Notes: generated by a model from the sequence alone, not told the origin. Shown: positions 1-64,000, numbered from the stretch's first letter. The stretch: DNA of 64,000 bases from Candidatus Tenderia sp. (GCA_031416075.1 JANOSY010000073.1:1-64000), one strand, 5' to 3'. A program made the numbers and translations.

Positions 1-39
1 AAACAATAGTGTGTTCAGCGTGTTGGGTTTTTTTCATCA

Positions 40-142
40 GGCTAACTCACCAATCAACCGGACCCACTCCAGCGGCGGACCTATTCACTCCGTCTTTGCC
101 TTGTGCGCCGCTTCCGTGGTCCGGTTATCAGAAACGTTAGAC
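40..142 (+). mobile_element. attC: integron attC site
   Basis: R'' GGCTAAC (40-46) to R' GTTAGAC (136-142), 103 bp imperfect palindrome (AACCGGACC...GGTCCGGTT); near-identical copies at 1259 and 1626. Confidence 0.9.
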
Positions 143-166
143 ACCGAAAGCTGATCGGCTTATAAT
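138..166 (+). promoter_or_regulatory. sigma70 promoter of the TA cassette
   Basis: TAGACA (138-143), 17 bp spacer, TATAAT (161-166); RBS AGGAGA before the ATG at 191. Confidence 0.7.
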
Positions 167-190
167 TAAAGTACATTCAGGAGAACCAAC

Positions 191-403
191 ATGGTTACAC
201 TTGCAAGCATCACACAGCGGCACCCTGAAATCCTCAGTGGAACCCCTGTCTTTGTTGGCACCCGCGTTCCCGTTCGGTCGCTCTTCGACTACCTGGAGGG
301 TGGCGACACGCTGGAGGAATTCTTGCGTCAATTCCCATCCGTAAAACGCGAACAAGCCATTGCCGTGCTTGATGCAGCCTACGAAACGGTTATAGCGGGC
401 TGA
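191..403 (+). CDS. DUF433-family antitoxin (VapB45-like)
   Basis: 70 aa, motif HPEILSGTPVFVGTRVPV...G.T.EEFL.QFP; overlaps the downstream PIN gene. Confidence 0.9.
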   Translation: MVTLASITQRHPEILSGTPVFVGTRVPVRSLFDYLEGGDTLEEFLRQFPSVKREQAIAVLDAAYETVIAG

Positions 404-723
404 TGCGCATTTTGCTTGATGAAAACTTCCCGGTCGACTTCTCAAAATTGCTGGTGGGTCACGAGGTTTTCACTGTGCATAACCTCGGCTGGTCAGGCGT
501 CAAAAACGGCGAGCTTCTTCGCCGCGTCCATAGCGTTTGCGAGGTTTTTGTAACGCTTGACCGTAATCTTGAGTTTCAACAAAACCTCAAGATCCTGCCC
601 TTTGGTGTCGTGGTTGTGCGTTCCGTTTCTAATCGCATGGCCGACCTCACACCACACATCACCAGCATTCTTGCAGCCGCAAGCCGGGTTACACCAGGCC
701 AGGTAGAGCGCGCCAGTGCCTAG
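403..723 (+). CDS. DUF5615 PIN-like toxin (VapC45-like)
   Basis: MRILLDEN...GWSGVKNGELL...FVTLDRNL.FQQN; translationally coupled to the DUF433 gene. Confidence 0.9.
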   Translation: MRILLDENFPVDFSKLLVGHEVFTVHNLGWSGVKNGELLRRVHSVCEVFVTLDRNLEFQQNLKILPFGVVVVRSVSNRMADLTPHITSILAAASRVTPGQVERASA

Positions 724-871
724 CCACGCTCCATTCACGACGCAAGCTGAGGTCAGGTATAGAGGGTTCCCGCGCTTTAACAGGTAACACACGTTACAGG
801 CAACCCCGAGCATATTACGTTGTCCCCGGGTTTTGGCCGGGTGGGCGCGTCTTGTGCAATATCTTCCCAAG

Positions 872-994
872 GTCTAACATATCATTCAAGAGGGACACGC
901 CTTGTCGGGGCATTGCTGGGGTGAAGGTGTCATCCGGTTCACGGGCGTTGCTCCAGCTTCATGGTTGGCGCGCCCCTTAATTCAAACGTTAGCC
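872..994 (+). mobile_element. attC: integron attC site of the TA cassette
   Basis: R'' GTCTAAC (872-878) is the exact complement of the cassette's own 5' GTTAGAC (136-142); R' GTTAGCC at 988-994; inner arms AAGAGGGACACGCC/GGCGCGCCCCTTAA. Confidence 0.9.
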
Positions 995-1355
995 TAAAAA
1001 TATAAAAACCAATGGGGTGTCTTCGTGCTCATAGAATTAAATCGTGCGGCATTGGTAAAAAGCATTATGCTGTGGTTTCGTATTTGCAGCGCCAGTCGTT
1101 GTGCGTGTGCTCTGAGGCGGGCTTTGTTCATTCAGTGTGCTACATTTAAGCACATCGTGATCTGAAAGCTTTTTGGGAAGTGGTCGCCACTAGCAGGCAG
1201 TGGGCCGCTCAGTTATCAAACTTCTTGGGGGGTTCATCTTGTTGGGCTTTGTTCATCAGGCTAACTCACCAATTAACCGGACCCACTCCAGCGGCGGACC
1301 TGTTCACTCCGTCTTTGCCTTGTGCGCCGCTTCCGTGGTCCGGTTATCAGAAACG
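989..1355 (+). mobile_element. ORF-less integron gene cassette, copy 1 (367 bp)
   Basis: Bounded by GTTAGCC and GGCTAAC-attC; no ORF of 60 aa or more in the track; near-identical to 1356-1722. Confidence 0.85.
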
Positions 1356-1361
1356 TTAGCC
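1259..1361 (+). mobile_element. attC: integron attC site
   Basis: GGCTAAC (1259-1265) to GTTAGCC (1355-1361); same family as 40-142. Confidence 0.9.
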
Positions 1362-1722
1362 TAAAAATATAAAAACCAATTGGGTGTCTTCGTGCTCATA
1401 GAATTAAATCGTGCGGCATTGGTAAAAGGCATTATGCTGTGGTTTCGTATTTACAGCGCCAGTCGTTGTGCGTGTGCTCTGAGGCGGGCTTTGTTCATTC
1501 AGTGTGCTACATTTAAGCACATCGTGATCTGAAATCTTTTTGGGAAGTGGTCGCCACTAGCAGGCAGTGGGCCGCTCAGTTATCAAACTTCTTGGGGGGT
1601 TCATCTTGTTGGGCTTTGTTCATCAGGCTAACTCACCAATCAACCGGACCCACTCCAGCGGCGGACCTATTCACTACATCTTTGCCTTGTGCGCCGCTTC
1701 CGTGGTCCGGTTATCAGAAACG
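1356..1722 (+). mobile_element. ORF-less integron gene cassette, copy 2 (367 bp)
   Basis: Tandem near-identical copy of 989-1355 with a few substitutions. Confidence 0.85.
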
Positions 1723-1728
1723 TTAGCC
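1626..1728 (+). mobile_element. attC: integron attC site
   Basis: GGCTAAC (1626-1632) to GTTAGCC (1722-1728). Confidence 0.9.
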
Positions 1729-1957
1729 TAAAAGAATAAAAACAAATTGGGTGTTTTCGTGCTTGTAGAATTACACTGTGGGGCCGTTGGTAAAGGCATT
1801 GTGTCCAGGGTCTCGTATTTGCAGCGCCAGCCATTAAGTGCATACTCAATGCGGGCGCTGTTCATTCAGTGTGCTGTGGTTAAGCGCATCGTGATCTGAA
1901 AGATTTTTGGGAAGTGGTCACCACTAGCTGGCAGTGGGCTGCTCAGTTATAAACAAT
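1723..1957 (+). mobile_element. diverged ORF-less cassette truncated by the IS
   Basis: Colinear with copies 1 and 2 but more diverged; stops at AAACAAT, the sequence with which the partial cassette at 1-39 begins, then the IS left end starts. Confidence 0.8.
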
Positions 1958-1987
1958 TGTAGTGGCATAGTTAATTTGGCCACCTGA

Positions 1988-3204
<1,217 letters not shown>

Positions 3205-3212
3205 CCACTACA

Positions 3213-3331
3213 AGCATAGCTAGTTGATCCTCACTACTAAGCCCCCAATGTTCAAACAGGCGGGTTACCATTCGTGCTAAAGCGCCCCGATCCTGCTCTT
3301 GCCCATTCAGTGCTGCGCTAGGTGTATTCAT
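3213..3331 (-). pseudogene. 5' fragment of an Xre/MbcA/ParS-family antitoxin gene truncated by the IS
   Basis: DRGALARMVTRLFEHWGLSSEDQLAML resembles the N-terminal HTH of Xre/MbcA antitoxins; good RBS; the frame enters the IS right end at about codon 40. Confidence 0.65.
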
Positions 3332-3755
3332 GACGATACTCCTCCCTCAATCTATCAATAGTAGCAGAATATGTTGCAAATGCTACAAAACTCCAATTAA
3401 AAGCAACTGTCAGCCTGTGCAGCGCTCTTAAGGGACGTATTGCCGTACGTAAGACGACCACAATACGGTTACTGATAAAACAAGCCCTCGTTTGTTGGAT
3501 CTTTTTGCTGTTGCACTAACAAATGGTGAAGAGGTAATACTCAAATGCTTTAGTAGAAAAGCCATTCTGACGTTATATTCATCCCCTAAAGTATGAAAAC
3601 AGCCCCACCAGTAGCCGTTGCATATATCGATAAGTATTACTATAGTTCTGCCATCTGGAAAATCTGTTAGTTACAAAAAATGCTGATGGGGCCAAGAGAG
3701 CACATTGTCTTGTCATAGCTCATTTTTGTTATGGAAAACGTTAATGGAGCCAATA

Positions 3756-5492
3756 ATGCCTCGTTCAAAATCAACATTAGCGGCGTGGCTGTTTACCTTA
3801 GCCACCTCAGCACTGTTTAGTACACCACCCACAGCTGCAATCACCAATACACAAGTAACCAATAACAGCACACAGATTTATTATAGTTACACCTATAGCG
3901 GAGCCCCCACCTACAAGCGGGCTTATATTGATACTGACCGTAATGCAGGGACGGGACTTCGAGTTGCTACAATTGGTGCCAATTTTCTCATTGAAAATGG
4001 GAATCTATATAAACACGCTGGAGGGGGCTGGAACTGGCAGTTTATTAAATCCGTCAGTTATTCAAATGCCAGTAATATTGCAAAATGGACTGTTTTACGT
4101 GCTGATATTGGTGAGTCCGCGCAGCCAAATGATGCTGATCTACTATTTCAGACAGAGTCGCCATTGGATACGTCAGCCAAAATAACACATATATATAGTG
4201 GCAATACAACGGTCTCTTACGCAGCAGATAACACCTTGTTTATAAATCCTGAACGTGGTTTTTATCACCATACTGGAGACTGTGATAAAGATCTGTTTGA
4301 TCTGAACACCTTAAAAAACTACCGGACCAATGAGGCTATCTCACTGGTTATGTGTGTGTTTTATCTTGATGGCTTTCAAAACAGCCTAATCAGCCAGGTC
4401 GCATTGGATCGACTTCAATCCCAGTTGAATACAGTCCGCTCTGCGGGCTTAAAGGTTATTTTGCGTTTTGCTTATACGTCCCAGACGAGTGGTAATGATG
4501 CACCGCTTAGCCGTGTCTTAGACCATCTCAACCAACTGACCACTATCTTTCAAGGCAATAGCGATGTCATCAATGTTGTACAAGCAGGACTGATTGGTGC
4601 GTGGGGTGAATGGTATTACACACAGAACTTTGGCAACGAAGGGAACGTATCAGCGGCCGACTGGCTTAATCGTAAGTTAGTTGCTGACAAATTACTCTCG
4701 GTGTTGCCTACATCACGTATGATTCAATTGCGTACCCCAACGATTAAACGCACCATGTATGGGACAACGGCGATAACAGCCAGTCAAGCTTACAATGGTT
4801 CTACTAATGCCCGCATTGGCCATCATAACGACTGCTTTTTGGCAAGTGCCACAGATTTTGGAACGTATCAAAATATTACTGTTGAGTACCCATATCTGGC
4901 TGCCGAGACACAATACTTGCCTATGGGGGGCGAAAGCTGTGCAGTTAATCCACTCCGCTCCGAATGTGCCACAGCGATGGATGAACTTGCCAGATTTCAC
5001 TGGTCATATTTAAACACGGATTATAATCTGGGAGTGCTGAACAGCTGGCAAACAGGAGGGTGTTTAACTGAAATAAAACGACGGATGGGTTACCGATTTG
5101 AGTTAAAGAGTGGCACGTTTCCTACAACAACAAAAGCTGGTGGCTCACTGCCTTTTATCTTATCACTACAAAACATAGGATTTTCTGCCCCATTCAATGC
5201 ACGTAATGTGGAATTAATACTGCGTAATACATCAACTGGTGCTTTATATCGATTCCCACTCCCCTTTGATCCACGTTTATGGCTGGCAAGCACTACGGTA
5301 AATCTAAGCCATGCCATCACACTTCCGGCAAATATTCCTGCTGGTGACTACTCGCTGCTGCTCAACTTGCCTGACCCTGCAACAACACTGAAAAATTTGC
5401 CTGCGTATTCAATCAGGCTTGCAAATAATGGGGTTTGGGAGGCGGCAAGTGGTTTTAATAAGCTGTTACATATAGTGACTATTACACCTTAG
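3756..5492 (+). CDS. secreted DUF4874/DUF4832-domain protein (putative glycoside hydrolase-like)
   Basis: Signal peptide; NPERGFY, K.ILRFAY, QAG.IGAWGEW, RIGHHNDCFLAS, MGGE, LN..YN and GYRF motifs; RBS GGAG before ATG 3756. Confidence 0.8.
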   Translation: MPRSKSTLAAWLFTLATSALFSTPPTAAITNTQVTNNSTQIYYSYTYSGAPTYKRAYIDTDRNAGTGLRVATIGANFLIENGNLYKHAGGGWNWQFIKSVSYSNASNIAKWTVLRADIGESAQPNDADLLFQTESPLDTSAKITHIYSGNTTVSYAADNTLFINPERGFYHHTGDCDKDLFDLNTLKNYRTNEAISLVMCVFYLDGFQNSLISQVALDRLQSQLNTVRSAGLKVILRFAYTSQTSGNDAPLSRVLDHLNQLTTIFQGNSDVINVVQAGLIGAWGEWYYTQNFGNEGNVSAADWLNRKLVADKLLSVLPTSRMIQLRTPTIKRTMYGTTAITASQAYNGSTNARIGHHNDCFLASATDFGTYQNITVEYPYLAAETQYLPMGGESCAVNPLRSECATAMDELARFHWSYLNTDYNLGVLNSWQTGGCLTEIKRRMGYRFELKSGTFPTTTKAGGSLPFILSLQNIGFSAPFNARNVELILRNTSTGALYRFPLPFDPRLWLASTTVNLSHAITLPANIPAGDYSLLLNLPDPATTLKNLPAYSIRLANNGVWEAASGFNKLLHIVTITP

Positions 5493-5676
5493 CCCTGTAG
5501 TGTTAGTAAGGAGAACTGCGTCATCCCGATAAAACCACCCATACAAAAATGGTTATCTATTGTCATTTTGGTAGCTCTTTAAGGTAATAACTTGTGATTT
5601 TATAGTAAATATTACCTTTTTTTAGAACTCTCATTGGGTCAGAATAAAGATAGATAATTATTGGAGGGGAGTATTT

Positions 5677-6459
5677 ATGTCATCACATATCAAGAAACTG
5701 GCACCATCTATGAGTTATATGGATGGTGAGTTGCCTCTGTCAGTAAGGATTAATGCCTTGGGTGATATCAGTGAGATATTCAATCATCACGTTGGAAATT
5801 TCTTTCCATACGATTTTTCTGTTATTGGCAAGGCATATTTAAGTGGTAATAGCATCGAGGTTAGTGATGTTTTTTTGCAGCAGGGCGAACTTCACAATAC
5901 ACATACACGTTTAATCACGGACTGTAATTCACTGCTATCTATCTGGAGAGTTATGCGGCAGGTCTGTCTGCTGGACCTAGGCCCATGTGGCTGTATTGGG
6001 AGTTTACGCAATAGTAATACTGACATTAACAAACGAAGCTTTATGGTTCATGGGCACGGCACAGATGAGTTCCACGTTATATTCATTATTCTCAGCACCC
6101 ATCAACGATCTTGTAATAATACTGACAAACAATTTCTTCACGATGTTATGCCTGCTTTAGCACAAACATTAGAACAACTATCTCAGGAGGGTGTAACTGC
6201 CGAAGAAAAACTGATCGCATATGATCAATTGCAGACCTCACAATCTATACCAGAATTAATGTCACCACTATCAGCAAGAGAGATAGAGATAGTCAACTGT
6301 CTTGCTGAGGGAAAGACAAATAAGGAGATTGCCCGAAACCTAGGCACAAGCCCGCACACAGTGAGGAATCAGGTATCTCGTTTATCCCAAAAAGTAGGAG
6401 CACGAAACCGTACCCAAATAGTCTCTTTAACAGCACTTCTCCAACAAAAAAAAATTTAG
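5677..6459 (+). CDS. LuxR-family transcriptional regulator
   Basis: C-terminal LSAREIEIV..LAEGKTNKEIARNLG.SPHTVRNQV HTH; unrecognised N-terminal sensor domain. Confidence 0.85.
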   Translation: MSSHIKKLAPSMSYMDGELPLSVRINALGDISEIFNHHVGNFFPYDFSVIGKAYLSGNSIEVSDVFLQQGELHNTHTRLITDCNSLLSIWRVMRQVCLLDLGPCGCIGSLRNSNTDINKRSFMVHGHGTDEFHVIFIILSTHQRSCNNTDKQFLHDVMPALAQTLEQLSQEGVTAEEKLIAYDQLQTSQSIPELMSPLSAREIEIVNCLAEGKTNKEIARNLGTSPHTVRNQVSRLSQKVGARNRTQIVSLTALLQQKKI

Positions 6460-6502
6460 GATCCATCGAATGAGCTACGACTATTTAAATAACACCCTCA
6501 TT

Positions 6503-7666
6503 TTAGAATCGCCACACCGCTTCCAATTTGATCCGGTCTAGCTCATCAAATGCAGAGGGTTCCGCGTTATGGTTCACATAAAACCAATCTACTTCCGTGC
6601 GCAATTCAAGATTCTTATCCCACTCATAACCTAATTTAAGGGATAACCACTCTTCATCACCACCGATTTGATGCCACCAGAAGAGACGCATATTTCCACG
6701 ATTTTGTAAAAACTTATATTGTGCTAGCAATGAGACATAGCGCTGGGAATAATTTGTCGTATTATATGAACCAGGCGTAGTAGCCTCCCAATAGAGTTGT
6801 GGGCTAAAGAAAAGATGGCCGTACTCCCAATCAAATCCAACAAGCGCTTGCTCTTGGCGTTGTGGTATGTATGAAAAATCCGTATTAAATGTATCCGTTT
6901 CGCTATACACCCATTCAGCACGAATAATTCCCGGCCCTGCGGGCCAATCCGCACTTGCCCCCCATAAATATCGTCGTGCACTACCCATATCAAAATCACC
7001 ATCTGAAAGAGGTTGCCATAACGGTTCATGATTCCAACCATTTAGCCAATACAAACCAAGATCCAGCTCCCCCATCTGACGGCTCAGGCGTGCCCCAGTA
7101 ACCCCATGCATTGATCTACCCTTAGGGGTCTCTAATGAGTGGTTAAAGGCGGGTTGCAATAGTGGAAAGCTCGGATCAACAGCATTGAGGCGTCGGTCAG
7201 GTCCAGCAAATAGCTGCCATTCCCACACACTCACTTGCCCATCCCATTGCACCATCCATAACGGGATTCGGGCATCCGCTGCAACCATATAAAAAGCATC
7301 CGGGTATCGCAATGGATTAACAGTGTCTAACAAGCGAAAAGCATCCGCTCTCCCCCAAGCGATCTGTTGGCGGCCAATCCGTAATGTACTTTGATCAATC
7401 TGCCAGGTTAAATAAGCCTCGCGTAGTTCTATTTCTGAGTTTTCCCCCCAGGGAGTATCTATTGTTTCTGCACGTACACCAATATAGGCCCGGCCTCTAA
7501 GTAGATTCTCCCTCCAGTTCAGACGCAAATCACCACGCCCTGCCATCTCGTTTTTTTTTGCATCAGGATAATAGTCAAGGCCCGTGCGCATCTCAATATT
7601 AGCCTCTGAAGAAAAAGCGTGTGTTGCATATACTGCAATAAATATAACCAAAAACTTTAAAAACAT
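6503..7666 (-). CDS. outer-membrane beta-barrel protein (DUF1302-like)
   Basis: Signal peptide; ELREAYL...LRIGRQQIAWGRAD motif; C-terminal aromatic beta-signal (..WRF). Confidence 0.7.
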   Translation of the reverse strand: MFLKFLVIFIAVYATHAFSSEANIEMRTGLDYYPDAKKNEMAGRGDLRLNWRENLLRGRAYIGVRAETIDTPWGENSEIELREAYLTWQIDQSTLRIGRQQIAWGRADAFRLLDTVNPLRYPDAFYMVAADARIPLWMVQWDGQVSVWEWQLFAGPDRRLNAVDPSFPLLQPAFNHSLETPKGRSMHGVTGARLSRQMGELDLGLYWLNGWNHEPLWQPLSDGDFDMGSARRYLWGASADWPAGPGIIRAEWVYSETDTFNTDFSYIPQRQEQALVGFDWEYGHLFFSPQLYWEATTPGSYNTTNYSQRYVSLLAQYKFLQNRGNMRLFWWHQIGGDEEWLSLKLGYEWDKNLELRTEVDWFYVNHNAEPSAFDELDRIKLEAVWRF

Positions 7667-8434
7667 TTAATCGGCACGTAAATAACGAGAAGAGACGTAA
7701 TAATCGTCAAGCGTAATGTCCAACGCACGCTCTTTTATGGTTAATTGCGTCACTCTTTTATTAACCATATTTTCCATCTTAATCACTTGTGGCCTCCAAT
7801 AATTACCCTCTCTTTTTATGCTACTGGCTGTCAATCTCTTTATTAATTCACCAGAATGGTCAAAATATTCGATAGCAACCGGATATTGAGAGGGTATGTC
7901 AATGTAGTATATCTTTTTAGAATATCCAGATGCTTCACGCTCATGATTATTGTCAGGCTCCGCCAAAATAACAATACACCGGCTATCACCACACGCAGTC
8001 TCTTTTACAATACTGAATTTGTATAAATTAATTTTATAATCTTCAAAATCCTCATGCGTAAACTCTGTCCCCATAAACCAATTTGTTTTTTCACTACCAG
8101 ATACCCGCCTAAATTTACGCGTTGCTGGCAAGTACAACCAAATATCATTGGCCTCCTTATTTCTGTCTTCAATTAACAGCCCCGTACCTTGTAAAATAGG
8201 AGGTGATATAAACTTTATAAGAGAGACCTCTTTGTCTGTCTCATGTTTATAAAAAAATTCCATATCACGCGACTGAACAAGTTTTTTATCTTGGTCAAAA
8301 ATATCCATCTTAAATAAAGATTTCTCTGTCAAACTCTTAGTGGTTTCTTCAGAACGTTCCATTAAATTACGTCCATCTTCTGAAAATGCAGGCATTGATG
8401 ACATTAAAATTAAACACACAATAATTATCTTCAT
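7667..8434 (-). CDS. LolA-like outer-membrane lipoprotein-sorting protein (DUF1329/LolA_like)
   Basis: Signal peptide; F.SP...GTGLL...DIWLYLPATRK.RR.S...FMGTEFT.ED motif. Confidence 0.8.
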   Translation of the reverse strand: MKIIIVCLILMSSMPAFSEDGRNLMERSEETTKSLTEKSLFKMDIFDQDKKLVQSRDMEFFYKHETDKEVSLIKFISPPILQGTGLLIEDRNKEANDIWLYLPATRKFRRVSGSEKTNWFMGTEFTHEDFEDYKINLYKFSIVKETACGDSRCIVILAEPDNNHEREASGYSKKIYYIDIPSQYPVAIEYFDHSGELIKRLTASSIKREGNYWRPQVIKMENMVNKRVTQLTIKERALDITLDDYYVSSRYLRAD

Positions 8435-10779
8435 CCAAAACTTCTCCTACGTAACGTCTCTGACATTGTCATATTTTTGATCTTTTTAATAACAGGGATG
8501 GTAGTTACTGGTAATAAAGCCAGCGCCGGGATCATTACAAATATAGGATCACGCCAATCAAATAGTGTTGGCACATTAAACCATGCCTGACCCAATATAC
8601 TATTTAGTATCATAGCCAGAATATATCCCATCGGAAGCGATAAAATAATACCAATAACACCCAGAATACTCACTTCGACCTTTATCATTTTTGACAGTGT
8701 CTTCTGCTCAAATCCCAGTATTTCAAGCAAAACAAAATCAGACTCGCGTTCCATGAAGGTAAAAGAGCTACTGGTAAACAGAAACAGTAGTGCAACACCA
8801 ATACTAAAAGCGGCAGCAAGGTAGACAATACCCGCAATCTCTTTTAAGTGAGCGATTACCTCCGCAACAAGCTCTGAACGTACAGTGACCTTCCCTACTC
8901 GACTATCTTGATAAAACGCTGAACTAAGATTGCTATTTTGATTAGCAGAGACCAATACTCCTGTGTTCTGATCATTAAGATCTAACCAGTGTCGTGCTGC
9001 ATTGATGGTTGTAAATGTTTCACCCGGTAATGCACCAGAGAACACCCCCACTAAAACAGCCTCCACATCACCTTGTTTTCCCTCTACGGTGAGTGATTCA
9101 CCAATGGTTATACCCAGGCTTGCGGCTAACTTTCTCTCCATAACCACTGAATTGGTATCAGAAGAGTTCAATCCTCTACCCTCTAATATTATCAAGGATC
9201 GTAAGCTATCGTCCGGAGACACCCCAATTAGCAATCCACTTTCACGTTTATTATTCACAGCAAACCTGGCAGGACCACGGACAAACAGATCTAAACTCTG
9301 AACACCTGAAATATTATTCAGATCCTCCAACTCGTCATCCCACACAGGTGATAAAAAGTCGACGGCATACTCCCAGTTATCCTTAGAGAATCCATTAACA
9401 ATCGCCCCCTGAAAAGAGCTTAATGCAACAAAATAGGCCAGCGCTGGTGCCAATGCCAGAGCCACCGAGACAACCGTCATTAAACTTGCGTAACGGCGAC
9501 GGAGTATTGATTGTATCGAATAACGCCACACTGGAGAGCTCAATTTTGATGCCGAGGCACCGTGATCAGGAGCGGGAGACGGTGGGGAGTCACGCACAGC
9601 GCTGAGCGGTGTGATTTTCAAGGCCTGGCGCAATGGATAAGAGACCCCTGCTATACAGGCAAAGATAAGACCGAAAAAGGCCCACACAATATGTGGTGAA
9701 AAGAGTACTAAATTGGGTGAAGGTAAACCAATCGCGTTGGCATACTCCATTCCAAAACCGTACAGCATAACAAAAGATATACCAATACCACTTAATGTCC
9801 CACCAATAGCAATCACAGATACCGGTACAAATACCCGTAATGCCATAGATCCTTTGCCATACCCTAATGCAGAGAACACACCTAGCTGTTGACGTTGCCG
9901 TGCGACCCATTGGTATAAGAGAAAAAATAGAATAGTCACCGCACACACAGCAAAAATTGCAACAATAGCGGGGGTAAATATTCTAAATGCACCTAAGTCG
10001 ACATTAAGAAACATATGGCCAAATTGGTGTGATAGAGGAATATCCTCATCAATAGAGAGTTTGCTTTTTGACCGATTCAAAACCTCTTTTGCAATATTTT
10101 CAGGAAGATCATTAGCAGAGAGATTGCCCGTAAACAAAACACTATTGACAAGATCAAAACCCAAACGTTGATGCATTAATGTACGTGGGGCAAAAATAAC
10201 ACCTAAAGAGCCTTTTGATGGTAAGAAAAAATTAGGATTTGCGCCATCAACGAGGTGTTCTACACTAATAGCGATACCCCGTACTGTTAGGTTAAAGGTA
10301 GCTTTACCAATATTAAGGTGTAATTCATCCCCAATTTTATAGTCATAGTGGCGCGCTAAATTTCGATCTATAACAATTTCAGAGGGTTTTTCATTATCCA
10401 AATCCTCACCCTCTGTGATCAATAATTTATTAATCTTTGCATCAGCTGTAACGGATACCATTAGACTAGAGAGTGGCATACCATCTTTAAGCACAATATT
10501 TCCCGGTAATAATAGTCTCTGTTCAATACTCTCTATACCTGAAATATCGCTCCAATTCGGAATGTTTTTACTATCTTCTGGCGTAAATCTTATTTCATGG
10601 GCAGCAATATTTGCTTGTTGATAAAGACCATCTCGAAAAGAGAAGAGACTATCGATGGCAGAATATAATCCGGCATACATTCCAAAACCGGCCCCCATAA
10701 TTAACATTACCGCAACAGTTCGCCAACGCATTCCCCATAATTCACGTATCGATGAACGGACTGGCAATAATCCACTCAT
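8431..10779 (-). CDS. ABC transporter permease, duplicated MacB/FtsX (LolC/E-like)
   Basis: Two halves, each TM + periplasmic domain + 3 TM, with R.Q.G...ALG and ER......ILG motifs; ATG at 10779 overlaps the upstream stop. Confidence 0.85.
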   Translation of the reverse strand: MSGLLPVRSSIRELWGMRWRTVAVMLIMGAGFGMYAGLYSAIDSLFSFRDGLYQQANIAAHEIRFTPEDSKNIPNWSDISGIESIEQRLLLPGNIVLKDGMPLSSLMVSVTADAKINKLLITEGEDLDNEKPSEIVIDRNLARHYDYKIGDELHLNIGKATFNLTVRGIAISVEHLVDGANPNFFLPSKGSLGVIFAPRTLMHQRLGFDLVNSVLFTGNLSANDLPENIAKEVLNRSKSKLSIDEDIPLSHQFGHMFLNVDLGAFRIFTPAIVAIFAVCAVTILFFLLYQWVARQRQQLGVFSALGYGKGSMALRVFVPVSVIAIGGTLSGIGISFVMLYGFGMEYANAIGLPSPNLVLFSPHIVWAFFGLIFACIAGVSYPLRQALKITPLSAVRDSPPSPAPDHGASASKLSSPVWRYSIQSILRRRYASLMTVVSVALALAPALAYFVALSSFQGAIVNGFSKDNWEYAVDFLSPVWDDELEDLNNISGVQSLDLFVRGPARFAVNNKRESGLLIGVSPDDSLRSLIILEGRGLNSSDTNSVVMERKLAASLGITIGESLTVEGKQGDVEAVLVGVFSGALPGETFTTINAARHWLDLNDQNTGVLVSANQNSNLSSAFYQDSRVGKVTVRSELVAEVIAHLKEIAGIVYLAAAFSIGVALLFLFTSSSFTFMERESDFVLLEILGFEQKTLSKMIKVEVSILGVIGIILSLPMGYILAMILNSILGQAWFNVPTLFDWRDPIFVMIPALALLPVTTIPVIKKIKNMTMSETLRRRSFG

Positions 10780-11471
10780 GCTGGCACACATGCGTGAACA
10801 CACCCATCAATCAATGTTAGAGAACGATCTGTATGTCGCGCAATTTCTGGGTTATGGGTAACAATAATCAATGCCGACCCCGCTTTACGGCACTGATCAA
10901 GCAGTACTTTAAGCACCTGCTCTCCAGTATTGGGGTCTAGATTTCCGGTGGGTTCATCAGCCAGAATTAACGGTGAATTCTTCACAATTGCTCGTGCTAT
11001 GGCAACCCTCTGTTGTTGTCCACCAGACAGTTGTGATGGAAATGAGCGCTCATAATTAGACAATCCTACAAGGTCCAGGCTATTTAAGACCTTATCACGG
11101 GCCCCTTTAGGTAATGGTCCAGAGGCATCCAAACCCGTCAGTACATTTTCAAATACAGTTAACGATGAAATTAAGTTATAAAACTGAAATACAAATCCAA
11201 CATTGTGGCGTCGATGGTCGGCTAAGTCTTGTGACTTCATATCAAGAAGCGCCCCATTAATATGCAACGTGCCTGAATCAGCCGTCTCAATTCCACCTAA
11301 GATGCTCAACAATGTTGACTTTCCAGTTCCCGACACACCTAATAACGCAATAGATTCGCCACTAGACATCGATAGATTGACATCTGACAATACCGTAGTT
11401 TCAGTAACCCCCTGAAAGTATGATTTTTTAATTCCGGATGCCTGTATAAATGAAGATGTAGTACCTGTCAT
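10776..11471 (-). CDS. ABC transporter ATP-binding protein (LolD/MacB-like)
   Basis: Walker [42 protein letters not shown]. Confidence 0.95.
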
Positions 11472-11959
11472 GATAGGGACTCATACTGTTCTGTTATCGT
11501 AGAGATAATTTTCCATTCCACACTCACCTTAATATCAATAGCCGGCTTTAGGGATGAGCTAACAGTGCAGTAATTTTGAAAAATGTCCTCACAACGTTGT
11601 CTACGCGGATTATCGACAGTTAAAATAGGCTTAAGTATCACTTCTACACGATTTATTCTGGGATTTCCTTCAGCATTAGGTATAACAACGGCAGTGGCTT
11701 CTGTTTCGATATTGACTATTTTAAGATGCGCACGTCTACTTGTTTCCAGTAAACTTGCACTTAAACAATGAGCCACTGCTGTGGCCAATAGTGCAGGTGT
11801 TGCCGGTCCTGATGCATCTCCTACTGGATCTGGCTCATCAGAAACATAAGGTAATCCATGAGGTTTTTGATCTTCACTGGCCTGGGTAACAAAACGATAA
11901 CGATCCAGATATTTCATTGAAATATCAAACCTTCGCTCTTGTTGATCACGCATTTCCAT
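11468..11959 (-). CDS. OsmC/Ohr-family protein
   Basis: DEP.P.G...GP....LL..AV.HCL and a second Cys in YCTVS.SL. Confidence 0.85.
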   Translation of the reverse strand: MEMRDQQERRFDISMKYLDRYRFVTQASEDQKPHGLPYVSDEPDPVGDASGPATPALLATAVAHCLSASLLETSRRAHLKIVNIETEATAVVIPNAEGNPRINRVEVILKPILTVDNPRRQRCEDIFQNYCTVSSSLKPAIDIKVSVEWKIISTITEQYESLS

Positions 11960-11993
11960 ATATATCTCCTAACAATTCAATATTACTATTCTA

Positions 11994-12680
11994 TTACTCT
12001 GCAACAACTTTCCGTATGAAATTAAATCTATTCTCTAACTTATAACCAATAAAACTAATGATCACACCCACTACAGCAAAACCTGCAGCCATCACTAAAT
12101 AAGAGATTAACATTTTATTTGGATTACGCTCGGCCGCTATCAATCCAGACTGCATTAAATCAATAACACCTACAACATAGATAACAGCTGTATCTTTAAA
12201 AAGAGAAACAGCAAAACTTGCGCTTGCAGGTGTCATTCGACGTAACCCCTGAGGTATCACAACACTAATAAAAACTTGACTCTTTGATAACCCCGTTGCT
12301 TGTGCTGCTTCAACTTCACCTGAAGGTACTGAGGAAAAACCAGCACGAACAATTTCAGCTTGATACGCTGATGAATAGAGTGTTAATGCTATAAATGCAC
12401 TCAATAATGGCGGTATATTGATGCCAATCATGATAGGTAGTAAAAAATGGCACCAGAAGAGCAAAAGTATCAATGGTGTTGATCTTAGTACTTCAATAAA
12501 TGCTGTGGCACAAAAACCGCTTATTCTCCCGCCTGCCATTCTCAATAGTGCAAGCGGAACCGCAAACATGAATCCCATTACAAAACAAGATACTGCTAAT
12601 CCAATATTGATTAGAAGTCCCCCAGGGGGTCCATCCGGCCATCCGCCGATCATCATGAAACTCAACCAATCAAGACTCAT
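11994..12680 (-). CDS. polar amino-acid ABC transporter permease
   Basis: RSTPL...SAYQAEIVRAG...EAA.A.GL...PQ...FKDT motif. Confidence 0.92.
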   Translation of the reverse strand: MSLDWLSFMMIGGWPDGPPGGLLINIGLAVSCFVMGFMFAVPLALLRMAGGRISGFCATAFIEVLRSTPLILLLFWCHFLLPIMIGINIPPLLSAFIALTLYSSAYQAEIVRAGFSSVPSGEVEAAQATGLSKSQVFISVVIPQGLRRMTPASASFAVSLFKDTAVIYVVGVIDLMQSGLIAAERNPNKMLISYLVMAAGFAVVGVIISFIGYKLENRFNFIRKVVAE

Positions 12681-13432
12681 GTTACTGGTACCGATAGAGA
12701 TGGTTTATTGAGTACATCTTTAGTACTGTATCGACATAAATTGAGTCTGTTTTCCATTTTATGTGATACAGAACCCAATATTAAAGAGATGACAATATAA
12801 AAAATAGTTGCTACAAGCGTTGCCTCTAACCCTCTAAAACTTAACGACTCTATCTGCTGTGTTGCCCATGTCAGCTCAGTGACACCAATAACTATACATA
12901 GTGATGAATTTTTAAAATTATGAATGGTTCTATTGGCTAATGCGGGAAGAACAATTCGAATTGCAAGGGGCAATAAACAACATATCCACTGTTGTTTTGA
13001 TGTTAGTCCACAGCTTTTTGCCGCCTCTCTTTCACCAGAAGAGATGGCAAGTACGCCATTTCTTAATATATCTGATACATACGTTCCATTATCGATACTT
13101 AATGCAACTATTCCGGCTAAGAGTGCATAACTTCCCCAGCCATGCAAAATACTGCCTAGTGAATCAGGCAGTATCTCTGGAAAAACAAAATAAAAAAACA
13201 GTATCCAAAAAACTGCCGGGATATGTCGTGCGACGCCGACCCATGCACTGCAGGGCCAGACAAAATATTTCACCGGTGATAGGCGCCCTGAAGCAATAAC
13301 AATGCCTATCAGTATTGATAAAATAGTGCTAAAAAAGGCGATAATAAACGTGTGTGCAACGCCATAAAGTAGATAATCCCGATACTCATGACGGGCAATA
13401 ACAGACCAGTCAAATTCGTATGTAAACTCCAT
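12677..13432 (-). CDS. polar amino-acid ABC transporter permease
   Basis: FDWS..., EAA loop, FKNSSL...IGV.EL. Confidence 0.92.
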   Translation of the reverse strand: MEFTYEFDWSVIARHEYRDYLLYGVAHTFIIAFFSTILSILIGIVIASGRLSPVKYFVWPCSAWVGVARHIPAVFWILFFYFVFPEILPDSLGSILHGWGSYALLAGIVALSIDNGTYVSDILRNGVLAISSGEREAAKSCGLTSKQQWICCLLPLAIRIVLPALANRTIHNFKNSSLCIVIGVTELTWATQQIESLSFRGLEATLVATIFYIVISLILGSVSHKMENRLNLCRYSTKDVLNKPSLSVPVT

Positions 13433-13441
13433 ATTATCTAC

Positions 13442-14182
13442 TTATACCATCTCTAACATCGATGATTGACGTACACTGTTTGCCAATCTTCCCACCCGAT
13501 CAGTCGATTGACAGGCCAGAGTATTACAATCAACTTCAGTTAATGTTCCATTGTTGAGCATGAAAAAACGATTCCCTGTTGCACACGCAAAATCAAGATC
13601 ATGGGTTACCACTATCTGCGCTATATTGAGATCTGCAAGTGATTTAATATTTTCTGATACTTCATCACGTAGACGCCAATCCAGTGCTGATGTAGGCTCG
13701 TCAAATAACATCACATCCGGGGACATGGCTAAACACCTTACAATCGCAATTCTCTGTTTTTCTCCACCAGAAAGGCTGTCTGGATATATATCTTTTCTAT
13801 GAGAAACCGAAAATTTATCCATTAGGTCAATAGCAATATTGATGGCTAATTTTTTAGTCAGTTTTTTCACCCTAATTAGCGGTAATGTTATATTTTCCAG
13901 TGCGGTCAAGTGGGAAAACAGATTGCAATGTTGAAAAACAATACCTACACGTGACCGCAACTCACAAAGATTGATTCCTTCATCATAAAGAGATACTCCA
14001 TCAATCATAATATCCCCGGAGTCGATAACCTCCATTCTATTAATCGTCCTTAATAGTGTTGTTTTGCCACTGCCGCTTGGGCCGCATATCATTGCAACCT
14101 CTCCACGCTGCAATGATAGCGTCACACTATTTAGGATTGTTTTTCCTGAGATTATCTTCCCCACTGATTTCAACTCAATCAT
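13442..14182 (-). CDS. polar amino-acid ABC transporter ATPase (GlnQ-like)
   Basis: GPSGSGKTT, VFQ..NLF.HLTALEN, LSGGEKQR, FDEPTSALD. Confidence 0.95.
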   Translation of the reverse strand: MIELKSVGKIISGKTILNSVTLSLQRGEVAMICGPSGSGKTTLLRTINRMEVIDSGDIMIDGVSLYDEGINLCELRSRVGIVFQHCNLFSHLTALENITLPLIRVKKLTKKLAINIAIDLMDKFSVSHRKDIYPDSLSGGEKQRIAIVRCLAMSPDVMLFDEPTSALDWRLRDEVSENIKSLADLNIAQIVVTHDLDFACATGNRFFMLNNGTLTEVDCNTLACQSTDRVGRLANSVRQSSMLEMV

Positions 14183-14200
14183 TGAAAGCTCCTCGAGTTA

Positions 14201-15073
14201 TTAATCGGGTAATACATAGGCCATATCACCAAACGTATCTGAAGGTAAGCGCGGGCGAGCATTATGTGGCATCGGATAGAGCCCTTTTTCACCAAACCAT
14301 TTCTGGTATATTCTTTCGTAACTACCATCTTTAATCATGTCTTGTAATACAAAGCTCACCGCATCCCGCCATTTACTGTCATTCGGTGGAACACCTATGC
14401 CATAAAGACCTGGACTAAAGCCGGTGCCTACAACCTCAAACTCTGAGGCTGACTCTCCAGCCAATGCCGCTATAATAGGGCTGTCTTGACAAAACACATC
14501 TATCTTCCCTTGCTTTAATGCCAAAATCCCCTCGGCATTTTTTTGAAATGCGATTATCTTTGGTTCTAATTTGCTGTATTTCATGATCTCCTGAGGTGCC
14601 GCTGTATAAGCATTTGACCCCTGATTAACACCAATTTTTTTTCCTGCCAGATCGGATATTTTCTTAAATTCATTTTTTCTCGCATAAAATATCTTGGCCG
14701 TCCAAAGATAAGGTGGTTCAGCATAATCTATCTGCTCTTCACGGCCCCGTGTTTGTGATAGATTTGAAATTGTCATATCAATCTTTCGGTTAGATAGATA
14801 GGCTATCCGTGTCTTATTGTTGACGACAACAAGCTCTACTTTCACACCGAGTTGTTTTCCTATTTCGTTACCTAAATCGACATCGAAACCTGTCCAGTTT
14901 CCTTTTTCGTCAATAAAGTTCATCGGAGGTGTATCATTACCCGTTCCTATGCGAATAGTGTTTGATTTTTTTACTTGATCAAAAATTGATTCTGCATTAA
15001 CAATACTTGAGTTAATCACACAAGAGAAAAGGCCTATAAATAAAGTGTTTTTAAATAGCTGGTTCAATTTCAT
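14201..15073 (-). CDS. polar amino-acid ABC substrate-binding protein (SBP family 3)
   Basis: Signal peptide; PPMNF.D..G...GFDVDL, R...L....ID, G.Y.RIY.KWFG. Confidence 0.92.
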   Translation of the reverse strand: MKLNQLFKNTLFIGLFSCVINSSIVNAESIFDQVKKSNTIRIGTGNDTPPMNFIDEKGNWTGFDVDLGNEIGKQLGVKVELVVVNNKTRIAYLSNRKIDMTISNLSQTRGREEQIDYAEPPYLWTAKIFYARKNEFKKISDLAGKKIGVNQGSNAYTAAPQEIMKYSKLEPKIIAFQKNAEGILALKQGKIDVFCQDSPIIAALAGESASEFEVVGTGFSPGLYGIGVPPNDSKWRDAVSFVLQDMIKDGSYERIYQKWFGEKGLYPMPHNARPRLPSDTFGDMAYVLPD

Positions 15074-16253
15074 AGTGATTTATCTCTTTAATATTATTTT
15101 TCGGAAACTCTTTGCTAAACTTTTCTTTATAAAGAGCCATTTCTTTAGAGTTTTCAATAAATAGATTTTGACATCGCTCTACGCTATCCCCTGTTCCGTT
15201 ATAAAAAACAAGACCTTTTTCTGATAAAGGCCCCATCCACTCTCTGCAAAAATTCCATTGGTGCGTCCCTATTTTTAGATTTACCTGTGCAAACGTAAGG
15301 TATGCACGTTGACGGATATCAATCGATTTAAGATCAACATCCTCAAATTTTGAATAGTAGTGGACACGATGTGGTCTGACTATTTTTATCCACATCTCCC
15401 ATAAATTTCTCATACTTGGCGAACTATTATTGTCTGATACCAAGTTACATATTGATGCATCAGGCAACCAGCGATGCGCATATAAAAATGACTCTTGAAA
15501 CATATCTTGGTGTATTAAATTTAGTGGTTGATTGGGTGCCACAGTATGCATATCTGAATGGTATCTATCAGTCATCAACCGGGCTAATCCCATCCACTGT
15601 TGGTACAATCCGTAACGCTTACCCGAGTATCGACCACTCTCCCAATCGCCGATCAAAATAGAGGGTCTAAGAATCAGATAAGGCAATCCACTCTGGGCAA
15701 CCAACCATTCAGCCTTTCTTTTTGATGATGTGTAAGAAGTTGGGTCTTTTTCGGGGTCATCATGTAATATCTCTTTAACGTCTCCACTAATATAACCAGA
15801 GCTATAGGCTGTAGAAATAAATGTAAAGCGCCGTACCCTCAAACGTTTACCGATAGAGAGCATCCATTTTGTTAATTGGATGTTAACCACGTCCAAATCG
15901 GCTTCATTGAAATAATCCAGGCATCCGGCACAGTGCACTATTTCATCTATCTCATAGGGTGTTAATGCCTCCTCAAAATCATCGTCACCAATGTCACTAC
16001 TACCATTCCAGGGGATAATTTTTACATTACCATAAACACTCTCTAAAGATTCTCCAAATGCTGATAGCTCATTGTTAAGACGAAACAAAAAATTGTCTAT
16101 GGATGATGATGCGCGTAATGGGATAACTATATTCTCTACTCCTGATGACAATAGTTTGGCAGCAATCAGAGTGCCTAGATAACCGCTCCCACCTGTTAGC
16201 AGCACTGTATCTGGACGAAACTCTTTTGACCTTAGGTCATTAATTGTTTTCAT
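15051..16253 (-). CDS. extended SDR oxidoreductase, male-sterility / thioester-reductase (NAD_binding_4) type
   Basis: VLLTGGSGYLG, IVHCAG, F.FISTAY, Y..SK, ILRPSILIGD motifs. Confidence 0.8.
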   Translation of the reverse strand: MKTINDLRSKEFRPDTVLLTGGSGYLGTLIAAKLLSSGVENIVIPLRASSSIDNFLFRLNNELSAFGESLESVYGNVKIIPWNGSSDIGDDDFEEALTPYEIDEIVHCAGCLDYFNEADLDVVNIQLTKWMLSIGKRLRVRRFTFISTAYSSGYISGDVKEILHDDPEKDPTSYTSSKRKAEWLVAQSGLPYLILRPSILIGDWESGRYSGKRYGLYQQWMGLARLMTDRYHSDMHTVAPNQPLNLIHQDMFQESFLYAHRWLPDASICNLVSDNNSSPSMRNLWEMWIKIVRPHRVHYYSKFEDVDLKSIDIRQRAYLTFAQVNLKIGTHQWNFCREWMGPLSEKGLVFYNGTGDSVERCQNLFIENSKEMALYKEKFSKEFPKNNIKEINHYEIEPAI

Positions 16254-16255
16254 CG

Positions 16256-16684
16256 TTACGCCACCTCTTCAGAAGGTAACAATTTCTTTTCAATTTTCTC
16301 TGGCTCTGGAATTCCGCCATAAAATGCAATTTTTCTATTAATAATTAATATAGGAAATATATTAAAACCCTGTGTCGATACAAGGGACTGTATCTGTTCA
16401 ACCAGTCGATGCTCACTTGGTTCAAGATCACCACTCTTTATCTTTGACAGCGCTTTTCTGGCATCTGTAATTGAAATTGTCATCACTGAGATATTGGATC
16501 CGGAATTCTTTAAGGCAATATCAACATTGTTTTTTAGCTTTTCATCACTCTGTGATGCTAATGGGGAGCAACATTTTGCAGAGACAATACCGATCCCGCC
16601 TTCATACATTACGGATCTTAAGTGAATCAGTGCATCCCCACTGTTGCTGTTCCCGCAAAAAAGTTTACATAGCGAATCAAACAT
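16256..16684 (-). CDS. thioredoxin-fold protein with vicinal Cys (ArsD / MTH895-like)
   Basis: KCCSP motif; C-terminal FPILIINRKIAFYGGIP...I.K.L like ArsD and small redox-active disulfide proteins; next to an ArsP-type permease. Confidence 0.6.
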   Translation of the reverse strand: MFDSLCKLFCGNSNSGDALIHLRSVMYEGGIGIVSAKCCSPLASQSDEKLKNNVDIALKNSGSNISVMTISITDARKALSKIKSGDLEPSEHRLVEQIQSLVSTQGFNIFPILIINRKIAFYGGIPEPEKIEKKLLPSEEVA

Positions 16685-16697
16685 ATAACCCTCCATT

Positions 16698-17621
16698 TCA
16701 AAAATTAGGAATTGTCCACTGCGCGAGAAAACCCAATATCACAGCAGCTGTTACTACAGCGACAATATGAGCAACTATTAGTGGCCAACGAAACAGTCTT
16801 AAGAGCAGTATCATTTCAGGCAAGCTTGTTCCTGCACCAGAGATTAACAAGGCAACCAATGGTCCAGGATCCATCCCTTTCTCTATCAGTGCATAGCCGA
16901 TAGGCACAATTGCCATAGGCGATATGTATAGAGGAACAGCAATCAAGGCAACCAGTGGGATCAAGAAGTAGGGAGGAAAAGTATGATCCAGGTCTGTTAG
17001 TATGTTCTCTGGCATATAGCCGTGTATTAACCCGCCAATAATAATGCCTATCACTAGATAAGGCATGATCTGCCGTAATTCCATACGCGCCGCTCCCCAT
17101 GAAAAAGAGAGCGCGGTACGAAATTTTGGGCGAGATACCTCTCCCGTGGAATCCCCCATATAACCTTCTGGAACAGCTACCGTGCCTAAAGGGCGCAGAA
17201 AACGTATCATGCCTGTGCGCTCTACAAGGATGCCGGCTAAAATGGAGAGAAGTGCTGCTGACAAAACAAATATCACAGCACTGCCAAACCCTGGACCACT
17301 GACCAATAATATAATGACACCTTCATTAATCACGGGGGATGAGATCAGAAAAGTAAAACATGAAGCCAAACCAATTTTTGACCTCAACATCCCACTTAGC
17401 ACAGGTACCGTGGAACATGAACAGAAAGGGGTAACGGCCCCACCAATGGCGGCTAATGTTGCGCCGTTCCAAGATGATGCGTTGGCAAGTTTTACCTCTA
17501 TTGAGCGCCCTAACGAAAATTGCTGCGCCAGAAATATCAACATTGATATACCCAAAAACAGTATGACCAACATTAAGCCATCCAAAAGAATGAAATTTAT
17601 AACGTCAACAACTTTATCCAT
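16698..17621 (-). CDS. ArsP/DUF318-family permease
   Basis: TPFCSCSTVP, FLISSPVINE, VPLY, GAGTSLPEM motifs; about 8 TM segments. Confidence 0.88.
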   Translation of the reverse strand: MDKVVDVINFILLDGLMLVILFLGISMLIFLAQQFSLGRSIEVKLANASSWNGATLAAIGGAVTPFCSCSTVPVLSGMLRSKIGLASCFTFLISSPVINEGVIILLVSGPGFGSAVIFVLSAALLSILAGILVERTGMIRFLRPLGTVAVPEGYMGDSTGEVSRPKFRTALSFSWGAARMELRQIMPYLVIGIIIGGLIHGYMPENILTDLDHTFPPYFLIPLVALIAVPLYISPMAIVPIGYALIEKGMDPGPLVALLISGAGTSLPEMILLLRLFRWPLIVAHIVAVVTAAVILGFLAQWTIPNF

Positions 17622-17671
17622 AACAGCGCTCTTGAACAGGTATTGTTTTTTGTATGTTAAAAATTAGATTA

Positions 17672-18523
17672 TTAACAACACGATTCAGTGGTGGCACTGT
17701 TTTTTGTTTGCGCCAAACGTAAATCGGCAGATGGCATTCCACCATAACTGGACATGCTTGCTATCAGTGGTGTTGTGACTTTTACATCAAACCCAACTTC
17801 ATCTAACGTTTCAATATAGGCATCAAGCGCTTCTATACGAATATCTTCGATGTCTGTACGTATGCTATCCAAACCAATATCACCACAATTCACGCCAAGC
17901 TCACCACAAAGAGAGTGGCAGCTGGTGCTAATCATGCTGAAAAGTTCTGGCATGACACGATGGTGTGCCCAGACAAGGCTGTCATGAACACCATCATAGT
18001 CACTGGAGAGCATCTCTTTAAGCCGTCTGATACCGATGCCAAGATGTTCAATTTCATCGCTCAATATGGACTTTGCAAGGTCGCGTGTATCCGGGTCTGT
18101 ATCGCGCTGAAGAATTTTATACAACACAATGGCCATTGTCTCTGTCATCAGGTCTTGAATAATTAGGCATGCGGCCAGATCCTTTTTTGCGACTGCTGCA
18201 GAGAACTGTTTGCGTATATGCAACCACTGAGGTTCGACAATTCGTTGTTCAACAGGAAAGTCGAGTCTGCGCCCAAGGCTGGAGAGCATTTTGATATGTT
18301 TGGTCTCTTCAAAGGCCTGTTTTGCAGTCTCAATTTTTGAGTTGGTATCTTTCCATAAGGGCACCATCTCGGAATAGTTCTCTACAGCCATAATCTCGCC
18401 AGCTACTGCATTTGAGACTATGTAGGCCATCAAGTCATAATATCTTTGGTCTTTACCGTGCCGCTGATTGCGCATCTCTTTGACTTCATTTCTATCCAAT
18501 TCGTTAATATTCACACTATTCAT
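17672..18523 (-). CDS. ferritin-like di-iron protein, aldehyde-deformylating oxygenase (long-chain aldehyde decarbonylase) homolog
   Basis: Ligand set E43, E73xxH76, E128, E157xxH160; GE..A..NY, GR.L, CLIIQ and E..AI..Y motifs shared with cyanobacterial ADO; extra Cys-rich insert and C-terminal CC. Confidence 0.8.
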   Translation of the reverse strand: MNSVNINELDRNEVKEMRNQRHGKDQRYYDLMAYIVSNAVAGEIMAVENYSEMVPLWKDTNSKIETAKQAFEETKHIKMLSSLGRRLDFPVEQRIVEPQWLHIRKQFSAAVAKKDLAACLIIQDLMTETMAIVLYKILQRDTDPDTRDLAKSILSDEIEHLGIGIRRLKEMLSSDYDGVHDSLVWAHHRVMPELFSMISTSCHSLCGELGVNCGDIGLDSIRTDIEDIRIEALDAYIETLDEVGFDVKVTTPLIASMSSYGGMPSADLRLAQTKNSATTESCC

Positions 18524-19027
18524 TTCTCTATCTCCGTTATGGGATGCCTGGAAATGTTGGTTCCCCGATTTTTTTGAGACCCGATAATTTGGGCGTGATA
18601 CATACTCTCATCTGTCAGAGATCTGTTAAATAGTACAAATGTACCCATCTGAATATTTATAGTGCCGCGGACTGATGCTATCGACAAACAACATGATGTT
18701 TGTAAGAGAAGTATGATTTTTTTCAATATTAAACTTTAATCCTTCCAATACCTCCATTGACTTGATAATGATCGCCCTCCTTAACCAAAGAAAATACTTT
18801 ACGGACATTAACTGCCATATGGCCGCTCTCTTCTGGTTTTTTTATCAAACGGGTATTAGTCTCAGCACCACCTATTGCAGCACCAATACCGTGTCACTTA
18901 TGTTTTTTCTCATATGTAGTGGCTGAGGTATATTGGAACTAGCCGCAGTAATCGCGACGACGATAAGATTCCAGTGACCTAACATATTGTATTTATACCT
19001 ATTAATAGTGAATCAAGGTTCTGTTAG

Positions 19028-19056
19028 TTGACAACATCCGCCACCTCACTTACAGT
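19028..19056 (+). promoter_or_regulatory. sigma70 promoter of the btuB operon
   Basis: TTGACA, 17 bp spacer, TACAGT, immediately upstream of the riboswitch. Confidence 0.7.
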
Positions 19057-19061
19057 GCGCT

Positions 19062-19263
19062 CCTGCTTCAGGTGTCCTAAGGGCTATCGCCTAATGGATG
19101 AAACGGGAAGCCGGTGCGCTCTGGTAATAACCAGCGCTAACCCGGCACTGCCCCCGCAACGGTAAACGAGTTTAAGGTTCTGCTTACGCCACTGTGTTCT
19201 GCACGGGAAGGCGCAAACCTTGGGAAAAGACCCCCACTCGTGAGTCCGGAGACCGGCCTGCGG
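19062..19263 (+). ncRNA. cobalamin riboswitch
   Basis: CAGGTG...AAACGGGAAGCCGGTG...CCGGCACTGCCCCCGCAACGGT...GCCACTG...GGGAAGGC...GAGTCCGGAGACCGGCCTG (B12 box) upstream of btuB. Confidence 0.95.
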
Positions 19264-19407
19264 CATAAGTTCGGCATTGCGGAGGGCGATGCACCGGCAT
19301 GTGTGGCCTATTTTTCACCCCTCCACCCTTGCTATCACTCCTCCTCCATTTGCCATATGGCCTTTAATTATTCAGTTCGTGCCCCGATGTGCACGAAGGA
19401 GAGAGAT

Positions 19408-21237
19408 ATGCAGTTGCGTTCATTGTCAGCAGCGGTAGCGCTGTTGAGTGCCCTTCCCCTTTACTCCGTTACAGCCATTGCTGCGGATGCGGACGCTGTG
19501 ATTGTGACAGCAACACGTACAGCTCAGACCGTTGATGACTCACTTGCATCTGTTAGTGTCATTACTCGTGCTGATATCGAGCGACTTCAGGCCCAATCCT
19601 TACAAGATCTGCTACGTGGTATAGCAGGTATCTCCGTTGCCAATAATGGCGGCGCAGGTAAATACACTGCACTATTTATGCGTGGTACCGAGTCTGACCA
19701 CGTACTGGTTTTGATTGATGGTGTAAAAGTTGGTTCTGCCACCTCAGGCAGCACTGCATTTCAAGACATTCCACTGGCTCAAATAGAACGTATTGAGATT
19801 GTACGTGGACCGCGCTCCAGTCTGTACGGTTCAGAGGCCATTGGCGGTGTGATTCAGATCTTCACCCGTAAAGGAAAAGGCCAGATCACCCCTTCCATGA
19901 GTATTGGCGCTGGCAGTTACGGTACCTACAGCGCCCAGGCGGGTGTCACCGGGGGTAACGATAGTCGCTGGTTCAGTGCCAATCTTAACAGCCTCAATAC
20001 CAAAGGTTTTAATGCCTGTAATGGTTCCGCCATCAGTGGTTGTTATACAGTTGAGCCTGATAAGGATGATTACCACAATGTGGCGGCATCACTGCGTGGT
20101 GGATTCCGTTTTGGCAGCAGTGGTACCGCAGAACTAAATGCTTTACGTAGTGAAAGCGATACATCCTATGATGGATCATTCTCCAATGAGTCATCATCCG
20201 TGCAACAGGTATTGGGTGGCAATGTCAGTTTTGCGGCAGCACCATCCTGGCAGGTAAGTTTGGCGGCAGGCCAGAGCCGTGATATGTCTGATGGATTTAA
20301 GGATGGCAATTTCAAAGGCGATTTTAATACTCGCCGCAAAAGTGCTACCTGGCAGAACGACATCACTGTAAGTGACAACAACCTGTTAACAGTCGGTCTG
20401 GATCGTCAGCTTGATTTTATTGAAAGCACCACAAACTTTGCTGTCACCTCTCGTGGCAACAAGGCTGTTTTTGCTCAGTATCAATCTGCGGTCAGTGATA
20501 CCTTTGATATGCAGCTATCGTTACGTCGTGATAGCAATGAGCAGTTTGGTAATCAGGGCACTGGCGGTGTGGCATTTGGCGCTGATATCGGCCATTCGAT
20601 GCGCGCTACCTACGCCTATGGGACTGCTTTTAAGGCCCCCACCTTTAATGAGCTCTACTATCCTGGATACGGTACTGCCACACTGGTTCCGGAAGATTCG
20701 CGCAATATTGAGGTGGGTTTGGAAGGTAAAACAACACAGGGACACTGGGCTGTTAACCTCTACGAAAACCGCATCAGTAATCTGATTGCCTATGACGCCT
20801 CAATTTTTGCCCCTAACAATCTCGATCAAGCTAACATTCGTGGCATTGAGGCCATCTGTGGTGTTGATATGAACGGTTGGGCCATGAATGCAAACCTGAC
20901 ATTGCTCGATCCTGAGAATCGTGCCAGCGGTAGCAATTACGGCAAAGTACTACCACGCCGTGCTAAAAAATCGTATCGCCTTGATGCTGACCGTGCTTTA
21001 GGTGCGTACCAGGTAGGTGCCAGTTTACGTGCCGAAGGTAGCCGCTATGATGATCTGGCCAATAACCGTCGCCTGGGTGGCTACGCCACTGTTGATCTGC
21101 GCGCCGGTTACGACATCAGCGATGATTGGCAGGTTCAGGCACGGGCTGAAAACCTGCTTGATAAAGGGTATGAGACCGCTGCCTTTTATAACCAGCCAGG
21201 CCGTAGCCTGTTTGTCACACTGCGTTACCAGCCGTAA
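19408..21237 (+). CDS. btuB: TonB-dependent vitamin B12 receptor
   Basis: Signal peptide, TonB box VIVTATR, plug RGTESDHVLVLIDGV, IEIVRGPRSSLYGSEAIGGVI; riboswitch upstream; RBS before ATG 19408. Confidence 0.93.
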   Translation: MQLRSLSAAVALLSALPLYSVTAIAADADAVIVTATRTAQTVDDSLASVSVITRADIERLQAQSLQDLLRGIAGISVANNGGAGKYTALFMRGTESDHVLVLIDGVKVGSATSGSTAFQDIPLAQIERIEIVRGPRSSLYGSEAIGGVIQIFTRKGKGQITPSMSIGAGSYGTYSAQAGVTGGNDSRWFSANLNSLNTKGFNACNGSAISGCYTVEPDKDDYHNVAASLRGGFRFGSSGTAELNALRSESDTSYDGSFSNESSSVQQVLGGNVSFAAAPSWQVSLAAGQSRDMSDGFKDGNFKGDFNTRRKSATWQNDITVSDNNLLTVGLDRQLDFIESTTNFAVTSRGNKAVFAQYQSAVSDTFDMQLSLRRDSNEQFGNQGTGGVAFGADIGHSMRATYAYGTAFKAPTFNELYYPGYGTATLVPEDSRNIEVGLEGKTTQGHWAVNLYENRISNLIAYDASIFAPNNLDQANIRGIEAICGVDMNGWAMNANLTLLDPENRASGSNYGKVLPRRAKKSYRLDADRALGAYQVGASLRAEGSRYDDLANNRRLGGYATVDLRAGYDISDDWQVQARAENLLDKGYETAAFYNQPGRSLFVTLRYQP

Positions 21238-21321
21238 ATATTGGCACAGTACCCTCCTCTGTTTAGGGAGGGTGTTGTGATCACATTGAAACACACTTAC
21301 TTTTAAAACAGGCGCGATACT

Positions 21322-21903
21322 ATGTTAACGCTCTCTACCCGACATCAAATTTTTATTGGTCTGTCGCTATTGTTGTTGATGATCACCACCCGTGGTCACC
21401 ACTTTGCAACACTGGAGCATCTGCCAAGTGCTTCATGGGCGGTGTTTCTGCTGGCGGGACTCTATCTGCGCCCGGTGTGGGTTTTTCCTGCGCTGTTAGC
21501 GTTGGCCGGTTCGCTCGACTATGCAGCGATCACCTGGGGTGGTGTCTCTAATTTTTGCGCCAGCCCGGCGTATCCGATGTTACTGCCCGCCTACGGTTCA
21601 CTCTGGCTGGCGGGGCGCTGGTATGCCAAACAGTACCATGCTCACTGGAGTACACTTGTACCTGCATCGCTGGCCATTTTATTGGGTGCAACGGTGTGTG
21701 AGCTCTTCTCCAGTGGGGGTTTCTATTTTCTATCAGGCCATTTTGTCGATCCAACACTGACTGAGTTTGGGGCGCGGTTTATTCAATATTTTCCCGGTTC
21801 CTTACAATCACTGCTGTTCTACATCACCATCGCTGCTGTGATACATCTGCTGTTGGTATCGATACAGAACATCACTACCAAACATAATAGAACCGGGGGT
21901 TAA
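21322..21903 (+). CDS. btuM: cobalamin uptake membrane protein BtuM (solitary S-component)
   Basis: TR.HH.....LP.ASWAVF.L.G.Y...DY.AITWGGVS.FC.SPAY signature of BtuM. Confidence 0.85.
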   Translation: MLTLSTRHQIFIGLSLLLLMITTRGHHFATLEHLPSASWAVFLLAGLYLRPVWVFPALLALAGSLDYAAITWGGVSNFCASPAYPMLLPAYGSLWLAGRWYAKQYHAHWSTLVPASLAILLGATVCELFSSGGFYFLSGHFVDPTLTEFGARFIQYFPGSLQSLLFYITIAAVIHLLLVSIQNITTKHNRTGG

Positions 21904-21907
21904 TGCC

Positions 21908-22513
21908 ATGGATGACACTGACAAATCCGTACGCCATCGTAACCGTATGCAGCGTAAAAAAGAGGTGGTGGATGCCTCCATCGCCCGTGCTGATCAAGAC
22001 AAAGGGTTACTGCTGGTACTCACGGGCAACGGCAAGGGTAAATCAAGTTCTGCTTTTGGCATGGTGGCGCGTGCCCTTGGGCACGGTATGCAGGTGGGTG
22101 TGGCGCAATTTATCAAAGGGCGCTCTGATACGGGTGAAGAGGCCTTTTTTCGTCAGCAACCCGGTGTGGTGTGGCATGTGCTGGGTGAGGGGTTTACCTG
22201 GGATACACAGAACTTGGAACGTGATATCGAAACGGCCAATCGTGGTTGGAGCATTGTGCGTGAGATATTGCAAGATCCCACCATCGGTCTGGTAGTACTG
22301 GATGAACTCACCTATCCGATCAAATATGGCTGGCTCGATATTGACATGGTATTGAGTGATCTCGCCGCCCGCCCACCTATGCAGCATGTGGTGATCACCG
22401 GTCGCGGTGCAGCCGAGGCGCTCTGTGATGTGGCCGATACGGTGACTGAGCTCGACGATGTAAAACATGCCTTTCGTGCCGGGGTGCGGGCACAAAACGG
22501 GATTGATCTATGA
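21908..22513 (+). CDS. cobO: cob(I)yrinic acid a,c-diamide adenosyltransferase
   Basis: TGNGKGKSSSAFG, QFIKG, GEGFTW, LDEL, ITGR, KHAF. Confidence 0.95.
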   Translation: MDDTDKSVRHRNRMQRKKEVVDASIARADQDKGLLLVLTGNGKGKSSSAFGMVARALGHGMQVGVAQFIKGRSDTGEEAFFRQQPGVVWHVLGEGFTWDTQNLERDIETANRGWSIVREILQDPTIGLVVLDELTYPIKYGWLDIDMVLSDLAARPPMQHVVITGRGAAEALCDVADTVTELDDVKHAFRAGVRAQNGIDL

Positions 22514-23808
22514 GCCAAGGGGAAAGGCAGTGCCCTGCACTGTTTATCTCGGCTCCCGCCTCTGGTCAAGGCAAAACCACTGTCACTGCGGCACTGGCGC
22601 GCTACCATCGCAACAGAGGATGTAAGGTCCGTATCTTTAAAACCGGTCCTGATTTTTTAGATCCGATGATTCTGGAGCAGGCCGCTGGCGCGGCGGTATA
22701 CCCACTGGATCTCTGGATGGGCGGCGCTGACCACTGCCGGGCGCTGCTCTATCATGCAGCGGCTGATGCCGATCTGATTCTGATTGAAGGGGTCATGGGG
22801 CTGTTTGATGGCTCCTCCTCTAGTGCGGATCTGGCACGATTTTTTGGCATTCCCGTTATGGCGGTGATCGATGGTTCAGCCATGGCACAAACCTTTGGTG
22901 CCTTGGCACACGGCCTTGCTACCTATTGTGATGATCTCCCCTTCGCCGGTCTCTTTGCCAACCGGGTTGGCAGTGAAGGCCACTATCAGATGTTGGCCGA
23001 CAGTGTGCGACCACCGCTTACCGCTGTTGGCTGGCTGGCGCATGATGATGAAATCAAACTACCGGAGCGCCACCTCGGTCTGGTGCAGGCAGATGAGGTG
23101 GCTGATCTTGAGTCACGTATCAATCGTGCGGCCGCTGCACTCAACCATGTTCCCGATCAATTGCCACCTGCTGTTACCTTTACCCCTGCCGCTACCCACT
23201 CAAACGTCACTCCATCACTACAAGGAGTGCAGATTGCCGTGGCCAAGGATGCCGCATTTGCTTTTATCTACCACGCCAATCTTGATCTGTTACGTGCTCA
23301 CGGTGCCGAGATAACATTTTTTTCACCCCTGAGTGATACCACACTGCCCGCTGCGGATGCGCTCTATCTGCCCGGCGGTTATCCAGAGTTACACTTAAAT
23401 ACGTTGGCAAGCAATCAACCGATGAAAGTGGCAATCACCCAACACCAGATGGAGCAAAAGCCGATCGTTGCCGAGTGTGGCGGTATGCTCTATCTGCTTA
23501 ACGCACTCACTGCTGTTGATGGTCAACGGGCGACAATGGTTGGATTATTGCCAGGAGAGGCCACTATGCAAAAGTCGCTCTCCAATATTGGTATGCAGAG
23601 TGTGCAACTGCCGGAGGGTGAGTTGCGTGGCCATACCTTCCACCACTCATCAACAACGTCTGAGATGGTGCCTTTGACCCACTCTTTGCCAGCCCGACAT
23701 CACGGCAAGCCGGAGGCTGTTTATCGCAGATCACGGCTGACTGCCTCATATCTGCATCTCTATTTTCCATCCAACCCGGATGCAGCGGTAAAACTGTTTC
23801 AACCATGA
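22510..23808 (+). CDS. cobB: cobyrinate a,c-diamide synthase
   Basis: SGQGKTTVT, FKTGPDFLDP, EGVMGLFDG, LPERHLGL, AECGG, H.FH. Confidence 0.95.
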   Translation: MSQGERQCPALFISAPASGQGKTTVTAALARYHRNRGCKVRIFKTGPDFLDPMILEQAAGAAVYPLDLWMGGADHCRALLYHAAADADLILIEGVMGLFDGSSSSADLARFFGIPVMAVIDGSAMAQTFGALAHGLATYCDDLPFAGLFANRVGSEGHYQMLADSVRPPLTAVGWLAHDDEIKLPERHLGLVQADEVADLESRINRAAAALNHVPDQLPPAVTFTPAATHSNVTPSLQGVQIAVAKDAAFAFIYHANLDLLRAHGAEITFFSPLSDTTLPAADALYLPGGYPELHLNTLASNQPMKVAITQHQMEQKPIVAECGGMLYLLNALTAVDGQRATMVGLLPGEATMQKSLSNIGMQSVQLPEGELRGHTFHHSSTTSEMVPLTHSLPARHHGKPEAVYRRSRLTASYLHLYFPSNPDAAVKLFQP

Positions 23809-24464
23809 GCCGCTACAGCGATGCTGAAATTGCCGCACTCTACCGTGTGATCCGTAAACGACGCGACATGCGCCACTTTCTGCCAGACCCTATCGATCCA
23901 GAGATGCTGAACCGACTGTTACATGCGGCACACTGTGCGCCCAGTGTTGGACTGATGCAGCCGTGGCGTTTTGTCCGTGTAACTGATCATGCGTTGCGCC
24001 AGCAAATACATCAGCTCGTGGAAGGCGAACGTATTCAAACTTCTACCGCGCTGAATGAGCGTAGCGATGCCTTTATGAAACTCAAGGTTGAAGGCATTTT
24101 AGAGTGTGGTGAATTGATTGTGGCGGCCTTGATGGAGCAGCGAGAGCAGCACATCTTTGGCCGTCGCACATTGCCAGAGATGGATATCGCCTCTGTGGCC
24201 TGTGCCATTCAAAACCTCTGGCTGGCCGCTCGTGCCGAAGATATCGGTATGGGCTGGGTCTCGCTCTTTGATCCTGTTACTTTGGCCACACTACTCAACA
24301 TGCCAGCAGGGAGTAAACCGGTGGCCATCCTCTGCATCGGTCATGTAAAACAGTTCTACTCTGCCCCCATGTTAGAACTGGAAGGTTGGGCCAAGGGTCG
24401 ACCATTGGAAGAGCTGCTTTTTCATAACAGCTGGGGCAATACTATGACGGAGAGTTCAACATGA
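23805..24464 (+). CDS. bluB: 5,6-dimethylbenzimidazole synthase
   Basis: RRDMRHF, APSVG.MQPWRF, LKVEGI, CAIQNLWLAARAE.IGMGWVS. Confidence 0.95.
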   Translation: MSRYSDAEIAALYRVIRKRRDMRHFLPDPIDPEMLNRLLHAAHCAPSVGLMQPWRFVRVTDHALRQQIHQLVEGERIQTSTALNERSDAFMKLKVEGILECGELIVAALMEQREQHIFGRRTLPEMDIASVACAIQNLWLAARAEDIGMGWVSLFDPVTLATLLNMPAGSKPVAILCIGHVKQFYSAPMLELEGWAKGRPLEELLFHNSWGNTMTESST

Positions 24465-25273
24465 CATTTAGCAGTGCCACAGGTCCGCAACGGATTATCT
24501 GCCTGACGGAAGAGACCACCGAAACACTCTATTTATTAGGCGAGCAGGATCGTATTGTTGGCATCTCCGGTTACACAGTGCGCCCCCCGGAGGCGCGCAA
24601 AAACAAACCCAAAGTCTCCGCCTTTACCAGCGCCAAGATAGACAAAATTTTAGCGCTTGAGCCAGATCTGGTATTGGGTTTTTCCGATATGCAGGCGGAT
24701 ATCGCCGCCCAGCTGGTCCGTGCTGGCGTGCAGGTACACATTTTTAATCAGCGCAGCATTGCCGAAATATTTGAGATGATTTATATGGTGGGGGCCATGG
24801 TGGCAGCTCCGGCTAAAACGGAGCAGCTGATCACTCGATTAAAAACTGAGTTACAACAGATTAAAGAGTCCGCCAATCTCTTGCCACGCCGTCCATTGGT
24901 CTATTTTGAAGAGTGGAACGATCCACTGATCTCCGGTATTCGCTGGGTATCAGAGCTGATTCATATTGCCGGTGGTAAAGACTGTTTTGCTGATCTGGCT
25001 ACCTCTGCGGGGGCCAAAGGACGCATTATTGCCGATGGCAACGAAGTGGTTCGTCGTGCCCCCGACATCATCATCGGCTCCTGGTGTGGCAAACGGTTTC
25101 GGCCCGATGAGATCAGGGCCCGTGCCGGTTGGCAGGCAATCCCTGCCGTGCGTGATGGTCACATCTACGAAATCAAATCCCCCGACATTCTGCAACCTGG
25201 CCCCGCAGCGCTGACTGATGGTGTGCAGCAGATTCACGCCTATATTCTACAGTGGGCTGCCACTCAGCCGTGA
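24461..25273 (+). CDS. cobalamin-binding periplasmic protein (BtuF-like helical-backbone receptor)
   Basis: RIICLTEETTETLY, YFEEW.DP.I, GSWCGK, ILQPGP. Confidence 0.75.
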   Translation: MTFSSATGPQRIICLTEETTETLYLLGEQDRIVGISGYTVRPPEARKNKPKVSAFTSAKIDKILALEPDLVLGFSDMQADIAAQLVRAGVQVHIFNQRSIAEIFEMIYMVGAMVAAPAKTEQLITRLKTELQQIKESANLLPRRPLVYFEEWNDPLISGIRWVSELIHIAGGKDCFADLATSAGAKGRIIADGNEVVRRAPDIIIGSWCGKRFRPDEIRARAGWQAIPAVRDGHIYEIKSPDILQPGPAALTDGVQQIHAYILQWAATQP

Positions 25274-26157
25274 TCACTGTGTTCATCGTCATAGCAGCAC
25301 TACTGCTGGATGCGGCGTTAGGAGAGCCTCGCCGTTACCACCCACTGGTCGGTTTTGGCCGACTGGCACAGGCGGTTGAACAACGACTCTATGGTGACTC
25401 TTTGATACGCGGCGCAGTTGCAATAACAATATTGCTACTGCCGCTGGTAGTCATCACGATGATGATCTCTATACATTGGTTCGTTGAAGTCATACTGCTC
25501 TACCTGGCCCTCGGTTGGAAGAGCCTGGGTGAACACGCCAACCGTGTTGTTACGGCCTTAGATACCAATGATCTTCCCGCCGCCCGACAACGGGTTGGCG
25601 ATATGGTGAGCCGCGATACCACCACGCTGAATGAGAGTGATGTTGCCAAGGCAACCGTTGAGTCGGTACTGGAAAATGGTAACGATGCCGTCTTTGGTGC
25701 CCTCTTCTGGTTTGTGGTGGCCGGTGCACCTGGTGTGGTTCTGTTTCGCCTCAGCAATACACTTGATGCCATGTGGGGTTATCGTACTCAACGATATCTA
25801 CGTTTTGGGTGGGCGGCGGCGCGGCTGGATGATCTTTTAAATTACATCCCGGCACGACTCACAGCACTCAGTTACGCACTGGTAGGCAACTACTCACGTG
25901 CCATGCGCTGTTGGCGACATCAAGGCAGTAGCTGGAAGAGCCCCAATGCCGGCCCGGTAATGGCGGCGGGGGCTGGCAGTATTGACGTACAACTGGGCGG
26001 TACAGCCACTTACCAGGGCACTCAACAACAACGCCCGCCACTGGGTGAAGGTGATCCCCCCACAACTGAACACATTGGTGCGGCACTGCAACTGATTAAA
26101 CGTGCCCTGCTCCTCTGGGTAATTGTGTTGTTACTGGGCGGTTGGTTTGTCTCTTAA
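25270..26157 (+). CDS. cbiB: adenosylcobinamide-phosphate synthase CbiB/CobD
   Basis: GEP...HP, VSRDT, ES.LEN..D, NTLDAMWGY, DD.LN.IPAR, SPNAG. Confidence 0.93.
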   Translation: MITVFIVIAALLLDAALGEPRRYHPLVGFGRLAQAVEQRLYGDSLIRGAVAITILLLPLVVITMMISIHWFVEVILLYLALGWKSLGEHANRVVTALDTNDLPAARQRVGDMVSRDTTTLNESDVAKATVESVLENGNDAVFGALFWFVVAGAPGVVLFRLSNTLDAMWGYRTQRYLRFGWAAARLDDLLNYIPARLTALSYALVGNYSRAMRCWRHQGSSWKSPNAGPVMAAGAGSIDVQLGGTATYQGTQQQRPPLGEGDPPTTEHIGAALQLIKRALLLWVIVLLLGGWFVS

Positions 26158-27172
26158 TCTTCAGACAACACCTCCTCATCACGGTGGCAAACTACGTGCT
26201 GCTGCTGAACAGTACGCGATTCCATTAGCAGAGTGGCTTGATCTCTCCACCGCTATCAACCCCAACGGTTGGCCCGTGCCCACTATCCCGGCAGAGTGCT
26301 GGGCGCGTCTGCCAGAAGCGTGCGATGGCCTGGAAGAGGTGGCACGTCTCTACTACGGTGCAACATCCTTACTCACGGTAGCCGGTTCACAAGCCGCCAT
26401 ACAGGCGCTGCCACAACTGCGCCCCCCTTCACGGGTAGGCCTGCTTGCCCCGGCCTATGCTGAACATGGTTACGTCTGGCAGCGTAGTGGTCATACTGTT
26501 GTCTCTTATTCTATAGATGAGATAGAACGTGCCGTGGCTACATCTGATGTTCTGATACTCATCAACCCCAACAATCCAACCGGTGTGCGATTTAGCCAGG
26601 CGCAGCTGCTTGGCTGGCACAAAATAGTTGCCCGCCGGGGTGGCTGGTTAATTGTGGATGAGGCCTTTATGGATAGCACCCCTGACGAGAGTCTCTGTCA
26701 CCATAGCCATCACACCGGTTTAATTGTTTTACGATCGTTGGGAAAGTTTTTTGGCCTGGCAGGGGCACGCATCGGCTTTGTCTGTGCAGCACCACCACTA
26801 CTGATGCAACTCAGCCACCTGCTTGGGCCTTGGGCCACTAACGCCCCGGCCCGTTATGTTGCCACCCTGGCCTTACAAGACAAGGTGTGGCAACAGCAGG
26901 CACAACAACAGCTACAGCTGGCCAGCATACAGATGCAACAACTGTTGCGGGAACACCATCTACCCCCCGCAGGAGGCTGCCCCCTATTTCAATGGATACT
27001 CAACCCTGATGCAGAAAAAATACACCAACACCTAGCCAAACAGGCCATTCTCACACGGCTCTTTATCGAACCCATGAGTCTGCGTTTTGGACTACCAAAA
27101 AATACCGCTGATTGGCAACGACTAGCAATAGCGTTAACCTCGATCCCCGGGTTAAAGCAGCAACAGCGATAA
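26147..27172 (+). CDS. cobD: threonine-phosphate decarboxylase (PLP)
   Basis: [37 protein letters not shown]; start codon approximate. Confidence 0.9.
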
Positions 27173-27186
27173 ACAGAAGAGATAAT

Positions 27187-28251
27187 ATGAACAGACCCAC
27201 CGAGATCGAATGGCTTAATATTCCCGTCGCCACACCTAACAGCACCACCCAACGGGCAGCCGAAGCACGCCAGGCAGTACTGACTAAACCGCCAGGGGCG
27301 TTGGGTCGCCTGGAGGAGATCGCCATTCGTCTTGCTGCACTGCAAGGGACCACCACACCCAGTGTTGAGCAGATACAGATTACCGTTTTTGCCGGAGATC
27401 ATGGCATCGCTGCAGAGGGTGTCTCTGCCTTTCCCCAGGCAGTCACCGCTGAAATGGTTAAAAACTTTGCCCGTGGCGGCGCCGCCATCAGCGTTGCTGC
27501 CCGCAAACTCGGTGCAGCGCTGGAGGTAATTAACCTCGGCACCGCATTTGATACAGGACCACTGGAGGGGGTAAAAAATTATGCACTTGGCCCCGGCACA
27601 GCTAACTTCGCCGTTGAAGCCGCCATGAGCGAACATCAACTGGCCTGTGCACTGGCCGCTGGCCGCCACGCTGTCGAACGGGCCAAGCTCAACGGTGCGC
27701 AGCTTTTTATCGGTGGTGAGATGGGCATCGCCAATACCAGCGCAGCCACCGCACTCGCCAGCCTGCTACTGAATATCGCCCCAACACAACTCACAGGACC
27801 AGGCACAGGGCTAGATGCTACCGGCGTCACCCACAAAGCAGCAGTCATTGAAGCTGCATTAGCGCTGCATAAACCGTATATCCAGTCACCACTGGAGGGA
27901 CTGCGTAGAGTGGGTGGATTTGAAATCGCCGCACTTGCCGGGGCCTACATCAGCTGTGGCCACATAGGCATCCCTGTATTGGTGGATGGTTTTATCAGCA
28001 GCAGCGCAGCACTTGTCGCAAGCCAGCTCTGCCCCGCTGTAAAGGAGTGGCTACTCTACTCCCACACCTCTGCGGAACCGGGACATCGATTAATTTTAGA
28101 ATCACTCGACGCCCTCCCACTACTCGATCTTGGCATGCGGTTAGGTGAAGGCAGTGGTGCAGCCATTGCAGTACCATTACTACGCATGGCCTGTGATCTA
28201 CATAATGAGATGGCAACCTTTGCCGAAGCAGCAGTGTCAGAAAAGTCCTGA
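27187..28251 (+). CDS. cobT: nicotinate-nucleotide-dimethylbenzimidazole phosphoribosyltransferase
   Basis: [39 protein letters not shown]. Confidence 0.95.
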
Positions 28252-28321
28252 TACGTTAAACGAGCTAAAACCGCCACAACCCTATAGATAATCGGTGCCG
28301 TGGCGGTGTAAACGGTAATAG

Positions 28322-28828
28322 TTAGAACTGAAAAATCCCGTTCAGCGAGAACATGTCGATGTTGGTATCAGAGACATCCTGGTAACGATCCCAGCCGCCA
28401 CGCACAGAGAAATTACTCCCCATGATCACCTTCATACCCAAACCGATCGTCAGGCTGGTACCGCTATCACCTGTTGTCAGATTGTCATCCAGATCCCAGT
28501 TATAAAAGCCAAAACTACCATAACCGTTCAAACCCTTACTGAGAAACAGCTCACCAATTGCGTTCAGCTGAACACCATCAACAGAGTAGTTGTTAATGCT
28601 GTTCTGTTTAAATCGACCAAGATTGACGTAGGCCAACTCCATACCAAACCCTTCCGCATTGGCACCAACAAAAAACTTTGAGCTGCCTGCATTATCGTAA
28701 CCACTACGATCAGTACTGGCACTACCCAGGCCACCCCCCAGATAAACGGTTGGCTCGGCTGCGGCAACAGAAGCACCAACAGTAAATAGGGTTAATAGTA
28801 ACGTGGACTTTAATGTTAGTTGTTTCAC
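28322..28828 (-). CDS. small outer-membrane beta-barrel protein (OmpA/OmpW-like transmembrane domain)
   Basis: Signal peptide, alternating beta-strands, E..Y..LG motif, terminal Phe; start uncertain. Confidence 0.8.
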   Translation of the reverse strand: MKQLTLKSTLLLTLFTVGASVAAAEPTVYLGGGLGSASTDRSGYDNAGSSKFFVGANAEGFGMELAYVNLGRFKQNSINNYSVDGVQLNAIGELFLSKGLNGYGSFGFYNWDLDDNLTTGDSGTSLTIGLGMKVIMGSNFSVRGGWDRYQDVSDTNIDMFSLNGIFQF

Positions 28829-28974
28829 ACACATCTCCTTCAGCACAATTTTAGCCACAAAAATCGTATCATACCAAAGTATCAGGTGTGTAACAGCGGT
28901 TATTAATATCGGTAGTCAGGGGGTATAGCAGAGAGAAAATTCACCATTTGAACCAATTTTATAATCGAAATCAG

Positions 28975-29937
28975 CTACGAGGACACCTCAATAACACAGT
29001 TCCTACCACATTTTTTAGCCTTGTATAGCGCTTGATCGACACGTTCCATCAACAGAGAACCCACCTCACCATCTTCAGGAAAAGTAGCAACCCCCATGCT
29101 AACACTAACGCGCCCGAGTGGCTGTGCATCGCCTCCCTTGAAATCCGTAGACTCGATCAGCTTTCGTAAATTTTCCGCCACAATAATAGCGCCCTGCTTT
29201 GGGGTTTCCGGTAATAAAAGTACAAACTCCTCACCTCCATAACGGCAAGCAAGATCTGCATGACGTAAACGTTCTTGCATCAACTGACTAAGATGTATCA
29301 ACAGGGCATCTCCATCAGGATGGCCGTGTGTATCATTGTATATTTTGAAGTTATCAACATCGATAAAAATCAATGAAAATTCTCGCTTATGGCGGAATGA
29401 ACGAGCAACCTCCACTTCCAGGCTATCTTTAAAGTGACGATAGTTGTAAAGCCCCGTCAACCCATCACGAACTACCTTTTCACACAGCTCTACATTAAAC
29501 TCAGAGAGTGCTTCGTTGTTATTTTTAAGTTCCTGTAACAGCACCCGATTACCAACAAGCTCACTGCGTTTTTCCAACCCCCTCTTAACAACAGACGAGA
29601 TATCCTCAAGTTCATTAAACGGTTTTACCAGATAATCAAAAGCTCCCTGCCGCAATGCAGAGACCGCCGATTCAAGTGAGGCATGGCTGGTAATAATAAC
29701 GACCTGAACATCATCACTTAACTCCCGGAGTCTATTCAGTAACTCAAGGCCGCTCATACCTTCCATCCGGACATCTGTAATAACCAAGGGAAAGGGTTCA
29801 TTTATAAATAGAGCCATTGCCTCTTCGGCACTCTCTGCCGTGGTCACATCATAGTTATCATCCGTCAGAACCTCCGCAATCAGATTGCGTAGACTCATCT
29901 CATCATCCACCACTAAAATACGGGACCCACAACTCAT
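28975..29937 (-). CDS. response-regulator diguanylate cyclase (REC-GGDEF)
   Basis: REC (ILVVDD, TD, KPF), DGLTGLYN, I-site RHAD, active site GGEEF. Confidence 0.93.
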   Translation of the reverse strand: MSCGSRILVVDDEMSLRNLIAEVLTDDNYDVTTAESAEEAMALFINEPFPLVITDVRMEGMSGLELLNRLRELSDDVQVVIITSHASLESAVSALRQGAFDYLVKPFNELEDISSVVKRGLEKRSELVGNRVLLQELKNNNEALSEFNVELCEKVVRDGLTGLYNYRHFKDSLEVEVARSFRHKREFSLIFIDVDNFKIYNDTHGHPDGDALLIHLSQLMQERLRHADLACRYGGEEFVLLLPETPKQGAIIVAENLRKLIESTDFKGGDAQPLGRVSVSMGVATFPEDGEVGSLLMERVDQALYKAKKCGRNCVIEVSS

Positions 29938-30007
29938 GATTAACCTCAACGCATCTATCGTTTTTATTATAAAACTCTAATAAAAACAAATCCCCTCACC
30001 TACAAGG

Positions 30008-30034
30008 TTTTCGGCAACATCGGCAAAGCCTTAA
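30008..30034 (-). promoter_or_regulatory. putative sigma28 (FliA) promoter upstream of the DGC gene
   Basis: Minus strand TTAA-N15-GCCGAAAA versus consensus TAAA-N15-GCCGATAA. Confidence 0.55.
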
Positions 30035-30040
30035 GCCACA

Positions 30041-31882
30041 TTAAGCAGTAACACTCTCACCCAGATAAACAGACTGCTCATCATACGCTGGAAGAGTCAC
30101 TATAAAAGCGGCCCCTTTACCGGGTTCACTCTCAATCTCCACCGTACCTTGATGATCTCTAATGATGCCAAACGTGACAGAAAGTCCCAACCCAGTCCCT
30201 TTGCCTGCTGCCTTAGTGGTGAAAAAAGGCTCAAACACACGTGCTTTCACCTCATCGGTCATGCCAGGCCCACTATCAGCGACACGGACTTCCACCCTAC
30301 CTGAAACCAACAGACAACTGCTTATTCTCACTTCACCCGGCACACCATCCATAGCCTGTTGAGCGTTAATCATAAAGTTAATTAATGCCTGCTTTATCTG
30401 GTTACCATCGGCATAAATTTCCGGCACCTGATTATCCAGCACCTTCACTATTTTTACCTGATTAACACTTAACTGGTGATCGACTATGGCAATAGTCTCC
30501 TCAATAATCAGGTTAACATCGGTTGGTTCTTTCTTAACATCCTCTTTGCGAGCAAATTTCATCAAATTTTCGATAATATCTTTACAGCGTTTTGTCTCTT
30601 TTTCTATAACAACAAGGTTGTTATATACTGGGCCATCTTTTTCGACCTTACGCTTTGAAAGCTGTGCATAGCCAAGGATTCCCGCCAGTGGATTTTTTAT
30701 TTCGTGGGCAATACCTGCCCCCAGCTGGCCAAAAGCGGCCATTTTTTCAGATTGAACAAGGGCAGATTGTGCCGATTCCAAAGCCACTTCACGACTATGC
30801 AACTCCGTCGTCATAGTATTAAATGAACTAGCCAGAGCACCTAATTCATCCCGTGACTCCACATCAAGTCGTATATCAAATCCACCTTGCCCAACTGCCT
30901 TGGCCGCTTCGGATAGTCGTTCAATCGGTCTGGTAATACGTTGTGCCCATATAATCCCTAACAACGCAGCAAGAATTAGCAGCCCTAACGCAACCCAAAG
31001 AAGGTTTCCCAGCAGTTCTCGTGCCGTCAGATATGCAGCACTTTTAGGCACTTGAACGCCCGCTATCAGCGAACCATGTTTGACACGGGCACGGGCATAT
31101 CCGGCAACAACCGGCTCCCCTTTTACCACATACTCCACTATGGTGGCAGTACTCTGCATATCTGTCAGAACCTTCAGTTTTTCACGAGCCTCTAGTGGTA
31201 TCCAATCTACTATAGTGTGTGCCACAATCAGATTCAGATCTTTATGTGCCAAAATGGAACCCTTATTATCCATTAAAAAAGTCTCAAAAACTGAAGATCG
31301 ATTCACTACATTTAATAGCCTTTCCATGCGAACCATGGCAGAGACAATATGGGAATTACCCGTTTCAGGTGATTTTATTAATATGGCAATAGTTAATGTG
31401 GGTAGCGATTCATTTAGAGTCGAGTTAACTATGTAGCCCTCTTCATCAATAACCTTATCACCAGGCAAGGGGTTAGATTGACGATAATTGGATAATTCTT
31501 CTCTACTTAATCCAGCCTTTGTTAAAGAATCACTATCATAAATGGTTACCTGCTCTTTACCATTCTCATAAAGCGAAACTGAAACAAATTCCCCAATATC
31601 CTCAAATAGCCGCTGCAAAAGAATATTTTTCTCATTCTGTGGCAAACCAGAATCGATCATTATTCTTGAAAACAGACTCAACTTCTCTTCATACCCAAGA
31701 TGCAAAGAGTAAGACTCTTCAGCTACATGCTGAGCAATAATAGAGGTCATATCATAAATGTAGGTTGTTTTATCAGTATGAAATAGGGCAGCCATCGTAT
31801 ACGTTATGATGCTCACAACCAGTGTAATCACTAGTAGCAATATACTCATCAATTTAAATCTGATGGGAAAACGTAAGTTCAC
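30041..31882 (-). CDS. membrane sensor histidine kinase (Cache-HAMP-HisKA-HATPase)
   Basis: 2 TM, HAMP (DELG.LA.SFN.M), H-box AHEIKNPL, N/G1/F/G2 boxes. Confidence 0.93.
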   Translation of the reverse strand: MNLRFPIRFKLMSILLLVITLVVSIITYTMAALFHTDKTTYIYDMTSIIAQHVAEESYSLHLGYEEKLSLFSRIMIDSGLPQNEKNILLQRLFEDIGEFVSVSLYENGKEQVTIYDSDSLTKAGLSREELSNYRQSNPLPGDKVIDEEGYIVNSTLNESLPTLTIAILIKSPETGNSHIVSAMVRMERLLNVVNRSSVFETFLMDNKGSILAHKDLNLIVAHTIVDWIPLEAREKLKVLTDMQSTATIVEYVVKGEPVVAGYARARVKHGSLIAGVQVPKSAAYLTARELLGNLLWVALGLLILAALLGIIWAQRITRPIERLSEAAKAVGQGGFDIRLDVESRDELGALASSFNTMTTELHSREVALESAQSALVQSEKMAAFGQLGAGIAHEIKNPLAGILGYAQLSKRKVEKDGPVYNNLVVIEKETKRCKDIIENLMKFARKEDVKKEPTDVNLIIEETIAIVDHQLSVNQVKIVKVLDNQVPEIYADGNQIKQALINFMINAQQAMDGVPGEVRISSCLLVSGRVEVRVADSGPGMTDEVKARVFEPFFTTKAAGKGTGLGLSVTFGIIRDHQGTVEIESEPGKGAAFIVTLPAYDEQSVYLGESVTA

Positions 31883-33174
31883 TAAAATTTTCCGTAAACC
31901 ATTTTCGAATTATATGTTACGTTTCCGGCCATATCAACAGCTTCAACAACCAATATATTTATCCCCTGTTGCAATGTTAAAGCTTTAGAAAAAGTTCCAT
32001 CACCTGCTATCGATATAGGTTCCCCTGTCACAAAAATATTGACACCAGGCTCACTTACACCCGTCAATATAAAATCAGAATTATTGATTATCTTATTAGG
32101 GAAATTAACCTTTAATAGTGGAGGAACTTTGTCCTGAATAACGCTTATTTGTCCAGTTTTACTATATGGTCCGTGCACCCATGAATGGGATGCATTAACT
32201 CGCCAGAAATAATCCCCTATGTATAAATTTCCCAAACTAAAATTGTTTGACATGACAACATCATCAACTATCAAAATATTAAAATCTTTATCTTTCGATA
32301 TTTGGATACGATAATTATCTGATTGTTTTACATTCTTCCATTTAAAATAAATTTTTGTGGGTAAGTCACGATAATAAAAAATGGATTTATGAGATGGGCT
32401 ATCTAGTTTAACCTCTGGAGGTAACTCTTCTGAGTTCCGCATAGGAACACCGTCTTTCGCTGTTATGGACTGATTTTCAGTCACCACAACCCGCTGTCCC
32501 ATAGAGGTGAATTCTGCTGTTCCAGAGTAGACAGTTAACGTTGATGATTTATCAGGATTCACTTTTATTGTAAATTCGGCCACTTCTCCCTCACCAGAAA
32601 CGGCAGCCACTGCATTTGAGGTGGCCACTTCAACCCGCAATCCCTGTTTATTTGATCCGCTAATAGTGCCACTCAGCTCACCATCAACAACTATGATCTG
32701 AGAACGCCTCTCATTACGGAACATACCCTTTTCCAGATGCTGAACGATAATCAGTGAATTTTCGCCAATAGAGAGGCGGTTACTTTTATCAAAAACAATA
32801 TTTGCTCCTGATCCACGGAAAGTTTGTATTGCATCCTGATCAAACAGAGGAGTGCCTGAATCAACACTTTCCCATGCCATCCCACCAGCGGGTTTCCGTT
32901 TAACTGTCTGTTTTGTTCTATCCAATACAGCCGTCAACCCCTTAATATCAAGCAGTCCTGCCTCATAGTCCCCCACACTGACAACCATATTGCGCTTTCC
33001 AACTTCATCTTTTTTATGGTCTTTGTTGAGAATTCCAATCAAACCACTACCAGTAGGAAAAACATTATTAATCAACATCATAATAATGCCAAATGCAATA
33101 AGGACCAAAATCAAGGCAATTAATACCTCGACTATACGAACAGATACAGACATTGAGTTTGTTTTTTCTGTCAC
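31882..33174 (-). CDS. membrane-anchored FecR-domain protein with C-terminal Ig-like domains
   Basis: N-terminal TM; L...DAIQT...A.I.F.....L.IGENS FecR-like region; FN3/Ig C-terminus. Confidence 0.75.
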   Translation of the reverse strand: MTEKTNSMSVSVRIVEVLIALILVLIAFGIIMMLINNVFPTGSGLIGILNKDHKKDEVGKRNMVVSVGDYEAGLLDIKGLTAVLDRTKQTVKRKPAGGMAWESVDSGTPLFDQDAIQTFRGSGANIVFDKSNRLSIGENSLIIVQHLEKGMFRNERRSQIIVVDGELSGTISGSNKQGLRVEVATSNAVAAVSGEGEVAEFTIKVNPDKSSTLTVYSGTAEFTSMGQRVVVTENQSITAKDGVPMRNSEELPPEVKLDSPSHKSIFYYRDLPTKIYFKWKNVKQSDNYRIQISKDKDFNILIVDDVVMSNNFSLGNLYIGDYFWRVNASHSWVHGPYSKTGQISVIQDKVPPLLKVNFPNKIINNSDFILTGVSEPGVNIFVTGEPISIAGDGTFSKALTLQQGINILVVEAVDMAGNVTYNSKMVYGKF

Positions 33175-33254
33175 GGGTCATAGTTACAGCCCAATCATAT
33201 ATTCAGGCTGATCCCCCCTGTAAAATAGATAAAACCAATAAGAGCTTATGGTAT

Positions 33255-33281
33255 GTATCGGCATTGGAAGGCCAGCCATGA
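33255..33281 (-). promoter_or_regulatory. putative sigma28 (FliA) promoter upstream of the FecR gene
   Basis: Minus strand TCAT-N15-GCCGATAC. Confidence 0.4.
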
Positions 33282-33462
33282 ACACAGGATTACAATAATT
33301 CACAACTAACTAAGTATGGATGGAGTATTGTTTATAAAATAGTACGGATATTATGAATAGAAAATATTTAATCTTTAATAGCCAAAAACTTCACTGAAAA
33401 AATTATATTCTTAAATGCAAATTAAGTCACCACCGGAAAATCCGGGGGACTGCCTTATTTAT

Positions 33463-36400
33463 TTAATACTTACCCTGAAGTCTCAAGAACCAGCCATAAA
33501 CAGAGTAATCATTATCAGATCGTTCATTGTCTGAAAAGTCAGTAAAGTTAAATCCAACGCCCAGACGCACGTGTCGGTTTGCACGCCACATCAATTCTGT
33601 CAGCCAGCCATCACGCTGATCTTTTGCTTCGCGTTGTGACAGACTACGATATTCCATTCCAAGATCCCAATCAGTAATGAACTGATAATTCAGACGATGA
33701 ATAGAGAGCCAAGTATGACTAGTAAATGGAGATTGTTCATTGTCATTCTGACTTTTACGTTTGTAAGCAAGTTTATCTACCCATTCAATATTTGGCGTTA
33801 ACTCGTAGGACCATTCAGAAGAAAGTATTTCTACCTGTGATTCCTGATCATCCTGAACATGCAGTGTTAATGGTCGTTTATCATAAATACCAGTATAACG
33901 GGCCAACATATTAAACCGGTCACTTTCTACCGGTCGATACGCAAAACCGATACTATGTTCATTAAGTTCAGATTCTGTTACACCCAGATTTAGATCCTTG
34001 GTTTGGCTAATCAAATATTTAAAAATAAACGTATAATCTGGATTAATTTTTAGTTCCAATAGAGTATTACTAAGATATTGAATGCGTTCTTTATCACCAC
34101 TCTCACGTCTGATCTCATTTTTTGTTGAGCCGCTTAATCCTGACACACCTTTGTAACTTAAGCGGGTTGATAGTGTATAACGTTCACTGTCATTCAAGGC
34201 ACCATTGATAACACCCTTCTCAACTGCCAGCTTCAGACGAAATCCTTGCTGTATATCCCAAAAGCGGTCTATTCCTACCATTGAGACCTGTCGATCACCA
34301 GCAGTGGAATTCTCAATCTGATACTCACTATATATCCGGCTATTTTTAGCTAACTGATTCTCTCCACCTATAACTGTACTCAATGAGGATTGACCCAGTG
34401 TATTTTGGCGCATACGCTCATCCAGATATATTCGCCCACCATCAAACAACCATTGCACTCCCACTTTTGCCGCTGTGCCTTGAGTTCCATTTGCGAGACG
34501 GCCAATCAACTCAGTTGATTGGCCTATTTTATAATCGGCACCGATAGTTGTCTGATCATCTTCATCGCCGGATAGTGTCTGCTGCTGTTCAATCTGTGTA
34601 TCTAAACTATCGTTCACCTTATATCGAAGTTGACCGCTTATATAATCGCCACTTGATACACTATCACCCACTGAGTTGACTGCATCGCGGTTTTGATACT
34701 CAGTACTGACTCCCCAGTCTTTAGCGTCATAACGCCACTGCAGAGAGAGTTTTTTTGTCTCTACAATAGAATTGGGATTTATTGTCGTTATTGAACTCTC
34801 CTCCATACTGCTGCTTGCCAATAGTTTGCTCTGATTACTCAAGGTATACAGCATCGTTATCCCGATCTTACGTGTTCCTTTTTCAAGGAAATTACCACTA
34901 GATAGAAAACCTTCACCCAGTTGTTTAGCATAGCCATTTATCAACATGCGACCTGGATCATTCAGAAGCTTACCTATATCCAACTCCATGGCTGCTTTCC
35001 AAGCTTGGCCTTCCAAGGTTCCCGCAGGTGTCAGGTCATCAAAGCTTAAACCACCGTCTTGACTGTAATACGTATGGCTGGCAATGCCTCTGCTTTGCGC
35101 CAGCTCCGTCACTATTCTCAAACCACGTCCAATATCTATTTCAGCATCTATTCCTGTAAGTTGATATTCACCATTATTGATCTCATCATTAATCTGTGTG
35201 ATGCCCACTGCAACATTTTTACCCAATGCCTTACTAGCCCGTACGCCGTAGGATTTTTTGTCAAAGCTGCTTAGATTTGTCTCATAGTCAACCGTTAATA
35301 TTGTTGGATTTCCTGACAACAAAGAGCTATCAAATAGAGAGTGGCTATCCACCACGCTGGCAATAGGGTCGCTGGTGATCAACCGTCCTTGATCATAATA
35401 GATCCGATAATCAATATTTCTTTGCAAAGTTTTACGGCTCAATATCAAACCGGTATCACGATCTCTTACCACAATAGATACCTGCTCACTTCCTTCAATG
35501 ATATCGCCGTGACTAAGGTAATAGAGTGACCCACCTGTTCCATTTAATTCATCATGAATGGGGACCTGTTTTACTTCTGCCGCAAATATAATTGCCTGAG
35601 CATTAGGCCGCTCATTTATGTTTTTGGCTATTGAGGTATAAATGCCACGTATGCCATAAAGTGTACGCTGATAACTTGCTAGCTCTGTTTTATCAAAACC
35701 AATCGCATAGTTACCCACAAAAACACTCATTTCATCACTTGTTAATGCAAGATAGAACTTTCCTTGACTATTAATTTCATCTACCAAAGTGCTTGAATCA
35801 CCATAAACAGGATAATATTTATCAGGATCAAGATTGGTGAAAAGCCTTGAACTCTCCTGCTTGTCAATATTATTCATAAATGAATCATTATCACCGGTAT
35901 CAAAAGATGAAGTGATCAGGTATTTACCTTTAATCACGCCCTTTAAATAGTAAGCCACCCTCCCCTCACTATAAAATGAATTACTCTTTTGCAATCCGGA
36001 TGCCTCAAGATAGCCACTACCTTTTAACTGCCCAAATTTCCCATCTGCAAAGGCCATAAAAAACATGCGATCATCGCTAATTTCAATGTTCCGCTCAATC
36101 ACCCCGCTATAACCTTCCGGATCAGTTACCTCAACCCGGACGCTATTTTCACCTTTAGGTAAAACCAGGTTTGCTACAAAGTGACCGTTAGGATCAACAG
36201 TAATACGTTCACCATTAATGGTTATCTTGTTAAGCGGATTGGTCACGCCCGAGACAGGCAGTTCAGGGACGGTTCTTAATACCCCCATCTGTGGTAACTT
36301 GACGGTTAGGCTTGGTATTGGGTCCACCAACAACATTAACTTACCATCAACATTTCGATCACTTAATGTGGCTTGTAAATCGGCAATGCGGCTATAACCT

Positions 36401-39360
36401 TGCGCATTGGTGACTATAACAGAAACGCTGTTCTTTCCTGAATGTAACATCAATGAATGATTGAAAACTCCATCATCGGTTATTGATACGCCGATACCAT
36501 CTATTTCTAAACTATTTCCAGGGTCGGTACGACCACGTAATTCGTACGGCATTAAGAACCCATGTTGACTTTCACTATTAGTTCCCACTATTCCAACGTC
36601 ATTATAGATTTCTGGATATGGAAGTGTCTCTTTACCCTTCATTGTATAAAATACTAATGATGGAATATTTACAATCGCTTTGAATTCACTACCACTACTG
36701 CTGACCATCTCCATAGTTAACTGAGAGGTCTCTTCATAAGAGTAACTACGCTGAAAGCGTCCAAGGCCATCTAACGGCAACAACTCTCCATTTATTTTTA
36801 CCTGTGGCATCGTTCTATATTGGTCATAAAGCTTAACATCAGACTCCGTGCTAAAATCACCCTTTATCTCAACACGACGGTTAATCTCCCTACCCATATC
36901 AGTATTATTACTAACAATTGGGCTGCTCTCACCAAACCAACGGATAATCAGCTGTTCACGAGGTACGCCTTCTATATCAACCAGGAAATGGGCGGCCGCT
37001 TCTGCACGCCGTTGTGACAGAATCATGTTAACGTTATCATCCCCTCTATTATCACTATGCCCTTCTACTAACACCTGTTCACCTGGGAACTGTTTTAATA
37101 CTTTGGCCGCACCAGATAATATTTTCTTTGCATCGTCTGAAAGCTCTGTTGATCCTGTCTTAAATGCACCGCCAGACATATTGACAGATAATACTTCTGT
37201 ACGATTAACTCCAAACAGCTGGCGAGATGTTTTAATACTCACTCCATCTGAATAGTTAATTAGAAGTTGATACTGGAATATTTTTCCGCCTTTAACAGTT
37301 TTTCCAGAATCATCTCGGCCATTCCATTCTAATATACTGGGAAGAGGACCTCGCCCAGACAATGTATATACATGTTTTCCATCGGAATCATTAATGACAA
37401 AACTCCACGATTCAACTCTATCATTATCATCAATTTGCACATTAAAAATGGCCGGCGTCTCAAGTTCTCCGCCCTTTATTTTGATTGTATTATCCATATT
37501 CAAACTATTCAAATTAACATTTGAATTAGAAAGATGTTTAACCGTACCATTGATGACTGCAAGCATAACTTCAGCATAGCCTTGTATCTGGATTGGCTTT
37601 TGGCTGCTATCACCCTCCATGGTGACTCCTTTTACTAAATCTCGGCCAATGCTATTTTTCTCAAATATATAACGTACACCAAAGTTCGCTTTTGCTAACA
37701 AACCTGGTGTTACCGAGACAATTAGGGCCTCTTCCGTAGTAACTACAGCATTATCCGCCAAATGGGGTAAATTTATTTTTAGTAGTCGATGTCCAGGTGC
37801 TACGGCGGAAAAGTGGTAACGACCATATTCATCAGTAAGAACATAGCTGCCATTATCAAGCACCACCATAGCACCACCAATACCAATCTCTCCCTTTGAT
37901 TGATGGCCATCGCCATCATGATCTCCAAATACTTTTCCAATGATAGTTCCAAGATCAAATATTGGGTCAATCACCACTTCAACTTTTGATTCAACCCTAT
38001 TTGATATCAGGCAGCGATTACACACATCAATCGCATACGCGTTATTAATGTAATCACCTGGCTTTGCACCAGAACCTATAATAAGTTGATAACTCAACAT
38101 CTGATAGCCAGATTCCCCTGCATCAGCTTGACCATTACCATTTTTATCAGACAGTGCATCAATGTTACCAATTAAGAAATTAAGCTGATGTATCCCTGAT
38201 GGATCTTGAGTTTGAATACCATTTATTCGGCTGCTGCCGGGTAAATATTTAAAGTTTGGTGGGATACGGTCTAACAAAGAGACCTGCTCAATAGTTTTAT
38301 CAGTACTATTTTTTATCTCCACATAATAAGTCACCAGGTCTCCAATCATCGCCTTTTCTTTGTTTGCACGTTTAGTCAAACGTAATATTTCACCTTGGCT
38401 AAAATATATTAATGGACGTGATAACAGATCAAATCCATCGTTTATATTAGTAGCTGATACAGTAGAAATACCTGGCTTATTTGAGTATATTTTTCCTATA
38501 GCGCTGCCATTGGTCAGAGTTATACCTATAGGCTGCTCAATATTGTCAAAAACACCTCTATTAGTTGATAAAGCTATCTTTTTATCAGTGACTGGAGAAC
38601 CATTTGAATCTAAAAGGGTGACAGTTACTTGGCTGTTACTAATGCCGTCTGCAATGACAATATCGGGTACTACGACAATTGTAGAGAGCAAAGGATCCGC
38701 ACTGGTGACAACAGCAACCTGACGGCTATTATTATCCGTCACATCACCATCAGCACTTCCATCAACGCTTTCCATTGAGCTAATATCTGGTGTATTAACA
38801 TCATCTACGTAACTAAAAAATAATCCAACACCTGCCTCAAGCGGTGTATCAGCCTGTATTTCAGCACTAATTCTAGACTTGTCTACCATTACTTTGATGC
38901 CAAGATCAATAGTCAGCTTAGTTCCATCTGATATTGCACAGAATGTATTGGCAGAAACTGCGGGGCATGTTTGTGACCATAGATCTCCAGCTATAGAGAG
39001 CCAATTCAACGAGATATTTTTATATCCTGATGGTGAAACTATAGTAATTCTATTTATTCCAGTATCATTAACTCCTATTGAAGGCAATAAATCATAGATA
39101 AAAACTTTTGATTTTATATTAGCAGGAACACTATTTGGATATATTTCAGCGTGAACGATAGTCGCAGCATTATTGCCACCAAGAACATCAAATGAAACCG
39201 TTGCTTGACTCAGGTCTAGCGGGTAACCATTAAATGTTCCTGTTACACCACTTTGAACAACTGCTGCCTGTGAAACACAGATAACAAGATTTGCCCATAG
39301 GAAAAATAACAGAGTTCCCATGAGTATCTTTGACTTACTAAGCATGTGCCTTTTTAACAC
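33463..39360 (-). CDS. giant outer-membrane protein: Ig/Big_1, DUF11, SdrD-B-like, FlgD-like Ig, OmpA-C, Ig repeats, C-terminal beta-barrel
   Basis: Signal peptide; IADG....VTVTL.D.NG (Big_1); L.LTK...K..A.IGD.VTY.VEI.N (DUF11); GKVF.D.DGDG; GHSDNRG...LSQRRA...NRRVEI (OmpA); long amphipathic beta region ending LRLQGKY. Confidence 0.8.
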   Translation of the reverse strand: MLKRHMLSKSKILMGTLLFFLWANLVICVSQAAVVQSGVTGTFNGYPLDLSQATVSFDVLGGNNAATIVHAEIYPNSVPANIKSKVFIYDLLPSIGVNDTGINRITIVSPSGYKNISLNWLSIAGDLWSQTCPAVSANTFCAISDGTKLTIDLGIKVMVDKSRISAEIQADTPLEAGVGLFFSYVDDVNTPDISSMESVDGSADGDVTDNNSRQVAVVTSADPLLSTIVVVPDIVIADGISNSQVTVTLLDSNGSPVTDKKIALSTNRGVFDNIEQPIGITLTNGSAIGKIYSNKPGISTVSATNINDGFDLLSRPLIYFSQGEILRLTKRANKEKAMIGDLVTYYVEIKNSTDKTIEQVSLLDRIPPNFKYLPGSSRINGIQTQDPSGIHQLNFLIGNIDALSDKNGNGQADAGESGYQMLSYQLIIGSGAKPGDYINNAYAIDVCNRCLISNRVESKVEVVIDPIFDLGTIIGKVFGDHDGDGHQSKGEIGIGGAMVVLDNGSYVLTDEYGRYHFSAVAPGHRLLKINLPHLADNAVVTTEEALIVSVTPGLLAKANFGVRYIFEKNSIGRDLVKGVTMEGDSSQKPIQIQGYAEVMLAVINGTVKHLSNSNVNLNSLNMDNTIKIKGGELETPAIFNVQIDDNDRVESWSFVINDSDGKHVYTLSGRGPLPSILEWNGRDDSGKTVKGGKIFQYQLLINYSDGVSIKTSRQLFGVNRTEVLSVNMSGGAFKTGSTELSDDAKKILSGAAKVLKQFPGEQVLVEGHSDNRGDDNVNMILSQRRAEAAAHFLVDIEGVPREQLIIRWFGESSPIVSNNTDMGREINRRVEIKGDFSTESDVKLYDQYRTMPQVKINGELLPLDGLGRFQRSYSYEETSQLTMEMVSSSGSEFKAIVNIPSLVFYTMKGKETLPYPEIYNDVGIVGTNSESQHGFLMPYELRGRTDPGNSLEIDGIGVSITDDGVFNHSLMLHSGKNSVSVIVTNAQGYSRIADLQATLSDRNVDGKLMLLVDPIPSLTVKLPQMGVLRTVPELPVSGVTNPLNKITINGERITVDPNGHFVANLVLPKGENSVRVEVTDPEGYSGVIERNIEISDDRMFFMAFADGKFGQLKGSGYLEASGLQKSNSFYSEGRVAYYLKGVIKGKYLITSSFDTGDNDSFMNNIDKQESSRLFTNLDPDKYYPVYGDSSTLVDEINSQGKFYLALTSDEMSVFVGNYAIGFDKTELASYQRTLYGIRGIYTSIAKNINERPNAQAIIFAAEVKQVPIHDELNGTGGSLYYLSHGDIIEGSEQVSIVVRDRDTGLILSRKTLQRNIDYRIYYDQGRLITSDPIASVVDSHSLFDSSLLSGNPTILTVDYETNLSSFDKKSYGVRASKALGKNVAVGITQINDEINNGEYQLTGIDAEIDIGRGLRIVTELAQSRGIASHTYYSQDGGLSFDDLTPAGTLEGQAWKAAMELDIGKLLNDPGRMLINGYAKQLGEGFLSSGNFLEKGTRKIGITMLYTLSNQSKLLASSSMEESSITTINPNSIVETKKLSLQWRYDAKDWGVSTEYQNRDAVNSVGDSVSSGDYISGQLRYKVNDSLDTQIEQQQTLSGDEDDQTTIGADYKIGQSTELIGRLANGTQGTAAKVGVQWLFDGGRIYLDERMRQNTLGQSSLSTVIGGENQLAKNSRIYSEYQIENSTAGDRQVSMVGIDRFWDIQQGFRLKLAVEKGVINGALNDSERYTLSTRLSYKGVSGLSGSTKNEIRRESGDKERIQYLSNTLLELKINPDYTFIFKYLISQTKDLNLGVTESELNEHSIGFAYRPVESDRFNMLARYTGIYDKRPLTLHVQDDQESQVEILSSEWSYELTPNIEWVDKLAYKRKSQNDNEQSPFTSHTWLSIHRLNYQFITDWDLGMEYRSLSQREAKDQRDGWLTELMWRANRHVRLGVGFNFTDFSDNERSDNDYSVYGWFLRLQGKY

Positions 39361-39524
39361 TTTTAATGCGGACTATCTGTTTATCTGAGACTACCTTTAA
39401 ACAACAAAATTCTGCCGCCTATAAACGAACAAAATCAGCACAGGGCTGGTATTACAGTCCGGCTTGTTGTTCTCATCATCACGAGGATAATCTCAATAAA
39501 AACATTATTGCCCGACTCCACCCG

Positions 39525-40136
39525 TCAATTAATACGCGCACGAAACATGAACGAAACAACTTTACCAGCAGGAATATTAACCACTCCATTGGTCTGCCCT
39601 GTATGCGCCCCCATGGTAATTAAATCAGGTGAGACCGCAACATTAGCAGAGGCCACATCCGCATTAATGGCATCACTCAAAGAAATTCCGCTACCACTTG
39701 CATTGGTATCGTTAAATATTGTGGCTAAAGATGCAGCGCTATTGGTAGTGTTGTTATTCCATGTTAAAGAGCCTGCTTGATAGGTAAAGTCCGTATCATT
39801 GAGTTGATCCTCAAGCCTGACATCAGATGATTGCGTACTAGTTGAGTTATCTATATAAATAATAAATTTTACGATACTGCCCTTTACAACGGAGCTGCCA
39901 CTAACAATTTCCGTGCCCGTGTTATCATCCAGAAATGCTTTTTTTACTACGGCTAACGTAGCACTGGTAATTGTTAGCGTTGCAGAGTCTGTAATGTAAT
40001 CGGTGTCTGACAATGTAGGGTCAGCGCCTAAATTAGCCCGCCCGATATTAGTCGCAGACCACGCTAATGAAGATGCTGAAAGCAAGTACAAAGAGAATAT
40101 AGAGCAGACTAACTGTGTTTTTAAATTTGGTCTCAT
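39525..40136 (-). CDS. secreted DUF11-like single-domain protein (putative pilin)
   Basis: Signal peptide; LAVVKKA...G..VKF.IYIDN...DV...D.L...F.Y..GS; ends SFMFRARIN; paralog of 40253-40888. Confidence 0.7.
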   Translation of the reverse strand: MRPNLKTQLVCSIFSLYLLSASSLAWSATNIGRANLGADPTLSDTDYITDSATLTITSATLAVVKKAFLDDNTGTEIVSGSSVVKGSIVKFIIYIDNSTSTQSSDVRLEDQLNDTDFTYQAGSLTWNNNTTNSAASLATIFNDTNASGSGISLSDAINADVASANVAVSPDLITMGAHTGQTNGVVNIPAGKVVSFMFRARIN

Positions 40137-40252
40137 AGGAAACCCCTTATACTTCTTTCAGAGAAAAAATCCTTCGTTCTCTGGCACTGTTAATATGTGT
40201 AAAAATCCATGTAATACACAACAAACAACGTATTTAAATAGCTGTATTAAAC

Positions 40253-40888
40253 TTAATTCATTGTGACTCTGAAACGAACAGCAACTCGACGCGGGTCAAC
40301 TACAGGGTCAGCTTGTGTTGACTTCACTATATTAAGCACAGCATTACCACCACCAAGCCCCACGGTCACCTGATTGGCTGTTGAGACATTCCAGTTAAGT
40401 TGATCGGCATCAACAGCCGCCGTCATAGCATTCCATGTCAAACCATTCCATGTTCCCCCACCTGTTCCAGCAGTTGTCCACGCAGTGTCGTTGCCTGCTG
40501 TCATCTCTATTCCTGGTGATGCAACTGTGTTAAGAATTTCGAAACTGGTGGGTACAACAGTAAAGGCACCCGTATCGATAGCATCTATAAAACGCACATC
40601 ACTAATATCCACAGATGAGCTGTTATCCACATAGAGTACAAAATAGAACTGCATCCCTGAAGGAATGCTGGCACTGGCACCTAGATTGTTACCATTAAGA
40701 TTGCGCGCCTCTTTGGTAATTCCAAGCGCTGCTGCATTAATTGTGATAACCCCTGAATTAGTTAAACTAACCCCGCCCCCTCCTGGATAAGTGGCCTGAT
40801 TGGTTGCGGCAAAGGCCGATGTCCCAAGAAGCATGGGTAAACTTGCTATGCCACTTAACCATAGTTTTCTACTTCCAACCCCGCTCAT
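40253..40888 (-). CDS. secreted DUF11-like single-domain protein (putative major pilin)
   Basis: Signal peptide (AFA cleavage site); LGITKEA...G..FYFVLYVDN...DVRF.D; ends VRFRVTMN; strong RBS AGGAGA. Confidence 0.7.
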   Translation of the reverse strand: MSGVGSRKLWLSGIASLPMLLGTSAFAATNQATYPGGGGVSLTNSGVITINAAALGITKEARNLNGNNLGASASIPSGMQFYFVLYVDNSSSVDISDVRFIDAIDTGAFTVVPTSFEILNTVASPGIEMTAGNDTAWTTAGTGGGTWNGLTWNAMTAAVDADQLNWNVSTANQVTVGLGGGNAVLNIVKSTQADPVVDPRRVAVRFRVTMN

Positions 40889-41200
40889 AATTCATCTCCT
40901 GTTTTTTTAACTACATCCAATACAGATCCAAGCCTCATATCTCTATAAATGCTTAAAGTGTCACATGTTTTTAACGACACTAATTAGCGGTATCTTAAGT
41001 AAGATCCGCATAGAAATAGGGAGAAAAACCATTAACTTGAAAAGTTCATTAAGAAATTTAGAGGTGCTGCCGACAGATAGAGACAACCTGTACTTTAAGG
41101 CATTATCGTTAAACAGCTAGTTTCAGAAAAAAAGTGGGATAGAGAAAGAACTATTTGTATCAGAGATAGTGTGTGGGTCAGTGAGTGTAGATTATAAACC

Positions 41201-41227
41201 CTCCAGACCAATAGGATTGGTCTGGAG
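41201..41227 (-). terminator. stem-loop terminator downstream of dsbA
   Basis: Perfect 12-bp stem CTCCAGACCAAT/ATTGGTCTGGAG with a 3-nt loop. Confidence 0.65.
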
Positions 41228-41251
41228 CGGATGTTGTTTCACAGATTAGCC

Positions 41252-41908
41252 TTAATAGTTCGCTTTAATCTCAGCATCAACCAAATTGACTAACTGCTCA
41301 TAACCAAAGCTGGGAAGTGGTTTGCCGTTAACAAAGAACGTTGGAGTCTTGGTAGCTCCCAACAATTGACCATCACTAATATCCTGTCTAATTGCATTGG
41401 CTACTGCTTGGCTGTTCATATCTTGTTGTAACTTAAAGAAGTCGATTGTAGTTTGCGTCCGGTTCAGATGGTTCCAAAATACTTCTGGCTGGGCGACATG
41501 ATTGATTGTCCAATTGCGCTGAGTAGAAAACATTAGCTCCAGCACTGGCCAGAACTGCCCTTGCAGTTTGGCTGCTTCAAGAATAGCGACCATTTGGTCG
41601 GATCCTTGATGTAATGGTGCATAACGAACCACTAGATTAACCTTGCCACTATGTTTTTCAAGCAGCTTTTTAACTAGCGGATGAAATTTTGCACAGGTTT
41701 CACAGGCTGGATCCATAAATTCAACTATGGTTACTTTGGCATTAGAGCTTCCTTCTCTGACTGAGTGGTCTCGTATCAATGACTCCCTGTTTTTTGTGGC
41801 TTGCTGTTCAGCTTTTTCACCTTGTTCTGAATTATACACAACGGCTACCAATGTAAAAGCAATGCCTATCAAAAGAATGGCGATGATCGTAAAGTGACTC
41901 TGTTTCAT
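41252..41908 (-). CDS. DsbA-family thiol-disulfide oxidoreductase (BdbD-like)
   Basis: VTIVEF.DPACETC, cis-Pro TPTFFVNG. Confidence 0.9.
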   Translation of the reverse strand: MKQSHFTIIAILLIGIAFTLVAVVYNSEQGEKAEQQATKNRESLIRDHSVREGSSNAKVTIVEFMDPACETCAKFHPLVKKLLEKHSGKVNLVVRYAPLHQGSDQMVAILEAAKLQGQFWPVLELMFSTQRNWTINHVAQPEVFWNHLNRTQTTIDFFKLQQDMNSQAVANAIRQDISDGQLLGATKTPTFFVNGKPLPSFGYEQLVNLVDAEIKANY

Positions 41909-41947
41909 TATTGAAGTCCTAGCGAGTATGTGGTGATATTTTTACAA

Positions 41948-42388
41948 CTATAGCCGATTACTAAACGTACGTGTCTTTAACAACAAGGCTATTATGATGA
42001 TAAACGATAACAATGACAGCAATGGGATGGGTAAAAAACCAAATAATTCCATTGAGGCGTCGGCACAGGAGACTCCTTGACTACATGGTTGCATGTTTTC
42101 AGGAATGAATCCGTAAAACAGTAAACAATGGTAGAGGGTAAAGAGCAGTCCAATGACGGCTAGAGGTAACGCATAACGCACCACTTTAAGATCTAAAGGG
42201 TGCAGTCCTAATAGTAGAATAATTGCCAGAGGGAACATAAATATTCGCTGGAACCAGCAAAGAATACAGGGCACAAGATCCATCACTTCGCTAAAAAAAA
42301 GACTTGCCACGGTAGATACCATGGCAATCAGCCAAGCACTCGATAAATATGGCCAACCAGCCTGTTTCATACCTGACTTATCTGTCAT
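41948..42388 (-). CDS. disulfide bond formation protein DsbB (BdbC-like)
   Basis: PCILCWFQRIFMFP, second Cys pair, 4 TM. Confidence 0.92.
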   Translation of the reverse strand: MTDKSGMKQAGWPYLSSAWLIAMVSTVASLFFSEVMDLVPCILCWFQRIFMFPLAIILLLGLHPLDLKVVRYALPLAVIGLLFTLYHCLLFYGFIPENMQPCSQGVSCADASMELFGFLPIPLLSLLSFIIIIALLLKTRTFSNRL

Positions 42389-42417
42389 TAATGCACCTCA
42401 TATTGAAAATATTGGGG

Positions 42418-42876
42418 TTATGCGCCGTCAGGGATTTCAGGTTCAACTATATATGACAGGAGTGTCAGTGACTCCTGCCAGCCGAGATAACAGAGTTCTA
42501 ACGGAATAACTGATGGCACCCCCTCTTGAGTGATGGTCAGTTCGCTGCCACAAACCACTCCCCTTAATGACACCGTCACCAACATCTCACCGGGGAGGTG
42601 AGGGTCATCAAATTTATTCTCATATCTAATCTGTTTGTAGGGTAAAAGTTCAATGTACTTGCCACTGAAGGAGTGGCTGTTTCCTGTACTGAAGTTTATA
42701 AACGACATATGGTAACCATGATCAATGCGGGCATCCATGTGATGGACTTTACCAATGAATCCATAAGGTGGCAGCCATTTCACCATGGCATCCGGATCAA
42801 TAAACGCCCGATAAATACGTTCCGGTTTGGCTCGAATCACACGATGAAGATGGATGGTATTTGTTGTATGGCTCAT
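42418..42876 (-). CDS. SRPBCC / AHSA1-like protein
   Basis: LHRV..A.PERIYRAF.DPDA..KWLPP...CYLGWQESL. Confidence 0.88.
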   Translation of the reverse strand: MSHTTNTIHLHRVIRAKPERIYRAFIDPDAMVKWLPPYGFIGKVHHMDARIDHGYHMSFINFSTGNSHSFSGKYIELLPYKQIRYENKFDDPHLPGEMLVTVSLRGVVCGSELTITQEGVPSVIPLELCYLGWQESLTLLSYIVEPEIPDGA

Positions 42877-42924
42877 AACAGACTCCTTCACGAAGTGGGT
42901 TATATGGTGGTTGGTTTAATCAAA

Positions 42925-43848
42925 CTAATCTCTACCTTTTTTATCTTCATTGTTTAACTCACCCTGCTCGGTATTTTGGAGTACCTCTTTCTGTTGCCGC
43001 TCAATACGGGCAGCTTCCACCATGCTGGGGGTCTCCAACGTAATGCGGCCAATAGCACCTGCCCGGTAATCGTGCAGCAGCACTTCAGATGCCTTATGTA
43101 GATCGATAATGCCACCTGTCCTCAGTCCACCACGTTTGCTGCCAATAAGCTCCAATAGCTCTACTTCGCTTTTGGGCAGCTCTTTTAGTTTATACCGTGC
43201 TATTAATGCATCAGGGTATGTCTGCAATAAAAACTGGGCGGCATACATCGCAACATCTTCATACTCCATGGCGGTATTACGAATAGCACCGGAAATCGCC
43301 AGTCGATAGCCGCTATTAATATCTTCCATACGTGGCCAGAGAATGCCTGGAGTATCTGACAGATCCATGCCTTCACAAAGACGAATCCGCTGCTGCTTTT
43401 TAGTCACTGCTGGCTCATTGCCAACTTTGGCCAATACCCTGCCCGCCAACGCATTCATTAGGGTTGATTTGCCGACATTAGGAATACCGATGATCATGAT
43501 ACGTGTCGGTTTAAGTGCACTGTTACGTTCAGGTACAAGCTTGCGCACCAGATCCAGCAGCTGTCGTGTTTGACCTTTCTGTTCTGCGACTAGCGCGACG
43601 GCCTTAACGCCTGCTTCCTTCTCAAAATAGTTTAGCCAGAGCTGGGTCACCAGTGGATCTGCCAGATCATTTTTATTCAGGACCTTGATACAAGGGCGAT
43701 GTTGTCGTAACTCTGTCACTACCGGATTTTCACTGCTATAAGGGATACGCGCATCCATCACTTCGATAACAATATCGATCTGAGGCATGACCTTTTTAAT
43801 CTCTTTGCACGCCTTGTGCATGTGTCCGGGGTACCACTGTACTGCCAT
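42925..43848 (-). CDS. ylqF: ribosome biogenesis GTPase YlqF/RbgA
   Basis: QWYPGHM, DARIP.SS.NP, NK.DL, G.PNVGKST, DTPG. Confidence 0.95.
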   Translation of the reverse strand: MAVQWYPGHMHKACKEIKKVMPQIDIVIEVMDARIPYSSENPVVTELRQHRPCIKVLNKNDLADPLVTQLWLNYFEKEAGVKAVALVAEQKGQTRQLLDLVRKLVPERNSALKPTRIMIIGIPNVGKSTLMNALAGRVLAKVGNEPAVTKKQQRIRLCEGMDLSDTPGILWPRMEDINSGYRLAISGAIRNTAMEYEDVAMYAAQFLLQTYPDALIARYKLKELPKSEVELLELIGSKRGGLRTGGIIDLHKASEVLLHDYRAGAIGRITLETPSMVEAARIERQQKEVLQNTEQGELNNEDKKGRD

Positions 43849-43919
43849 AGCGCTTCTCGTTATTTATAATTGAAGAGGTGGTACGAAATTGACCTGCCAG
43901 CGCTGATGATTGAAGACCT

Positions 43920-44408
43920 TTAACGCCTCAAACCACCAAAAACCTCTGCAAGATTGATATCCCCTTCCTGGGAAAAAGGCAGTGCCATGGCAGACCCGGA
44001 CAGATGGGCCTTACCGGAGAGTTTATAACTCACCACTTCTGCCTTTGTGGCTGTCACCCCTTTGAGCTGCTGCAGCAACCCGGCAAGGGTACTCACCGCT
44101 TCAACCTCAACCAGCGCCGTACCAAAACGAGGCACGGTGACTGGGGCTGCGCTCACGGCTGTCACAAAAGGTTGATTATTAAGTTCCAGGCGCATCTGCA
44201 AACCATCAATAGGCAGATCAAAGTTATTCGGGTTTTGAACACGTACCTGCACACGGTAGCGCTGCTCCAACAGCGTACTCTCTATTAGCGTGATATTGGT
44301 TAGGCTAACCTCAGGTCGCTCAGCCTGTTTCATCATACTGGCGCAACCCGCCAGCAACAGCGCTGCTGCCACAACAAACAGACCTTTCAACAGATTTTCA
44401 TGCCGCAT
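43920..44408 (-). CDS. LEA type 2 (WHy domain) lipoprotein
   Basis: Lipobox LAGC; V.NPN.FDLPI.G motif. Confidence 0.88.
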   Translation of the reverse strand: MRHENLLKGLFVVAAALLLAGCASMMKQAERPEVSLTNITLIESTLLEQRYRVQVRVQNPNNFDLPIDGLQMRLELNNQPFVTAVSAAPVTVPRFGTALVEVEAVSTLAGLLQQLKGVTATKAEVVSYKLSGKAHLSGSAMALPFSQEGDINLAEVFGGLRR

Positions 44409-44513
44409 ATATCATCTCCAGATAACCATTAGCCTGCTATTTTACATCACATCAGACAACACAGTACGATCATCCGCCCTTGCAGAGGCCTGTTGCCGGT
44501 ATAATGCGGTCCT

Positions 44514-46640
<2,127 letters not shown>

Positions 46641-46651
46641 CCCATAACAAC

Positions 46652-46683
46652 CACCCTCCCCTTGCAATATAAAGGGGAAGGTG
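46652..46683. terminator. hairpin between convergent recQ and minE
   Basis: CACCCTCCCCTT...AAGGGGAAGGTG inverted repeat. Confidence 0.55.
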
Positions 46684-46692
46684 TTTAAGGCG

Positions 46693-46977
46693 TTAACGTC
46701 GTGCAGCGGCCTTCGCCTTTTTTTCATTCTCTGGCAGGGTGATATTCAACTCCAGAATATCAAACCCACCTTCGCGATCCAGATTAACCTTAATGTCACC
46801 CAGATCGATATTGGCATATTTGCTGACAACCGCCAGTAGCTCCTGTTTGAGGGCTGGCAGATAGTCTGGCGCATCATCATTGGTATGTTCATGGGCAAGG
46901 ATGATCTGCAAACGCTCCTTGGCGACAGAAGCGCTTTTCTTGTTGCGATTGCGTGTTAGGTAATCGAGGATAGACAT
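46693..46977 (-). CDS. minE: cell division topological specificity factor
   Basis: [16 protein letters not shown]...ILELNITLP. Confidence 0.97.
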
Positions 46978-46980
46978 GGC

Positions 46981-47790
46981 TTAGGTCCCAAACAGTCGTT
47001 GCAGAAAACCCTTTTTCTCGGGTCCCATAAAGCGCATCGGACGCTCTTCGCCCAGGAAACGCGCCACCAGATCCTGATAAGCCTGACCACTGTTACTGTC
47101 ATCATCACGCACGACCGGCACGCCAGAGTTGGAGGCCTGCAACACTGCGGGGGATTCAGGGATGATACCGAGCAGTTTGATGCCCAGCAGCTCCTGGATA
47201 TCATCGATGCTAAGCATCTCGCCACTCTCAACACGGCTGGGTGAGTAGCGTGTGACAACCAGATGTTCCTTGATTGGGTCCAGACCATCTTCAGCACGTT
47301 TTGACTTGGCGCTAAGGATACCGAGAATGCGGTCAGAGTCACGCACTGACGAAACCTCGGGGTTGGTAACAATCAACGCCTCATCGGCAAAATAGAGCGC
47401 CATCAATGCACCACGTTCAATACCGGCAGGTGAGTCACAAACGATAAAATCAAAGCTCTCTTTCAGCTCGTCAATCACCTTACCCACACCCTCTTTGGAG
47501 AAGGCATCTTTATCGCGGGTTTGCGAGGCTGGCAGAATGTAAAGATTGTCGTAGGCCTTATCGCGAATCAGTGCCTGTTTCAGCGTTGCCTCACCATTGA
47601 TGACGTTGACAAAATCATAGACCACACGACGCTCGCACCCCATGATAAGGTCCAAGTTGCGCAGTCCAACATCAAAATCAATAACAACCGTTTTATGACC
47701 ACGCATGGCCAGACCGGTAGAAAAACTTGCGCTGGTAGTAGTCTTGCCTACCCCACCCTTGCCTGACGTGACGACAATTACCTTGGACAA
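46981..47790 (-). CDS. minD: septum site-determining ATPase
   Basis: TSGKGGVGKTT, DVGLRNLD, C-terminal KGFLQRLFG helix. Confidence 0.97.
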   Translation of the reverse strand: MSKVIVVTSGKGGVGKTTTSASFSTGLAMRGHKTVVIDFDVGLRNLDLIMGCERRVVYDFVNVINGEATLKQALIRDKAYDNLYILPASQTRDKDAFSKEGVGKVIDELKESFDFIVCDSPAGIERGALMALYFADEALIVTNPEVSSVRDSDRILGILSAKSKRAEDGLDPIKEHLVVTRYSPSRVESGEMLSIDDIQELLGIKLLGIIPESPAVLQASNSGVPVVRDDDSNSGQAYQDLVARFLGEERPMRFMGPEKKGFLQRLFGT

Positions 47791-47898
47791 GGTTGCCTCC
47801 TTAATTCACTCAAAATGGACTCAATCACTGTTGCATCTATTCGATGCAACGACCGTTTTATTATTCGCTTCCTAACACCTGCTAACCACACACGCACC

Positions 47899-48693
47899 TT
47901 AAAGCAGTGGTGCGACTAACAGCTGCGTGCCCTCAAGGTACGCCTGCACAGGTTTGCCACGTAGCGTGGCTGGCTGTGACGCTTCATAAACCTGATAGTT
48001 ACCCGCAATAGCCAGCAGCTCCGCCTCCATGGACTGGGTAAAGATACGGGCACTCTCATCCCCCAATACCCCCGCCATCGCACGACCACGCAAAGGGGCA
48101 TATATATGGATGTTGCCGTCAGCAATCACCTCAGCCCCTGCGTTAACCTGAGCCATCACAATAAGATCACCGCCCTGGGCATAAATCTGCTGACCCGAGC
48201 GTACCGGTTGCCGTATCACACGGGTAGGACGGGTCACCGCCTGTGCCAGAACCGGCGCTTCAACCTTGGGAGACTCTTCTGTCTGCTTTTTAGTCGCTGT
48301 CGTTGGCACAGCCCCACCCTTAAGCACAGCCAAACCGGCGGCTATTGCTGCCGCGTTTTGCATCTCTGTTCCGTGACGAATTCCAACGGGGACCAACTGA
48401 TGGCAACGTAGCAACGTCGCCAGTGTCGATAACTCAAGCACACCATCATCATCCCGCAGGTGCTCAAGATCAATCACAACCGGGGCATTTTCAAAAAATG
48501 CGAGATGTTTGGCCAGCTGCTGGGAGAGCGTTTCACCAATCTCCTGCACATCAGCGCTATACAGCCGCAGTACAGGCAGTGTAAACATCGATCCTTTAAT
48601 TTCGACTGCACGATGAGTGTCAGGTGTCACGGATGCCTCTATTTTCCTAGCATCGGATTGCAACGTTGCAAACCCTCCAAGTTGTTCAGCCAC
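47899..48693 (-). CDS. minC: septum site-determining protein
   Basis: PVRSGQQIYA, GAEVIADGNIHIY..LRGRAMAG; start uncertain. Confidence 0.93.
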   Translation of the reverse strand: MAEQLGGFATLQSDARKIEASVTPDTHRAVEIKGSMFTLPVLRLYSADVQEIGETLSQQLAKHLAFFENAPVVIDLEHLRDDDGVLELSTLATLLRCHQLVPVGIRHGTEMQNAAAIAAGLAVLKGGAVPTTATKKQTEESPKVEAPVLAQAVTRPTRVIRQPVRSGQQIYAQGGDLIVMAQVNAGAEVIADGNIHIYAPLRGRAMAGVLGDESARIFTQSMEAELLAIAGNYQVYEASQPATLRGKPVQAYLEGTQLLVAPLL

Positions 48694-48885
48694 TTTAGTT
48701 AAGCCTGACGAACGCCAGAATTTGCGGCTACTTTAACATAGCCACGACTACGACTGGAACCATATTGTCCTAGCCACAACAATCGAACAGACACACTCAC
48801 ACACTTAAGCGAAGCTTTATAACCGCACCGCAACTTCCGCAACTACTTTATAATGAGTTCAAGTGTGTGAAGATCGAGTAGCCTG

Positions 48886-49809
48886 ATGGCCATCCCTATC
48901 AACAAAGTCCAAACCGAAAACCTGCTGAAGCTGGCAACCTATGCTTCTGTTGGCACGGCGCTATTACTAATTTCAGCCAAAACAGTCGCTTATTGGCACA
49001 CCGATTCTGTCAGTATTCTGGCGTCACTCATTGACTCCCTCATGGATGCGGGCGCATCGCTGATCAACCTGCTGGCGGTGCACTACGCCCTGTCGCCACC
49101 AGACAAAGAACATCGCTACGGTCACGGCAAGGCTGAATCGGTGGCGGGTTTGGCGCAGGCCACCTTTATTGCTGGTTCTGGGGTCTATCTCATCGTGCAC
49201 TCGGTTGAGCGGCTGCTTAACCCGCAACCGATCATGGCGCTCGATATCGGTCTCTGGGTCATGGGATTCTCTATTATTGCCACCACCATATTGATGTTTT
49301 TTCAACATCACGTCATTCGTCAGACCCAATCCACAGCGATTCGGGCCGATGCCCTGCATTACAAAACCGACCTATTTACCAATGTGGCCATCATTGCCGC
49401 ACTGCTGCTGTCGCAGATTGGCTGGCTGGGTATTGACCCACTCTTTGCCCTGGGAATTGCCGCTTACGTCCTCTATAGCTCATGGCAGATTGGTAACGAG
49501 GCCTTTCATGACCTAATCGACCACGAACTGCCCGATGAGAAACGCAAACAGATCATCCAGATTGCCAAATCACAACAGGGTGTTCTGGGTGTGCACGATC
49601 TACGTACCCGACTCTCAGGTCGTACCGAATACATACAGATGCATCTGGAGCTGCCCGATGAGTTATCCCTGATACAGGCACATATCATCGCTGACGGTGT
49701 GGAAAAAGCGATTAAACGGGCCTTCCCAGCAGCAGACATTGTCATTCATCAGGATCCCATCAGCACGGTTAACCTGGACCTGGTGCCTGTTACAGGTAAA
49801 AACGGCTAG
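48886..49809 (+). CDS. fieF: cation diffusion facilitator transporter (FieF-like)
   Basis: DSLMD, PPD.EH.YGHGKAE, ADALHY.TD, HDLRTR.SG, IH.DP. Confidence 0.9.
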   Translation: MAIPINKVQTENLLKLATYASVGTALLLISAKTVAYWHTDSVSILASLIDSLMDAGASLINLLAVHYALSPPDKEHRYGHGKAESVAGLAQATFIAGSGVYLIVHSVERLLNPQPIMALDIGLWVMGFSIIATTILMFFQHHVIRQTQSTAIRADALHYKTDLFTNVAIIAALLLSQIGWLGIDPLFALGIAAYVLYSSWQIGNEAFHDLIDHELPDEKRKQIIQIAKSQQGVLGVHDLRTRLSGRTEYIQMHLELPDELSLIQAHIIADGVEKAIKRAFPAADIVIHQDPISTVNLDLVPVTGKNG

Positions 49810-49816
49810 ACAACCG

Positions 49817-50557
49817 TTATTCATAGCCGCCATCACTAATGATCTTGCGCCCTTCAGCGCTACCGATAAATTGCCACAACTGTGTCGCCACCGGATTTTT
49901 CTTGCCGGTTTCCAACACCACCATCTGCTGTTCGATGGGGTTATGCAGGGTTGCCGGCACCAGCCAATAGCTCCCTTTACCCGTCCACTCCGCCTGTTTA
50001 ATCTGCGCCAGTGCAATAAATGCGCTATCAGCACTGCCACTGATTGCAAATTGAAATGCCTGGGCGATGTTCTGGCCACGTATCAGGGTTTTTTGTAATC
50101 CACGCCACTGATTAAGCTGTATCAATGTCTGCTGTGCAGCCAGACCGTAAGGGGCCGTTTCGGGGTTGGCAATCGCCACCCGGCCAGCCAACCCTTTTTT
50201 CAACACCCCCCCTTCACTATATATATAGCTAGGATTACTGCTCCAAAGCACCAGACGCCCCACCGCGTAGCGTATGCGGGTAGCGGCCAGCGCTTTGCCT
50301 TGTAATACCAGCTTTTCAGGACGCTCCGCATCGGCGGAAAGAAACAGCTCATAGGGGGCTCCATTCATGATCTGTGCGTATAACGCACCGGTAGAGCCAA
50401 AGCTGGTGGCTACCTTGTGGCCTGTTTTCTCTGTAAAACGGTCGGCCAGCCGCTCAAAGGTGGCCCCAAAATTAGCCGCCACCGCAACACTCACCTCGCC
50501 CGCCCAACCGCTTCCATTACCCACAAAAAGCAATACCACTGCCAACCACCGCTTCAT
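49817..50557 (-). CDS. modA: molybdate ABC substrate-binding protein
   Basis: VAVAANF, SFGSTG.LYAQI.NGAP, IANP.TAPYG.AA. Confidence 0.92.
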   Translation of the reverse strand: MKRWLAVVLLFVGNGSGWAGEVSVAVAANFGATFERLADRFTEKTGHKVATSFGSTGALYAQIMNGAPYELFLSADAERPEKLVLQGKALAATRIRYAVGRLVLWSSNPSYIYSEGGVLKKGLAGRVAIANPETAPYGLAAQQTLIQLNQWRGLQKTLIRGQNIAQAFQFAISGSADSAFIALAQIKQAEWTGKGSYWLVPATLHNPIEQQMVVLETGKKNPVATQLWQFIGSAEGRKIISDGGYE

Positions 50558-50683
50558 CAACCACTCCCGATTTTTGCAATACCGGCAGACTGGCGATACA
50601 CATCCCGTCCTAATCATTCCCGGCCATATCGATTACAATGCCACTAATATTGATCTGATTGCTATTTTTAAGGACACCCCCCT

Positions 50684-52069
50684 TTGAACGACACCCCCTT
50701 CTCCACCCTGAAGCTCAACCCGGCCCTGCTGGATAACGTCCTATCACTGGGATATGAGGCCATGACCCCCATACAGGCCCTCAGCCTACCACCCATTCTG
50801 GCTGGGAAAGATGTCATTGCCCAAGGCAAAACAGGCTCTGGCAAAACAGCTGCCTTCTCCCTGGGGCTGCTCCAAGGGCTTAATATCAGACGCTTTTGCA
50901 TTCAGGCACTCATCCTCTGCCCAACACGGGAGCTGGCAGACCAGGTCGCCAACGAAATCCGCAAACTAGGCAGAACCCTCAACAATTTAAAGGTACTGAC
51001 ACTCTGCGGCGGCACGCCGTTTGGGCCACAGGTCGGCTCTCTGGAACACGGCACCCACGTAGTGGTGGGTACCCCAGGACGTATCGCCGACCACCTGCGT
51101 CGAGAAACACTGGACCTAAGCAACCTGCAAATATTGGTGCTGGATGAGGCGGACCGCATGCTTGATATGGGATTTCAGGCGGAGATCGAGGCGATTATCA
51201 AGCAGACTCCCACACAGCGTCAAACCCTGTTATTCAGCGCCACCTTTCCGGAACAGATTGATACCATCGCCCAGCGGATCATGAACGACCCCGTCACCGT
51301 GCAGGCCATCAGCACCCATGACAACAGCACCATCCAGCAGCACTTCTATCAGGTAGAGGATAGCGACCGGCTGACAGCCCTGCGTCTGCTGTTATTAGAG
51401 TTTCGCCCCGCCTCGGCGGTTGTCTTTTGCAACACCAAAATCAACACCGCAGCGGTGGCCGACGAACTGCGTGGCCACGGTTTTAGCGTGTTGGCACTGC
51501 ACGGTGATCTGGAGCAGCGAGACCGCGACCAGACCCTGGCACGGTTTGCCAACAAAAGCGCCTCCATCCTGGTCGCCACCGATGTGGCCGCCCGCGGCCT
51601 CGACATCGACACCCTCGATGCCGTCATTAACTACGACATCGCCCGCGACGCCGAAACCCACGTCCACCGCATTGGTCGCACGGGCCGGGCAGGCAGCAAT
51701 GGCATCGCCTGCACCCTTTATAGTGAAAAAGAACGTGGCAAAATCGCCCGCATTGAACTCTACCTGGATCAGGCAATGGAGAGTCAGCCACTGCCACCAC
51801 TCACCCTGCTCGACCACCCCCCCTACACACCGCCCATGACAACGCTGCAGATCGATGGTGGCAAAAAACAGAAAGTACGCCCCGGTGACATCCTCGGGGC
51901 GTTAACCGGTGAGGCCGGCATCACCGGCCAACAGGTAGGCAAAATTCAGGTCTTTGAAAACTTTGCCCTGGTTGCCGTCAACCGCGATGCAACCAAAGCA
52001 GCGCTCCAGAAACTGACCGACGGCAAACTCAAGGGGCGCTCATTCCGGGTAAGAGAGATACGGGGCTAA
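50684..52069 (+). CDS. dbpA: ATP-dependent RNA helicase DbpA
   Basis: TGSGKT, DEAD, HRIGRTGRAG, C-terminal GGKKQKVRPGDILGALTG RNA-binding domain. Confidence 0.95.
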   Translation: MNDTPFSTLKLNPALLDNVLSLGYEAMTPIQALSLPPILAGKDVIAQGKTGSGKTAAFSLGLLQGLNIRRFCIQALILCPTRELADQVANEIRKLGRTLNNLKVLTLCGGTPFGPQVGSLEHGTHVVVGTPGRIADHLRRETLDLSNLQILVLDEADRMLDMGFQAEIEAIIKQTPTQRQTLLFSATFPEQIDTIAQRIMNDPVTVQAISTHDNSTIQQHFYQVEDSDRLTALRLLLLEFRPASAVVFCNTKINTAAVADELRGHGFSVLALHGDLEQRDRDQTLARFANKSASILVATDVAARGLDIDTLDAVINYDIARDAETHVHRIGRTGRAGSNGIACTLYSEKERGKIARIELYLDQAMESQPLPPLTLLDHPPYTPPMTTLQIDGGKKQKVRPGDILGALTGEAGITGQQVGKIQVFENFALVAVNRDATKAALQKLTDGKLKGRSFRVREIRG

Positions 52070-52078
52070 TCCCCCACC

Positions 52079-52969
52079 TCACGGCTCTACCGGGTCAGCG
52101 GGGTGGATTTTGGGTTCCTGGTAGGCGGTGTTGATGGTATACCCCTGTGCCGCCAGGGCTTTTTCCTTGGCGTAACGTTCCCGTTTCATCCCTTTAATCT
52201 TCTCAACCCAAAGGGTTTGCCACTGCTCACGCTGTTCACCGGCAAACTGCCGTTTGGCCTCTTCCACTTTACTATTGATAGAGAAGCTCAGCAGATAGGC
52301 ACCGGGTTTATCGGGGTCCATCCGTTTAATGTCGCGGCGGATGGCAAGCGTCATAAACAGGTCATCGGCATAGAGGTACCAGGTACCTTCAACGGACATC
52401 CACTCCTCCAGGGTGGGGACGTAATCAACGGGAAGTCCCAGCCCCATGCTCTCTTCGGCGACATAATGGTAGGCCTCTTCGCCACTCAGCCTAGGGTCGT
52501 CATAAAAGAGATTCTGTTTCCACCCCGCCTTAAGCAGTTTCTGCAGGAACAGAATGAGATGTTTTCTGGCATCGTCGTGGGAGATGAGACCTGTAGGGGT
52601 AATACTGGCAGATATATGGAATTTATATATTCCCTCTTGCGGATTGCTGAGATCTTCCGTGCCCATCACACCAAGCGCCCGGGGGACATCAAAGCTATGC
52701 TCCCCATGCTCGAGGTAGACGGTGCCAGGTTTTTTTGTCTCCCAATCGAGGCTATAGAAATTGAGGCCAGCGGGCTGGCGGTCGATGTTGTTGCTGTCCA
52801 GCCCGGTACGTTCGAGGAACTGGGGGCCGGTTTCACCAATCCTGATACGGATGCTGGTCGGTTTCATGGTGTGCATGGCGTTGTACATGGGTGTCTCTCC
52901 AGGAGAAGTATTGTTGCAGGCGACTGGCAGCAGCGGAAACAGTAATAGGCCAAGAATCCAGCAGCGCAT
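52079..52969 (-). CDS. lipoprotein, putative T6SS immunity protein
   Basis: MRCWILGLLLFPLLPVAC lipoprotein signal; directly downstream of the putative effector. Confidence 0.6.
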   Translation of the reverse strand: MRCWILGLLLFPLLPVACNNTSPGETPMYNAMHTMKPTSIRIRIGETGPQFLERTGLDSNNIDRQPAGLNFYSLDWETKKPGTVYLEHGEHSFDVPRALGVMGTEDLSNPQEGIYKFHISASITPTGLISHDDARKHLILFLQKLLKAGWKQNLFYDDPRLSGEEAYHYVAEESMGLGLPVDYVPTLEEWMSVEGTWYLYADDLFMTLAIRRDIKRMDPDKPGAYLLSFSINSKVEEAKRQFAGEQREQWQTLWVEKIKGMKRERYAKEKALAAQGYTINTAYQEPKIHPADPVEP

Positions 52970-52970
52970 C

Positions 52971-53984
52971 TCAGTAGACCCAGCGGGCGTCGGGTGAGTC
53001 AACCCAGCGGGCGATGGTGGCTAGTTCGTCCACCATATGGTCTGTTCGTCCCAGCATTAAGTCATGGAACAGTGTAGCTGCCTTCTCAATCCACTTCATA
53101 CGACTCTCAAAATCCTCCACCACCATGTCGTCGGGGGCTACCGATTTGAGTTGTGGATTGCGGGTGGAGCAGGCGTGGGTAAAGACGATCTGGTAGGTGG
53201 GGGCGGCCCAGCGCCAGTAGGTACGTTCCCGTACCAGCCATTTTTTGAAGATGGGGTCTTCGTAGATCAGCGGTTGCAGCACCTCATCCTGCTCATGGTT
53301 GGCGATGGCCATCAGGTGTTTGAGTTGAATGTCTTCTCGTCTTTTTGAAGGGACCATCTTCTCGATCTGCACCACATAGCGGAACCCCTCTATCAAGTGT
53401 GATGTAGCCTGAAAATGGTCAACTTTGTCCAGGGATTTGCTGGCCCAGGGCAGATCATTGACGGCCTGTTTGACTGGCGACTCCAGCTGATTGGCGTGGC
53501 GTTTGTCGATGCAGGCCATGCCGCTGAAGAAGTGGTGTGGATAGTGGTTGTAAAACCAGTGGGCGGGGGCGATGTCGCTGTAGAGCCAGAGGTTGCCCTG
53601 CCCCAGGCCGTTGGCAACCTCCTCGGCATCAAGCGGGGTGATATTGCCAACCAGATAAGCGGACTGTATCTGGAAGGTGTCGAGCAGGCAGGCGACGGTT
53701 TTGCTGGCAAAGGCGGCCAGCGCCATCCAGTAGTAGCGGCCCCGTTTGCTGGGGTCACCGCCCGCCTCTGTCTCCAGATAGAAACGGGCGTAGGTGGCGG
53801 CAATGCGACGGGCGCGGGCGGCATACAGGCCGATCAGCTTGTATTGGCCATTGCCCTTTTTATCCGATAGACGCAGATAGGAGAACTGCTGCGCCTGTGA
53901 CCAGAGCAGGTCGCAGTTGGCGGTGATTGTATGTTGCTTGTTGGGGGCGTCGTTGCGGGCGTTGATCGGGTATTCAAGTGGCAT
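52971..53984 (-). CDS. DUF2515-like protein, putative T6SS effector
   Basis: RRIAATYARFYLE...YWM.LAAFASK.V...GN.WL..DI...H...IA.HEQ..VLQ.LIY motif; between a PAAR-like gene and a lipoprotein gene. Confidence 0.6.
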   Translation of the reverse strand: MPLEYPINARNDAPNKQHTITANCDLLWSQAQQFSYLRLSDKKGNGQYKLIGLYAARARRIAATYARFYLETEAGGDPSKRGRYYWMALAAFASKTVACLLDTFQIQSAYLVGNITPLDAEEVANGLGQGNLWLYSDIAPAHWFYNHYPHHFFSGMACIDKRHANQLESPVKQAVNDLPWASKSLDKVDHFQATSHLIEGFRYVVQIEKMVPSKRREDIQLKHLMAIANHEQDEVLQPLIYEDPIFKKWLVRERTYWRWAAPTYQIVFTHACSTRNPQLKSVAPDDMVVEDFESRMKWIEKAATLFHDLMLGRTDHMVDELATIARWVDSPDARWVY

Positions 53985-53989
53985 TGCCG

Positions 53990-54652
53990 TTACCCCTCCT
54001 GGCCATCTGGGGTGGCACTGAAGTTTTCCCAGAGGATGTAGCAGTCGATGCTCTCATCCTTTTCGGTGGAGGCGATGGTGGTTTTGCCGTAGAGGGTGGT
54101 TTTTTGCGGATTCTCCTGCCCGTCCACGGGCGTGGCGGCGGCCACGGTCTGGTATTTGATCCCCTGCAGGGGTTGCCCCAGCTCATCCACCACCTGAAAG
54201 CGCAAGGTGTAGAGGGGTTCGATCACATCATCGGGGATATCCACCGGCGCGGTGGCGGCACCGTAGGTCATGCCGATGGTATTGCGGTTGTTCATGGTGG
54301 TGGCGTCCATGTGCCGTACTACCCCCTCCCCTTCGGCCTTGACGTCGAAGGAGTAGCTGACAAAGTGGGTTTTGTCGCCGGTGGTGCCGGAGGCCACCCC
54401 GGTGGCGCTGCCTGCCTGGTCGCCGCTGCACCGGGTGTGAATGGAGCTGGCGATGGCGGTGGGGTGGCCGTCGATGGTGACGGTGGTGGTGGCCCCGGCC
54501 AGATCACCCGCCTGGCTGCTGACACCGTAGGGGATCGGCGGGATGCTATTGCCCATGGGGGTTTTGCAGACATCCGGCGCACTGGAGAGTGAGGTATCAC
54601 CACTGCCGACGTGGCTGAAGTTGCGGTTGTTGGCAAATACGCTGCGGGTCAT
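53990..54652 (-). CDS. DUF4150 PAAR-like (PIPY) spike-tip protein with C-terminal extension
   Basis: PDVCKTP...PIPY, S.GD..G...GV.S, S.DVK.EG..VVR..D....N..NT. Confidence 0.85.
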   Translation of the reverse strand: MTRSVFANNRNFSHVGSGDTSLSSAPDVCKTPMGNSIPPIPYGVSSQAGDLAGATTTVTIDGHPTAIASSIHTRCSGDQAGSATGVASGTTGDKTHFVSYSFDVKAEGEGVVRHMDATTMNNRNTIGMTYGAATAPVDIPDDVIEPLYTLRFQVVDELGQPLQGIKYQTVAAATPVDGQENPQKTTLYGKTTIASTEKDESIDCYILWENFSATPDGQEG

Positions 54653-54694
54653 GGAGGCTCCCTGCCTGTTGGTTATCTAGCTGTGGCGAACAGT

Positions 54695-55732
54695 TTATAC
54701 CGCCGTCAGGCAGAGTGCACTCCGATAACCGCCATCGGAAGAGGCATATACCAGGGTGCTGTTATTGCCCCCTGCTTTTATATCCAGCGTCGCCAGACCG
54801 ATAGCCACCGGGGCGGAGGCTGCGCCGATGTCGCCAAAATATTCCGCCGGGCGGTAGATTTTGCAATCAGCGGTGATGCGGTGTTGCAGCCGCTGGCGGG
54901 CGACGGTCAACTCCTTGGTGTAGTGCATCTCGCCATTTTCTGAGCTGTACAGGGCACTGATCATGCCCGCGGTGGCGCTGGTCGCGTGCTGAAAGGCGGT
55001 GGCCAGTGCCTCTGCGGTGTAGGGGGCGCTCCCCAGCAGGTGGCCTGGTTCATAGACGGTGGCGGGCAGGTGCAGCACCAGCTGGCTGTTGGCACGTACC
55101 GCCGCGGGGGCGTGGGGGGAGGTCAGGAGCAGAAACCCAGCCCCTTCCCCCGGTACAAAACCATCAAAATTGCCGTTACCGCTCAGCCGTCTGGTGTCAC
55201 CCAGTATGCCGAGTGTGCGGAGGTCATAAAAGCTGTCGATGCCCCCCACCAGGGCATAGTGTGCGTCGGTGGCACTGAAAAACTTAAGGGCGGTGGCAAT
55301 CGCTTCGATCGACCCGGCACGCCCCAGGCTGATGCAGCGGCTGTTGCCAATATCCAGCATGACACCGGTGGCCTTGGCCAGATGGTTAAGAAAACCCTGG
55401 TTGAGGGCGGTGTGTCCATAATAAGGTTCGGGACCGGCGAGAAAGAGTGGCAGGGGGACGTTGGGCAGTTGTGGTGCCAGATCGGCCAGTGCAAACGCCG
55501 CCAGTCTGAGCAGGCGGATGTGGGGGGGCGACATGCCTGGCAGCCTATCGGGGAGGCGGATTTTCAAGGCCCCCTCCGGCACCGGTGAAAACTGGATGGG
55601 CGGCTCATCTCCACCGGCCAGGGGGCAGTACTGGTAACTGCTGATGCCTGCATCGATGGCTGTCTTGACCATCACTGGATCGGCCCCCAGGGGGGTCAAC
55701 ATGCTCACGCCACTCAGGTATAGCTGCGTCAT
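54695..55732 (-). CDS. beta-ketoacyl-synthase-like (thiolase-fold) T6SS accessory protein
   Basis: GRAG, ALVGGIDS, GFVPGEGAGFLLL, NGE, FGDIGAA; no catalytic Cys evident; typical DUF2169/DUF4150 neighbour. Confidence 0.75.
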   Translation of the reverse strand: MTQLYLSGVSMLTPLGADPVMVKTAIDAGISSYQYCPLAGGDEPPIQFSPVPEGALKIRLPDRLPGMSPPHIRLLRLAAFALADLAPQLPNVPLPLFLAGPEPYYGHTALNQGFLNHLAKATGVMLDIGNSRCISLGRAGSIEAIATALKFFSATDAHYALVGGIDSFYDLRTLGILGDTRRLSGNGNFDGFVPGEGAGFLLLTSPHAPAAVRANSQLVLHLPATVYEPGHLLGSAPYTAEALATAFQHATSATAGMISALYSSENGEMHYTKELTVARQRLQHRITADCKIYRPAEYFGDIGAASAPVAIGLATLDIKAGGNNSTLVYASSDGGYRSALCLTAV

Positions 55733-57012
55733 TGCCCTCTCCTTTGGTAGAGTGTCGCCTTGGCGTTTGGGTAGGCGGCGGCAGGTGCCAGCAGGGCCAG
55801 CTCAATGGCGGCGGCCATCCTGTGGCGCTGCCGTCCGCGCATCAGGATGTACTGAAGCCACTCCGGTTGCGGTGGCCGCCCCAGCAGATAACGCTCCCCT
55901 TTATTAAAGTGCTGGCCTATCTGTTGCCAATGCTGCTGGACTTTGTCTGCGTCTGGCTGGGGCAGGTTGGTATCTTCAGCAAAAATGGGGGATACATCCT
56001 CCATCACTGTCTCATCCAGGGTTTCATTTAGGGGTTCATCAGGCTCAACTGGCGACGGGGCAGTCAGAGACATCTGCAACAGATCAACACCGGTGATGGT
56101 GCTGAACGCCGCCCCTGCCGCCTTGGCGTACTGCGGCAGCTGCATACGCCCCAAGAGCCACTCCATCCCCAGGGGGTCGCCATGGGTGGCCACGGCGGTC
56201 ATCGCCTGCCGTGTCTGCTCCGGGGCCAGTATCAAGCCGTTTAACCATGACCAGAGTGGGGTGTTACGTTTCTGCCGGAAGACCAGATCAATCGCGGCGG
56301 CCTGCCAGGGGCCGGGCTGCATCACGTAAGGTTCAAGGCCCGCCAGTGCACCCTGCTCCCCCAGCAGCAGGGCTGACCAGCCGCCCCAAAAGGCGATGGC
56401 CGGTTCGCTACTGCGCTGGGCATCCATCAGTCGCGGCAGCAGATCGTGACGTTTGATTTCGCCCGCCAGCCGTAACATCCGGCTATACAGGGGGATGTTT
56501 GCCACTGCCTGTTCGTTGTTAAACAACATATCTAAATAGTGAAGCGGGTCCAGACGCCGGACACTACAGGTGGCGATGGCAAGATAGTGGTACATCCCGT
56601 CCGAGTCCCCTATCCATAGCTTTAACCAGGGGTAGATACACGCCTCCGGCAGCCAGCCCAGGGCCGATACCAATCCTTTAAGTGTCTCGCTGTTCTCCGT
56701 GCCGATCGCCAGTGCCGTCTCTATGTTGCCTTGATCGTGGCTGCTGAATGCCAACATCGCCAGAACAAAACATTCACCGCCCTCTTTAAACTCCGCCGCT
56801 TGCAGGGCGTACCCCCACGCCGCTGTCGGCGCAGCCATCAACCCCTTGAGATGGGCGTTAATACGGTGCTCCAGTTTTTCAATGGTGGCGGCCGTAGGGT
56901 CTGTGCCATCGCAGGCCTGGGCGCGCAACATCCAGAGAAACGCGGCGTCGCTGGCGTGCTGTTCAATCACATAGCTAAACAGCGCTGTTTTATCGATAAG
57001 CAGATTCACCAT
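55729..57012 (-). CDS. TIGR02270-family protein
   Basis: VIEQH..DAAFLW..R...LE.R..AHL.GL; AG.AFS.ITG.DL; LP.PD; RYL.G; G.Q..R..AA.EL. Confidence 0.8.
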   Translation of the reverse strand: MVNLLIDKTALFSYVIEQHASDAAFLWMLRAQACDGTDPTAATIEKLEHRINAHLKGLMAAPTAAWGYALQAAEFKEGGECFVLAMLAFSSHDQGNIETALAIGTENSETLKGLVSALGWLPEACIYPWLKLWIGDSDGMYHYLAIATCSVRRLDPLHYLDMLFNNEQAVANIPLYSRMLRLAGEIKRHDLLPRLMDAQRSSEPAIAFWGGWSALLLGEQGALAGLEPYVMQPGPWQAAAIDLVFRQKRNTPLWSWLNGLILAPEQTRQAMTAVATHGDPLGMEWLLGRMQLPQYAKAAGAAFSTITGVDLLQMSLTAPSPVEPDEPLNETLDETVMEDVSPIFAEDTNLPQPDADKVQQHWQQIGQHFNKGERYLLGRPPQPEWLQYILMRGRQRHRMAAAIELALLAPAAAYPNAKATLYQRRGQ

Positions 57013-57016
57013 GGTT

Positions 57017-58012
57017 TCAACGCCGAAGATAGAGCGCGATGGTGCGGATCAGGGGGAAAAGATTGCTGCATGGGTAACAGGCCTTCCAGGTGAACGAGAG
57101 CTGCATAGTATTCAGGTCGATGATGACGGTCTCCATCACAAAGTACAGCGCCTGCTGCGGCTGCCGGATGGCTTGAACATTACCCGCCAGGCCGACCCGT
57201 GGTAACAGAAACTGGATCACACCAGAGGGGTGCATGTTATTGAGCACCACCTCTTCTCCACCGGTCAGGGGGCTTTTGCATATTAGCCCCTCTGGCGCAG
57301 CGTTTTGAAAACGCGGCTGGTAATCCAGCGGTAGATAGGGTGCCCGGCTGCGCTGCCACGACTCATCATAGGTACCGGCATAGTCAGCACGGGGTGACCA
57401 GTGTGGTGCAATGAAACCAGACCCCGCAGGGGCGGGCTGGTCATTGAGCTGCTGGATCAGCGCAGCTGGATCTTCAATATTAGGCAGTGGCTGTCCCTCC
57501 ATCGCCGCCGCTGAGCGCCCCCCACAATACCCTTTGCCAACCGGGTTTCTCGGCTCCAGGCTGATCAATATATCCTCCACCCGCACCTCGCCACCAAAGG
57601 CGTTTTCATAACAGATGGGCATCTCGGTAAAGGCCTCTGGCGGGGTGATGCGCCCCTGTCGCCAGAACCGGTCGCCAAATACCCGCAGGCTCTTCTTGCA
57701 GGGGCCAATGGCGAGGGCGACGTCCAGTTGTCGCACCGCCTTACCCACCGCTGCCCAGGCGCTGCCCAACACCGCAATGTCAGTCCCCCGCTTGCCGGGA
57801 TGTACATCACTGGGGTATTTAAGGCTCGACTGCCCAGGTGCCCCCCAATAGATATCCTCACCCACTGGCGCGGGCTGCGGCTGGCTTAATATCCACTCTG
57901 GCCCGATATCAAAGGTCGCTTTAACGTTGACGTACAGGGTATCTATCCCCTGTTCATTAGGTAGCAATACATAGTGGGCCGCAAAAGGGGTACTGTTCTT
58001 TAACGCTAACAT
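57017..58012 (-). CDS. DUF2169 T6SS adaptor
   Basis: N.TPF, VKATF, K..TDI...G.A, L.VFGDR.W, YENAFGG, NPVGKG, LPNIE, YAGTYD..W, G.E...L..MHP. Confidence 0.9.
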   Translation of the reverse strand: MLALKNSTPFAAHYVLLPNEQGIDTLYVNVKATFDIGPEWILSQPQPAPVGEDIYWGAPGQSSLKYPSDVHPGKRGTDIAVLGSAWAAVGKAVRQLDVALAIGPCKKSLRVFGDRFWRQGRITPPEAFTEMPICYENAFGGEVRVEDILISLEPRNPVGKGYCGGRSAAAMEGQPLPNIEDPAALIQQLNDQPAPAGSGFIAPHWSPRADYAGTYDESWQRSRAPYLPLDYQPRFQNAAPEGLICKSPLTGGEEVVLNNMHPSGVIQFLLPRVGLAGNVQAIRQPQQALYFVMETVIIDLNTMQLSFTWKACYPCSNLFPLIRTIALYLRR

Positions 58013-58230
58013 TCCGTTGAGCCTTCTCTCCTGTGGCGGGTAGTATTACCTATCCAGCCGTTTGTTTGCCACATTTCAAAAAACCAAATGGCGCGGCGGC
58101 GTTACTATTCCCCAGCGGTCAATCGTCTCTCACTAAAGAGTCTGGTACTCTTCACCCCATCTATTAACCTGTTAAATAAGTAACACCAACAGAGCCTGCC
58201 ACACGCTCAGGCGATATCTGCGAGGTAAAT

Positions 58231-59571
58231 ATGGAAAAAATCGATACCCTGATTCAAGGACGCTGGGTGATTCCTGTAGAACCACAAGAGGTTGTACATG
58301 AGCACCACGCCATTGCAATTCGCGATGGCCGCGTCATCGACATCCTGCCCACCGCCGTGGCGACACAAAAATATCAGTCCACTACCACACACCACTTTGA
58401 AAACCACGCCCTGCTGCCGGGCATGATCAATACCCATACCCATGCGGCCATGTCACTCTTCCGTGGTCTAGCCGACGATCTACCGCTGATGGAGTGGCTC
58501 AACAACCACATCTGGCCCGCAGAGTCGACCTGGGTGAGCCGTGAGTTTGTGCGGGACGGCAGCCGTCTGGCCATCGCTGAGATGTTGCGCGGCGGTACCA
58601 CCTGTTTCAACGATATGTACTTCTTTCCTGATGAGACCGCTCGGGTAGCGGCTGAGGCCCACATCCGCGCCACTGTCGGCATGATTCTGATCGACTTCCC
58701 AACGGTCTGGGCCAGCAACGCCGATGAATATATCCACAAAGGGTTGGCACTGCACGATGAGTATCGCCACCACCCACTGATCCGCACCGCCTTTGCACCA
58801 CACGCCCCCTATACCGTCTCCAATGCGCCGCTAGAGCGGGTACGGGTTCTAGCGGAAGAGCTGGACATCCCCATCCATATCCATCTGCACGAAACGGCCG
58901 ATGAGGTAAGTGGCAGCCTTAAACAGTACCAACTGCGCCCTATGGCACGATTAGAACAGCTTGGTCTGCTCTCACCACGACTGCTGGCAGTGCACATGAC
59001 CCAGCTCACCGAGAGTGAAATCAGCCGTCTCGCCCAGGCCGGCGGCCATGTGATCCACTGCCCGGAGTCCAATCTCAAACTGGCCAGTGGTTTCTGCCCG
59101 TTGGCCAAGTTGCTCAAGGCCGGTATCAACGTGGCCATCGGCACGGACGGTGCCGCCAGCAATAACGATCTGGATATGTTTAGCGAGATGCGTAGCGCCG
59201 CCTTGCTAGCCAAGGCAGTAGCCCAGGACGCCAGTGCCGTGCCTGCCGCAACCGCCTTAAGCATGGCCACCCTCAATGGTGCCAAAGCATTGGGCATTGA
59301 TAATGAGGTGGGGTCGTTAGTGGTAGGTAAAGCCGCTGATGTTATCGCCGTCGACCTCGGCCAGCTGGAGAGCCTGCCCATCTACAACCCCATCTCACAA
59401 CTGGTCTACGCTACCAGCCGTGACCGTGTCAGCGACGTCTGGATCGGCGGCAAGCAGGTGGTCAGGAGTGGTACACTGACGACCCTGGACGGCCCCGCCA
59501 TCCAGCGCCGCGCCCGTGAATGGGGGGCAAAAATTAACGCTGAAAATCATAAACTAAACCACAGTAGTTAA
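58231..59571 (+). CDS. mtaD: TRZ/ATZ amidohydrolase (5-methylthioadenosine/S-adenosylhomocysteine deaminase)
   Basis: [39 protein letters not shown]; precedes ubiG. Confidence 0.88.
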
Positions 59572-59582
59572 AGGAATATATT

Positions 59583-60299
59583 ATGACTACCACCCAGCAA
59601 CGGACCAACGTTGACCCCGCCGAAGTGAGTAAATTTGAAGCGCTGGCCTCCCGTTGGTGGGACCCGCAAAGCGAGTTCAAGCCGCTGCATGAGATCAACC
59701 CACTACGCCTCAACTATATAGATGAACGCGCCCACCTCCCCGGCAAAACGGTGCTGGATGTTGGCTGTGGTGGCGGCATTCTGGCCGAGAGCATGGCGCG
59801 GCGTGGCGCGCAGGTCACCGGTATCGATGCGGGGCAGGCCCCCCTGACCGTGGCAAAACTGCACGCCCTTGAGTCCGGCATCCAGGTCCAGTACCGCAAC
59901 ATCACCGCCGAGGATATGGCCGCAGAAGCGCCCGCTAGCTACGACGTGGTCACCTGCATGGAGATGCTGGAGCATGTACCCGATCCCGCCTCGGTCATCG
60001 CCGCCTGCGCCCAGCTGGTAAAACCGGGCGGTCAGCTCTTTTTCTCCACCATCAACCGTACCCCTAAGGGGTATCTGTTTGCCATTCTTGGCGCTGAGTA
60101 CCTGTTGCAGATGCTGCCCAAAGGCACCCATGATTATCACAAGTTCATCCGTCCCCATGAGATGGATAGCTGGATGCGCAGCGCCGGGCTGGAGATGCAG
60201 GATATCTGTGGCATGAGTTACAACCCGCTCACCCGTCGCTACACCCTTGGCAAACAGATCCAGGTCAACTATCTGATACATGCTGTTAGCCCGCAGTGA
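59583..60299 (+). CDS. ubiG: ubiquinone biosynthesis O-methyltransferase
   Basis: NVDPAEV.KF...A.RWWD...[30 protein letters not shown]. Confidence 0.97.
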
Positions 60300-60332
60300 T
60301 CAAGATGAATCATCGTCCGAAATGGATAGCCC

Positions 60333-60583
60333 ATGACCTACGTCAAGTCCAAACAGCGCGTCGCCGACCTTTGCCGAATGGATTTATCTGGGCAAGGGCA
60401 AGTTTCAGCGCCGCGACTTCCGCTTTGACGTGTTCACTGGTTCGTCGGCCTACAGTCAGGAATAATCGCTTTGCCCACCTCGGCAAACACGAAATATGCA
60501 TGCCGACGAAGAGCTACCCGCCGATGACGATGAGCGAGCTGGCCGGTGGCAAAGGGGAATGGCCATGGCGAAAACCAACATGA
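60333..60583 (+). pseudogene. internally deleted N6-methylase-like restriction-modification gene
   Basis: MTYVKSKQRVAD joined out of frame to TFAEWIYLGKGKFQRRDFRFDV, then a stop and frameshift, then FAHLGKHEI..PTKSYPPMT; these match, from memory, the two termini of a small R-M methylase family whose core is missing here. Confidence 0.6.
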
Positions 60584-60764
60584 AAGATGCAACAATAGCT
60601 CTTTAATCTCTATTAAATACGAGGGGTTGGGGTTAAATTATGGCGGATTCGCCACAGTTGGAAACAGGGGTTTCTGATGAGCAAAAACAGCCAGACTACT
60701 CATGGAACCATGAGCACCAAATAATTTCGGCAACATGCCATAAAAAGATGGAACAGGAGTTGTT

Positions 60765-62870
60765 GTGTCACGACTAACCGATTTGATTGCACAAGCCAAA
60801 GCCAAAGACTCCAAACTTGGGGCAGACCTGGACAGGGAGTTCAAGGTTCTGTCTTCGCGTTTGCCTTTCGGCCTGAATTTCGAGCGGCATAGTCCAGAGG
60901 CGGTTGAATTGCCGCTGCGCCCCATTCGCAAGGGCGACAAGGTGCGGGTGCTGCCGGAGCGCGGTTCGACCAAGAGGGGTGACCAGCGACTGTGGCAGGT
61001 CAAGGCCATCTACAAGGCGAGGAAACTGGCCGATTTGGAACTGCTGGGTGCTGCGAAAGCAGAAACGAAATCTGTGGCGCTTGAGGATATGGTGGTTGTG
61101 GCCGAGTTCCGCGACACGATCTATCCGGGCTTGGTGAGTACAGGAAAAGTGGTTCGTGGCGACGACCAGCCGTTTCACTCGGTCATCAATGGCGAGAACT
61201 ACCATGTGCTGAAGGCGCTGACCTATACCCACCGGGGCAAAGTGGACGCCATCTACATCGACCCACCGTACAACACAGGCGCGAAAGATTGGAAATACAA
61301 CAACGACTACGTCGAGGGGGACGACCTTTATCGGCACAGCAAGTGGCTAGCGATGATGGAGCGGCGCTTGCTTGTGGCCAAGGAATTGCTGAATCCTTCG
61401 GATTCGGTGCTGATCGTCACCATAGATGAAAAGGAATACATGAGGCTTGGGCTGTTGCTCGAACAGACATTTCCTGAGGCGCGGATTCAGATGGTGAGTT
61501 CTGTCATCAACCCCAAAGGTGTTCCTCGAGATGGATTTTCCCGTGTGGACGAATACATCTTCGTTGCACAATTTGGTTCGTCGGAGATTGTTGGTGACAT
61601 CAAAGAAGGAAGTGGAGGCACGGAAGTTCGTTGGCGCGGTCTGACAAGAACGGGTGCAAACGGCATCCGCAGTAAGTCACCCGGCGCGTTCTATCCAATT
61701 TTTTTCAACAAGGCCGGCATGATTATCGATGTTGGCGATGCTCTGCCAATCGAGCACGACGCAAGCTCCGTGCCCCCCCGAAAGGGGGTAATTGCCGTGT
61801 GGCCTACACCTCGTCCCGATGGGGAGGATGGGCGATGGTCCGTCGTTCCCGAGCGATTGAGGGAATTAATCAAGATTGGGGCGGTCAGAGTCGGACGCGT
61901 AAAGCCCGACGAAGGGCAATTCCCAATCTTCTACCTCACATCCGAACAGCTTGCGGCAATCGAGTCGGGAAAACTGGAGGTACGAGGTAAATCTCAAAAG
62001 GGCGTACTGCAAGTCTTCTTCCGTGAGGATGGAGGACGGGTTTCCTCGCCTCGAACCGTGTGGGATAAGGTAAGTCATAGCGCGAGTGAACATGGTTCTG
62101 GCCTGCTGAAGGCATTGCTCCCTGGGCGCAAGTTCCCATATCCAAAATCGCTCTATGCGGTTGAGGACGTGCTTCGGCTTGCCGTTCGAGATAAGCCCGA
62201 AGCTGTCATCCTCGATTTCTTTTCCGGCTCTGGCACCACCGCCCATGCCGTCATGCGCCTAAACCGACAGGATAGCGGAAACCGTCAATGCATTTCCGTC
62301 ACCAACAACGAAGTCGCCGCTGATGAGCAGAAAGCGTTGCGCGAACAAGGCTTGCGCCCCGGCGACGCCGAGTGGGAAAAGCACGGCATCTGCGACTACA
62401 TCACCAAGCCGCGTGTGGCTGCCGCGATCACTGGCAAAACACAGGACGGCGAACCGATCAAGGGCGACTACAAGTTCACCGATGAATTCCCGATGGCCGA
62501 GGGCTTTGAGGAAAACGCCGAGTTTTTTACCCTGACCTATGAGGCCAAGGACGCGGTCAACCATAATCTCGCCTATGCCCGCATTGCTCCAATGCTGTGG
62601 TTGCGTGCAGGTGCGCGCGGCAAGCGCATCGACAAGCTGCCTGCCGATGGCTGGGCAGTGGCCGACACCTATGGTCTGCTGACCGAAGTGGACAGAGCCA
62701 CGCCATTCATCAAGGCGGTGAAAAAGGGCAAAGCGTTGCGCGTCGCCTATATCGTCACCGACGACGACCGCCGCTTTCAGGCCATCGCCAAGCGATTGCC
62801 CGATGGCGTGGAGCCGGTGCGCCTGTACGAGTCCTACCTGACCAATTTCAGTTTTACTAACGGGGAATAA
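60765..62870 (+). CDS. mod: type III R-M modification methyltransferase (Mod)
   Basis: IYIDPPYN (motif IV) precedes LDFFSGSGTT (motif I), beta-class N6-adenine MTase with a central TRD. Confidence 0.9.
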   Translation: MSRLTDLIAQAKAKDSKLGADLDREFKVLSSRLPFGLNFERHSPEAVELPLRPIRKGDKVRVLPERGSTKRGDQRLWQVKAIYKARKLADLELLGAAKAETKSVALEDMVVVAEFRDTIYPGLVSTGKVVRGDDQPFHSVINGENYHVLKALTYTHRGKVDAIYIDPPYNTGAKDWKYNNDYVEGDDLYRHSKWLAMMERRLLVAKELLNPSDSVLIVTIDEKEYMRLGLLLEQTFPEARIQMVSSVINPKGVPRDGFSRVDEYIFVAQFGSSEIVGDIKEGSGGTEVRWRGLTRTGANGIRSKSPGAFYPIFFNKAGMIIDVGDALPIEHDASSVPPRKGVIAVWPTPRPDGEDGRWSVVPERLRELIKIGAVRVGRVKPDEGQFPIFYLTSEQLAAIESGKLEVRGKSQKGVLQVFFREDGGRVSSPRTVWDKVSHSASEHGSGLLKALLPGRKFPYPKSLYAVEDVLRLAVRDKPEAVILDFFSGSGTTAHAVMRLNRQDSGNRQCISVTNNEVAADEQKALREQGLRPGDAEWEKHGICDYITKPRVAAAITGKTQDGEPIKGDYKFTDEFPMAEGFEENAEFFTLTYEAKDAVNHNLAYARIAPMLWLRAGARGKRIDKLPADGWAVADTYGLLTEVDRATPFIKAVKKGKALRVAYIVTDDDRRFQAIAKRLPDGVEPVRLYESYLTNFSFTNGE

Positions 62871-62873
62871 AGC

Positions 62874-64000
62874 ATGAAGTTCACCCTCAAAGACTACCAA
62901 CGGGACGCTGTGCGCGATGCATTGGCCAATATCAGAAAAGGGCATCGCCTTTGGCACGCTGAGTCCGACAAGACTGCGTTTTCCCTGACCGCTGTAACGG
63001 GTGCGGGTAAAACAGTGATGGCCGCCGCCGCATTCGAGGCGCTATTCCATGGTGATGACGAATTTGATTTCGATGCTGACCCCGGCGCAGTGGTGATCTG
63101 GTTCAGTGATGATCCTTCGTTGAACGAGCAGACCCGCTTCCGCCTGATGGAAGCCAGCGACCGCATCAACTACACCGATCTGGTGGTGGTGGAAAACACC
63201 TTCAACCGCCCCAGGTTTGATGCCGGGAAAATCTATTTCCTTAACACGCAGAAGCTGAGCAAAAACAGCTTGCTGGTTCGCGGCCACGATCAGGAGGAGA
63301 TGGAGGCCAAGGCCGGTAATCTGCTGCCGGAAACCCGTCCCGACCTGCGTGCTTACACTATCTGGGACACGATCCAGAACACCATCGAAGACCCTGAGTT
63401 GACGCTTTATCTGGTGCTGGACGAGGCGCATCGAGGCATGGGCAAGCCGACCACTGCGGCGGAAAACTCAAAAAGCACCATCGTGCAGCGGCTCATCAAT
63501 GGCTCCGGTAGCGTGCCCGGCATCCCTGTGGTATGGGGTATATCGGCGACGGTCGAGCGTTTCAACAAGGCCATTGAGTTTGCAGGCAAGCACATCAAGC
63601 TGCCGAACGTGGTGGTGGACGCCGACAAGGTGCAGGAGTCCGGCCTCATCAAGGACACCATCCTGCTGGATATTCCGGACGAGACCGGTGATTTTGATAC
63701 CGTACTGGTGCGACGCGCGACCGACAAGCTGAAGGACTCGACCGTTGCCTGGAACGAGTATGCCAAGCAACAGCAGGAGGCGCGCGTTGTTGTTCCGCTG
63801 ATGGTGTTGCAGGTACCCAATACACCCGACCCGAACGAGATCGGTCGCGCGCTGGATACCATCTTCCAGCGTTACCCCGAGTTGCCTGCGGCCAGCGTGG
63901 CACATGTGTTCGGCGACCACACCACACAGCGGTTTGGCAACCGTGATGTGCCCTACATCGAGCCGCAGCGCGTCCAGGAATCCACCTGGGTGCGTGTGCT
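62874..64000 (+). CDS. res: type III R-M restriction subunit (Res, DEAH helicase), runs off the window
   Basis: Hand translation from ATG 62874: MKFTLKDYQ...LTAVTGAGKT (Walker A)...LVLDEAHRG...ISAT; missing from the ORF track because no stop lies in the window. Confidence 0.9.
   Translation, partial: MKFTLKDYQRDAVRDALANIRKGHRLWHAESDKTAFSLTAVTGAGKTVMAAAAFEALFHGDDEFDFDADPGAVVIWFSDDPSLNEQTRFRLMEASDRINYTDLVVVENTFNRPRFDAGKIYFLNTQKLSKNSLLVRGHDQEEMEAKAGNLLPETRPDLRAYTIWDTIQNTIEDPELTLYLVLDEAHRGMGKPTTAAENSKSTIVQRLINGSGSVPGIPVVWGISATVERFNKAIEFAGKHIKLPNVVVDADKVQESGLIKDTILLDIPDETGDFDTVLVRRATDKLKDSTVAWNEYAKQQQEARVVVPLMVLQVPNTPDPNEIGRALDTIFQRYPELPAASVAHVFGDHTTQRFGNRDVPYIEPQRVQESTWVRV

Follow-up and report, generated by a model that had tools for sequence, protein, structure and literature searches.

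The locus raises the question what an ADO-like protein does outside the cyanobacteria when it is encoded close to a reductase of another family than AAR. For the window, i.e. the whole stretch of 64,000 nucleotides analysed here, the initial annotation proposed either an alternative reductase/deformylase pair or an ADO scaffold repurposed for other chemistry such as C-As cleavage or N-oxygenation.

The ADO-like protein and its reductase partner

The ADO-fold diiron-carboxylate protein, here called FER, comprises 283 amino acids (17672..18523, minus strand) and was assigned by open reading frame, Pfam, NCBIfam, PDB sequence search, alignment and structure model. All six ADO ligands (E43, E73, H76, E128, E157 and H160) could be read in the translation, and the HMMER alignment to ADO chains placed E43, E73-x2-H76, E128 and E157-x2-H160 at the ADO ligand positions, in agreement with the annotated spacing. 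The same holds true for the CLIIQ and E..AI..Y segments, which were found as C119-L-I-I-Q123 and E128-T-M-A-I-V-L-Y135. In alignment A1, the six ligands together with Q123, Y135 and C119 are common to the FER clade and a true ADO.

With regard to the choice between Ald_deCOase and other ferritin-like families, FER reached 71.1 bits against the Pfam family Ald_deCOase (E 1.6e-19, gathering score 28). All 20 matches at E <=1 in the PDB sequence search were ADO chains, the best one being 4rc7 with E 2.7e-13 over residues 26-261. The AlphaFold2 model (mean pLDDT 89.1) pointed in the same direction: the Foldseek PDB matches listed to rank 25 were all cyanobacterial ADO with E-values from 2.7e-9 to 2.4e-7, while the next fold, an R2-like oxidase, was far weaker (E 4.2e-4). 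Sequence and fold matches thus bear out the annotated homology to ADO.

A true cyanobacterial ADO can nevertheless be ruled out, as the TIGR04059 equivalog gave 73.4 bits compared to a cut-off of 222.65. In a whole-library search a true ADO matched FER with only E 1.3e-5, and in a quick tree the FER clade was separate from ADO (SH-aLRT 89). Judged by these comparisons, FER is a member of a separate, patchily distributed clade outside the ADO equivalog, whose hosts are Proteobacteria, Acidobacteriota and Actinobacteria-type metagenome bins.

The partner is a stand-alone thioester-reductase-type SDR of 400 amino acids (15051..16253, minus strand; open reading frame, Pfam, NCBIfam, PDB search and alignment). 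It is the third gene downstream of FER, with 17621..16698 and 16696..16256 in between, and the annotated position, family and motifs all proved correct: Pfam NAD_binding_4 matched with E 1.6e-19 and 70.5 bits (threshold 20.1), and TGGSGYLG (20-27), S147/T148, Y174-x3-K178 and R196-P-S-I are present. In the motif H107-C108-A-G-C111, H107, A109 and C111 are invariant and C108 and G110 occur in at least 90% of the members; C361 is invariant as well. The best PDB matches were the reductase domains of MxaA and AusA.

Among the 42 non-redundant loci, 30 comprise at least 8 kb of DNA (referred to as large), and FER and SDR were adjacent in all 30. Nine of the 42 locus groups showed no SDR, each of them a contig below 4 kb. 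Acidobacterial, sphingomonad and Entotheonella loci show the gene order FER2-FER-SDR-ACP-FAAL-desaturase, with PP-binding at 40.8 bits for the ACP and 510 bits in the fatty acyl-AMP ligase model for the FAAL (cut-off 600). Pseudomonas-type loci contain an acyl-CoA-ligase-type gene. Altogether, an ACP was found in 6 and an acyl-activating ligase in 14 of the 42 loci. Since the SDR lies beside FER in every large locus and, in acidobacterial and sphingomonad loci, ACP and FAAL follow, an aldehyde-forming/aldehyde-consuming pair is well supported, and for this core the annotated alternative reductase/deformylase pair is a fair description.

Compared to the cyanobacterial AAR-ADO system (TIGR04059; PDB 4rc5 and 2oc5; AAR-ADO complex 6jzu), FER shares the ferritin-like fold (target TM-score 0.82-0.87), the six ligands and the Q123 and Y135 positions, and in both cases a reductase that makes, or on the FER side would make, the fatty aldehyde is encoded beside the enzyme consuming it. 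In contrast, the identity amounts to ~23-26%, the reductase is an NAD_binding_4 SDR instead of AAR, FER has an inserted Cys triad as well as a Cys-Cys tail, both absent from ADO, and the FER clusters add ArsP-type, ArsD-like, ArsM, phosphate-importer and lipid-export genes. A complex prediction for FER and SDR scored 0.51, compared to 0.00 for the best of three controls, with at least 70% of the contacts shared between runs and a partner pLDDT of at least 86. Of 80 solved complexes, 58 attained this mark, as did 2 of 110 mismatched pairs; with scores up to 0.60, however, there were only 7 of the 80 solved complexes and both passing mismatches. The values lend weak support to a predicted FER-SDR contact, a further parallel to the AAR-ADO system.

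Import, export and regulatory genes of the operon

Downstream of the SDR, on the same strand, an amino-acid-type importer is encoded. It consists of an SBP_bac_3 periplasmic binding protein of the polar-amino-acid type (14201..15073; Pfam, NCBIfam), an ABC ATPase (14182-13442) and two permeases (13432-12677 and 12680-11994; open reading frame and Pfam for all three). An OsmC/Ohr-like thiol peroxidase-type protein follows (11468..11959, minus strand; Pfam OsmC 32.7 bits vs 27.5). The binding protein is kept in 11 of the 30 large loci, namely those with the window architecture, and the OsmC/Ohr-like gene likewise in 11 of 30.

The next genes, also on the minus strand, encode a MacB/LolCDE-type exporter ATPase (11471-10776) and its FtsX/MacB_PCD permease of 790 amino acids (10803-8431), both assigned by Pfam and NCBIfam, a periplasmic lipid-carrier-type protein of the LolA_like/DUF1329 kind (7667..8434; Pfam LolA_like 152.6 bits) and a DUF1302-like putative outer-membrane protein (6503..7666; Pfam DUF1302 37 bits vs 23.2). 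The LolA_like carrier occurs in 18 of the 30 large loci, paired with MacB/FtsX or MMPL; in Pseudomonas-type clusters an MMPL::LolA_like fusion was found, and there the MacB/FtsX set is replaced. The combination of MacB-type ATPase, FtsX permease, LolA_like carrier and outer-membrane protein resembles LolCDE/LolA and MMPL (HpnN-type) lipid export, whereas the scores lie far below the LolC/LolE cut-offs and thereby differ from the housekeeping Lol system.

Divergently, on the plus strand, a LuxR/GerE-type regulator is encoded (5677..6459; Pfam, NCBIfam), whose N-terminal domain contains C83 and C104-x-C106. All 21 distinct homologues linked to the clusters keep C104 and C106, and 20 of the 21 keep C83.

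Thiol sites and arsenic genes

The first gene between FER and SDR encodes an ArsP_1-family permease of 307 amino acids (16698..17621, minus strand; Pfam ArsP_1 136.4 bits vs 32.3). As in ArsP, a vicinal Cys pair is kept (C67-x-C69, TPFCSCS), and neither residue varies among the 30 distinct members of the family found in the loci. The permease was found in 20 of the 30 large loci. Its best NCBIfam matches were weak and far under the cut-offs (Cu/Zn efflux family 78.9 bits, SaoE 75.2 bits), and the ArsP_1 family takes in Cu/Zn transporters too, which counts against an arsenic role.

The second gene encodes p146, a small thioredoxin-fold protein with vicinal C42-C43 (16256..16696, minus strand), characterised by alignment, model and fold match. 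The Pfam search with p146 gave nothing above threshold; weak Thioredoxin_3 and ArsD matches were obtained for 15 of 19 members, with the ArsD Pfam threshold missed. Alignment A2 showed S-A-x-C-C, F-P and Y-G-G-x-P as invariant. The top six PDB fold matches of the model (pLDDT 82.8) were ArsD, at E 4.5e-3 to 2.3e-2. ArsD is thus the nearest solved fold, and the Cys pair of p146 lies just after the first strand; the third nearby Cys, which is used by ArsD, and an ArsA partner are both missing. p146 is referred to as ArsD-like; the weak fold match and the missed Pfam threshold count against the arsenic reading.

FER itself carries thiol sites. The triad C202-x3-C206-x6-C213 sits in an insertion absent from ADO and is kept in 120 of the 120 top homologues, and the C-terminal C282-C283 tail is kept as a Cys-Cys tail in 90 of 120. 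Where FER has no such tail, u379, a degenerate ArsM-like protein, carries one. In the model the triad insertion comes after helix 176-199 and would therefore lie at a pole of the bundle, about half a helix away from the layer of ligands. This counts against the arsenic-lipid reading, as does the possibility that the triad holds Fe-S or Zn.

Arsenic genes recur across the clade. The longer FER homologues were ArsM::FER fusions in 20 of 20 cases (Methyltransf_31::Ald_deCOase); P0123 scored 281.7 bits in the arsenite methyltransferase model (cut-off 263), and the Cys motifs of ArsM matched in 19, 19 and 18 of these 20 proteins. In L046, L008 and L009 an arsM-type gene stands in place of permease and p146 between FER and SDR. 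L025, L048 and L029 have aioB/aioA genes, scoring above the NCBIfam cut-offs, within the cluster or next to it, and tblastn revealed an aioA in L050 with 65% identity to L025 AioA; in L025 and L050, aioBA is located between cluster genes. ArsI/CadI (166 bits vs 116) and ArsC-like genes were found in L030, L002, L006, L043 and L068, the ArsC-like ones under the NCBIfam cut-off where tested (123 vs 174), which weakens the arsenic connection. Altogether, arsM, aioA, arsC-like or arsI genes adjoin 12 of the 42 loci, or 20 when u379 is counted. Phosphate/arsenate-type importers of two unrelated kinds occur in 15 of the 30 large loci (PstSCAB 11, PHO4 4); the window-type clusters, with amino-acid-type importer and OsmC, contain no phosphate importer, another point against arsenic.

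A point against the arsenic reading is that the window operon contains no arsenic-specific enzyme gene; within it, only the ArsP-type permease, p146 and the Cys motifs suggest arsenic. Elsewhere in its own genome a true arsM was found (348.6 bits), while a search of that genome revealed neither aioA above cut-off nor acr3. Since arsM above cut-off was found in none of the five other genomes with the window architecture, methylation cannot be obligatory.

A candidate arsenolipid route and competing readings

An ADO relative is encoded beside a probable aldehyde-forming reductase, and related loci show fusions to arsenic genes or have genes for arsenic handling and lipid export next to them, which makes the operon a candidate arsenolipid route. 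The best reading, which we hold tentatively and at somewhat less than an even chance, is an arsenic-coupled fatty-aldehyde pathway yielding exported lipid-soluble organoarsenicals; the evidence for it is gene content, conservation, fusions and folds. FER and SDR would form the core of a horizontally acquired ~13-kb operon (~18523-6503, plus the LuxR gene running divergently at 5677-6459) that links fatty-aldehyde chemistry with arsenic handling. Starting from a fatty acyl thioester, either acyl-ACP or acyl-CoA, SDR would form the fatty aldehyde by reduction, a step strongly supported by the context. Judged by fold, ligands and second-shell residues, FER would then activate O2 and cut the aldehyde between C1 and C2 as ADO does. 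More speculatively, triad and flexible tail of FER could hold a trivalent arsenical, delivered by the permease and p146 and methylated by ArsM where present, so that the alkyl fragment goes to arsenic instead of hydrogen. This might yield an alkyl-arsenical that is soluble in lipid, of the kind known as arsenic-containing hydrocarbons. MacB/FtsX pump, LolA-like carrier and DUF1302-like protein would clear it from the inner membrane, and the three-Cys regulator could conceivably sense the arsenical.

AsHC332 carries a C15 alkyl group on dimethylarsinoyl, one carbon less than a C16 aldehyde. For this surface-ocean lipid, m/z 333.2139 is reported. To our knowledge, there are no reports of arsenic-containing hydrocarbons from bacterial genera carrying FER clusters, which counts against the pathway. 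ArsL makes its C-As bond by radical addition to As(III), and ArsS does likewise. Like these radical SAM systems (ArsL for arsinothricin, ArsS for arsenosugars), the FER clusters combine an ArsM-type methyltransferase with a second enzyme proposed to put a carbon group on trivalent arsenic, and a permease gene is present. In contrast, the radical would here come from an ADO-type diiron enzyme that uses O2 and a fatty aldehyde, not from a radical SAM enzyme acting on SAM, and the expected product is a lipid and not an amino acid or sugar. C-As bond formation by ArsL with trivalent arsenic is reported in bioRxiv 10.1101/2024.02.01.577332, and PMC11009773 calls the pathways behind arsenolipids still unknown. 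The literature searched contained no description of a FER-SDR arsenic-coupled pathway; if the reading is true, the operon may be a missing microbial route to fat-soluble arsenic compounds.

A less likely competitor is a plain hydrocarbon pathway, with SDR and FER as non-cyanobacterial analogue of AAR/ADO converting acyl thioesters to alkanes/alkenes that a Lol-like or MMPL system puts in the outer membrane. The conserved ADO fold, ligands and second-shell residues and the biosynthetic ACP-FAAL-SDR logic agree with it, as do desaturases, lipoxygenase and P450 in some loci. The triad may then bind Fe-S or Zn and serve electron entry or stability, in line with a related ~245-aa family that shows CX3CX2CX5-8C at this position in the alignment; permease plus p146, or the CobW-type GTPases found in 5 of the 42 loci, would be metal-cofactor chaperones, in accordance with the Cu/Zn transporters among the ArsP_1 relatives, and arsenic/phosphate genes would be a sign that the envelope is remodelled in a co-regulated manner during arsenic or phosphate stress. 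The five window-type genomes without arsM fit as well. What it leaves unexplained is ArsM as sole fusion partner found, arsM standing in for permease and p146, the shift of the Cys-Cys tail between FER and the ArsM-like protein, and aioBA amid the cluster genes of L025 and L050.

These arsenic genes, together with the ArsP-type permease, the ArsD-like protein and the thiol motifs, would also suit detoxification without a lipid product, in which FER oxidises or dealkylates ArsM-made trivalent methylarsenicals, like ArsH/ArsV or by C-As cleavage, and SDR has a supporting redox role. We consider this improbable: a detoxifying oxidase needs neither SDR and acyl genes nor lipid exporters nor the ADO-specific second shell kept in FER, whereas the thioester-reductase-type SDR is the invariant partner. 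The annotated idea of a repurposed ADO scaffold was apt in its tie to arsenic, shown by ArsM fusions and gene neighbourhoods, but acyl-activating genes, ArsM fusion and lipid exporters favour making or modifying a lipid-type organoarsenical over C-As cleavage, and N-oxygenation is unsupported.

A role in taking up and degrading arsenolipids or other lipids from the environment, by LolA-like/DUF1302 import, activation and reduction by ligase and SDR, shortening by FER and expulsion of the arsenical by the ArsP-type efflux permease, is more doubtful still. In Pseudomonas and marine hydrocarbon degraders, DUF1302/DUF1329 proteins are connected with the use of hydrophobic substrates for growth; however, the MacB/FtsX and MMPL (HAE3, HpnN-like) pumps belong to exporter families, FAAL-ACP-reductase is arranged for biosynthesis, a breakdown enzyme would have no use for a fused ArsM, and the clusters contain no beta-oxidation genes. 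Least probable is that the FER machinery acts on another soft metal or metalloid (Sb, Se, Te, Cu, Zn): ArsM-family and ArsP_1/CobW relatives include Cu/Zn-annotated members and selenoprotein variants and a match to a sulfate permease model was likewise obtained for the PHO4 protein, but the aioBA, arsC-like and arsI neighbours are arsenic-specific and PstSCAB-type importers suit arsenate or phosphate.

Relation of FER to ADO and its partner reductase

The initial annotation described FER, the 283-aa ferritin-fold protein encoded at 18523-17672 on the minus strand, as a non-cyanobacterial ADO homolog paired with a thioester-reductase-type SDR (400 aa, 16253-15051, minus strand), and all residues and motifs listed there for the two proteins were found at their positions. 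FER passes the Pfam profile Ald_deCOase (PF11266) with 71.1 bits compared to a gathering score of 28. In a PDB sequence search all 20 matches were ADO chains, aligned over residues 26-261. The AlphaFold2 model of FER (mean pLDDT 89.1) was compared with the PDB by Foldseek, and the matches listed to rank 25 were all cyanobacterial ADO (E 2.7e-9 to 2.4e-7) with target TM-scores of 0.82-0.87, while the next fold, an R2-like oxidase, followed at an E of 4.2e-4. Since the Pfam, PDB sequence and Foldseek matches all point to ADO, the best matches in fold and sequence do not belong to another ferritin-like family, which was the outcome named as speaking against the proposal. The six diiron ligands E43, E73, H76, E128, E157 and H160 align to those of ADO (E / ExxH / E / ExxH), and this pattern is present in all of the top 120 FER homologues. 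Besides the ligands, Q123, Y135 and C119 are common to FER and ADO in our alignment of the two (A1). At position 134, FER has L134, compared to A134 in Prochlorococcus ADO.

Judged by its sequence, FER is nevertheless not simply an ADO. On the NCBIfam ADO equivalog TIGR04059 it reached 73.4 bits, compared to a cut-off of 222.65. When 1.84 billion representatives were searched exhaustively and without a profile, only 103 proteins matched FER at an E of 0.001 or below, and a verified ADO (P0206, 389 bits on TIGR04059) matched FER only at an E of 1.3e-5. In a quick maximum-likelihood tree, in which ADO lies on a very long branch, the FER clade was set apart from ADO and from a family of ~245-aa proteins with an SH-aLRT of 89. 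This ADO-like family (P0148-P0151, P0160-P0167) is neither true ADO nor FER and was placed between the two. Compared to ADO, which has no such insertion, FER carries an insertion after helix 176-199 bearing the triad C202-x3-C206-x6-C213. The triad is kept in 120 of the top 120 homologues, in all 20 long fusion forms and in 63 of 65 FER-type ORFs of the compared loci, and a C-terminal Cys-Cys was found in 90 of the top 120. At the position of the triad the ~245-aa family shows a CX3CX2CX5-8C motif, which may serve as a site for Fe-S or Zn. By analogy to ADO, a conversion of fatty aldehyde to alkane and formate is a putative activity of FER. No other Ald_deCOase gene was found in the genome holding the window.

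A set of 32 genomic and 36 metagenomic loci was compared by tblastn with defined queries. FER was present in 59 of them, corresponding to 42 groups at 90% FER identity, of which 30 comprise at least 8 kb. SDR adjoins FER in each of these 30 large non-redundant loci, and the nine groups without SDR are all contigs shorter than 4 kb. The partner of FER is not an acyl-ACP reductase (AAR); the conserved neighbour is the NAD_binding_4 SDR. We therefore regard the pairing of FER and SDR as real and conserved.

SDR passes Pfam NAD_binding_4 (PF07993) with 70.5 bits compared to 20.1, and on TIGR01746 it showed 70.3 bits compared to a cut-off of 213.35. Across 28 members of the family, the Rossmann motif TGGSGYLG, S147/T148 and Y174-x3-K178 show no or almost no variation. 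The closest relatives of solved structure are the terminal reductase domains found in MxaA and AusA. SDR lacks a carrier domain in cis. In 6 of the 42 non-redundant loci it is followed by the gene of a free-standing ACP, the window not being among them. The sequence FAAL-ACP-thioester reductase is the standard route to fatty aldehyde, and in one locus type (type C, described below) a FAAL-ACP-reductase set is encoded directly after FER. An orthologue of the acyl ligase of Pseudomonas-type clusters was not found in the window's own genome, which gave weak generic matches only. At the position of the "NNAG" motif of classical SDRs, the SDR family shows H107-C108-A-G-C111, with H107, A109 and C111 invariant and C108 and G110 present in at least 90% of the members. 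Cyanobacterial AAR proceeds through a covalent acyl-cysteine step, and by analogy the HCAGC motif could serve a ping-pong mechanism in a stand-alone enzyme. C361 is also invariant in the SDR family, and HCAGC/C361 may be a covalent acyl-enzyme or a thiol-ligand site. A complex of FER and SDR was predicted with a score of 0.51 (best of three controls 0.00; runs agreeing in at least 70% of contacts, partner pLDDT at least 86), in a range up to 0.60 that holds only 7 of the 80 solved complexes and both mismatched pairs that passed; the mark itself was reached by 58 of the 80 solved complexes and 2 of 110 mismatched pairs. The models thus point weakly to a physical contact of the two proteins.

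The operon in the window and related loci

The genes lie in an island of low GC content (~39-43%), reaching roughly from 4,000 to 19,000, while the flanks show ~47-55% GC according to the base composition of the window. A second low-GC stretch (~39-46%) is visible in the same profile at 28000-42000. At the left edge of the island an IS3 transposase is found (2392-3204). A DUF4874/DUF4832 protein (3705-5492) lies at the same edge, and neither of the two is kept with the cluster elsewhere. To the right of the island, btuB and cobalamin genes begin at 19240; this flank comprises btuB, a small membrane protein and cob genes up to 24464.

The island operon consists of thirteen minus-strand genes arranged head to tail with little or no spacing. 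FER is followed by an ArsP_1-family permease (17621-16698), the 146-aa protein p146 (16696-16256), SDR, and a set of SBP_bac_3 binding protein, ABC ATPase and two permeases (15073-11994). Further downstream, an OsmC-like protein (11959-11468), a MacB-type ATPase (11471-10776), a 790-aa FtsX/MacB_PCD permease (10803-8431), a LolA_like protein (8434-7667) and a DUF1302-like protein (7666-6503) are encoded. As no conserved genes were found upstream of FER in window-type loci, FER is the first gene of the operon; a promoter and terminator scan upstream of FER gave results no better than shuffled sequences. A LuxR/GerE regulator (5677-6459, plus strand) adjoins the far end of the operon and reads toward it. 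Its N-terminal domain matches no Pfam family, and C83 and C104-x-C106 are kept in 20-21 of 21 cluster-linked homologues. The conserved Cys residues together with the unmatched domain mark the regulator as a candidate for a new type of arsenical sensor.

FER has more than 500 homologues. The top 120, at 60-100% identity, originate from Pseudomonas, Lysobacter, Burkholderiales and others and bear automatic annotations, for example "long-chain fatty aldehyde decarbonylase". Among 400 sampled genomes of the class the FER clade was present in three, which include the window's own genome and another from its genus, and no FER homologue was found in the plasmid collection. The distribution of the clade is rare and patchy.

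Three architectures were distinguished. Type A, found in Chromatiaceae, Burkholderiales and the window, shows exactly the gene order of the window. In type B, seen in Pseudomonas, in Lysobacter-type and in other bacteria, the order is FER-ArsP-p146-SDR-u379-LuxR, in which u379 denotes an ArsM-like protein. An importer resembling PstSCAB is encoded divergently in this type, and the clusters also contain a gene of the acyl-CoA ligase type, an MMPL::LolA_like fusion and a gene for an outer-membrane protein. Acidobacteriota, sphingomonads and Entotheonella show type C, with the order FER2-FER-SDR-ACP-FAAL-desaturase; a PHO4 transporter, a lipoxygenase, two ABC1 kinases and a CobW GTPase are often encoded with it. 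A LolA_like carrier occurs with a MacB/FtsX or an MMPL pump in 18 of the 30 large loci. Since these two kinds of lipid pump are unrelated and each comes with a LolA_like carrier, it can be argued that the product is membrane-soluble and exported. One window-type cluster (L010:17537-20033) contains a cytochrome P450 and a fatty acid desaturase at the usual position of the MacB/FtsX/LolA exporter. A complete Pseudomonas-type cluster was found in a MAG labelled Synechococcus (L018:1-20765), and its FER is 79% identical to that of Pseudomonas, as might result from an error in binning or from recent transfer.

Arsenic-related genes of the clade

The initial annotation had mentioned in passing that the scaffold may be repurposed, for example for C-As cleavage or N-oxygenation. 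An arsenic linkage was indeed found at the level of the clade, from ArsM fusions and neighbouring genes. All 20 homologues longer than 496 aa comprise a Methyltransf_31 domain fused to FER, and NCBI lists one of them as an arsenite methyltransferase. With the arsenite methyltransferase model, whose cut-off is 263, the fusions P0123, P0124 and P0127 reached 281.7, 245 and 214 bits. Of the 20 fusions, 19, 19 and 18 contain the respective three Cys motifs which we take to be those of ArsM. Since one locus (L037) contains the fusion followed by SDR only, ArsM, FER and SDR form a minimal set. In three further loci (L046, L008, L009) an arsM-type gene replaces ArsP and p146 between FER and SDR, with 240.6 bits for the gene of L046. 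The protein u379 of type B showed 60.3 bits on the arsinothricin ArsM model, lacks the GxGxG motif and ends in Gly-Cys-Cys; in terms of sequence it is a degenerate ArsM relative. A single-sequence search of the PDB with u379 gave nothing useful. The clusters with this Gly-Cys-Cys end are precisely those whose FER has no Cys-Cys tail.

Genes for arsenic conversion were also observed next to the clusters. In L025, L048 and L029 the arsenite oxidase genes aioB and aioA score far above their cut-offs; they separate u379 from LuxR in L025, follow PstSCAB in L048 and lie close to the cluster in L029. Those of L050 were recognized by tblastn. An ArsI/CadI gene (166 bits compared to 116) and ArsC-like genes adjoin five loci (L030, L002, L006, L043 and L068). 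L002 contains the closest relative of the window's cluster; for its ArsC-like gene, 14 of 15 PDB matches were arsenate reductases, and the top match is named low-molecular-weight phosphatase family protein. Altogether, arsM, aioA, arsC-like or arsI genes were present within the fetched DNA of 12 of the 42 non-redundant loci, and phosphate/arsenate-type importers of two unrelated families in 15 of the 30 large loci.

In the window, the ArsP permease passes PF03773 with 136.4 bits compared to 32.3, and C67 and C69 (C-x-C), a vicinal pair in a transmembrane helix, are present in 30 of 30 members; this pair is needed for transport in Campylobacter ArsP. For p146 the Pfam ArsD profile (PF06953) gave 12.5 bits, below the threshold of 27, the best family member reaching an E of 0.0016. 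Its C42-C43 pair is invariant, and the top six PDB fold matches of its model were ArsD, all of them weak (E 4.5e-3 to 2.3e-2, target TM-score 0.53-0.63). A search of PDB sequences with a p146 profile returned only spurious RNase H matches (E above 0.02). The assignments of p146 to ArsD and of the ArsC-like genes both lie below curated thresholds. The clade is thus physically linked to arsenic-specific genes, while the window itself is linked only to ArsP-type and ArsD-like genes. An arsenic-dependent expression or product of the cluster is putative.

A possible alkyl-arsenic product and its alternatives

Hydrocarbons and fatty acids that contain arsenic occur widely in the sea and in seafood, and to our knowledge no gene is known for their carbon-arsenic bond. 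Known arsenic-containing hydrocarbons comprise C15 and C17 alkyl groups, the lengths expected if C16 and C18 aldehydes each lose one carbon as in the ADO reaction. ArsL forms its C-As bond by radical addition to As(III), and mercuric reductase shuttles Hg(II) by a C-terminal Cys pair. According to the proposed mechanism, SDR would provide a fatty aldehyde, on which FER would perform an ADO-type, O2-dependent scission of the C1-C2 bond. The clade-specific thiols of FER would present a trivalent arsenical, resembling the shuttling of Hg(II) by mercuric reductase, the alkyl fragment would be captured on arsenic, and the exporter would remove the lipid-soluble product. For ArsL, the formation of a C-As bond with trivalent arsenic is reported in a preprint (bioRxiv 10.1101/2024.02.01.577332). 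We consider an arsenic-coupled lipid pathway as a whole to be the most likely reading, albeit a tentative one somewhat short of an even chance. The specific step, in which FER would transfer a C15 or C17 radical from the C16 or C18 aldehyde made by SDR to a thiol-bound trivalent (methyl)arsenical and not to H, is doubtful. If it occurs, dimethylarsinoyl-alkanes of the AsHC332/AsHC360 type would be the products, or unmethylated alkyl-arsenicals where ArsM is absent, leaving the cell by Lol-like export.

Several observations do not fit this reading. The window's own operon contains no arsM, arsC, arsI or aio gene, and arsM above the cut-off was found in none of the five other type A genomes. In the window's own genome arsM is present on another contig, while neither aioA above the cut-off nor acr3 was found. 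The amino-acid-type importer and the OsmC gene of type A have no explanation under the arsenic reading. The four-Cys motif of the intermediate ~245-aa family suggests that the Cys triad of FER may bind Fe-S or Zn, and by the helix order of the model the triad would lie at one pole of the bundle, not beside the metal site. The CobW GTPases of type C would fit a metal-cofactor chaperone equally well. The main rival would be a plain alkane pathway with cofactor chaperones, which we consider improbable. A ubiquinone-type pathway, combining a Coq7-like diiron enzyme with UbiB kinases and a UbiE-like methyltransferase, was rejected, because the fused methyltransferase reached 281.7 bits on the ArsM model and 53 bits on the best UbiE-type model (NF001244). 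Sulfur or phosphorus as acceptor, leading to alkyl-thiols or alkyl-phosphonates, was not supported, and BioE, a ferritin-like oxygenase for biotin, was set aside since nothing in the clusters concerns biotin.

If alkyl-arsenic formation by FER were confirmed, bacteria would be a source of widespread toxic seafood arsenolipids, and diiron-oxygenase chemistry would extend to the formation of element-carbon bonds. Parts of a surface-ocean study report AsHC332 (m/z 333.2139) in all its samples and raise bacteria as an overlooked source. The pathways are called still unknown in a passage of PMC11009773. Food-safety bodies assess these compounds, and in the text of the EFSA 2024 risk assessment no passage on biosynthesis was found. 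Our literature search, which mostly covered sources other than subscription journals, found nothing that ties ADO-like proteins to arsenic or describes the cluster. The fold and the two-step logic are already known. What is new, as far as this search shows, is the reductase acting as partner, the added thiols, a systematic association with arsenic genes and the presence of dedicated exporters. The clade offers a concrete, clonable candidate of two or three genes (ArsM, FER, SDR) with harmless, cultivable soil hosts, by which the genetic origin of arsenolipids becomes an experimentally approachable question. Even if arsenic is not the acceptor, an ADO-type enzyme from outside the cyanobacteria is documented here, together with a partner reductase of a new kind and an envelope exporter of its own. 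The names "long-chain fatty aldehyde decarbonylase" on hundreds of proteobacterial proteins should be read as putative labels; the same label appears for a Flavobacteriaceae contig in a section of a metagenomic survey of hydrocarbon production (PMC10176705).
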